In this document: positions 1 through 64,000 of the stretch, piece after piece
Layout: the number at the start of each line of letters is the position of its first letter
How positions within the stretch are numbered: position 1 is the first letter of the stretch
DNA from: Bispira polyomma
Lineage: Eukaryota
NCBI GenBank assembly: GCA_965649765.1
Contig: OZ287757.1
Span: 3,038,001 to 3,102,000, forward strand
DNA: 64,000 bases
Reading direction: 5' to 3'
Notes under the pieces: generated by a model
Database searches by the model: none
Told to the model about the DNA's origin: nothing
What the model saw: only the letters and a program-made list of their open reading frames with translations
Position numbers and translations under genes: made by a program

Positions 1-89
1 CATGACGGAACAAAGAGGAAGCAAGCACTTCTAACCACTAGGCCTCAAATTTAAATAGAATACAACTGATTATTAAATCATCAACATAC

Positions 90-264
90 GTCACACAACA
101 CCCTCTGCTGGGTTGGTATTGTTCCCATTTAAATATTGGATCCAGCTCGTTGATTGATGGCACGCCCTGTCTCTTCTGTCGTTTGTGAAAAAGTTCCCTT
201 TTCCTCCTGCTGTCTCCAAACTTTGGTGCACATTTGTCTTGAGGCTCCCCCTTGCATGCTTTAT
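90..264 (-). CDS. Gene A coding exon 3
   Basis: tttttcag acceptor, gtatgt donor, open frame with RRKR/RQKR and GCCVT; the ORF track shows a different frame here. Confidence 0.8.
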
Positions 265-3200
265 CTGAAAAAAGGTGATTATTGTATTAATGTATCTATA
301 CATTTTCATGTCTGGTAAGACCCGGAAACACCCGAAGGTCTCCCGAGACCAGGTGGTTAGGGAGTTGGTCTGGTGATCAGAAGGTCCCAGATTCAACTCT
401 CAGTGTATGTGTATAGGAGGGGGGGGGGGTTGATCAGAAAGTCCCCAGTTTTGACTCGTACTAGGTTGACTGGCACCAGGTTTATTGGTGGAATAACATA
501 TTTGGCTAAAATGACATAACATAGCTTCTGGTGACAACCCCGGATATGTTGTATGACATGTGATTGATCGATTGATTCGGTCGCTGTACTTTAAAATATA
601 CCTCACATCACATAAGGGTATTAAAAATATTCAATTCAATCATCTTTGCTAAATCAGATGTCTACAACTGTAGTGCTTAGAATGTTCAACTTTGAATCAG
701 GGGTTCACATAGAATTCCAGTTTTGATCATTGCTGCAGACCTAGGGACTGTGCAGTTGGACAATGTACTGCACACAATGTTCCCTCTCCACCCAGGTGTA
801 TAAATGGGTACCTGGCTGCTAATGGGTGTTAGTCTATGTGCTGCATGTGGCAGTGTGAGTAGTATGCTCCCCAAGGTAGCTGAGAGTGAACAATTGGTTT
901 ACAAATGGGAAAACCCAGGCTGGGGTTGTAAACTGTGTACAGCGCTTTTAGATACCAAGAGAACACGTTATATAAATATGTTTACCTTTGTTTTGTCTCG
1001 CTACAAATCTGGCCAGGAATCTCTTGTGGATTTGCAATGGTTCATTTCGACAAATGTCTGTGTACTGTCGTTGACATTGTCTCTGTAATTTTAACAAAAA
1101 TATATACAAATAGCCTAGGCGTACCAGGGTGATAATGTGTATTAATTAGGGGTGAAATAGGGTGCCCCATTACTCAAATATGAAAATCTTTTTTGAAGTT
1201 AAACTAGTGGTTTTGGGTCTCAAAAAATATGTTTTGTAGTAAAATCTAGCAATATCACCTAATGCATTGATTAATACAATAACGTTGGTCTAATTATTGT
1301 ACCTAAAATACATTTTTCCATTTTTCTTGGTTTCCCTGATTGGTTCATACCAAATTTGTAGGTACCTAGCTTGGAGATGGTTGGACGGTTCATACCAAAT
1401 TTGTAGGTACCTAGATAAGAGACAGTTAGACGATGCTTTAGATCAAGCTTTAAAACAGTTTGTATTAGACTGATTGTGGCTGACTAAAGAATTGTCTTTG
1501 TTTTAGAAGCTTCTTTTTTTATTTAGAAATCTATGACTACAAATATGTTGGCTAATAATTAAAACTATAAACTAATACCCCTGTTGCACTATGCTGCTTA
1601 TAGCCCCCGACTGTTGGGGCTGTGGTGGCCAAGTGGTTAGCAAGCATTGTGCTTCACAATCACTGGTCGGCGTGAGTTCGAATCCTGTCAATGCCTATGT
1701 GGGAAAGGTGGTAGTTCCTTACTTTGTAAATTAAAAGTAAATTTGTATGGTTGCCTTTTTGCTGACAGAAACAAATGCTGTACGCTCCTAGCGGGCATCA
1801 TATGGGCTCTAAAATGTTAACCCAGTGCTCAGTTTTACAAAATAGGACTCGGATAGCATTGTCATGGGTAGATACTTAGTAACACCAAATAGTTATCGAC
1901 ATCACTAAATGCATTAATATTGTTTAAGCGCCTTCAATCTGAGTCATAATGAGTTTAGCATAGATATAATATAAATACAATGCAAGTGGTTGTAAACAAC
2001 AGGCATAGCTTGGCTCTGCTGTATACCTATAGGTTTGCTACTGCTGGAATAAGGGTTTTCATGGATCTCGAAATTAATACTCTAGTGCACTAACAGTTAA
2101 GTTAAAGGAGAAACCTCCGAAGTCTGAGTGTTTAATGCGCCGATATACACAGATAATAAACGTTTCTCCCTCATGAAAACCGGACGCCAGGTCTTATACC
2201 CCTACCATTTTTACCCTGCTAACTCACTTGGCTTACGAGAGGGGGACACATAACTTCACCATGTAAACAACAGAAATAGCTTGGCTCTGTTGTAAACTTG
2301 CAGAGGATTGCTACTGCGGGTGAAATTTAAAAACCCGTTGGTCTTTACAGTGTTTACAAATAAAATGGTCAAGGTAAACAGCATAACGAAATGTTGGTAA
2401 AAACATCATAAAGGCCTTATTAGGATAAAATACTTTAACATATTTGGAAATGGTAATGTGTTTGAATTGACACACCTTAACATCTTTCAAAAATTGAACT
2501 TCAGTTAATTTATGTTTCATAAGTCTTTGTATTATATTATGAAAATGCTGAAAACGAAGGCATGGAATCAGCAAACGGTCTCCATAGGTCACTGGCAATT
2601 GTCATCACCGTTGAAGAGTTGGATTTACTGAGCTATAAAGCTATAATTAGTAATAAACAGGAAACAATAACATGTGAGGGTGATCAATCTTATATGTAGG
2701 CAAACAAATGTATTCATAAAAAACTTCAGATGCTGAAAGCTTTATAATATAGTCCTGTATGTAGGTAAACAACTTAAGTTACAAAACCTCCATAAATTTA
2801 TGAAAATACATACAATACAAACATTTATAATTGTCAGGACGTCTCCATTAGAGTTGGCATTGCAACAATGCCTATAACAATATCCATTCAATTGTACTGA
2901 ACAAAAATAATTACTAAAAAGTACCATGTATTATTAACACATTTCGTGTCAATACATAAGAAAACATTTCCATGTCACATATGAAACTAACTCAACTGAA
3001 GTGTATAAGAATAATTCAATATATTAATAAATAAAAGACGTATAAAAATAATTGGTAAAATTAATCAATAATTTGTTGAAATATGGTTGAATAAAAATAC
3101 TTTAAATTTTAACACTTCCTGTTTTTGAAAACAAGATAAAAAGTTAGCGGCTTCCAAAATACAAGACCTCCGGGATCCCATTAAAAGGGGCTGAATATGT

Positions 3201-6200
3201 GTATGTTTCTCCTGATTTCTATATTCTTTCCTCTACCAATAAAAATCTGTTTTCGAATTTGGATGCCTCTTGATATTTCATGTTCTGACTATACAGTATC
3301 TTATATTGTGTATTTCGGCTCACGTCGGTGCTATAAAATCCTATAGGTGATTACTTCATAAAATATAATAGAGAGGTTGGGCAACATTACGTTACGTTTC
3401 TGTCTTCTGCTAACGTAAATATAATGAGAATAACGTAATCAATTTGTGTATAAAACATCACGTCTGGACAGTGCTAAGGTAAAATATAGCATTTTGTACG
3501 CAAATGATGGTTGACTTACTGAGTGGTTTGTCTTAAAGTTTTTAGTGTACTAATTAACCATATTCTTCAAAGCTTTAGGTACATATATTTTCATGCATAT
3601 ATGTAGACTAGTTTTAAAACTTTTGTCAAATTAAATAGGATAAATATGATACACACTGACCTCAAATTTAAAGCAACCCTTCAAAACTTGACACAGAAAC
3701 GTAGTGCGCAAACTTTCTATTACCTTAGAAATGCCACCTCTTCAGAGATAAAACCTTGCATGTCTAAAATTCCATCAAGCACATTTTTATTCAATTTAAG
3801 GGTAGACTATTTCTCCTAAAGTCAAGGTATGTTAGTATAAAGCGATTTCATTGCTTAATGAGATGACAGTTCCATGTATCGTAATGTGGGTAATATACAA
3901 GGAACTCACAGGTAAACAAAATGTAATTTTATTTTCATCATATTATGAAATCTTATTTTTTTTTACCTGTTTGATTATATTTACTAAAAAAATGTAAAAT
4001 GTCAATTCTTATTGGTAAACAATAGAAATATTGTTAGTATAATTTACCAAGAGCAATATGAAACAATTTGCGTATTTGAATGCATACATATTTGTAAGGT
4101 ACTATTGAGTTTAGTCAGCTGCTATGTCCTTGCTTATGTCCGCGATATGCCACACACCGGCTATATATGCAGACAAGAGATGCCCTTGGTTACGGTTCAA
4201 GTGAAACGTCAGAGACTGTTCTATATATAAAACTTTAATATAGATGTAGTAGTTATTTGATTGACCAACTAAAATGTACTTGATTTTCAATGAACAGGTG
4301 ATACCTCACTTTCAATGATTACCTAAGATACTATTATACTTCATTTATAAAATGTAAACGGTATATTCTATTACTACTTAACATATGTGCCCCGTGAAGC
4401 AATATACATATCTTTCCACTGAAGCATTTGTTTGCAGGTGGTGTGTAATGGCTACTGGATAGAAGTGTACTTTAAAATCCAACAAATACAAAAGCGATAT
4501 AAAAGAACCAGAAAGTGTATTAATTGCTCTTTCATGACCTATAAATCTTAAAATTTTATTTTCAGTAATCACAGAGATATCAAATTTAATCAATGCAAAT
4601 CTATTCCTAAATTTACAACCTTTTATTCGGATATCTAAGCAAATATCTATACAGTTGAAAACCGTCAAAAAGCACCAAACAATAGCTTTTACCAAATGTA
4701 AAAAGGAAGAAACAGCCATTAAATGCAATGAAATATTAAGAAAACTTCCACTATAATTTTGAAAATTCTAGCAATACCAATTTATTTAATTTTTCATTAT
4801 ATGCAGTAATGTCATGGAAATATGATATTGTGGTGAGTTGCATGTTAGTGTAATTTGCTAACTGGAAGTTTATAGGAATTTTCAGAAATAAGAAAGCCAG
4901 AAGCTGTTAATTAAGTTGCATTTCAGCGTGATTTAGTTGATTGATAAAAGCTTAATTAAGTAATCAAGTTGCATATCATTTACAATTATGTTGCTTAATT
5001 ATTGCTGGAAGTTTGTCAAGTAGCAATGGAAAAGAACGAAGAAAGTTAAATGAACCAAGCAATGTTACCCTCAGGAATTGTGACATTTTCGGTAAGGTCT
5101 AAATTCGGTACAGACTTTGAAAGTTTAGTGTTGCCAAAAACAGGATGTGGTCAAGTCAGTGGGTGTCAAGTCGCAGTTGGACATCATGGCAAGCAAACTG
5201 TAAGTTACTGAGAGATCATTGGAAGTGGTAAACAAAAAGAATGAGTCTTTCGATATCTTGATGGCAGATTGTATCAAAACAATGACAACCCTGGGTTTTC
5301 AAATGGATATAAGCAATGAGGTGGCATGAAAAAAGTTTGAGGAAATAAAGGGAAAATTTCATGTAGCCATTAAACCTGTCGCTGAAAAGTGTGATGTGGT
5401 AATAAAATTGGACCAAAAGGTGGAGAAAAACCCATAAAGATGTCCACGATAAATTGGCCTGCACGGAATGACAAATTAGTCATCTTCAACAGAAAGTGCC
5501 AACTGGAGAAAAGGACTTGAGTGGCATTAAACTGCACATTCAGACAGCAGAAGTGAAAGTAGCAGGTGTACAGCAAGAAGTGAAAAACATTGCTGTCAAA
5601 ATTACACAGGTCAGTCAGGAAACTATACATCAGCTGGCTACTATGAAACAGGAAGTCAGTGTCGTTTCGTCAGACATTAGATCTACCACAAGGGAGGTTC
5701 ATCAAATAAAATCTAATGTGGTTACCAAGGTTGATACCCTGCAGAAAGACTTATGTGTTGTGAAGATATTCGTTCAGTCTGCTAAAGAGGAGACAGGCCA
5801 TATCAAATCAGAACTTTATCAGCATGTTGCATCAAGCAAATCTAACGTACACGCACTAGATGCCAGAATTCAAAGGGTAAAATTGGATGATGTTTAGAAC
5901 ACACAGAGTGATATGCAAATTAATACTCACCAAATTGTGGGACTTTGGAACCAAACAAGACAGTCAGGAGTTTACAATGGATCCAGATTTTGAGAACCTG
6001 AAGCAGAATGTGGCTGTTTTAAAACAGGATCTGAATAACTTTAGATTCCAAACATACACACCTTTAACTGATGCCGTAGCAACACAGAATCCCGAGTGTA
6101 ATTCTTTTGAAGATGATCTCAATAAATCTCTGCAGGAATTATCTGATTTGATAACTGAGTGTCATTCTGTCGTGGAACGCTACTTACTGGAGAGGGAAGC

Positions 6201-9200
6201 ACAAATCAAACTGCAAAGAGCTGAAAATGATATGGTTGCAAGAGCTTGACAGCTTGTTGAGCAGAATCAGGCATTCAAGGAGGACATCCTTCGCAAAAAG
6301 GCTGGTTTGCAATTGGGTGACAGCTGGTGTTACAAAAATGAAACATAAAAAAACATGGGGTGGACTTTAAATTACCATCAGATAGCAAAAGGACTTAAAG
6401 TGGACAAGGTATGAGCTACCAGTTTTAATGACTCAAGTAAAGCCAGTCAGTACAGCTCATCCACAGTTCAGTGTTCCGGGTAATCTGTCATCTACACCTG
6501 TAATTGAAACCATTCATAAAAAGGTATTTAATGAAAGAACAATCAATTCACGGTATGTCAGAGGGGACAGGAAATCGTAAGATGTTACAGGGGACAGGAA
6601 GTCGTATAAATCACATGCTGTAAACAGGACATCTAGCCAAAAATCATGTACTACTAAACCCGCAGTTATTAACTTGACATTTGAATTTGAGAGTGATGAT
6701 GCTCCTAGTTTAACATTGAGTGAAGCGGAGGTGTTACCAGTTGCAGCAGGCCACACTGGCACTTCACCAGTAGTTCAGAATGTGAGAAACTGAGAAAGCT
6801 TAGATGTTCCTAAACTTACTCTCTCAGAGGAGTACTGGAGAGGTTTCATTGGACAATTTTAAACATATGCCAGGGACATGCCATGGACAGAGGCCAACAA
6901 TATTGATTGCTTTTCCATGTGTCTGAGGAAAGAAGCTTCAGAGTACTTCAGCATTCTATCCGCTCAAGCAAGAGGTAGTTTTAAAGAAATCAAAAAAAAA
7001 TTGAAGCTCATTTTAAAAAAATAACTGATATTACCAGTGCCGTTAGATGGAGCTACTTTTGGAGCAAAGGGAGGATATATCATTGGAAAGGTTTTTGTCC
7101 AGACTCCAAAAGATGATCATCAGTGCATATCCAGATGCGGCTCAAAAAGAGTTATATTGTGCGATGTTCATTGAAGCTTTCTTGAATGGTTGTATTCTAT
7201 CTAAGCAGCTGGTACAAAGGCTCCTGAAGCAGGAGCAGCATATAAGAAAGGCAATATATGGTAAAAAAGCCATGGTGGTACAGCAGTTACAATTTGAGTC
7301 GGATAGTCCTGATTAGGATGTTGCTGTTAACATCAAAGCCAGACTAGTCACTCCTTTAAAGAACTTTGATGTCCAACCGAAAGTTTAATTTGCTGATCAA
7401 TTGACTCTAGAAAGTAAGGTGGATTGACCAGAGAGGACTTTAAGCGCGTGGGATGAATCGCTTACCACACAAAACTCAACAGCAGTCAAGCATCAATCAA
7501 ATTACATATTTTGAATGTGGCTATAAGGGGCACTTTGCACAGGATTATGACGGAATATAAGGGCGAATCGTGCCAGGTCTGGGCATTGTGATGGTCAATA
7601 TAACCAAGGTATTATCTACAGATTTGATGATCCTGAAGGACGTCGTAGAGAACAGCCGAGGTATTACAGCCTTAATAGGTTCACAAATAGCCCAAGCAGG
7701 GGTAGATATAGTACGGGTCAGGTTAACAAGACCGGAAGGAGTCATAATCCCAACTGGAGATCAGGGTCGCAGGAGATGTCTGGGGGCTACAGATCAAACT
7801 TTCCCAGCAATCACCGAGTAGAGGTTTCAAGAATGTGAAGGGCACACACTCTCGCAGTAGCTACTCGAGCAGCAACCCTAAAGTAATGCCTTTAATCTAG
7901 GAAAGGGGGGTGGAAATAACAGTGACTTATCCCTTTTAATCATGAACACTGTTTCGCACATACATCACGATAAGGCAGCAGAAGCAGCAGATGCAGCTGT
8001 TCTTGAGGAACCCATTGGCGTACCTGGATCCCGTAAAAAGGTCACCGAGGTGGAATCGTCAAAAGACTCACAAACTACCAAACGGGAAGTGGAGGATGTC
8101 ATAGGTTTGCCAGATGAAGCATTGGATGAAGCATTGCTTGCTACCATCGACAAGTGCTTGGCAAAATAACCAAACCACTTTCCAGTGCTGAGCCACAGGA
8201 AGATACGGATGTTGATCCGACACCCCCTACTAGCCAGGAGCCTAACCAGGCCTGTCCAGAGAAAATCGCTGTCGATTATGACCTTAAAGCAGCAGATATC
8301 CAAGCCAACAAGTTGGCCGCCATGCAGAGTTCTCAAAAATTGTTTTTTGTGGACTCACACTTCCACATCAACTGGATACAGAGGAAAACTCGACTAGAGA
8401 GACTGGATGCCATCTTGTGGAAAGGATCGATGTTCAATGTGCCTGCAGAGCTTGATGCCACCATCGCAAACTTTTGTGATGAGCTACCTACATGGGATAA
8501 AGTCTGTGTCTTGCGAAAGGACCACCGTTTGAGTTTTGCTTTTGGTGTACATTCCAAGCATACCAAATATGTAAATATAGTAAGGGTGGAGGCCATCAAG
8601 GGAAAATTCTCAAGCGTCATCCCAAGATGAAAGAGGTCATTAGAAAATTGCAACTGGACCAGATCTTGCTTGAGACTGACTCAACTAATGTGGTAGCGCC
8701 TGAACATGCTATCTGTAAATTCAACTTCCCTTTCGGCATACTATGTGTGATCAACGAGTCGCTGAAAAATCTGAGGGTGGAAGATATTATCAGAATCACC
8801 TCAGGCAATGCTTGGCAATTCTACAGGCTTTCATGATGAGGGAGAGGGAGTCATGGCGGAGAAGATTGTAGTGGTGTGGCAAGGACTTAAATTGCTATTT
8901 TATGTAAATTTAGAGGCAAAGATGAAAATATGTACTTTAGCTAAAGACAATCTTAAAGCAGTTGATTAAATTTAACGTGTTTAAATGCAACTAACTTTAA
9001 AAGGAAAATCTAATATAACCTCTGTTGCTACTGCAGTGGCAATTACTAAATGTATGTTCAGTTTGAAATCCTGACAGGTGAACCCCAAAAAGCCCTGTTT
9101 GCGGCAGTGTTTCGCCATCAGGTTTACTACCTCCATGAAGTTTTACTAACAACCGAAGTGACGACCCGGAAGCGGGGCTCTTCACATTCATATTTTAACT

Positions 9201-11769
9201 ATCAACGAGTCATTACACACAATTATACACAGAGACATATCTGGGCTGTCACCATAGTCCAGGAACAGCTATTAATACAGACAACAGTCAAGAAGACTGG
9301 TGTCCTGTACATTGTCAGAGGGTAAGTGGTAAAAGTACAATAATATACTAAATCTTACATTAATATCAATGTGTGGACAGTACATTAAGCTTGATAGAAA
9401 CCCGTTTTTAGGCATTTGCCTGAGCGGTTGTATACACAAGTTTCACTGAATGTAGCATTGAATGTAAGGTCTCTACATTAACTTGTATCTTAAAATAAAA
9501 ACGCCTTAAACTAAAATATCAATCATCAACTTAAGCTCAATGTGAGCTTATGTTCAGTTTAGCTCACAAAGCATCTTCAGATAAGATGAATTGAACAGAA
9601 AGATAACCCGAACTTTATGTAATTTAAGGTCAACCTCAAATCAAAGCGACCATGAATAATATAGTGTGATGGCCTTAGCTTATTAAGTTATGTAAATAAT
9701 GTAGCTCTTGACAAAGAAAAGCATCATTTTTCAATATATGTTATTACTTCAATAAAGGTCACCCAAGGGCACTTAAGTTCTCAACAAGATTGGCCCAGTA
9801 TAGTGAGAGCAGTCATAAAAACACCCTGTTATAGTTTGTCGACTCTTACATTCCTTTTCTAAACTTAAGCCGGTGTTGATTCGTTACCGAATATTTATAG
9901 TGACACAGAGAAGCATTAGTAGTAACAACTTTAAGTATATTTGAAGTCAGTACTGCCATTGTCTAACTGAAGACAAAGGCCTGTGGATGAGTGTCTCTAT
10001 ACTAACCTGATTTCATATTGGCAGTATGGTAGGCTGTGCAAGAAAGTTCTTAGCTTCTATATCAGATGTTTTATCCAGCGGAAATAGATACCCTTGAAAC
10101 TTGTCCAGATAGAATTTATAGATTAAAACAGACGATTACCGAGACAAAAGAGCTTCAGTAGTGATACCAAAATACTTGATAAATAAATAGTTATAAACAA
10201 AATATGGCACAAACTTGGAAATACTCAAGCGGAAACATACAGTTACTTGGGCGGAAGACATACAGTACTAATACCCGAACATGTGAAAACATTCAGGAAT
10301 GGAAGGAATAATTTTTCCATCTTTTGGCTACACCCAAAACATCCACCGTACACTGTCGGCTGTAGCAGGTTCATAAAGTTACAGACACGGTTTCACCATA
10401 CTACAACGCAATTTCCAAAATGTCTCTTACCGCCGCCACTCTATACCAGCATAATGAAAAACTCACATCAGGTTTATGTATCTGGCTATACCTGATATAA
10501 ACATGTCATTGTTTATTCAAAATGATCATGTTACCCAGTACACGACATTTGCATGTTTAATAAGGTTTTTTTCAAAGTTTTATAATCTGCATACATATTC
10601 CGATATCCTAAAACTAATGCATTTCCAAATGGTTTTCTGAAGCTTCATATTTTGATTGTATATTAAGGCATAGATGTCGTGATGTTCTAGAATACCTTGC
10701 TAATTTAGCTCAAATTACTAAAGACGAGTTTATAGTAAAACTTAAAACCTATATTTTTTTAACTGGTCTACCCCACTATTTGCCAGTTTATAGCCCCATA
10801 TCCCTCATATCAAGAGCTTTCTCAGTGACACAAATTTTCGTTTTAGGTTGAAAATTGATATCATATTTTTTTCAAAACTTGCTTACTGACCTTAGGTTGT
10901 ATGTTGGTCATGGGTTACATCCTTCCTTATGTTTTCAGACGATGCCCTTTTGATGTTGGGCTTTAAAAGATGTCTGCCACTAATATTATGCACCAATCCT
11001 TTCTACCTTTAACTTGTCTCGACTGACAGCCGATGGCATTTCTTATTCCTAGAACCTATGTAGGCCAGTAAGCAGTCAACATCATAAAAAATATAAATGT
11101 TTTTATTTTTATTCAGTTACTATCAATAAAAATTTTATTAGAAAAGCAGAATCCTGTATTTGGAAATTTTATGTGCAATGCTGATATTGAATGCTGTACG
11201 TATACTGTGGTGTGTGTTTAGTGACTCCAGCTATTTGTAAGCTATCACCTGTAAAATTCCTTCAGTTTCTGGCAATAGATGTTTTTGAGTCAAAAGGGCC
11301 AAATATCCACCATATTATATCATACACATGATATGTCTGATATGTCTTAAGGAACTGGAATAGGTGAGGGGTGAATACACCGAAATGGAATTGTGTAGTA
11401 AAACCCAGATTGCATTTGGGTGCTCAATTGGCTTAGTATACGTCACTGAAAAATTTTATCTAATATACATCATATATAATAAAGCATGTATGCGATAATT
11501 TACAGTTATGAAAAACAAATGTAAAAAATAATCCAGTATTTTTAAGAAATAGTGTAGAACTGAACTCAATGGCTTGTTCTTCATATCGGTAAACTAAAAC
11601 AAGACCGCACAATTGGACACCCCAAAAAAAAAACATACACATTTGAAATTTGACTTACCCTTGCTTTTGTGCTGAACTCGACAGCTTTGACACAAAGGTC
11701 ATCATTAATGTCACAGTCTTGTCCAGAAGCTGGGATAAATAACATCAACAGATAGAGTAATTGCTTCAT
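90..11769 (-). CDS. Gene A: secreted Spaetzle/neurotrophin-like cystine-knot precursor (3' end lies beyond the window)
   Basis: Coding exons 11659-11769 (MKQLLYLLMLFIPASGQDCDINDDLCVKAVEFSTKAR, signal-peptide-like), 986-1082 (RQCQRQYTDICRNEPLQIHKRFLARFVARQNK) and 90-264 (DKACKGEPQDKCAPKFGDSRRKRELFHKRQKRQGVPSINELDPIFKWEQYQPSRGCCVT). GT/AG junctions have compatible phases 0/1/2. Furin-type RRKR and RQKR sites. Exon-for-exon paralogue of gene B; the family call is inferred from gene B's Cys pattern. Confidence 0.8.
650..980 (+). mobile_element. SINE-like repeat
   Basis: Central CTCTCCACCCAGGTGTATAAATGGGTACC block typical of invertebrate tRNA-derived SINEs and an L2-like tail (gcgctttag...ttatataaat). 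Boundaries approximate. Confidence 0.5.
986..1082 (-). CDS. Gene A coding exon 2
   Basis: 97 nt, ttacag/gtaaac, 18/32 aa identical to the 97-nt exon at 34043-34139. Confidence 0.85.
1616..1720 (+). mobile_element. tRNA-derived SINE head
   Basis: Pol III A-box TGGCCAAGTGG and B-box GTTCGAATCC without a complete cloverleaf. Confidence 0.55.
5186..7900 (+). pseudogene. gag-like pseudogene (coiled coil, capsid-like region, degenerate CCHC knuckle)
   Basis: Heptad-rich ORF pieces 5496-6249; capsid-like W-x2-F...LRKEASEYF...EQREDISLERFLSRLQKMIISAYP...EAFLNGC (~6830-7200); ITYFECGYKGHFAQDY at 7501-7548, a Cx2Cx4Hx4C knuckle with TAT in place of TGT at both outer Cys; many stops and frameshifts. 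Confidence 0.7.
7942..8836 (+). pseudogene. TatD-like metal-dependent DNase with acidic N-terminal extension, frameshifted and internally deleted
   Basis: FVDSHFH (DxHxH), FAFGVHSKH (GxHP-like), LDQILLETDS (LLETD) and C-terminal ITSGNAWQFY in TatD order; the central GExGLD/HxR/HC motifs are missing. Confidence 0.75.
11659..11769 (-). CDS. Gene A coding exon 1 (signal peptide)
   Basis: ATG at 11769, hydrophobic core, gtaagt donor; 28/37 aa identical to 61676-61786. Confidence 0.85.
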
Positions 11770-13917
11770 ACTTAAAACTCTGTATAAATCGAGCACACAC
11801 TGTCACCACAGAATGTGTATCATTGCATTTGCATTGCCATCAAATGGATTTTCAGAATTCCCTTTTAACATTTCACAATACACTTCTTGTGAGATATTAT
11901 CCTCTACAACAACAGTGTATTGAGCTAAACATCTTTTTTTACCTTCTTTCCAAAAAAAGGACAATAGAATGTGCACAGGGAGAACAATACTGTTCGCAAG
12001 AATATATTTCATTCAAGAGACATTTCTTTGTGTGTTGTTTAGGTTTGAAACAGTTGTTGACATTTCCTATGAATGCACTGCAATTTGTTCTACTCAAGTG
12101 CCTGCTAAGTTTTTATGATAAAGTTTAACCGCGTCATTGCAACAAATGGTGGGGCTTTTCTATGTACACTTGTCTCCATCAAAACAATATTGTAGGAAAA
12201 GTTGATTTGTGCAAGAAGACATTAAAGAAGAAAACATAGACAGAGTAGATTGTTTGATGAAAGGAAAAAAAAAATCTTTATTTTAAACTTCAAAATATGT
12301 GTAGCATTGGACAGAAACCGACAAAAATGTTAAACAAATGCTGTGTATAATTTACCAATTAAATAAAAATATTTGCAAACACATCTCTTAAGACCCATGG
12401 TGAATATTTTACCTATAAATCATATTTAATCATTCAGTATAATATTGTAAAATGCAATACCATTTGAAAATCCCTATACCGTTAAACAAACTTACAATGT
12501 GCCATTCCCTTATATTTTTGTAATCCTAATAACTTAAAAACAACCTTAATGTTAAATGTTAATATTAATGTTTTTACTTCTATAGCACCACAATCGATGA
12601 CCAGGCATCCTCTGTTGCGCATAACACATTGTCTAAATAACCTTAGACAATAACACAGCATATTAGTCACCCATTTATCTGCAACCTTATGCAACTATAA
12701 GGCAAACATCAAATTGTATTAATAAAAGCCCCCTGAGGCATATTATTCATGCAACTACAAGGCAAACGTCAATTTCCCATACTGATAACCCTTTGGATCA
12801 CATTCTCCATTCACTATATACTTTAAGTATATGGCCCACAAACTGTCTAGTAAACTCTTCATCTAACTATCTATCTATTGTAAACTTTATCATCATACTT
12901 ATCATTACCAGATCAAATGTTTCTATACGAATACTGCTTTACTGTTATGTGAAGTTATGGAACTTGAAACTTATGAGGTCCTCACTCACTCTCCGGTAGC
13001 CCACACCAAGAGTGAAGGTTATGAATAAGGATCTGTCTCCACACAGTTCTGAGCTCGATCTTGTCACAATCCAACAGAATACAAAAGCTGTCCTCTTAGA
13101 CGCTGCAAACTAGATTTGATTCAGCCCGTAAACTTGACATATCTCTTATAACCGTGATGTATATATTTGACATAAATTAAGCGTAAATGGTAACAATTTG
13201 AAGCCAGTTTTTAAATGCTGCGGAAAAAGGGTGGATGAGGGCAAAATGTATACGTTTTCTTGTTGGTCCCCTTTTCAAAATGATAGAGCATGTCCTATCA
13301 CAAGGTTAAGCTTTTGGGTGGAATGCCTGTGATTGGCTGTGGTAATCCAGATATTAGTAAGGCCCCCGTTCGCTAGGGGTTAAGGTAGAATATAAAATAT
13401 ACTGGGTGTTAAAAAGAACTAGCAGACCCCTATTGGGTCGTGCTATGCATAACCTTAACGTTAGGTTAGGGCTACTAAATTTTTGATTAAAATTTTGAGT
13501 GTTGCACTGCAACTTAATGCTCAGGTCCTAATGCGATAATGTAGTGCTCAGGTCGTATTGGGATACCTGGGTACATTATGCAAAAGAGTTCATTACTGAA
13601 AACAACTTTTTTAGTTATTGCAGACATGCAATTTATTGAGTTAAGCCCGCCATCAAAAGTTACAAACTTAAATCATTAAAACAATTATTACCAAAATGGC
13701 GGCTAAGTCAGTGGTTTGCATACCTAATAAAAACACAGTATCATAAAAACATTTATTTTGCTATAGATTTCCCTGATTTTATACAAAATCAGCAGACCAG
13801 CCACATTCTAGCTAAATAAGAATAAAATCCTTAAACGGATGTGCAATTCATTCCTTAGCAGAAGTATGACGCTTGTCCATGAGTTTGTATTGCTGTAATG
13901 CATATTTGTACCCACCA

Positions 13918-14566
13918 GAAAGACAAAGCACCCTAGGTAGGAAGCACCTAAGCTATGGCTACCCTCGTCTGACCTTATAGGAGGGGCCCCAAGGTCAAAT
14001 CTGACCACATCAGATGATTTTCAGCCCATGATTACCTATAAGTTGGTTTCACATTGGAATTCTGTAGGACTAATAATAAGCGAATTATAAGCACTTTTAA
14101 ATTTGGCTATTGTCATTTGACATTAAAGGAGGGGCCCAAGGTCAAAAAACCCCTAGGACCAATAATAAGCAAGTTATAAGCATTTTTAAGTTTGGATACC
14201 TTATTTGACCTTAAATGAGGGGTCCGATGTCAAACCTGACCACATGAGAAGATTCTCAGCCCATGATTTCCTATAGGTAGGCTTCACATGCCAAACCTCT
14301 AGGTCAAATAATAAGCGAGTTATAAGCACTTTTAAGTTTCGATACCTTATTTGACCTTGAATGAGGGGCCCAAGGTCAAACCTGACCACATCAGAACATT
14401 CCAAGCCCATGATTTCCCATAAGTAGGCTTCACATGCCAAACCTCTAGGACCAATAATTACGGAGATATAGGCACTTTTGAAGTTCGTTATGTGGGGTAG
14501 TTTGGTACTTCATGGATGACCTTGAATGAAGAGCTTCAACGTCAAATGTCTGCATGCTTGTGGAGG

Positions 14567-14597
<31 letters not shown>

Positions 14598-14872
14598 TAT
14601 GTTATACATATCACCTATGAAGAGATTTCACCTAGTTACAAGAACCAGTCAGTAAAAAAATGGTGGATAATTTTAAAAGAAATGCCGATGGCGGCCATCT
14701 TGTTTTTCAGAATGAGGCTAATTTTAGTTGAAGAGTAGCTTACCTCCCAATGAATGGTAAAGCTAGCTGGTCTAGTTTTCTGATGAGAGTGTTAACGTTG
14801 AAAATCTCTCTGCAGCGGTGGCGGTGTAGCAAACGATAAAACAAAGTATCCACCGGATCGGTGGATACAATT
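13918..14872 (+). mobile_element. Non-autonomous Helentron/HINE-like element with internal ~147-bp tandem repeats
   Basis: Units starting GAGGGG at 13981, 14129 (internally deleted), 14217 and 14363; (TA)n at ~14567-14600; terminal palindrome GTATCCACCG-GAT-CGGTGGATAC near 14846-14868. Confidence 0.55.
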
Positions 14873-16756
14873 ACTAAAACATATATATGTTACAGTAAAT
14901 GACTTTTGAAACAGATTTGCCAATATCAACTTATATTTCCCTGATAATAAATAATATTTTATAATTACATTGTTACAGAAAATATGTACAAGTATAAATG
15001 GTTGTTAAGTTCACTTTTTAATTTTTACAGGATAAACTAAAATTGCACCTGCTGTCGCATTTATTCTTAGATTTATAACATTTAAACCTATTGTTTTTGC
15101 ACTGACTTTCACCCCTTCTTCAAATTTTTAACCGTTATACTGGTTCAAGTTACTACATTTGTCATCATCATCTTAATCATCAGGATTTTTTAAATAAGTT
15201 ATCATTAATTTTACCTAACAGATGGATATAGTATAATAGATATCTAGTGATAACCATTTGAATTTAAAATCACATTGATAATTAAAGTCATTTAAAGTTT
15301 ACCTCTAATTGTTTCTTTTACTTCTACAAGCTCCAGTTGTAATAAAAAGTTCAGGAGCCATAAGTAACACATATATGGATGACCAGCGTTCAATTGTGAG
15401 TCTCCGATGGGATTTACTTCAACAAAAGCCACATTTCACAGTTTTAGGTACATCAAAGCAGGGTTAATAAAGGTAGTTTTAATCCAGGTAGTGTGGCCTT
15501 TTTAAACATGTACTTCAGTCTTTTGATGCTGTACAAGGCACAGTTTACTGTGTATTCCAATAATAAAGGATTTTGTTATAAAAAGAGTACCTTACTACTA
15601 GACTTTATTTAATTAATTTTCACAATTTTTAAAATATTTTTTTTTTAAATTAAAAGCAAATAAGGGTGTTTAATTTATATACTACTGTATAATAGATATA
15701 CCAATATTTTGACTACACTTGTGGTATGATAGACAAAAATTTACATGCAATATGCATGTGATGTAGTGTGCTTTAGAGTGACCTAAATGAAGACAGACTC
15801 ATTGTAGAACACAAATCACCAAATAATACTACATGTACATCATATACATGAGAAACACTGAATCACCAAACATTGATCTTTCGAATCTAATTGAAACACT
15901 TAAATACAATTTTAACATTGCACAAGTTTATTGAAATGATCACCAGCAATCTTGTGAAATAATGGAGAGCAAATTTCAGTAAATACGCATATTTAGTGAT
16001 TACGTATATTTACTGTTGCATAGATATTACTACAATACATGGGTATGTTGTGACTTGAAAGCGTAAAGCTTAATTTGCACTCATGTATTGTGGTGTCTGT
16101 ACCTTCCTCAGTATGGAGGTCATAATGTAACATTGTATTTCCAATCACACCCTTCGACCATTGTGGATTCATTTGGCAATATTATGTGAATATAATCACA
16201 GTTTATCAAATATTGTCCTTAGGCCTCTGCTTAGTGAAGTTGTGTGACCACCATAAATATATGTATGAAGGTAAATGTTTTTTAATAAACCATTGACCTA
16301 TTCAAAAAAATACAAATTTCACGCCATCAACATTCTCAAGCAAAACAAATTCAGGTCGGAACACAGGCAAAGTAGTTCTAATTTTTTATTATTTTTTTGA
16401 ATACAGTCTGTTACCTAATAATGTAATGTTAATGTTTTTACTTCTATAGCGCCCTAATCCATCACCAATCATCCCCTGTGGCGCACATCTCAGTCAGAAA
16501 CCAAAAATAGCAAAATAATAGTCCGATCGGAGACAATGTTTGTGCTCATAGTTCAATCAAAACCAGCAGAGAATGTTAAGGGGGCAAAGTGAGTTGATAC
16601 AGATATCTTAAGTAGGCTCGCATGTCGGATCTTAAAAAATGACTGTTTTTCGAAACAATAGACTTCTGCAGCAATGTTTTGAAATATTAGAACTTTAATA
16701 AAATACAAACATAAATCCACAAACATATATTTCATTCATCAGTAGAGTCATTTCTT

Positions 16757-25652
<8,896 letters not shown>

Positions 25653-27039
25653 TTTATGTTCAAATTTCTTTATGCTACAACAAAACTGTATCTGATGTAC
25701 TGTGTTTAATTGTTTCATCACAGTTGTTTGTAAATATGTTCTGTATTCCTGGCCTTGCCCAATGCTCTGGTTCACATAGTAATCATATTTGAATTTAAAC
25801 TTAGTTTGGGTTTACATCACTTTCACCACAACTAAGAAAATGATAAGAATGCCAGTCTAAAAATGTGCGTGAATACGGCCTCAGGAAAAAAATTCTATCC
25901 ATCTATCTTATTTGTACAAACTGTTTGCACAAATTTGAAATCTATTGTTCAATAAATGGATCTCACTTGAGCCTTACACAAGGTTATGAATGAGCCTGAG
26001 TGTCTAACCACTTCTGTCAATGATAAGTGGTCTTATCAGTAGCCTATTTTAATAAACAAAAAAGCCTTCCTGTAAATCATTGTGCATGTAAATTTATTGA
26101 TTAGATGCAAATTACATCAGGAAGGTTCTTAATTTACATATGCTGACATGTAATTAACATAATATCTTGGTTTTATGCATCTTGTGTATACTTTGAACGT
26201 GTATTAACAACAAATGGTGTATTCAGAATAAAATATAACGCCCAAATGAGTTACTTCTTATGGTGACCATACTGCACAATTTTCGATAGAACCACAAATG
26301 TCCCTTCTGTCTCAACTACGGTTGTGTCTTTAAGTATTGAAGTAAGTCAGTATTATGAAATACTTTTCACAGTGTGTAATAAACAATAAACTAAAGATAA
26401 AATATATTTCATTTGTCCTTGTGAATTTTATTAAACTGAGTGAAAATATAGAAACAGCCTAGAAAAGCCTTTAAACCTAATTAATTTAGGTGGTAAAGAG
26501 AAGTTTATCTATGTTAAATATATTATGTCAAAGCAGGCAACATTCTATGTTGAATATATTTGGAATGAAATAAAATACAAAATGGAGGAATCATTTTTTA
26601 CTGACATATATATTCATTCTAGCTTCTTTGTATGTTTTTAATATTGAAAGAGACACATCAGCCCATTAAGGGGGGCTGGGCATTCTTGGTTGTAATTGTT
26701 GAAAGATTAATATTGTAATGATCAAATTCCCCTGCAGTTGATATAAGTACTAGCAACAGTTTGAGTAATGGGTGTTGTAGAGGTAACACACTTACATGCC
26801 AAATGTTAACTCAGTATTTAACCCAGTTAGCTTTTAAATATATAATAATTGCTGTTATTTTTATAAAACAAACACTACCTTGAGCATGATTATAGTTAAT
26901 TCAAGCATATTTTAACTTTGGATCACAACCTACAAGTTAAGATTAGATGGAATATTTAAGACTCATCAACTTTTAAATGTGCAATTGAAACATTTGTTTT
27001 GTTCAATGAAGGGGTATTGTAAGATCTTATTTAATTGTA

Positions 27040-27510
27040 ATTATGCTTTTATAGTGCCTAATCTCCCCTTTACGAAGGGCACTCAAAGACCCAACAGCAC
27101 CAAGACAGTGAATTAATTTCAATATCAAATATGCTTAACACTAAGGTGGGTATGTTTTGGTGTACAGGTGGGTTTTAAGCTTTTTTGTAAACAAGGTCAG
27201 AGAGGGGGACGCACAAATCACATCAGGAAGAGCATTCCAAACAATGGGAGCATCAAAAGTACAGCTATAACCAAACTGTTTAACTGACTTTTAAGTAAAC
27301 GGCAAAACCTTGGAACAGCACGGAAATTACCACAACTCTAAGTGAGCCTGGTATTATAAGAACTACTGTAGGAAGAAAGATATGGGGCAAAATAATTGGG
27401 AAAACCAGTGTGAAGAAACATATAAACAAGATGTTTAACAGGAAGCCAACGCAATTTAATAATTTAATGGTGTTTGACACAATTCTAGCTGCACTCTTTT
27501 GAATACATTG
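27040..27510 (-). mobile_element. L2/CR1-group LINE 3' fragment
   Basis: FDAPIVWNALPDVICASPSLTLFTKKLKTHLY on the minus strand. Confidence 0.65.
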
Positions 27511-28440
27511 TAATTTGTGTGGCTTGAAATTTGTAACAACTATACTTTGACCTTTGATTGAGATATTTCATCCTCTAATGGTGTGGTCACACCTTCAAGT
27601 GTCATCGTCCTGAAACGTAGCTGCTGAAAAAATGTAGTAGTTCTTGAGGTTGTAATGTTTCGATATATAACTGCTACTGATGTTTGTGACGTTGTCACTT
27701 TATCATTGCATAATACTAGGAACAGCTACTTACTGATACGTTGTGCTACTTACTACGACATTCTCAAGAACTTGGGGAAACAGAGAGCTATGCCAAGATT
27801 GTTTCAATCAGTTTTAAACAATCACAGCGGCAGACCAATCGGAGAAGGGATCCCCACTTTCTACTTTGTTTCAAAATGTTTCAAAACATAGCCTTAGAAT
27901 GGAACAGTGTGACCAGGACATAAGAGTACTTTTGGGATTGTACCAGTTCGAACAGGGGTATATAAGCTGGTATGCGCAGTAGTACATTGCCTTTATGTGA
28001 TCTATGTAGCCTAGTGATTTGAGTGTTTGACTTCATATAAGATTCACCAAACTCAATCCTTGCTGATGGTCTATAAATGGGTAACTGACTTCTATAATGT
28101 GTGCTCTGTTTGTGGCAGCCTACTCCCGTAGGGAGTTGTGAAATGAAAAATTGACAAGTAGAATAAACCTGGCTCGGGATGTAAACTATGAAGGCAGAGG
28201 AGGTCTTATCATGGATGATACCAGACTATAATATCCTACATTTACATTCATAAATATTTAACTTCAAGCATTGCATTAGGAAGTCCAACCACGCTTATTC
28301 ATTTTCTGATGTTTTTTGCAATTGTCTATATATTACTTGGGATATGCATGTTTTGTGAAAATAACAACAAAATTATAACATAAAATATCATAAAAGAGGT
28401 GCGTCAATTTATTGAATTCACTAAACTTATATTTATAGCA

Positions 28441-28702
28441 TTAGCCATGCTGATGGATGGATGTACATATAAAAGTGTTAAGATTATGTTTTTTTTTCAG
28501 TGGACAGACACAGTGTGATGGCACATTTTCAGTGCGGAACCATATGGGCAGCCACCAGTAGAAACAATGCCCAAAAAATCCGCCTGGGGGCTCATTGGTC
28601 ACAACGTAGGTCCTTTCTGTGAATACTGTCTCGCAATCTTTTGCACATTTCTGCCTACTGACATGTTTCACACCCAATTGTTTCCGGTCCTTCCTTTTTA
28701 CA
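28441..28702 (-). CDS. Gene B last coding exon (cystine-knot C-terminus)
   Basis: gctttcag acceptor; ...KCAKDCETVFTERTYVV...FRTENVPSHCVCPL...; stop at 28441. Confidence 0.8.
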
Positions 28703-31700
28703 CTGAAAGCAAAAGCACAGAGAGAAAAATAGAACCACTTAGAGAGATTGATTTTTTCTTATTATTAAATTGCTCATTTGGTAAATCTGTGTATCATAGA
28801 GTTATTATGAAAATATATAATCGAATCGAATCTAATAAAACTTTTATAGCGCTTTATTCTTCATAAAAGTAGATTCTCAGAAGAAATTATTATTGTTATA
28901 TTGAAACCTTGTAATGTCCTTTACTGGAAGGCAGTTGTATCCAAGGAGACACTAGAATGAACATGTAACTAGGGAGGACAAATATGGGCAAACAAGTATG
29001 TCTTTAATTTGCTTCTAAAGGATCACGAGGTAGGAGCAACACAAATTAGCTGTGGCAGACTGTGCCATAGCTTTCCATCATTGCATAAGAAACTGTGATC
29101 AAAATTACTTTCAATGTGTGACTTAAAGGTGAGTGGATTGAAAGCTAAAGGACATCTTGTAGGGGTTAGTGTATCTCGTTCAGGCTTAACATGAAGGATA
29201 TTGTTTTGGGCAGTAGGTCACAAGTAGCTTTAAGTCAATAAAACACACACTTCAGACTAGTTCAATAAGCAGTATTCAATAACCGACTCACAGAAAATTT
29301 AAAAAAACGGGGAATTTTTGGGGTGTTGACAGCTCGCTAATAGACAAGGTTGTGGGAATTCTTTTCAATGCTATCGGCTGCTGGTCGACAACTTAGGGGT
29401 CAAAAATATGAAAATGGCTCTTCCACTGTCATTGGTTTCTATCCCAGTGGCAGGCTAAAGAACTTTTATGAATGTGATGTCATCCTTAAACATATGGCTT
29501 CAGTTGTCGGAAAGCCAGTTACTAGTGCTGATTGACTCTACTTGAGCAGTCAATAATAAATAAATTAGCACTTTGATAATGCCAGATAAAGGTACATAAT
29601 TGACCGGAGGATCGATTTTAATATGAACATAAATCTGACATTTTTTTTTGAATATATTGTACACTGATAATAGAAACTTTTAATATTACATTTCTGATAT
29701 TATCAAGATGGATCAAAAGTAATATACAAGCCTGATCAATCTGTAAAAAGTAAATATGCTGGTGGTATTATTATGCAGGTATAAACAAAGCATGCCTACT
29801 ACTAATCTTTGTTAGTAATAGTTGTGTTTGCTCATACAGTTGAGTAGGCCTTGTTACTATTGGTTTTATTATTGTCCTTGTCATTGAATGTCACTATTCA
29901 GTGTCTCTGGATATATTGTATTGTATTCTTCTAAATGGCTCTTCTGTATTGTTAGCATGAGATTTACTAAAAAGTATTCAGAAAAAAAAACATCAATCTG
30001 ATTAAAGAGCTAGTCCACGAGCTGATGCAATTATTAGTCCTACTGATAGTCATCACACTTACTTGCAGTTTACTTCATCAATCCACTGGTAACCACCACC
30101 CAGAGGGCAAAATACTACAAAGCAACTTGGTCCACAAGATCGTCTAAACGGTACAGTTCTTTTGGTCCTGAAGAGAGAATTACCAATAAAAGTATGAGCA
30201 AGGTACCACAAGATCTGCAAAACTAATTTACATGCAAATGTTCTGGAATCATTTGGGCTATGGGCCAAAAAAGATTCTAGACTGAATCTTGTAAAATGGA
30301 TGGAATCAAGAATCATTTTTCTGCAGGTTTTGGAACTGCAGTGTTTCGTGGAGGTATGGCTGTCTACTAAGTGCACTTCTGGTTATATATGACACACACA
30401 ATAATTGGTTTCAGTCTTATAAAAACTGAATACATAAATGCACGACCAAATATAGACCAATAAAAGACAAAGGATCACCAGGGGGGCGTATTCACAAAGG
30501 TTTTAAGTGTAATTATTAATTAGTCTTAAAATTAAGAAGAATCTTTGTGATTGGCAAAATTCTGAGGAAAATACAGAAAATTCTTTATTTTAAAACTATA
30601 AATTACACTTACAATATTTGCTGAATGAGGCCCCTGGGCACATATTCTCCTACTAGACTTAGGCCGTTATACCCACGAGAAAAGTATCATTAGGAACTGA
30701 AAACCAAAATTGTTGGGGGGGGGGGGGGGGGGGGTTACAAGTAAGGTCACTTTAGCTAGAAACAAAAAAGGCTTGATCCTGAGTTACCTTGAACTTGCAG
30801 TAAAATGTTTTTTGTTTTTTTTGCTATCAACCAAATGAATTTCATTCTTTTTTCCAGTTTAACAAGCTACAGTGATGTTATCTTCTTGTGTTACACATTT
30901 AACAAAAATAAAACAACCTTAATATTCTGTAAAAGAAAAACCTTTGGTCATTCAAAGTGTCAGTTCATATTATACTTTGAAAATCGTCAATAAGGAGACA
31001 ATAGTGTACAGCTGTTGGACATATGAACAATGGGCATGCCCTTTGTAGCAGTTGAGCTACTCACTTACAATTTACTGGCAGAACAGTAGTCCGATATACT
31101 GGAAAAAATTCTGCAGTAACAGGTTGCAAATAGCCGTCGTCAATAAAAGACAATGTCTCAATGAGTTTACACGAAACAAAGAATTCTACACTATTAACAT
31201 GTTGTAAATACATGGGATTGAAGAAAAGTAAAAACATTTATTCTAGGTGCTTGCCGACATATTTCCTATGAGTAACCCGAACTTTTGAACTGGGAAATCC
31301 CTCATTGTGACTGATATTGCAGCAAAAATTGAAATCATGAAAAAGGTGTTTAAATAAATATATAAAAGTGCTTAAACTAAAAGTTTTAATTACTTTGCAA
31401 TGACACCACCCTGCCTCCCTCAGCCAAATTCGAATTATAACATCTCATCGGACCAGGGTGGTTATCTTGAACAAGTGAATTTGACAAAGTTTTACTCAGA
31501 TTTTGTATTCCCCAAAAATTCACTCAATGTGTTACTTAGAATGCCAGAATGTGAATACATCATGTATGTATGGGAACCAGTATAATTTTAAGTATGTAAA
31601 TGGGTATTATCGAAACTTCACTTATTCAAGTTTCTTTCGGAATTAACGTTGTAGTTACATGTTTATGGCAAATGCATTTCTAGATATGATTTTAACTTTT

Positions 31701-34700
31701 CTCCAGTTCGGGCTCTTTTTTGCTAAAATAAACATTTTAAACAGATTAAAAAGTAAGTCAGTGTTTTTTCACTTAGTGAAAATCAAGAAAATACTTGAAA
31801 TTTGAGTAATTAATTTTAATTTGTTCGACAACACCTCCCCAGATAAACTATTAAAGTTTCATATACAATACACGAATCAAGGGCTGATTATTTTGGATTT
31901 CGTCGAGTTTACGCCGCTTTCAACAGCTCAAGTCTGATCATGACAGGCAGATTTAAATGTGGAGGAAACCAGTGCTGCAGCTATGTCAACCACGGGCCTA
32001 CAGAAATACCTGATAAACTTTCCCACATGAAAGGGGATTCAAACACACGTCTGTGAGTGGCCTCTGAGTGTAAGCCAACATTTGATTGACCACTGGGTGC
32101 CCGAGGCCACAGACTTATTATATAAAGACATTAAACTTTGAGTAGAGGACTCGGAGTTATTCTTTTTGTTCCCCGTTTGAGAATAGTTATATCCTACAGA
32201 CATGTGTGTTGGAAATACGAAAAGAAAAAAAAAGATGAACATTTTTATACTTTAGGTGAAGTTCAAAGCGTGATACTTCCATAGTAGTGTGAGTTAAAAC
32301 AAAACCGTGTAGAACAAATTTGCACAGAGGGGCTATTTTCAATCAAGTAACAAAATAAAAAAAAATTATATCTTTGTCCAAGAGACAAAAAAAAAAACAC
32401 CCTGTATATTAATGCAATCTATGGTACACACCAACAAAAGAGTGATGGATTGAGTTTAAATGTCCGGGAAGGGGTGTATCAGAATGTCCAGGAAGGGGTG
32501 TATCAGAAATAACAAAATGATGGCCTACGTGACACAATGGGAGCCTCTTATTTTATCCTGATGCCAGAAGAAGATGGACTGTTCAACAGCTGTCTCTCCT
32601 TTGCTTCTGATGTTCTTTAGCAGTGCTCCACCTCTCCTTTTGGTAGGTACCTTGTCACAGTCCTTCGGGATTCTCTGATCATCTAGTTCTATGTCTCATT
32701 AACGGTGCCATGATAAAAAGATTAAGTTGTTCCAACAAGTTGGAGAACTCGTACAAATGGCTTAACCTTCTTTTTTGTATAAAGATCATAGTTTTCTAAT
32801 GAGATAATGAAATCATTATAACAAGGTAATTAGGTCTCTGAAATAAGATAACTATACTGGTTATAATCAGATGCACTTTGTTATAATGACATGATTAAGC
32901 TGTGAACACATGATAAAAACTCACGATAAGGAGATCTAAAGGGTGTAAACAAATATCAGTATCTACGGAAAGGTGCTCTATATGATTAAATGGGAAGTGA
33001 AGCAAACACTATACTATACCTACATTGATATTTTGATCATCACCTCTTAACATATAGTTGAACAGCTCATTAAATAGAATATTAGGATCGCTTTGAACAA
33101 ATTACACTGGTGGGTGTTTATAAATTAATGTACTACAAAATAGTGAACAACAAAATTGCGCTAAATGCAATGATGTAACCGTACATTAGCCATACCCCTC
33201 CCATGGTGATGTGCACACTGGAGATAATACCTTGAATGACAATGAGGAACTTGAATAAACTTAGCTTTGGTGTGATAATAGCTCGACTGACAAAAAAAAA
33301 ATTAAATAAAGTTTAGCTTTGGACAACTACAGTCTAACCAATGGGTCATTGCAAAACCTATTCAGTATCCAACTGCCAATTGTGATTTAACACAATCATT
33401 TTCTCAAACGAGATTTCTCTCTAAAAATACGTAAATCATTTTTGGACAATGGTCTCATTCAAATGTAATCCCCTGCACGTCAGCTGAATTAACTATGTAC
33501 AGGTAAAGAATTCCAAAACAATAAATTATTTCAAGATAGGTTTTACGTGACTTTCAATAGGTTTATGTTATACTATGAATGTCAAAACCAATGGTGGAAG
33601 TGCTGGAGCGCTGAAAATCACCAACCTATTGAAAGTGTCTGACAAACTTTTCTACATTAAGAAACAAACATGATTCAATCCCACATTAGTGAGAGGCCAT
33701 TGATTGTGAAGCAGGTGATTCTAGGTACTAGACTATTATGCCCCCCCCCCCCCTTTATTGCCACCAACAATTGAGTAACTCATGGCACATAGTAGCTAAG
33801 ACTTGGTAAACACTTAAAAGTCTTGAGTGAACCCTTGTATGAAATAACATTATTATATAAAATTATGTTGTTATGTTAGCGCCCAAAAAATACAAATCAT
33901 AGAATTGTTTGTTATGAGAAGTTATATTAGCAACACAACATTTATCGATTTCTCATTCTTGTAAGTTTAGATTTTGCTTCATGATTGACAATTAATGATA
34001 TTAAAGAGGTTACTAGTTCGAATGTATAATCGGCTATCTTACCATATTCGTGCCTGGTGACAAATCTACCTAGAAATCGTTTAAGCAGCTGATCTGGTGA
34101 ATTCCTGCAAATATCCACAAAGGTGATTTGGCACTGCTTCTATATTGTAAATAGAAATAAAAAAAAAAAAAATACTATACACAAGTGGAAATGTATAAAA
34201 ATGTATAAAAGCTCATTTATATTGTTAACTTACAGTGACTTCGATTAGGATTTCTTGTTATTTATTCACAAAATGAGGAATTTATCTCCATAATAAATGA
34301 GGACAATTTCCATTTTTAGAATTCATTGAATGCATTGTTAAATCATGTGACCATTCATCTGAAAGTACTTTGAATTCTTACTTGTAATACTTACACTAAT
34401 AAATTTTTTCATTTTATTTCTTTATTAATGTACTCGTAGTACAAATGTATATTGCGAACATTGGAAATACAAATATGATTCAGAAAGAAATTGTATTACA
34501 AATTTAGTTTAGAGATTTAGTTTACCATAAAAGACAAATGGAGTATATAAAGTATTATAAGGTACACACAAATTCCAACATATTCTGTATTTCATCACAT
34601 GCACATTCTTGGGTACCATAACTCTGATATGTATTAAATTGAGTATACTGATTTTCGTCTGATGTGTCCTTGAAGCACAAAATTGTTGTGGATCTCTTAG

Positions 34701-37180
34701 AATTCTTTACCAAGTAATACTTATTTGCATTATATGTTTATGATACATATGTCATAGAATGACTATCACTAGAGAAACATCCACCAGTTGCAAGCCTACC
34801 AAACAGATTCACTAGTTTATTTGGGCTGCAAACTGTCTGACTACAAAATTTAAGTGCCCTTTGACATAATTGTATATCAATTGGCAGATCTGTACATATC
34901 GAGTGCAATAAGTGTTTTTTGATACAAAAGCCCAAAACGATTTGTAATTGTGCATTTGTATATTTTCGGAATTAAATTTGTTTGACATTAACAAAGCTTT
35001 CAATAAATTTGTCATTTCGCAAGAGACAGTTCATTAATTCACAGGGTAGTTGGGATCAAGGTATTTTGCTTTGCAAACCATGGACCTTATCTAACCCAGT
35101 TATAAGTTATGTACAGTTTAGGTGAAAACACTATCATTCGTAGACACTACATTAATCACTACACGAAACATATGAAACACTAAACAAAATTAGTGATGTA
35201 AAATAAAAATTGTAATTTTTCCTAATGGTGTTGTTTTTCTTTTTAACCATTGTTGTAATGTATTTTCTACCTGGCAGGTGCTTTTGTCAAAATTTAGAGG
35301 ACTCATGTCTTTCAGATTTATGTCACAAACTAAGCCCAACGGAGTGAAACGAGTGTTCCCCCAATCTAATTTTAGACTTACTCTTAAATTATATTTTGAG
35401 AATTTTTTTCTACCAATCTGGATTTAGTTTTGGTTGTATTCAACCGACCCAAAAATTTCTAAAGTATTAAGTGCTGCCTGAAGGGATGTCTGTGTTCCAT
35501 TTAGAAAAAGAGTTTTGTCATCAGCAAACTGACTATCTCTCGTGGTGTCTAGGCTTCACAGGTGTCAGTCCTGCCTCACCCTTAAGCATCTGACTTAAAG
35601 TACCAGGCAAATTTTAACAGGTAAACTGCTTATGACATCATAAGATTTCCCCCTGTTGTCAGGGGTTCAAATTGTTTATACTTAATTTCCATTGGCTGAC
35701 AGCCTGGGCTTACCCACTATTTCTTAATAATGCATCAGTTTAAAACTTGAGACTGAACTGCACAGACGTGCTACCAGTTTTATTGGAAATAAATGTTCAT
35801 TTTACAACTGTCTTTTTGTTTTTAGTTTGTTTTTAATCATTGTTTTATGTGAAACTGATCTACTACTGAACGAACTAACTGGAAGGATGGTGTGAATGGA
35901 TATATCAAAACATTGTGCTCAATACAGCTGATCTGACAACCTCATGCTTGACTTGCTCAAAAGGGCAACAGAAAAAGGGATGATCCAAATCATTTATTAA
36001 ATATAATATTGGGTTCATTACTTTCTTTCTGATCAATACTGTTGGTAGCAAGCGTGATATTGTCAAACCAGCTCCAGAGGACTGTGCTTATAATTTCAGT
36101 ATTTCAGTATAACTGGAACTAGTAACAATGCCAAAGCGTAGTAAAAAGCTGTGTCAAAAATGTATGACGAGGCATTATCCACCTACGGGTAAAAAATGTC
36201 AAGTAGAGCAGCAGATGGAGAGTTCATGAGTGGAAGAACCTGTTCAGCAGGAGACCCCTCCCGAAGACACGACCGAAGCAGGGACTTCCTCCAATGAAGA
36301 AGAGGAAAGTATGCAGTGGCAGATCCTAAAAGAACTTCAGAAGGTCAATTCAAGCCTGGTGGAGGAACGAGTGGCGGACACACGGTCAAAGAGAGGCAGA
36401 GGTCAACACAGTGAACGAGACAATGCTTAGCTAAGTAGTGGTTCTTAGAAACAATACAATAAACCAGAAAAATCAGTTCAAGAACTAAATTTCCAGATAG
36501 CGATAATGAAATGCTTTCTCATAAACTGAGTAGTAAAGACAAAAGAACAATCAAAAGTAAAAAAGTCTCAAGTGATAGTAAAACCTCCTCTGATGAGTCT
36601 GTAATACCTTCTATGTCAGTACTGAGAACATCTCAGGATATACAAAGGGAAGTCGATAGCAGATTGAGAGAGTTAGAATGTGAAGGTGCTTGTTCAGGTA
36701 AACATTTGACCTCTAAAATAAAGTTAAAAGGGGGGGAAATGTAGAAGTGATTGTCAAAAATAAGGTGACCTGGCCACATGAGTGTATCCTGGGAGGTAGT
36801 AGTAGGCAGAGAGTTGTTTATGATCAGTTATCTCTCACACAGTGAGTACAAGGGTTTTGTAGAAATATAATGGAAGAGCCTGGTAGCTCAACCAAGGAAA
36901 AAATGGTTCAGTACATGTCAGAATTAATGGAAGACGCAATAGATTTTTCTTGGCAAGGGGCTAAGGCAGCTCATGCAGTTCTGTTGTGCGAGATGGAGAG
37001 AGGTACTGTAACTTGGCAAAACACATCTCGTATTGACAGAATTCGCAGAGCCCATGCGCAAAAACACATCCCAGCTTCAGGAAAATTTAATTGGGGTAGA
37101 AGTACTGAAAACACCAGAAAACCTTGGTTCTGTAAAAATTACCAAAATGGTAGCTGCTCTCACACTAAAGATCATGAAAT

Positions 37181-37214
<34 letters not shown>

Positions 37215-40200
37215 ATGCAAAGACATATTTGTTCAATTTGTTTAGAGAGGGGAAGAGAATTAAACCATCCAGAAAAAGACTGTAACTTTGCAAAAAAGAA
37301 AAATCTGTCAAAAAACGAGCAAGCTGCTCAACTTTAGATCAAGGTGAGGGCAGCAAAAGTATAACTTGTGATCATGGTTGTAATAAAAATTTCAAGGCAA
37401 AATGTACCACCAGCAAAGTGGCTGGTGATGTGCAAGTTAATAAAAGTAAATTTGCAGGTAAATGTATGTCTGAAAACAAGGTAAATATGTTCAGGACGAG
37501 ACTAGTATATAATAGTCGTGTCAATGTGAAGCAAACAGAAGCCATGTTGGCACGTAAGTGTATACAACGTTTTAAGTTCACAAAGGTGACAGAAAAACCA
37601 ATTATGCAAACAAAAGTGTCAACAAACACTTTCTATCCCACAAAACAATTTCCCAAACATTGTGTACAGGAGATTAACCCTCACAAAGAAAGTGGTAATG
37701 GTGGGGACAATCAAGGGATTGAAGCAAGGTCCCACCACATAATTGAAAATGGCGCCAACAAAGAAGTAATTAAAGCCCAAGTGGGGGTGACAGCTAACAA
37801 TAGTGACATGAACACAACTGACACTGGCAGACAAACAAGTGGACATGTTGACGTCAATAAGGTTGAACTCACATCATTTAGCAGAAGTGACACGGCTAAT
37901 AGTCAGACGGGACAGAGCCAATTACTATTTGCCATAAACAAATACCGCTTAGATGACAAATTCATCAATTCTATTGCAAGTAGAGCCAATAGGCGTGACT
38001 TAGGTAATAGAGACTTGACACATGTACTCAGTTTCATGACTTGGCAGAAACAGTCAGAGTTTGACTTTGGCTTTATCCCGTTGTCGGACATAGCTACTGG
38101 GGGGGGGGGGGGGCGCAGAAGGGTGAATGGCCTTATAAAGTGACAGATCCTTTTCACTAGCACTCAGTAATAAAAGGCATGGGGGACTATAACTTTAAAG
38201 GCGCTCGCATACCTGTTGCCTCTCAGCTAAATGTCACAAACTGGAGGAAGTTGTTGAAAAATTATTGGGATCAGCAGTTGGTGGAACTTATCGAGTTTGG
38301 ATTTCCCCTTGATTTTAATAGGCAATGTCCATTAAGGAGGGAAGGTGAAAATCATAAGTCGGCTACCCAATACCCAAAACACATAGAAGTATATCTCAAG
38401 GAAGAGGGTGAATTTGGGACGATTTTGGGTCCATTTGAAAAACATCCAATTGAAGGTGGTTTTCCCCCTTTATGAGCAGAGAAAAATCTAATTCGGTTAA
38501 TAGAAGAGTCATAGTTGACTTGAGTTGGCCGTCTGGGGCCTCAGTGAACGCAGGTGTGGACAAAAGTCAGTCCCTAGGTGTAGAATTCAACTTAACTTTT
38601 CCAACAATCGATCACATAACTGCTGAACTCAACAAACTCGGTAGAGGTGCATTGATATACAAAAGAGATGTAAGTCGTGCGTTCAGACACATAAAAATAG
38701 ACCCCCATGACTATGACGTATTAGGCTTGCATTGGCAGGGTGCATATGTAGACACATGTCTACCATTTGGAAATAGACACGGTAGCCAAATTTTTCAGAG
38801 ATTAAGTGACGCCGTGCATTATATTATGTGTAACCAAGGGTAGAGTGTAGTAAACTACATCAACGATTTTATCGGATACGGTACGCCTTCTGTAGTGCAC
38901 AAATTTTATGACTGCTTAACTGAAACTCTCCAAGACTTAGGTCTAACCATCAGTGCAAAAAAGCTGATTACTCCAGCAACACAGGCGGTTTGTCTGGGAG
39001 TCCTCATAGACACAGTTAAGGCTACAATTTCAATACCTCAAGACAAACTAATCACAATTCAAGACACAGTCACAAAATGGCTCACAAAAGACACCTGTAC
39101 AAAATGTCAATTGCAGTCATTACTTGGACTTTTGTTGTATGTGCATAAATGCGTAAAACCTGCCAGAATATTTCTTAACAGAATGCTAGAGTTACTAAGG
39201 GGTGCACATGCCACAAATAGCATAAAAATAAGCAATGGCTTTCACAGAGACTTGAGATGGATCAATAAGTTTCTCCCACAGTATAATGGTATCTCCATGT
39301 ATGATCATAGGGCAGTAGACTTTGTGTTAGAATTGGATGCATGTCTTACAGGGCTGGGAGGTGTATGGAGAAATTGGGTATATCACCTGCAGATTCCCAG
39401 AGGTTATATGAGCCTCATTATTGTACACCTAGAAATGGTGAATGTTTTGTTAGCAGCTAGATTGTTTCAAAGGGAGTGGGCTGGCAGAAAAGTCTTAATA
39501 AAATGTGACAACCAGGCAGTGGTATGGGCACTAAAATTGGGCAAAGCAAGGGACCCCTTTCTGGCAGCGTGTGCTAGAAATATCTGGTACACGGCTGCAG
39601 TAGCAGACATAGAATTCCAATACTTCCACATTTTGGGAAAACAGCTGAACAGAACAGAACAGCTGATCTGCTATCAAGATGGCAGAATACCACTGAAAAC
39701 TATCAGGAACTTTGTACCTATGTTAAAAAGCCTGCCTGGTTGTCGACCTCAATAGAAATGTTAACACTTGATAGCGAATTGTAATAATTGAATAAAAACA
39801 GTATACTGTACTTTGTTATAGGACACAGGCTCCTTGGGAAGCTGGGTTCACAAGCAAATTCCAGATTTAAGGCGGCATTCAGGCCTAAGACACTGAGCAC
39901 CTACACCTAACAGTTCAGGATATTTGTAGCCTTTTGTGTATACGTCAAAGTACAGTTGCAGCAAGTATCAGTTACATGTGTAATGTCTTTCCTAGAGTTT
40001 TTAATGTTCAACAAAGTTTCTAGTCAAATGATGGCTAATTACATTTCAGCAATCAAAGCTAACTTTAACATTTTGGGGCTCTGTGTCTCCCCCCTCAAAA
40101 AAAAAAAAAAAAAAAGCAAAAAATTAAGTATTACTTGAAAGCCATAAAAATAAATAGACCTTTGTTGGTTACGACTCACAACATCATGGATATATCAGCA

Positions 40201-43200
40201 TTAACCAATATAATAAAGCAGTGTGTGTTAATGAATCTACCCCCTGTGTTTAAAGCAGTATTTTTAACTGCCTTTTTTGGATTTTTACGCATATCAAACA
40301 TCGCTCCTCACACAAATTCTGCATTTGATCCCACCAGACATCTGACACCTGCTGATGTCTTTTACACAGAAGATTCTGTAAAAATTCTCATTAAATGTAC
40401 TAAAACCCTGCAAACTGGGGATAATGTCCATATATTAACTTTACCAAAACTATCCACACCTCTGCTGTGTCCATATATGGCACTTCAAAAGATGTTGAAG
40501 TCGGATAACCCACATAGGCTAAGTCCTTTGTTTCAGTATAAAAGGCAAGTACTAACTGACACAAGGGTACATAAGGTGTTGTCTGCAATAAATATTCATT
40601 TAGGCTTAGCCCCTAATCATTACACATTTCACGCCTTCCGACGTTCAGGTGCTACGTTTGCATATAATGCAAATATCCCTATACAGCAAATTCAGCAGCA
40701 TGGCACCTGGACGTCGGACTGCGTCTGAAGGTATATACATGGTGATGTAAATACAAGTGAAACAGTAGCTAGATCACTACGAAATACAATAGATAAGATG
40801 TTATAAATGCCCTACTAGTTGGGCTTGAGGGTTTTTATTATTGTATAATACTCTGTTTACGTTAAATTTGTCTTTTTAGTTGATGTATCACACATCTATA
40901 GTCATGGTGACTCTTACAGGTCACGAACCTGAAATGTTAAAAACCATAGTATAAAACTTAAGGTCACCTTATAGGGTGACGATTGGAAAAAATCACTTGT
41001 AAAAAAGGTTAATTTAAGGTCACCTTAACAGGATAACTTAAACTAAATTTAAGGTCACCTTAGTGGGACCCAGTAAATGTAATAAACCCTTTGGGTAAGG
41101 TCACCTTAGAGTGCCCGTATAGTAAATGTAAGGTCACCATAGGTTGGTGATCTGTGATAACTTAATGTCTGTATAATCTGTATAATCGTGAGTACCTGTG
41201 AATATATTGTAGTATTAGAGAATATATATATATATATTAATAAATCAGTATCCGCAGAGCATTCTTTCACTTACCTTGTTCTCCTGGTGGGGTGTGGACT
41301 GATTTTAATTTCTGCTTCATGATAGGATATTCCTGTCATATTGCTATCACTATTAAGTAAAAGTCTTAAAATCTATGCTCAAAGGATAAAGCGGTAAGGG
41401 GACAACAGATCTCTTGACGGCATCCTCATCCAACTGAGAAAAATTCAGACAATCGACCACATTGGGTTGTAGCTGCCTTTATTTTAGAACAATTTTACCC
41501 AGTTAATAATACTCTTTCCAAATTTAAAGTACTCCAACACCTTTTTGATAAAGCTCCGACATATACTGTCAAAAGCTTTTTCGAAATCGATCAGCATTAA
41601 TAGTCCTTCAAAATTGTTTGCTTCAGCCAAATTTATAACATCGTAAACAAGCCTTATGCTGCCCCCAATAAATCTACCCTGTATAAACCCATTATGACTT
41701 TCCAAAATTATCCTAGGCAGTAAGAGTTTATCCTATTGGCTATGGCTGCTGAAGTAATTTTGTATACAACTGAAAGCATTGATAGAGGTCTCCAATTTTT
41801 TATATTGATGTGGCTTATCACCTTTAAAAAACAAGTGATAATACAGGTGCATATAGTTTCAGACATAAGGCCTATATATGAACTTAAATCTAAACCAAAA
41901 AAATTTAACAAATTTGGCAGGAAAACCATCTATGTCAGGTGTTTTAATATGTTTCATGTGCTTTAGTGCCTTACTTATCTCGCTTGTTGTAATTTGCCCT
42001 TCCAAATTTTCTTATCCTATTTCTTTTAGGGTTTTAAAATTTAGGTTTGGTACAAATTTTAAGTCACGATTCTCTGTTTGTCTTTCAGCAAAGAGTTTGG
42101 CGTAGAAATCATGTACACATTTAAATATTTCATCCTGATCTGTTGATACTGAGCTGTCATTAATTGATATCTTTTTAATGGTTTTTTCCATGTAATAGAA
42201 TTTTCCTAATTATTGTTATTATTATATTTTTTTCACATGCTTTATTGATGCTAGGCATCTTTTGAAGCGCAACAGCAGAATCATTGGTCCAATCAATAAG
42301 TCCATGGACATTGCAAAGTCGTAAGTGGGAGCGTGTACGAGGAAAACTAAGGTGGGTAGGCAAGATTAAAAAGACAGGTTTTAAACTTTTTCCTAAAACC
42401 GATAAGTGTGTCAACTGATCTGAGGTCGACTGGGAGACTGTTCCATAACCGTGGAGCTGCAGTGGAGAATGCTCTGAATCCCGCCTTTCTGATTGGTCTG
42501 ACCGAAGTGACGGAGAATTACAAAAATATTTGGTCGGCTTTTCACCCTGATTTACCTATTCAGCATTTGATCTGATTAATTGACCTTGGAGCTCCGGGTT
42601 GCGTATTTTTTTTTGTATTATGGATACAACACCTTAAAAAATTGTTTGTAACTGTATAGTGTATAAAATAGCAGATTTGAATAAAATCTATCCTTTTTTA
42701 TATTTGTTTGCAAGTTTTCGTCCCAGGATGCATATTGAAGTGAGTATATGCATCCATTTACTTTAAACTTTTTTTCCTTGTGTTAGGGACAACCTAAACA
42801 AGTTTGTAGCTGGTTCCTTATTTTCGAGAGGAACTCAAACCATATGTTGCTCATAGCAATCCAGATATGTGCCACTTCATTCTGATCTTGCTAAAGATTA
42901 CTATTACAATTATAGGCAAAGTTCATAATTAAATTTAAGTATTTATTATTCATAAGTCAAGTTATAATTAGTTGTACAAATGTTTTTGTACAGGTATGGT
43001 TGCAACCACTTGGTGCGATCATAAGCCCATCTATCTCCTCTCGAGTGCACACATTCCAGAAATGGAAAACCTCCAAATAAATAAAAAAGATGGCAGGGGA
43101 AAAACCGTCATGATCAATATAAGTACATGGGAGGTGTGGACATTAATGACTGCTTTACTGCTTTGGACAAAAGCAGAAAGCAGTACAAGTGGTACTCCAG

Positions 43201-46200
43201 ATTATTCCGGAAATGCATTATGTGGTCCTTGTACAATGCATATGTTATTGAGGGACATTTTATAGATCAACATCCTCAAAAGAAGAGAAGGCTTGATTTT
43301 AGATCATTTGCTATGGATGTGGCACATCAGCTGGTCAATGGATTTTCATCCAGAAAAAAAAGTCTGGTCGACCAAGTCTTACAGAGCACCCCAGAAAGCG
43401 TATTGTGATCAATGACAATGACCATTTTTCTATTGTGGGTGAAGGCACAAACCATAGGTGTGTGATGTGTTCTGAAAAACAGTGTCCAAATCCAGAGGAA
43501 TCTAGTCTAGTCAGTCCAAGACCACGTTCAAGTGTTCCAGCCAGGATGGCCAGCTTTACCTGTGCATTAGGTAAAAATTCTACATGATGGAGAGACTGGC
43601 ATCCAAAGATCAAACATTAGTATTAAATTAGTGGTGTGCATAGCAAGTCCACCCCAGGGGACTGCTAGATCAGTCCAACCTCCTTTTTCTATCACACTAC
43701 CTTAATCCCTAGCGAATGCAATAGCATTATCCAACTTTCTGTCCATCTGGGCCTTGTCCAATCACAGCATTAGCTATTAGTGACCCCTAAGCTAGGATAG
43801 CTATCCTCCATATTGAATTTGTGTTTTCACCTGTGAACAGGATATTTAGAAAATTGAAATTTTAACCACGTATTTACACTGAATTGGTTTTATTTATATT
43901 TTACTTCTTTTTATTAACTGACGTGGTACTGGAACTAGTGATTGTTGTGTGAAATGGGGAAAACAAAAGCAACTCCTGTGTTAAGCAGCAAGAAATGGAC
44001 CACAAAGACAACTTCAACTAGTACAGCCAAGAAAAGGGGTACTGGTCAGGTAACTACTACTAATACTCACGATCAATCAGAAATACATAGAACAGTCATT
44101 GCCGACACTGCGTGTCCTCTTATTGATTCTCAGTTATTGACCAGTTCAAATGGATCATCTAGCCAAGCCGGGCTCTCATCTCAGGCCGTACCCCAGTCAC
44201 AAGTCGAGTCACAAAGCATGTCCGAGGTTCTTTCCATCCTGCATGGTCTGGAGACCTCCAACGCTAACATAACCCGGCGATTGCAACTCGTAGAGGACAA
44301 ACAGACAGTTACACCCGCTAATTCTCCATTACACACCATGAGGGATGGTACGGTGGTCCAACAGAGACACGAGGGTTATTCGTTACCTCTTCCCCCTCCC
44401 AGGTACAACGGGGTCGGGCAGCCGCTGGCTCAACCTATGATGCAACCACCAACAGGTCAGGGTTACAACACAGATGGTGTCCCCAGTCTCGATGCATTAA
44501 GATCTTTTCCAAACGTGCAGGCGGCCGTTACCAGGCAGCTGGCTGACTATGAAGCCTTGGCCCAAAGGGGTCTAGTCCAGGGTAAGCACTCAATCAGGCA
44601 GAAGTCTGGTCGTTATAACTCCACAGATATTACTTTAGCTGATCCCCAACTCAGATGGTCTAACGAAGGTTGGGGTGGGGGATCGACTCGTCGAAGGCCA
44701 GTCTTTGATGACCTCACGTTGCCACAGTGGGCGGCTGGCCAGCTGGCCAACTCGCTACAAGTAAGTGATCCGGCAACAATGAAAGCTATGGTGAACCAAG
44801 TGGTACACGCACTACGGGATGCAGCCACACTTCCGTGGCCTGCTGTCAGGACAGCCTGGGCTGTCAGTATGCATGAGATCGAGGAAGGCAGGCTGTCCTG
44901 GCAGGACAACACTCAGTGGGCACTGAATCGCATCAGTGCCTCCCAGATGGCTATGGTAGGCAACAATGGCAGTAACTTGGCTAACGGGGCTTCTTCAGAT
45001 AGTAAATCCATCTGTAAGCTGTTTAATAATGGCAAGTGTACTCACAAGGCGGATCATGGCAATTATCGTCATGTATGTTGGTATTGTAATAAGACATTAG
45101 GAAAGGACGCATCGCTCCCAGAGTTCAAATGCTTTAAAGCGAATGTAAGTAAACAGCCAGACAAACAACAAGGTAACATCTAGGGCCACGATTCACAACC
45201 AGTTGGACGAACATTAGGTAGTGATAAGGGTAATTCAATGATGAACGGTAACAGTAAATTTGTAAAAGAGTTTAATATAAAGGACAAAAACAGTGAATTA
45301 GGTTATTGCGACAGAAGCATGTCTGAAATTAATACAATTGTGCAATTGCATTTCAAATGGGAGCAGTCACTATGCTAATTCACCAGCTTGGAACAAAGAG
45401 GCACACACGTGTCAGGTATCAGTTACCAATTGGAAAACTTTTTGTGGGGAAATTCAAAATTTGGCCCCAATTGTTTACATTAGGGATAGGGATGGAAAAT
45501 TCTCAGGTTATTTCCACATGTTTTATGACGTGACTGCTGCCAAGTGTGTATATGCTCGTGTTGAATTTCCACCTAGCCAAAACCTTTGAATTATTCAAAC
45601 CTTTCAAACCATAATCCAGGTTCAGGCTGTTTCTTTAAATACTACCAGTAATACTAATGTGGAAACTCATCACCAGGCTGTGATCAAGCAAGCTGCTGAT
45701 ACATTTTATTATTTCGAAAGAGATAATGCCTGTTTCAAGCAGTTGGGTTTTGATTATACTGAATACATGACCAGGTTAGTAGATGCACTTATTAGTGACA
45801 GTGAAGATGAAACACCTGACAATTGCCATAAGTCAGACAATTGTGCAGACTTGTCAAATGTAAGTACACAAAAACCAAGTGAGACTGTAAACAGTCTGAT
45901 TTGTGATAAAATATACATGAACTCGTCGAGCAATGAATTCACTCAAATGGTTGATAGTGTTCGAGCAAACAAGGATTTATACAAAGAAATTAAGGACTTT
46001 AATGACCCCGAGAAAACCATGGGTTTCTTGGCACTTTCCTCAACAGCATTCACATTCATAGGTCCTGACAAACCTGTTAAGAGAATTGAAACAGTAGAAG
46101 ACATGCTGCAAGTGGCTTCTGTTATCAGAGACACTGCACTTCCCAATTATAGACAAGCAAGGGTTCCCCTGGTGTCAGGACTTAATCCAGATGCATGGGA

Positions 46201-49200
46201 TGAAGTTTTCCAAGATTATCCTGACCAGTTGCTGTGTCAGTACATTAGATTTGGCTTTCCTCTTTCTCTCACCAATCCAGAAATGCTTAACAATGCCTCT
46301 GTTACCAATCATTATTCTGCCCTCCAACACACAAGTAGTGTGAGAGAATATCTGGTTAAAGAAAGTAATAAGGGTGCCATGTTGGGCCCAGTGAAGGAGG
46401 TTAGCTCCTCACATTACCATTGTTCACCACTTCTCACACGTCCCAAGGACATTACTAGTCGTAGGGTAATTCTGAACCTCTCATACCCACAAGGCAATTC
46501 GCTTAATGAAAATGTTGATAAGAATATGTTTGATGGGAAAGAATTTATTCTGAAATTTCCTACAATCGATGATATTACTAGTGCGGTCAAAGTCACAGAT
46601 GATCCGGTATTGTTTAAAATCGACGTAGCTCGCGCTTTCCGTAATTTGCGTGTAGATCCTGTCGACGCTGTAAAATTAGGAATCCAGTTTGAAGAGGGTA
46701 GTTACATAGATCCTGCGGTGGCGTTTGGCTGGATTCATGGCAGCGCGGCGTTTCAACGCTGCTCTGACGCAATAGCGTCATATATGCGCAAAAACGGTTT
46801 CAATATGTTCTGCTACATCGACGATTACATTTGCGTCTCCAATAGAGTAGAGGCTCACAGGGGTTTTCAGATTTTGACCAAACTGCTAGACTATTTAGGT
46901 CTCCCCATGAATGCCAACAAACGCACCCCACCTAGTACTAGCATTACTTGTTTGGGTATTAACATTGACACTGTCGCTGGTACTATTAGCATCCAGCATT
47001 CTTGAATGTGTGTGCGACGTGTTTAACAGGCGCTTCATAATGCGCAGTCGGTTTCAGTCCCTCTTAGGAAAATTTCTGTATGTGCACAAATGCGTCAAGC
47101 CGGCACGCACTTTTATTAATAGACTGCTTCACGCATTTAGAAACAACGAGGGTAAGAAGAAATTTGCTATTTCGCAAGACATGCGGAATGACTTAGCGTG
47201 GTTCAAGCAGTTCTTACAGACATTTAACGGAGTAACTTTCATTGACCATCCTATGATTCAAAACATGAGTGAGTTACATTTAGACGCTTGCCTTACCGGT
47301 TTAGGAGGCGTGTGGAAAGATGAGGTGTACGCTACACCATATTTCAATGTTTTTGGCAGAGAGTTGACAATAGTTCACTGGGCGTTAAAGTGGGCGCATC
47401 AACGGGTTTTGTTTCACTGTGACAACATGGCCGTAGTACTGGTTGTGAATTCACAAAAAACTAAGGATGACTTTCTGGCCTCATGTTTGAGGAATATCTG
47501 GCTGCTTGCAGCCACACATGACATCACAATTGACATACAACACATTCCAGGGAAAATTAATGTGATTGCAGATGCGCTTTCTAGACTATTTTCAGATAAA
47601 CCTCCTACTGCAGAGCTAACTGTTAAATTACAAAATTGTTATAAATGGAATGAGGTCCCTATAAGGTACTTTGACCTGGCCTTATCTGTGTAATTTCAGG
47701 TTCTGCCAGTTCCACTCATACACTTGTTCAATCAGCCTGCAACAGAATAGACTTGGCACTGCGACCAAAGACCACTACAGCTTACAGTAACCAATTCAAG
47801 ACATTTTTAGCTTTCTTACATGTTGCTGGCATTAAACACATTAATGTTTCATCAGTTCTGGCTTTCTTAGAATACTTAGCAAAGAATAGCCTTTCACCGG
47901 CTGTCATTGCCAATTACCTCTCATCACTTAAATTTATGGCTAACAAATTACAGTGGCTCCTTTTACACACAACTCTGTTTCTTTATTTACGAGAAGCATT
48001 ACCATCAACTCTACTTTCAGGCCTAGACCTAAGGGATTGTTTGATATACATCAGTTAACACAGATATCACAAGCTTGTCAGATATTGCAGGATCCAGTAC
48101 TTTTTAGGGCTATTTTCCTTCTAGCCTTTTTCGGCTTCTTGAGACTTTCCAATCTGGCTTCTCACTCTAGGGCAGCGTTTGACCCATCTAGGCACTTTCT
48201 TAGACAGAATATTATCTTTGCCCCTCCTGGGGCCCATGTCATCTTGAAATGGGCTAAGAACCTCCAAAACAGATCAGACTCCCACATTATACAAATTCCT
48301 GCACTTCAAAACCAAATTTTATGTCCAATAAGGGCTATACAGCAGCTTATCTTGTCTAGGCCTCTCCCTCCATCTGCACCACTGTTTGCAGTTAACTCAC
48401 CACCATTTTACCCAGTCATAGAGACACATGTGAGAGTCGCATTACAGAGAGTCTTAGAACACATAGGCATTCCATACCATTCACACGGGTTCCACACATT
48501 TAGGAGGTCGGGGGCCACATTTGCTTTCAATAAAAACGTATCACTGCAGAATATTATGTCCCATGGCCTGTGGAGGTCTTCAACTGTATGGACCTACCTA
48601 CAGAAGACCTCCCAAGCTGCTTCAGTGGTGCCTCTCACCTTTGCTGCGGCCATCCCTCCTTCTTAGTTGGGCTTGGGGCTTAAAATTCCATCCTGAAAGC
48701 TAACATGTAAATAAAAACCTCAAATGCAATCTTTTACTGTCTTATAATAAACTTACTTATTAACTTATAACTTTTCACACCACCATTGGACTGTGCATAG
48801 CAAGTCCACCCCAGGGGACTGCTAGATCAGTCCAACCTCCTTTTTCTATCACACTACCTTAATCCCTAGCGAATGCAATAGCATTATCCAACTTTCTGTC
48901 CATCTGGGCCTTGTCCAATCACAGCATTAGCTATTAGTGACCCCTAAGCTAGGATAGCTATCCTCCATATTGAATTTGTGTTTTCACCTGTGAACAGGAT
49001 ATTTAGAAAATTGAAATTTTAACCACGTATTTACACTGAATTGGTTTTATTTATATTTTACTTCTTTTTATTAACTGACGTGGTACTGGAACTAGTGATT
49101 GTTGTGTGAAATGGGGAAAACAAAAGCAACTCCTGTGTTAAGCAGCAAGAAATGGACCACAAAGACAACTTCAACTAGTACAGCCAAGAAAAGGGGTACT

Positions 49201-52200
49201 GGTCAGGTAACTACTACTAATACTCACGATCAATCAGAAATACATAGAACAGTCATTGCCGACACTGCGTGTCCTCTTATTGATTCTCAGTTATTGACCA
49301 GTTCAAATGGATCATCTAGCCAAGCCGGGCTCTCATCTCAGGCCGTACCCCAGTCACAAGTCGAGTCACAAAGCATGTCCGAGGTTCTTTCCATCCTGCA
49401 TGGTCTGGAGACCTCCAACGCTAACATAACCCGGCGATTGCAACTCGTAGAGGACAAACAGACAGTTACACCCGCTAATTCTCCATTACACACCATGAGG
49501 GATGGTACGGTGGTCCAACAGAGACACGAGGGTTATTCGTTACCTCTTCCCCCTCCCAGGTACAACGGGGTCGGGCAGCCGCTGGCTCAACCTATGATGC
49601 AACCACCAACAGGTCAGGGTTACAACACAGATGGTGTCCCCAGTCTCGATGCATTAAGATCTTTTCCAAACGTGCAGGCGGCCGTTACCAGGCAGCTGGC
49701 TGACTATGAAGCCTTGGCCCAAAGGGGTCTAGTCCAGGGTAAGCACTCAATCAGGCAGAAGTCTGGTCGTTATAACTCCACAGATATTACTTTAGCTGAT
49801 CCCCAACTCAGATGGTCTAACGAAGGTTGGGGTGGGGGATCGACTCGTCGAAGGCCAGTCTTTGATGACCTCACGTTGCCACAGTGGGCGGCTGGCCAGC
49901 TGGCCAACTCGCTACAAGTAAGTGATCCGGCAACAATGAAAGCTATGGTGAACCAAGTGGTACACGCACTACGGGATGCAGCCACACTTCCGTGGCCTGC
50001 TGTCAGGACAGCCTGGGCTGTCAGTATGCATGAGATCGAGGAAGGCAGGCTGTCCTGGCAGGACAACACTCAGTGGGCACTGAATCGCATCAGTGCCTCC
50101 CAGATGGCTATGGTAGGCAACAATGGCAGTAACTTGGCTAACGGGGCTTCTTCAGATAGTAAATCCATCTGTAAGCTGTTTAATAATGGCAAGTGTACTC
50201 ACAAGGCGGATCATGGCAATTATCGTCATGTATGTTGGTATTGTAATAAGACATTAGGAAAGGACGCATCGCTCCCAGAGTTCAAATGCTTTAAAGCGAA
50301 TGTAAGTAAACAGCCAGACAAACAACAAGGTAACATCTAGGGCCACGATTCACAACCAGTTGGACGAACATTAGGTAGTGATAAGGGTAATTCAATGATG
50401 AACGGTAACAGTAAATTTGTAAAAGAGTTTAATATAAAGGACAAAAACAGTGAATTAGGTTATTGCGACAGAAGCATGTCTGAAATTAATACAATTGTGC
50501 AATTGCATTTCAAATGGGAGCAGTCACTATGCTAATTCACCAGCTTGGAACAAAGAGGCACACACGTGTCAGGTATCAGTTACCAATTGGAAAACTTTTT
50601 GTGGGGAAATTCAAAATTTGGCCCCAATTGTTTACATTAGGGATAGGGATGGAAAATTCTCAGGTTATTTCCACATGTTTTATGACGTGACTGCTGCCAA
50701 GTGTGTATATGCTCGTGTTGAATTTCCACCTAGCCAAAACCTTTGAATTATTCAAACCTTTCAAACCATAATCCAGGTTCAGGCTGTTTCTTTAAATACT
50801 ACCAGTAATACTAATGTGGAAACTCATCACCAGGCTGTGATCAAGCAAGCTGCTGATACATTTTATTATTTCGAAAGAGATAATGCCTGTTTCAAGCAGT
50901 TGGGTTTTGATTATACTGAATACATGACCAGGTTAGTAGATGCACTTATTAGTGACAGTGAAGATGAAACACCTGACAATTGCCATAAGTCAGACAATTG
51001 TGCAGACTTGTCAAATGTAAGTACACAAAAACCAAGTGAGACTGTAAACAGTCTGATTTGTGATAAAATATACATGAACTCGTCGAGCAATGAATTCACT
51101 CAAATGGTTGATAGTGTTCGAGCAAACAAGGATTTATACAAAGAAATTAAGGACTTTAATGACTCCGAGAAAACCATGGGTTTCTTGGCACTTTCCTCAA
51201 CAGCATTCACATTCATAGGTCCTGACAAACCTGTTAAGAGAATTGAAACAGTAGAAGACATGCTGCAAGTGGCTTCTGTTATCAGAGACACTGCACTTCC
51301 CAATTATAGACAAGCAAGGGTTCCCCTGGTGTCAGGACTTAATCCAGATGCATGGGATGAAGTTTTCCAAGATTATCCTGACCAGTTGCTGTGTCAGTAC
51401 ATTAGATTTGGCTTTCCTCTTTCTCTCACCAATCCAGAAATGCTTAACAATGCCTCTGTTACCAATCATTATTCTGCCCTCCAACACACAAGTAGTGTGA
51501 GAGAATATCTGGTTAAAGAAAGTAATAAGGGTGCCATGTTGGGCCCAGTGAAGGAGGTTAGCTCCTCACATTACCATTGTTCACCACTTCTCACACGTCC
51601 CAAGGACATTACTAGTCGTAGGGTAATTCTGAACCTCTCATACCCACAAGGCAATTCGCTTAATGAAAATGTTGATAAGAATATGTTTGATGGGAAAGAA
51701 TTTATTCTGAAATTTCCTACAATCGATGATATTACTAGTGCGGTCAAAGTCACAGATGATCCGGTATTGTTTAAAATCGACGTAGCTCGCGCTTTCCGTA
51801 ATTTGCGTGTAGATCCTGTCGACGCTGTAAAATTAGGAATCCAGTTTGAAGAGGGTAGTTACATAGATCCTGCGGTGGCGTTTGGCTGGATTCATGGCAG
51901 CGCGGCGTTTCAACGCTGCTCTGACGCAATAGCGTCATATATGCGCAAAAACGGTTTCAATATGTTCTGCTACATCGACGATTACATTTGCGTCTCCAAT
52001 AGAGTAGAGGCTCACAGGGGTTTTCAGATTTTGACCAAACTGCTAGACTATTTAGGTCTCCCCATGAATGCCAACAAACGCACCCCACCTAGTACTAGCA
52101 TTACTTGTTTGGGTATTAACATTGACACTGTCGCTGGTACTATTAGCATCCAGCATTCTTGAATGTGTGTGCGACGTGTTTAACAGGCGCTTCATAATGC

Positions 52201-55200
52201 GCAGTCGGTTTCAGTCCCTCTTAGGAAAATTTCTGTATGTGCACAAATGCGTCAAGCCGGCACGCACTTTTATTAATAGACTGCTTCACGCATTTAGAAA
52301 CAACGAGGGTAAGAAGAAATTTGCTATTTCGCAAGACATGCGGAATGACTTAGCGTGGTTCAAGCAGTTCTTACAGACATTTAACGGAGTAACTTTCATT
52401 GACCATCCTATGATTCAAAACATGAGTGAGTTACATTTAGACGCTTGCCTTACCGGTTTAGGAGGCGTGTGGAAAGATGAGGTGTACGCTACACCATATT
52501 TCAATGTTTTTGGCAGAGAGTTGACAATAGTTCACTGGGCGTTAAAGTGGGCGCATCAACGGGTTTTGTTTCACTGTGACAACATGGCCGTAGTACTGGT
52601 TGTGAATTCACAAAAAACTAAGGATGACTTTCTGGCCTCATGTTTGAGGAATATCTGGCTGCTTGCAGCCACACATGACATCACAATTGACATACAACAC
52701 ATTCCAGGGAAAATTAATGTGATTGCAGATGCGCTTTCTAGACTATTTTCAGATAAACCTCCTACTGCAGAGCTAACTGTTAAATTACAAAATTGTTATA
52801 AATGGAATGAGGTCCCTATAAGGTACTTTGACCTGGCCTTATCTGTGTAATTTCAGGTTCTGCCAGTTCCACTCATACACTTGTTCAATCAGCCTGCAAC
52901 AGAATAGACTTGGCACTGCGACCAAAGACCACTACAGCTTACAGTAACCAATTCAAGACATTTTTAGCTTTCTTACATGTTGCTGGCATTAAACACATTA
53001 ATGTTTCATCAGTTCTGGCTTTCTTAGAATACTTAGCAAAGAATAGCCTTTCACCGGCTGTCATTGCCAATTACCTCTCATCACTTAAATTTATGGCTAA
53101 CAAATTACAGTGGCTCCTTTTACACACAACTCTGTTTCTTTATTTACGAGAAGCATTACCATCAACTCTACTTTCAGGCCTAGACCTAAGGGATTGTTTG
53201 ATATACATCAGTTAACACAGATATCACAAGCTTGTCAGATATTGCAGGATCCAGTACTTTTTAGGGCTATTTTCCTTCTAGCCTTTTTCGGCTTCTTGAG
53301 ACTTTCCAATCTGGCTTCTCACTCTAGGGCAGCGTTTGACCCATCTAGGCACTTTCTTAGACAGGATATTATCTTTGCCCCTCCTGGGGCCCATGTCATC
53401 TTGAAATGGGCTAAGAACCTCCAAAACAGATCAGACTCCCACATTATACAAATTCCTGCACTTCAAAACCAAATTTTATGTCCAATAAGGGCTATACAGC
53501 AGCTTATCTTGTCTAGGCCTCTCCCTCCATCTGCACCACTGTTTGCAGTTAACTCACCACCATTTTACCCAGTCATAGAGACACATGTGAGAGTCGCATT
53601 ACAGAGAGTCTTAGAACACATAGGCATTCCATACCATTCACACGGGTTCCACACATTTAGGAGGTCGGGGGCCACATTTGCTTTCAATAAAAACGTATCA
53701 CTGCAGAATATTATGTCCCATGGCCTGTGGAGGTCTTCAACTGTATGGACCTACCTACAGAAGACCTCCCAAGCTGCTTCAGTGGTGCCTCTCACCTTTG
53801 CTGCGGCCATCCCTCCTTCTTAGTTGGGCTTGGGGCTTAAAATTCCATCCTGAAATTTTAACTGACTTTGATTGTCAACCTGTACATAAGCTAACATGTA
53901 AATAAAAACCTCAAATGCAATCTTTTACTGTCTTATAATAAACTTACTTATTAACTTATAACTTTTCACACCACCATTGGACTGTGCATAGCAAGTCCAC
54001 CCCAGGGGACTGCTAGATCAGTCCAACCTCCTTTTTCTATCACACTACCTTAATCCCTAGCGAATGCAATAGCATTATCCAACTTTCTGTCCATCTGGGC
54101 CTTGTCCAATCACAGCATTAGCTATTAGTGACCCCTAAGCTAGGATAGCTATCCTCCATATTGAATTTGTGTTTTCACCTGTGAACAGGATATTTAGAAA
54201 ATTGAAACCCACCACCTCCCCTTACCACAGCATTATTAAGGATTTATAGAAATTTTTAAGGTTCTCTGATGCATAAGGTTATCCAGGCAGGTTTGACGGC
54301 AACGTGGCGGCCGGGCTCCGGGCCGTGTGGGTCTGGGGTCCTTCCTTCTTACTCCCTCCTCTGAGTTCACCACTGGGGTTCCAGAGTGGAATAAGGGGCT
54401 CTGAGAGGTTGGACTTCACCCTGCTAGGCGGTTGGTGTCCAAGGCCCGGGGTCCTGCTGTTACTACGTTGCATGTTCTCTTTTGCATGGACTTATTTTCA
54501 ATTTATAAGCATAGTTGAACATTGACTCATATGGGATTATAACATACGCGACATTAGAGTGGTCAGCTTCATATGACTCAAGTTAACGATCCAAGGGACA
54601 CTTACTGAGCTAGTTAATACCACTTGTTGAATAAGTAACACAACGTACCAATTTAGACACAATGACGATAACTTGGGTACACGTGTGGTCCCCACAAGGG
54701 CACCTTTTTGTACACGATCACCTAGTGTCAATTAGTATCCATGTATCACAAATACATGTCAGAATTTACAGTAAACAGGGAAGTTTATCCCCTGAAATTG
54801 TTCTTAGTATCTTAGTCACCAAAAGTAACTTTGTTATATATTACAGTACATTATTCACACAATGAACTAGTTGAAGGTGATGTTAATGATAGTCATGTTT
54901 ATAGTAATCAATGTATTTAAATGTATTTTCCTCTTTTGAGGTTATTTTATTGGTTCTAATCCAAAGTCTGGTGTGACTGAGGGGTTTACACTATTCTTTA
55001 TATTTGTGATTGTCTCTTAGCTTATTATTAGCTTTGTTATCGGTTTTTATTTTTGACCCGGCTGTATTTTATGGTAGCCGTGATGGGGCTTAAAATTCCA
55101 TCCTGAAATTTTAACTGACTTTGATTGTCAACCTGTACATAAGCTAACATGTAAATAAAAACCTCAAATGCAATCTTTTACTGTCTTATAATAAACTTAC

Positions 55201-58200
55201 TTATTAACTTATAACTTTTCACACCAACATTGGACTGGGACACTAGTCTAGGTATAACGGTATTAGTGGTGAGACAGTGGGACCGGTTACTCGATTACGG
55301 GCTGAATTTTTTTGGAAACCGGAGTGAAATTTGCGATTCGGGGTTTCGAAAACATCTACATTTTGAAGTTAAAACTCTTATAATATCGCCAAAATAATAT
55401 ATTTGGTCTAATTATTATAGCAAACATACGATTTCCTTCTAATTTACAATATTCCCTCAGATAGTTGCCTTTATTTTTTTGATAGAGTTTGTTTACATCA
55501 GGCACAATTTTGTTAGACTGGTTTCTAAGATTGGTGCATACTAAATTAGTGGATATCCGGAATTAAACTGGTTAGACACTACCGATTACTCTGGCTGTCT
55601 TTTTAGGGCCCGTCTAACCCCTAATTGGTGTCAACAACATTTTGCTTGAATAATATGATTAATAGGAATTCCAAAAAATGCAGGCTTTTACTGCAAATGA
55701 GTAACAAACTATCTGCGGAATCATAAAAATGAGTTTTTCAGGGTGTGTTTGATTTTAAGTATTTGTGTTTATTTTTTTAGTGGTATTCCGGAGTCGGAAA
55801 AGGTTTTGACAAATGATAGCCCAGAACCATGTTTTTGCTACCATCCCACCACTTACTTAATGTGTCATGGTTTTACGATGTTTTAATGTGGTAACATTAG
55901 TAAAAGACGAAGTAAAAAAGGAATAATATAAATTAATTTGTGATGGTTGCTAAGGAAATCCACCGGTTGCTAGGGAAATCTAAGTAATGTTTTTGTTATT
56001 CTGTTTCAGTGAGTCAAGTAAATTTAATTACTTATGTAACTAGTTTCTATAACATTGAAACACAAAAATAGCCTTCTAGTCTGGGTACAATTGTATGTTT
56101 TTTTAGTTTTCAAGCTTGTTCTAAGGTATAACATTTGATCGATTTCAGTTGGAGTAATACCTTATTATCAGGGCAATATACCTAGTTTGTTTGTTGTAAA
56201 TGATATGTAGGTTCATAAATATTGTGATTGCCGGTTGGAAGTTGTATCTTGTGTGCACCAAAGTGTAAAAATGCACATTATTATTACAAGTTTTGAGTTA
56301 ACATGGAGGGAAATGTAAAATTTCAAGTTAATTTGTGCAGGTTGCTAAGAAAATTCACTGGTTGCAAGGGAAATTTAAGAATTTTTCCATAATTTATATA
56401 TATAGATAAAGACCAGTCATTGCGTGTACAATTTGTGGAAGATATGGTCTATCATAGAAAGCAACTGCACAAAGGATTAGTTCTTTGTAAAATTCACAAC
56501 ATCTTTTATTTTATCTGCAGGAAAACGCCTTTTTTGTGGAGAATACTTGCGGTTTTTAACCAATAAACAATAAATTTCTTCTTCCTAGAGTTTTAATCGC
56601 ATAGAAAAAATATTGTTCCACCTATATCATTGCCTAAATATGTATAAAATAAATATTTTGCTATGCACATTGTAAGCAATGTACAAGTTAAGGTCAATTT
56701 TCTCTGTTTTGCAGTGGTTGCTAAAAAAATTATTGGTTGCTATAGAAACAAAAAAATATATATGACTATCTCTGTAGAGTGAGCTTTGCCCTTTAATATT
56801 ATGTATAGTTTGTACATAGTATTTTGAAACATCATTGATCAATTTCGTAATTTTCAAAACACATCATATAAAAATCCTCTCAGAGACTCTCAGAAGTGAT
56901 TACAAACAGGTGCTACCAGAAAGTTGGGGCTGAATTAGTTAATGTATTGACAGTTTGATTCTGTTCTTGAAGAAGTTTTAGCTCTTCTTTTAATTCTACT
57001 TCTCAAATTTGATTTAGTTGTTTTACTTTGGTAGAGTACTTAATAGTCTCTCCTCTTATTTTCATTAAAAAGACTTATTAAAATAAATAATAGTTGACTG
57101 TTAACACCAATAAATCGTCTGAAATATTCTTAAGATTCTCTAAATTATAGACCGGTACAATGTAGTTCCAATATTCTGGATCAATCAATTCATTTATTTG
57201 GTGTAGGTACTGTCGATCTTTCAAAAGACTTGTGTTAAATTTCCATAAACTCTTTCTTCTTTGTAATTGTAATCTTTATGATAGAGTGATGTGATTGATA
57301 ACCTAGAAAAATGTTATTAGAATAAATCATATTAAATAATGTTCTAGAAATCAAGAAGTAGTCCAACCTTGCCTGCTTAAGGCTTTAGTAACACAAACAC
57401 ACAACATGATTGCTGATAACCACGTTGTGTGTGCTCGAGTGGCCAAACTCCATTTATGGAAATTTTTAACATACTTTAATTATATACTAAAATTCATGTA
57501 TTTTATGTGTCACTTGAATAGGTAACTTAAGACATACAATATACATAAAACATTTTCGTAACTGAGGTATAATTTACGGGCTACCCATTTGTGCGTTTAC
57601 GTTACTAAAGCCTTAAGGGGGTTTAGTCTTCTCCAAATGTAACTTTTTGTGTTTTGGAACTTGTGTCTGAAAATATTCATTAATTTAAAGTTTTCCATAA
57701 CAGTCTTCAGTTTTGTTCTTGATTTTGGATTACTGATATGAATATAATTACAGGAGTCCAGATCTTTATCTAAGTACATGTTTGAATGCCCACATAAGAT
57801 AATATAATCACAAGTGGATAAGGTTATTTCTAATTCGACATAGAAGCTCGGTAATCTTGGTTAGTTGAATATATGTTTACTAAGAGTATACTTAAACCTC
57901 TATCAAGTAAAGTACAAGCAAATTGCCATTTTTGTCAGTTATTGTTTTATTAAGAGTGTGATTTAAGTGTTTGGAAAATAATATTGACCCACCTCTAGCA
58001 TTGGTTTTATCGCTATTAATAATACAATTACCATCCCAATTTTGTTTTACTAGTTTTATGTCATTTTCTGTCCAATGTGTTGGATATAGCTACCCCATCT
58101 CAGGCTGATCCACAACTGCATAGTCCCAAGCCAGTTAGTTACTTTGTTATGGATGAACATTGAAGGGTTCCTATGAAGGTGAAGATTGCTAGCCCTTCAC

Positions 58201-61200
58201 CCAGTAAACAGTTCTCTAAACCAGCATCGAATGCTTCTGTGTTTGAAGAGTTTGCGCACAACACTTTGTCCATCTCAAGCTGTTTCAGAAAGTACAACCA
58301 ATAGCTACCCCCAGACTATGAACTTCAGACGATGAGTGGTCCCAACACCCCAGGACTACTAACAATACGAGTGTGAGATCAGCAGGTTGGAAATTTGGAA
58401 CATTTACAGTTGATAACAGTCAACGTCTGGCAACTCAGCAGCCAGCAGCCATAGCAGCTTGAAGCAATCACCCTGCAACAGCCACAACCCCTGCCAGTTT
58501 TACAGCCAACAACACCTCTACAGCCAACACCACCAACGCAGTAGCCAGTCAGCAATATCCAGGCGACCTATTTTCAAGGCCCCCTGCATCAGAACCTCCG
58601 GCCCTTTTTAGGGCCACCCAAATCCTCCAAAAACAATATCTAAGTTATTTTGTTGGAAAAAATCCCAAACAAACACCATCCCTTAAAAAACAAATTGACA
58701 CAAACAGGCAAAAATATAATTATTATTGGCCCAAATTAAAAAAAAAACAAATAGAAAGCCCAAAATATTATCCCAAGCAAACAGATTACACCGTCCCCTC
58801 AAACACAATTCACACATACAGACAGAAATAAAATGTTGAATGACTCTAGTAAGTTCAAAACCAAAATATTACCCCAAACAAACAGATTACAAAGCCCCCT
58901 CAAAAGAAATTCACACACATTCACACAGAACTTATAAGTGACTGGCCCAGATAAATGATAGTAAATGTCCTATTCAAGAAATGAAGAATGTCCAAGAAAT
59001 TATCAAATTGAGATAAAAAGTCCCTATTCCCATAGCAATTTTTTTTTTCAATAATAAGACAAAATAAATGATTTGTAAATAATTTAGGAAAAAATAAATG
59101 ACAAACTATTGGTAACCCTATATTTTGAGAGCTGTGAAATACAAAAAGTTTTTCCTGGCAAAAAATAAATCATTTCCTGAGATATTACTCTTCCAAAAAA
59201 GTGGTCACACCACTTTTAGAGTTTGAACTCTGTTTTGTTCCCAAGTAAGTGATCACCCAAATGACAAAATTTGAACAGAAAAACAATAAGACTGAATCTG
59301 AATGGGCCATGCACTATTTATTGCTGGGGTATGTTTAGATTGTATTTTATGGGGGGCCACAACAGGAATTTATAATGTCAATGCAAGGCATTGGGTTCTA
59401 ATATTTTACAATTAGGGGGTTATTTTATCAGTGTGTGTGTCTAGGGATAAAAAATGTTTCATGTTTGGGGGGAATTTACTATGTTCCTATTGTGGGGCCC
59501 AAAGTACTGCGTGTATGGGTGCTGGGTTTGAGCCTTATGGAGTGTGATTTGTGAGATGTGTTTGGTTAAGGGGGTGGGGGTGTAACAAACAGCTTAGACA
59601 TTGTTCTTAAAAAAATGGGTGGTCCTGAAAAGGACCTTTTAGTTTTCAGCTACTGCAACATCTAAGTAATGGCTTCTCACAGGGTTCAGGTCGTTAGGCT
59701 CAGGCTAAGATCAAAGTTCTGTAATTTTTGTCATATTCTGTCATTTTGCTGCGGGACTGTCCCCACATTCATGAAGTAGTCCATCAAAGTGTCCCTCTGC
59801 TGTTTCACCCCTCTAGATGGATTTCTGCCGTTGGTCAATTGATCTCCAACCAGCTGCTTGTCAGGCTAGGGTGCTCCAGTGCTGGGTTGTCACAGCGACT
59901 CCATAGGATTTGAAATATTACACATGTTAAGGTCATGTTTGAGGCCACTAAAGGATGTGGTTGCATGGTTGTCACTAGTAGGCGGAATCTGCTGACCAAA
60001 ATTTCCAATGCATTCTGAATGACCGGCCTTTCCCTGAATATTTTGTGCTTGCATATCCCTTGCTTGTTGGTCAATACTCTTCTTGAGTAGGGTTTCATCA
60101 ACTAGGGCTTCAGGACGACATCATGTTTAGACCCTTTAAATAGTGATTCTTGTATGGAGGTCCATCCCCTTCCCCTAGCTCTGGCATTAAGTTGGTGTAA
60201 TATCCAAGGGCCTCTCCTTGCCTGATCCAGGGTTTGCCCCAGTGTATTGGTGACATTCTTGGAAGCCTGACCTCCGGCAAAGCCCAAGGGGTGGGTGGTG
60301 GTCTTGGGTTTAATTCCTGTTGAGCCTGAGCCTGAGCCTTGGTCATTCTCCTGTTGCAGTATGAGTATGAGGAAGCATATTTGTAACTAAAAAAAAACCA
60401 GCTAAAAAATGCCCTAGTGTCCTTAAACATTCTCACTTGTCGATTGCTGGCATTGTACTCAATTAATTACTTAAAAAGTTTTAGAACTTAAAAGGGGTAT
60501 TTATAGGGTCAGAAAGCGTTTCAATAGTTCTGTCCTGTAGGTCTGGCTCATCAATCCGTCAGATCGTATTGCCGATAAGGTCGATCCTACCAAGGTCGGA
60601 AAGGTCTATTCAGCTTGAAGTTCGATCGAGGTTGGTGTCCCATCGAAACAGGGCGCAATCAGTTTCATAAAAAAAATGGATTTCATTGATTTTTTCACCT
60701 GACCTTTCTGACTATCGGACCTATTTTGAGATCAAACTTGATAGTGAAATCATCACTTTAGTCAAACTCTTAATTAAGATGATGCACGTAATGGGGTGTG
60801 TTATCTGACAGCTAGACCCATTTTTAACATTTTTTATGTATATTTTACTTGCTTTGCTCTATATTGCTTTATTTAAACATCAGTAATATTTGATACATCA
60901 GTAAGTGCAAATTTAATGCTTTAATCAATTTAAGGCCACCTTAAATTCATCTAGTTTACATAACCGTTACCTTAAATTAAGGTTTAGGTAACATTAATAT
61001 ATGACTTTAACCCTAACCTTAAATTCATGTTAAGGTGACCTTAAATATAGCTTAAGTCCAAACTTAACAAGGTAAAGTTATGGTAGCCGGTGAGTTCCAT
61101 CCTTACTTTAAATTCAGGTAACCTTTAAGATATACTGTGTACAAGTCATTCTTTCAAACTAAGCAACTTAAACTTTAGGTGCCCTTATTGTGTAATCCTA

Positions 61201-61786
61201 GTCTATACATAATTGAAGTTTTAACATAGAATCAATTTAATATCGCAATAGCTGCTTGTTTTGCTTGATTCACAAAGTCATCTAAATCCAAACCCTGTAT
61301 ATGGCTAATATGGCTTGAGAAACTAAAAAAGAGAACCAAATAATGAGCTTGAATGTTTCTGTAGTAAAACTCAAGTAATTTAGCTCAAAGTAATTTAGCA
61401 ATATGGCGGCTTTCGCAAACAAAGTTTTTAAAAAAGTGTGAGTATTTGATGTCAAATATGACAAAATGTTGACTATCTAATAAAAGGTAAAAATGTGTTA
61501 ATTGATATTATTTTGCAGAGATGAGGATATATACAAGATAATTCACTATAATGTGAACAATAACCAAGTAGTTTCAAAGAAATCGAGTTAAGATTAAGTC
61601 ATTATCGAGGGACAAATGCTCATAACAAGACTATAACATTTGACACCCCAGAAAAACCATTGTATTTATCCTTACCTTGGCTTTTCTACTGAACTCGACA
61701 GCCTTGACACAAGCCTCATCATGAATCTCACAGTGTTGTCCAGAGGCCGGGATAAATAACAGCAATAGATAGAGTAATGACTTCAT
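28441..61786 (-). CDS. Gene B: secreted Spaetzle/neurotrophin-like cystine-knot precursor, 5 coding exons, ~249 aa
   Basis: Exons 61676-61786, 34043-34139, 32529-32682 (acceptor could also be 32688 or 32694), 31065-31190, 28441-28702; phases 0/1/2/2, 750 nt, no internal stop. C-terminal pattern HCVT...VNCN...CAKDCETVF...VPSHCVC resembles the Spaetzle C106-type knot ending in P-x-x-C-x-C; TKRR basic site upstream. Confidence 0.8.
28820..29580 (-). mobile_element. Decayed CR1/L2-group LINE 3' fragment
   Basis: LWHSLPQLICVAPTS*SFRSKLKTYLF-like C-terminus and a (TCGAA)n / ttttatagcgc tail. Confidence 0.5.
30478..30637. mobile_element. MITE with ~35-bp imperfect terminal inverted repeats
   Basis: CCAGGGGGGCGTATTCACAAAGGTTTTAAGTGTAATT versus the reverse complement of the right end, CCAGGGGCCTCATTCAGCAAATATTGTAAGTGTAATT. 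Confidence 0.65.
31065..31190 (-). CDS. Gene B coding exon 4
   Basis: taatag/gtgagt, phase 2-2, VEFFVSCKLIETLSFIDDGYLQPVTAEFFPVYRTTVLPVNC. Confidence 0.7.
32529..32682 (-). CDS. Gene B coding exon 3
   Basis: DDQRIPKDCDKVPTKRRGG...SIFFWHQDKIRGSHCVT; ends AC|gt like gene A exon 3; weak acceptor. Confidence 0.7.
34043..34139 (-). CDS. Gene B coding exon 2
   Basis: KQCQITFVDICRNSPDQLLKRFLGRFVTRHEY, 97 nt, atag/gtaaga. Confidence 0.85.
34580..35030 (-). mobile_element. Non-LTR retrotransposon ORF2 C-terminal remnant
   Basis: HLLHSICTDLPIDIQLCQRALKF...SPNKLV resembles LINE ORF2 C-termini; motif recall only. Confidence 0.4.
36128..37337 (+). pseudogene. Ngaro family 1 gag-like ORF
   Basis: N-terminal CQKCMTRHYPPTGKKC zinc finger; W-x2-AKAAHAVLLCEMERG; C-terminal CKNYQNGSC...HICSIC...HPEKDC; several stops and frameshifts. 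Confidence 0.8.
37418..39785 (+). pseudogene. Ngaro family 1 reverse transcriptase-RNase H
   Basis: FGFPL, RRVIVDLSWP, DVSRAFRH, LPFG, YINDF (mutated YIDD), LDACLTGLGG, HLEMVN, CDN; broken by stops and frameshifts. Confidence 0.9.
39822..40793 (+). pseudogene. Ngaro family 1 tyrosine recombinase
   Basis: RPKT...Y, FFGFLRISN, HAFRRSGA, HGTWTSD; premature stops and a poly-A frameshift. Confidence 0.9.
42207..42516 (-). mobile_element. L2/CR1-group LINE 3' fragment inserted in the Tx1-like element
   Basis: AFSTAAPRLWNSLPVDLRSVDTL..FRKSLK plus an (ATA)n-type tail; splits the Tx1 sequence just after KYFCN. Confidence 0.7.
43635..43859 (+). repeat. Ngaro repeat A1 (other copies 48792-49016 and 53983-54207)
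   Basis: 225-bp direct repeat TGTGCATAGCAAGTCC...GAAAATTGAAA present three times. Confidence 0.95.
43954..45183 (+). CDS. Ngaro family 2 gag-like ORF, copy 1
   Basis: Open 409-aa frame from ATG 43954; WPAVRTAWAVSMHEIEEG and a C-terminal Cys/His cluster homologous to family 1 gag. Confidence 0.85.
   Translation: MGKTKATPVLSSKKWTTKTTSTSTAKKRGTGQVTTTNTHDQSEIHRTVIADTACPLIDSQLLTSSNGSSSQAGLSSQAVPQSQVESQSMSEVLSILHGLETSNANITRRLQLVEDKQTVTPANSPLHTMRDGTVVQQRHEGYSLPLPPPRYNGVGQPLAQPMMQPPTGQGYNTDGVPSLDALRSFPNVQAAVTRQLADYEALAQRGLVQGKHSIRQKSGRYNSTDITLADPQLRWSNEGWGGGSTRRRPVFDDLTLPQWAAGQLANSLQVSDPATMKAMVNQVVHALRDAATLPWPAVRTAWAVSMHEIEEGRLSWQDNTQWALNRISASQMAMVGNNGSNLANGASSDSKSICKLFNNGKCTHKADHGNYRHVCWYCNKTLGKDASLPEFKCFKANVSKQPDKQQGNI
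45338..47693 (+). pseudogene. Ngaro family 2 RT-RNase H, copy 1
   Basis: FGFPL, DVARAFRN, FGW, YIDD, LDACLTGLGG, CDN, ADALSR; in-frame TGA at 45587-45589, frameshift near 47000, and loss of the H-L-E segment of RNase H. Confidence 0.92.
47700..48666 (+). pseudogene. Ngaro family 2 tyrosine recombinase, copy 1
   Basis: R (GFLRLSN), K (KWAKN), HTFR, HGLW and Y (WTYL) catalytic set; one frameshift near 47955; no ATG at the start of the frame. Confidence 0.92.
48674..48793 (+). repeat. Ngaro repeat B with a 34-bp deletion (full copies 53831-53984 and 55084-55237)
   Basis: TGGGGCTTAAAATTCC...TTGGACTG present three times. Confidence 0.95.
49111..50340 (+). CDS. Ngaro family 2 gag-like ORF, copy 2
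   Basis: Translation identical to copy 1. Confidence 0.85.
   Translation: MGKTKATPVLSSKKWTTKTTSTSTAKKRGTGQVTTTNTHDQSEIHRTVIADTACPLIDSQLLTSSNGSSSQAGLSSQAVPQSQVESQSMSEVLSILHGLETSNANITRRLQLVEDKQTVTPANSPLHTMRDGTVVQQRHEGYSLPLPPPRYNGVGQPLAQPMMQPPTGQGYNTDGVPSLDALRSFPNVQAAVTRQLADYEALAQRGLVQGKHSIRQKSGRYNSTDITLADPQLRWSNEGWGGGSTRRRPVFDDLTLPQWAAGQLANSLQVSDPATMKAMVNQVVHALRDAATLPWPAVRTAWAVSMHEIEEGRLSWQDNTQWALNRISASQMAMVGNNGSNLANGASSDSKSICKLFNNGKCTHKADHGNYRHVCWYCNKTLGKDASLPEFKCFKANVSKQPDKQQGNI
50495..52850 (+). pseudogene. Ngaro family 2 RT-RNase H, copy 2
   Basis: Same lesions as copy 1; one P/S difference. Confidence 0.92.
52857..53823 (+). pseudogene. Ngaro family 2 tyrosine recombinase, copy 2
   Basis: Same frameshift as copy 1; one N/D difference. 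Confidence 0.92.
54299..54471 (+). other. GC-rich long hairpin in the Ngaro A-B spacer (candidate structured RNA)
   Basis: Nested complementary arms with many G-U pairs, folded by eye. Confidence 0.55.
57381..57612. mobile_element. 232-bp MITE with TTAA target duplication (Kolobok-like termini)
   Basis: TTAA|GGCTTTAGTAAC...GTTACTAAAGCC|TTAA; removal restores the Tx1 frame RLNPLKQARLDY. Confidence 0.85.
58630..58935 (+). repeat. Degenerate ~100-bp tandem repeat (about 3 units)
   Basis: Recurring ccca(a)..aaaca...ccctcaaa...aattcacaca blocks. Confidence 0.5.
59690..60360 (-). mobile_element. PIF/Harbinger transposase remnant
   Basis: MKPYSRRVLT...RPVIQNALEILVSRFRLL (HARBI1-like DDE C-terminus) and the N-terminal W-x-KPWI...GYYTNLMPEL segment; middle deleted. 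Confidence 0.75.
61676..61786 (-). CDS. Gene B coding exon 1 (signal peptide)
   Basis: MKSLLYLLLLFIPASGQHCEIHDEACVKAVEFSRKAK|gtaagg. Confidence 0.85.
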
Positions 61787-62055
61787 ACTTCAAATTCTGT
61801 ATAAATCAGACACACACACCACGCTAAATAATGTACGTCATCAAATTGCATTCCCATAAAATGGATTTCTGAATTCCTTTTAAACATTTTACAATAATAC
61901 ACTTCTTGTGAGATATTATACTGTGCAAAACACCAGTGTGTTGTGCTTAACTCTTTTTTTTCTCGAGAACAATTGTAGGTTCACAAAGGAAACAATACAG
62001 TTTGCAGAATATTTGATTCATGAGACATTTCTTGGAATGTTGTTTAGGTTTGACG
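61787..62055 (-). promoter_or_regulatory. Conserved upstream region (5' UTR/promoter) shared with 11770-12055
   Basis: Colinear non-coding similarity, e.g. ctgtataaatc, atggattt(t)c.gaattcc, atacacttcttgtgagatattat, gagacatttctt, tgttgtttaggtttga. Confidence 0.6.
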
Positions 62056-64000
62056 CCAGCTATTGTGGACTTATATATCATATGCCACAACTTAAACAAC
62101 CATATGGTGGATTATGTTCTATTGTATCTGTCAGTTGTATGTGTGTATGTATCCCTGTACTCATTTGCAACACTTTCCGTCTTTTAAGCCATGCACTTTT
62201 GTAAGAGGGCACCTATTGTTGCCTAAAAACATAAGTTTATACAACACTATTGAATAATTTACGTATCTGTGTGCTTGCAATGTAACAAACACGAGTAAAC
62301 CCTTCGAAGTATCGTCCATTTAACAAACATTGTAGCATTTGAACAGGTTCTTTTTTAAATGTATTCTAGAAATAACAGGTATTATTTTTTTTCAAAGTAA
62401 CTTAAAAAATGAAATTCTACTTCACAGCTACTTCATTGATACATAATCTAAAACAAAATACCCTACCAAAATATATACGTGTATAAATGATTTTTTCTCC
62501 GTACTTGTTTCTGTATGTTTTGCTTTGGTACGTTTGGTCTAGGTATTTATTGTTTGCACCTTGACAATTAACACACCCTTTTTGGAAAATTTTTGATCTA
62601 CTTCTAATGTATATTTTTAGTATCAATATAAATTGCATGTTCCAGGATCATCAAAATCAGTTTCAAAGCCATATATACACCATACTTATGCCTTTTGAAC
62701 ACAATACGTCATTTCAAATGTCAGAATACATCTTGTACAGACCACTTCCACAAAAGACTATCTAACTTACAATTTGACCTTCAATTTACATGTAATTGTA
62801 AGCTTTAGCAAATATTAAGTAAGTCTTTCCACCTAGCTGCACGTTGTAAAATATGTGGAAACCCTCTAAATGAATCTACTTTGACTGAAATGTTTACACA
62901 GAAATAGATTCTGCCACACATATCAACAATTTCATAATTCAATGTTGACTACGGTATGGATAATCAAGAACCAAATCAGTGAAAAAAAAACTGTAATTCA
63001 GTGTTATAATGCTGTTTACAAAATTATACCTATAAAGCATATTGAGATTATGAAAGTTTTCTTCACACACTTCTTCTGTTTTAGACACATCCAGTATTTC
63101 AAGGTTGACAGCTGTTGTCGCCTAATAACAAACAGCATATCTTAAACAATTGTATGGAGCATCAGGCTCTATTGTTTGTGTTTATTGTCTGTGTTACACA
63201 TTTTTTTTACTCTCTACATTTGAGCACTACATTTAAGCTATGTACCTTTGTTGAATTGAAATTGAAATGTAGTTCAGTTTTATGTCACTTTCAAAATCTT
63301 TGGTCATATGAGGACTGCCAGATATAACGGCGGAATCACCCAATGCTGAAGCAATACAAACCAGTCAGCTACGCAAATTACCTAAAAAACCTTTTCATAT
63401 GAAGGAATAAAAAGGGAATTTGGACCAAGGTTTGGTGAGAGATGAATAATTATCAGCAAGCATTTCTAACCACTTGGCCAACGCAGACCCCAAATACTGT
63501 CTGAAGGACAGCTAGTGTGGCTATATAAAATATCCAAGTCCCAACAAAATAAAAAATTGACAACCAAAATCAATAATAATTTTGGAATTCAGTGCTGAAA
63601 GCTTATGTGAATGCTATTTGAACAAAGTAATCCCACGTCTGATTGTTTAATTGCTGATTTGTTTTACATCAATACATTTTATGGTATTACATTTAGTCTT
63701 GTTTGTAATACATATCTGCATATCTCCTTGATTTACCTGTCAACATTTTTCGTTCAAAGACACCTAGAGCGTAGTAATGTAACAATGGTGGGGATTGTAT
63801 TCATTTAACAATAATATGTGAATATATTCACTGTTCATCAAGCTTCCTTTTTAGGACTTGGGTTTTCGCTAAGCAGCTTTCGGAATGTAAAAATAGGTAC
63901 GAAGATGAATGTTGTTTTGTCTGTTGCAATGTAATTTATATTTGCTGATGTTGTGGCTTTTGTTGATGGAATTTTTATTATAATTGAACTTTTATAGCGC

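What the first reader, a model, noticed from the sequence alone, without database searches (positions are those of the whole stretch)
4810..9076. Gypsy-like gag coupled to a TatD nuclease in the slot before the polypurine tract
Seen: coiled-coil, capsid-like and CCHC gag remnants, then on the same strand an intronless ORF with ordered TatD motifs (DSHFH, GVH, LLETDS, ITSGNA) whose stop abuts a purine tract; no protease, RT or integrase is visible. Known: TatD proteins are cellular metal-dependent 3'-5' exonucleases/AP endonucleases and are not part of the standard LTR-retroelement gene set. Inference: a retrotransposon lineage that captured TatD as an accessory gene (cDNA processing or counter-defence); this copy is a pol-less derivative. 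I cannot tell whether such elements are already catalogued.
Basis: partly seen in the sequence, partly recalled or inferred. Interest (0 to 1): 0.8.

Follow-up and report, generated by a model that had tools for sequence, protein, structure and literature searches.

The report
Dead copy of TatD-carrying retrotransposon
This stretch is a decayed remnant, lacking its polymerase gene, of a Ty3/gypsy-type retrotransposon lineage whose intact relatives carry a TatD nuclease gene where retroviruses carry env, an accessory gene I found described in no paper.

Summary
The gag remnants and the TatD motifs are real, on one strand, at the stated coordinates. The TatD is not an intact ORF. It has an in-frame stop, a frame change and about 120 missing codons, which include three of its five catalytic motifs. 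No LTRs and no pol are detectable here.

One locus (L007) is an intact 12.2-kb Ty3/gypsy element. Its two 204-bp LTRs are 100% identical, and it has three open ORFs: a long coiled-coil gag with CCHC, PR-RT-RH-INT, and an 821-aa ORF3 ending in a complete TatD domain. The window's gag and TatD pieces match this element in the same order. Its TatD is sister to that of another element copy (support 100/99), inside an element-associated clade separate from other TatDs.

Four more loci, from two assemblies, place TatD between LTR pairs. ORF3 shows purifying selection (dN/dS 0.19) and has been swapped between lineages as a module.

Seven full-text searches found no paper linking TatD to LTR retrotransposons. 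The closest published analogue is the DEDDy-exonuclease ORF3 of rotifer elements.

What the nuclease does is inferred, not tested. The host organism and Repbase/Dfam status could not be checked.

The parts
5204..6349 (+). gag N-terminal or coiled-coil region, decayed, spread over three frames with stops. The gag start probably lies further upstream (about 4850-5050) but is not detectable by homology.
   Evidence: Stop-free segments. Only weak hits to coiled-coil families. Window 5881-6246 matches L001 6367-6668 at 42-53% aa, E=2.5e-9. Short patches of 67-85% identity to L001. Weak match to L007 gag aa 379-470.
6611..7340 (+). Capsid-like part of gag, in two frames.
   Evidence: L002 gag ORF aa 96-211 matches 6611-6982, E=1e-12. 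L007 gag aa 645-705 and 730-840 match 6800-6982 and 7053-7340, E=1e-22. In L007 this region gives weak Retrotrans_gag and PNMA hits.
7507..7548 (+). Remnant of the CCHC zinc knuckle. The spacing is intact; the first and last Cys are replaced by Tyr.
   Evidence: Translation. Weak match to the L002 zinc-knuckle region. L007 gag has zf-CCHC at aa 887-902.
7560..8234 (+). Unassigned linker between the gag knuckle and TatD. The deletion junction that removed pol (and any N-terminal ORF3 domain) must lie here.
   Evidence: No match to L007, L002 or L001 gag C-terminus, pol or ORF3 N-domain by tblastn or by the ORF3 profile.
8235..8627 (+). TatD N-terminal part. It includes about 30 residues of the element-specific stretch before the domain, then DSHFH and GVHSKH. 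It ends at an in-frame stop (8628-8630).
   Evidence: ORF3 profile E=2e-20, profile positions 403-514. 42-48% aa to L001. Alignment.
8600..8612 (+). Junction of an internal deletion of about 120 codons within TatD, with a frame change. The Glu and the two His metal-ligand motifs are lost.
   Evidence: Profile positions 515-641 are absent. About 357 nt of L001 have no counterpart here. Alignment.
8609..8839 (+). TatD C-terminal part (RHP..., LLETDS, ITSGNA) followed by a double stop, TGA TGA, at 8834-8839.
   Evidence: ORF3 profile E=2e-13. Pfam TatD_DNase E=0.0018, profile 187-252 of 253. 50% aa to L001. DNA.
8840..8850 (+). 11-nt purine run directly after the stop. Candidate polypurine tract only.
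   Evidence: Sequence. No LTR follows it. In L007 and L002 the polypurine tract lies hundreds of nt after the ORF3 stop.

Best explanation
Window 5204-8850 (+) is an old, inactive, internally deleted copy of a Ty3/gypsy-type LTR retrotransposon lineage. The complete members of this lineage have three genes:
- an unusually long gag (helix-hairpin-helix, coiled coil, capsid, CCHC);
- pol (PR-RT-RH-INT);
- a third ORF in the env position, which ends in a complete TatD-family metal-dependent nuclease domain.

The window copy kept gag and the TatD end of ORF3. It lost pol, any N-terminal ORF3 domain, about 120 codons of TatD and any recognisable LTRs. It cannot encode an active protein.

Shown for the lineage:
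- ORF3 is a separate ORF, conserved under purifying selection, with all TatD catalytic motifs intact in open copies.
- ORF3 is exchanged between element lineages as a module.

Inferred:
- ORF3 is expressed from a spliced subgenomic RNA. A consensus-like donor lies in the leader, and a strong acceptor lies 10-12 nt before the ORF3 ATG.
- The nuclease acts on replication intermediates. It might trim 3' ends, remove RNA from RNA:DNA hybrids, or clear damaged or surplus cDNA. That role would be analogous to the exonuclease or dUTPase genes carried by other retroelements.
For: Intact reference element L007:
- Its 204-bp LTRs are 100% identical, have TG...CA-type ends, and are flanked by a TTAT repeat.
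- gag is 1051 aa with zf-CCHC. pol is 1339 aa with protease, RVT_1, RNase H, Integrase_H2C2 and rve. ORF3 is 821 aa with TatD_DNase E=1e-40 over all 253 profile positions.

Further LTR-flanked copies: L002 (LTRs 95-96%), L008 (96.5%), L009 from another assembly (93%), and L006, which is LTR, ORF3, LTR (98%).

Window matches in the same order.

Tree: window plus L001 are sisters (100/99), inside an element-associated clade (100/100) that a branch of 1.74 separates from nine other TatDs.

An exhaustive search of 1.84 billion representative proteins with the window TatD N part gave only 19 hits. Every one whose context I checked is of element type.

Selection: ORF3 dN/dS is 0.19, against 0.175 for RT-RH.

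Module swap: L007 and L002 are 92% identical in DNA up to the end of pol, then 66-69% in ORF3.

Fold: the ORF3 TatD model has pLDDT 92 and matches solved TatD structures at target-normalised TM-score 0.78-0.85.

Candidate splice signals.

Against: - No LTRs, PBS or target-site duplication can be found around the window copy, so its status as a single insertion rests on matching gene order alone.
- Identity to the intact elements is low: 30-43% aa to L007 and 42-51% to L001.
- The relatives come from unnamed assemblies, so the hosts are unknown.
- Copy number in the window's own genome is unknown.
- The role of TatD, the splicing and the direction of gene capture are all untested.
- Repbase and Dfam could not be searched, so the family may already be catalogued.
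Confidence: 0.85

Rival explanations
1. The window copy belongs to a non-autonomous gag-plus-TatD subfamily. On this reading pol was lost before insertion, and the short element was copied in trans by full-length relatives. It did not lose pol in place after insertion.
For: Deletion derivatives that keep TatD are common among relatives:
- L006 is LTR, PBS, ORF3, LTR with 98% identical LTRs.
- L001 lacks capsid to RT.
- L009 lacks RT-RH yet has a 93% LTR pair.
Against: Only one copy is available from this genome. No second gag-TatD junction identical to this one was seen. The copy also carries a second deletion, inside TatD, so decay in place is evident.
Confidence: 0.3
2. The gag fragment and the TatD fragment are two independent pieces that lie side by side by chance or through nested insertion.
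For: There are no LTRs and no detectable homology across 7560-8234.
Against: The strand and order are the same as in five related elements. Both halves find their best relative in the same locus, L001. Composition is similar across the region.
Confidence: 0.07
3. The TatD piece is a processed pseudogene of a host TATDN gene that landed next to an unrelated gag relic.
For: TatD is a cellular gene family. The piece is intronless and decayed.
Against: The N part has no PDB match at E<=10, and the C part reaches only E=0.013 to TATDN3. Against the element ORF3 profile the same pieces score 2e-20 and 2e-13, and the match includes the element-specific stretch before the domain. The tree places the window with L001 at 100/99. 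The exhaustive search returned no hit that I could identify as cellular. TATDN2 itself could not be included.
Confidence: 0.03
4. A formerly domesticated host gene that fused gag to TatD, now a pseudogene.
For: gag and TatD lie close together with no pol. Domesticated Metaviridae capsid genes are known in vertebrates.
Against: The reading frame is heavily broken, with at least five frame changes and several stops. The catalytic core is deleted. The relatives are LTR-flanked mobile elements.
Confidence: 0.03

Closest known systems
Juno and Vesta LTR retrotransposons of bdelloid rotifers, with an enzymatic ORF3 (DEDDy 3'-5' exonuclease, GDSL esterase) (Rodriguez, Kenefick and Arkhipova 2017, PMC5408684)
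   Same: These are LTR retrotransposons that carry a nuclease rather than an envelope gene as a third ORF after pol. The catalytic residues are kept, and the ORF3 modules are shared or exchanged between element lineages. Here ORF3 has dN/dS 0.19 and a swapped ORF3 module.
   Different: The enzyme fold is unrelated: a TatD TIM-barrel metal hydrolase rather than a DnaQ-like DEDDy exonuclease. The element lineage and hosts differ. Here ORF3 also has an RS-rich N-terminus and a zinc-finger-like helical domain.
Envelope-carrying Ty3/gypsy elements (insect errantiviruses) and retroviruses
   Same: Three-ORF layout with the extra gene between integrase and the 3' LTR. A candidate leader donor and an acceptor just before the ORF3 ATG suggest a spliced subgenomic mRNA, as for env (inference).
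   Different: ORF3 is a soluble nuclease, not a membrane fusion glycoprotein. Nothing suggests infectivity.
Cellular TatD family: bacterial YcfH and TatD, human TATDN1, TATDN2 and TATDN3
   Same: Pfam TatD_DNase at E=1e-40. All five catalytic motifs are kept in intact ORF3s. The model matches YcfH 1yix (target-normalised TM-score 0.85), TATDN3 2y1h (0.78) and TATDN1 2xio (0.72).
   Different: The gene sits inside a mobile element, fused to element-specific N-terminal domains. It forms its own clade. Identity to solved TatDs is only 16-26%. The relation to TATDN2 was not testable.
dUTPase-encoding retroviruses and LTR retrotransposons
   Same: A nucleic-acid-metabolism enzyme added to the retroelement gene set, presumably to protect or process cDNA (own knowledge; rotifer dUTPase lineages appear in the PMC5408684 abstract).
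   Different: dUTPase is usually a domain within pol and acts on the nucleotide pool. TatD here is a separate ORF and is a nuclease.

Membership tests
Ty3/gypsy (Metaviridae) LTR retrotransposon | Flanking long terminal repeats with TG...CA-type ends | tested here: not met
   Window: no direct repeat flanks 4500-9500, and the best local alignment of the flanks is at the level of shuffled sequence. Relatives meet it: L007 100%, L002 95-96%, L008 96.5%, L009 93%.
Ty3/gypsy (Metaviridae) LTR retrotransposon | gag with capsid and CCHC knuckle | tested here: met
   Window 6611-7340 matches L007 and L002 gag (E=1e-22 and 1e-12). CCHC spacing is kept at 7507-7548. L007 gag has zf-CCHC at E=3e-7.
Ty3/gypsy (Metaviridae) LTR retrotransposon | pol in the order PR-RT-RH-INT | tested here: not met
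   The window copy has no pol remnant between gag and TatD. L007 pol has protease, RVT_1, RT_RNaseH, Integrase_H2C2 and rve in that order. So the window is a remnant of such an element, not a complete member.
Ty3/gypsy (Metaviridae) LTR retrotransposon | PBS, polypurine tract and target-site duplication | tested here: inconclusive
   Window: only an 11-nt purine run after the stop. L007 and L002 have a TGG-starting PBS just after the LTR, a purine tract before the 3' LTR, and TTAT on both flanks.
TatD-family metal-dependent nuclease (Pfam PF01026) | Significant sequence match to the family | tested here: met
   Window C part against Pfam: E=0.0018, 18.1 bits, below the 27-bit cut-off. Against the ORF3 profile: E=2e-20 and 2e-13. 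Relatives reach 1e-40.
TatD-family metal-dependent nuclease (Pfam PF01026) | Full set of metal-ligand motifs (HxH, Glu, His, His, Asp) | tested here: not met
   The window keeps only DSHFH and ETD. The Glu and the two His motifs lie in the deleted ~120 codons. All five motifs are present in P0036, P0035, P0038, P0018, P0020 and P0021.
TatD-family metal-dependent nuclease (Pfam PF01026) | TIM-barrel fold of solved TatD enzymes | tested here: met
   Tested on the relative P0036:505-821, not on the window. pLDDT 92. Top 16 PDB matches are TatD-family entries, target-normalised TM-score 0.72-0.85 (apart from 3e2v at 0.56), E down to 1e-16.
Host TATDN1/2/3 (as a processed pseudogene) | Closest relatives are cellular TATDN genes | tested here: not met
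   The tree puts the window with element TatDs. PDB: no TATDN1 hit, and TATDN3 at E=0.013 for the C part only.

The most novel reading that the evidence does not exclude
TatD-ORF3 elements are an undescribed branch of Ty3/gypsy retrotransposons in which a TatD nuclease occupies the env slot. On this reading:
- the branch is still active in at least one eukaryotic genome (identical LTRs, three open ORFs, more than 100 ORF3 variants);
- the nuclease is kept by selection and traded between lineages as a cassette;
- the nuclease works on the element's own RNA:DNA or cDNA intermediates, or blunts host sensing of them.

The window holds an ancient relic of the same branch in a second, related host.
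Probability: 0.5. Interest if true: 0.7.

Novelty: new variant of a known kind. Interest (0 to 1): 0.6.

Why it matters
LTR retrotransposons are usually described as gag-pol, sometimes with env. Enzymatic third genes are rare and have been documented mainly in rotifers. A TatD nuclease as a selected, exchangeable ORF3 adds a new class of accessory function.

It also gives an entry point to two questions. What does a 3'-5' exonuclease/endonuclease, from a family that also acts on RNA in R-loops, contribute to reverse-transcribing elements? And why do unrelated retroelements repeatedly pick up exonucleases?

In practice, TatD-like hits in such genomes may be retroelement ORF3s rather than host TATDN genes, and annotation should allow for this.

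The window copy itself is a dead relic with no expected function.

Tried and rejected
- **Search for closer kin of the window TatD.** The search for homologous proteins with the window TatD N part found nothing among proteins of 87-276 aa. With P0018 it found mostly generic TatDs.
- **Metagenome scan.** A scan with the ORF3 alignment returned almost only bacterial TatD/YcfH loci at 24-29% identity. Only L010 had the ORF3 N-domain plus TatD.
- **Host identification.**
  - An exact-protein look-up of a window TE ORF found nothing.
  - Rfam gave only two histone stem-loops with no histone ORFs beside them.
  - The host stays unknown. A few short shared repeats (70-86%) link the window to loci of assembly ERZ22147071.
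- **LTR search around the window copy.** This failed by self-blastn and by Smith-Waterman against shuffles. LTRs and 3' UTR of L007 have no DNA match in the window.
- **Is L006 a reverse-transcribed spliced ORF3 mRNA?** Rejected. Its junction lies just after the PBS but maps about 100 nt inside ORF3, not at the predicted acceptor.
- **Fold of the ORF3 N-domain.** The model had pLDDT 56 and was helical only. It was too poor for a fold search, so none was run.
- **Troyka superfamily.** Rejected. Troyka has CG...CG ends and 3-bp duplications, whereas these elements have TG...CA-type ends.
- **Literature.** Seven full-text searches combining TatD with retrotransposon, LTR, gypsy, ORF3, retroelement and similar terms found nothing relevant.
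Full report
**1. What is in the window**

The window has no N. Between about 5050 and 8840 the + strand carries a run of stop-free segments that change frame at least five times and are cut by several stops.

- **5204-6349:** heptad-rich segments that hit only coiled-coil families, and weakly.
- **6611-7340:** a capsid-like region.
- **7507-7548:** a zinc knuckle with exact CX2CX4HX4C spacing, in which the first and last Cys are now Tyr.
- **7560-8234:** a stretch with no detectable relatives.
- **8235-8627:** the N part of a TatD domain (DSHFH, GVHSKH), ending in a stop.
- **8609-8833:** the C part in another frame (RHP..., LLETDS, ITSGNA), ending in TGA TGA and an 11-nt purine run.

An alignment with intact relatives shows about 120 codons missing at about 8600-8612. 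They hold the GE.G.D, IHCRD and HCFNG motifs, which are three of the five metal-ligand motifs.

No direct repeat flanks the region. The best local alignment between the two flanks scores no better than shuffled sequence.

**2. Relatives**

An exhaustive HMMER search of 1.84 billion representative proteins with the TatD N part gave only 19 hits, mostly fragments. Genomic context was decisive.

Locus L007 (ENA assembly ERZ22147071) is an intact 12.2-kb element:
- Its 204-bp LTRs (827-1030 and 12857-13060) are 100% identical and flanked by TTAT on both sides.
- A TGG-starting primer-binding site lies just after the 5' LTR.
- gag is 1051 aa: an N-terminal helix-hairpin-helix, a long helical middle, weak Retrotrans_gag/PNMA hits, and zf-CCHC.
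- pol is 1339 aa: protease, RVT_1, RNase H, Integrase_H2C2 and rve.
- ORF3 is a separate 821-aa ORF whose last 277 residues match TatD_DNase over the whole profile (E=1e-40).
- After ORF3 come a 390-nt 3' UTR with short repeats and a purine tract abutting the 3' LTR.

Other loci show the same layout:
- L002 and L008 (same assembly) are similar copies with LTRs 95-96.5% identical.
- L004 has pol followed by TatD.
- L001 has the coiled-coil part of gag, then RNase H and integrase, then TatD.
- L009, from a different assembly (ERZ25069580), has a 93% LTR pair around gag, protease, integrase and TatD, with RT-RH deleted.
- Short contigs from three further datasets (L003, L005, L010) carry the ORF3 N-domain followed by TatD.
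- ORF3 clusters at 90% identity hold 70, 33 and 9 member sequences, so the family is abundant in that genome.

**3. Link to the window**

- The window's capsid region, knuckle and both TatD parts match L007 and L002 in the same order. The gag match has E=1e-22, and the TatD parts score E=2e-20 and 2e-13 against an ORF3 profile.
- Its coiled-coil part and TatD are closest to L001, at 42-53% aa.
- For a maximum-likelihood tree of TatD domains, I joined the broken genes of the window, L001 and L004 with X at each break and put X for in-frame stops in L001 and L005. No real letters were added. Window and L001 are sisters (100/99). All element-linked TatDs form one clade (100/100), which a long branch separates from nine other TatDs.
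- Against solved structures, the window's N part finds nothing and its C part reaches only E=0.013 to TATDN3.
- A recent processed pseudogene of a host TATDN1 or TATDN3 is therefore excluded. TATDN2 could not be sampled.
- No pol remnant lies between gag and TatD. The only RT-like matches in the window belong to other elements at about 39 kb and 46-52 kb.

**4. How the lineage works: shown and inferred**

Shown:
- ORF3 is a separate ORF with every TatD catalytic motif conserved in open copies as little as 31-41% identical to L007's ORF3.
- Its TatD domain models at pLDDT 92 and superposes on YcfH, TatD, TATDN3 and TATDN1 at target-normalised TM-score 0.72-0.85.
- ORF3 dN/dS between L002 and L006 is 0.19 over 613 codons, like RT-RH at 0.175.
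- L007 and L002 are 92% identical in DNA from the LTR to just past the pol stop, then fall to 66-69% in ORF3, where synonymous sites are saturated. The ORF3 cassette has therefore been exchanged between lineages.
- Before TatD, ORF3 has an RS-rich basic N-terminus and a conserved domain with a C-x4-C...H-x4-H pattern and an invariant PPN motif. The model of that domain was too poor to interpret.

Inferred:
- A GTAAGT donor lies in the leader. A pyrimidine-rich tract ending in CAG lies 10-12 nt before the ORF3 ATG, in two ORF3 lineages that are only 54% identical. This suggests env-like expression from a spliced RNA.
- TatD enzymes are 3'-5' exonucleases, and TATDN2 cuts RNA in R-loops (PMC10711561). 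The most likely role is therefore processing or clearing reverse-transcription intermediates. Dampening host sensing of surplus cDNA is an alternative. Neither was tested.

**5. Comparison with what is known**

The closest published case is the DEDDy-exonuclease or GDSL ORF3 of bdelloid rotifer Juno and Vesta elements, where such ORFs are also exchanged between retroelements (PMC5408684). The fold and hosts here are different.

Troyka is excluded by its terminal signature.

Seven full-text searches over about 8.4 million papers found no paper linking TatD to LTR retrotransposons. Only three papers contain both 'TatD' and 'gypsy', and none is relevant. Repbase and Dfam were not available, so prior cataloguing cannot be excluded.

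**6. Limits and rules observed**

- The host of the window and of the related assemblies is unknown. A few short repeats shared at 70-86% suggest related hosts.
- I took no contig for human. Some loci fetched by the metagenome scan are bacterial contigs from gut metagenomes and were not used.
- The host may be an animal and the element is retrovirus-like.

**7. Verdict**

The local copy is ordinary junk. The lineage it points to looks like a new variant of a known kind.

Noticed in passing
window 43635-54207: A young retroelement in tandem: a 225-bp repeat, a 5.1-kb body, the repeat, the body again and the repeat. The units are 99.3% identical and the outer repeats 100%. The ORFs include RVT_1 and an RNase H (RVT_3). 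No integrase was found by Pfam.
   Followed up: partly
window 36870-40728: An older retroelement with a weak tyrosine-recombinase hit (Phage_integrase, E=1.8e-5, below the curated cut-off) at 40135-40728 and a weak RT-like match (E=0.02) at about 39321-39539, so DIRS/Ngaro-like.
   Followed up: partly
window 58595-58641 (+) and 59596-59641 (-): Two canonical histone 3' stem-loops, both above the Rfam threshold, with no histone ORF next to either. They are not arms of an inverted repeat.
   Followed up: partly
window 13970-14491; also 15916-16027 and 27141-27430: A tandem repeat with units of about 145 bp, and other short repeats that match flanks of L007, L002 and L008 at 70-86%. This hints that the window's host and the host of assembly ERZ22147071 are related.
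   Followed up: no
window 6555-6606: A 27-bp tandem duplication (1.9 copies) inside the gag linker of the relic.
   Followed up: no
window 11598-12048 and 61624-62053: A dispersed repeat pair of about 450 bp at 75% identity.
   Followed up: no
L006 9503-12790: A 3.3-kb derivative made only of LTR, PBS, the TatD ORF3 (709 aa, open), the 3' UTR and LTR. The LTRs are 98% identical. The junction lies right after the PBS and about 100 nt inside ORF3.
   Followed up: yes
L007 12467-12856; L002 12220-12769; L008 12612-13139: The 3' UTR after ORF3 holds several copies of a roughly 60-nt unit with a conserved AACATTGTTCTA-like core. Its function is unknown.
   Followed up: no
L007 823-826 and 13061-13064; L002 496-499 and downstream of its 3' LTR: Two independent insertions are both flanked by TTAT. 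This suggests a 4-bp duplication and an AT-rich target preference.
   Followed up: partly
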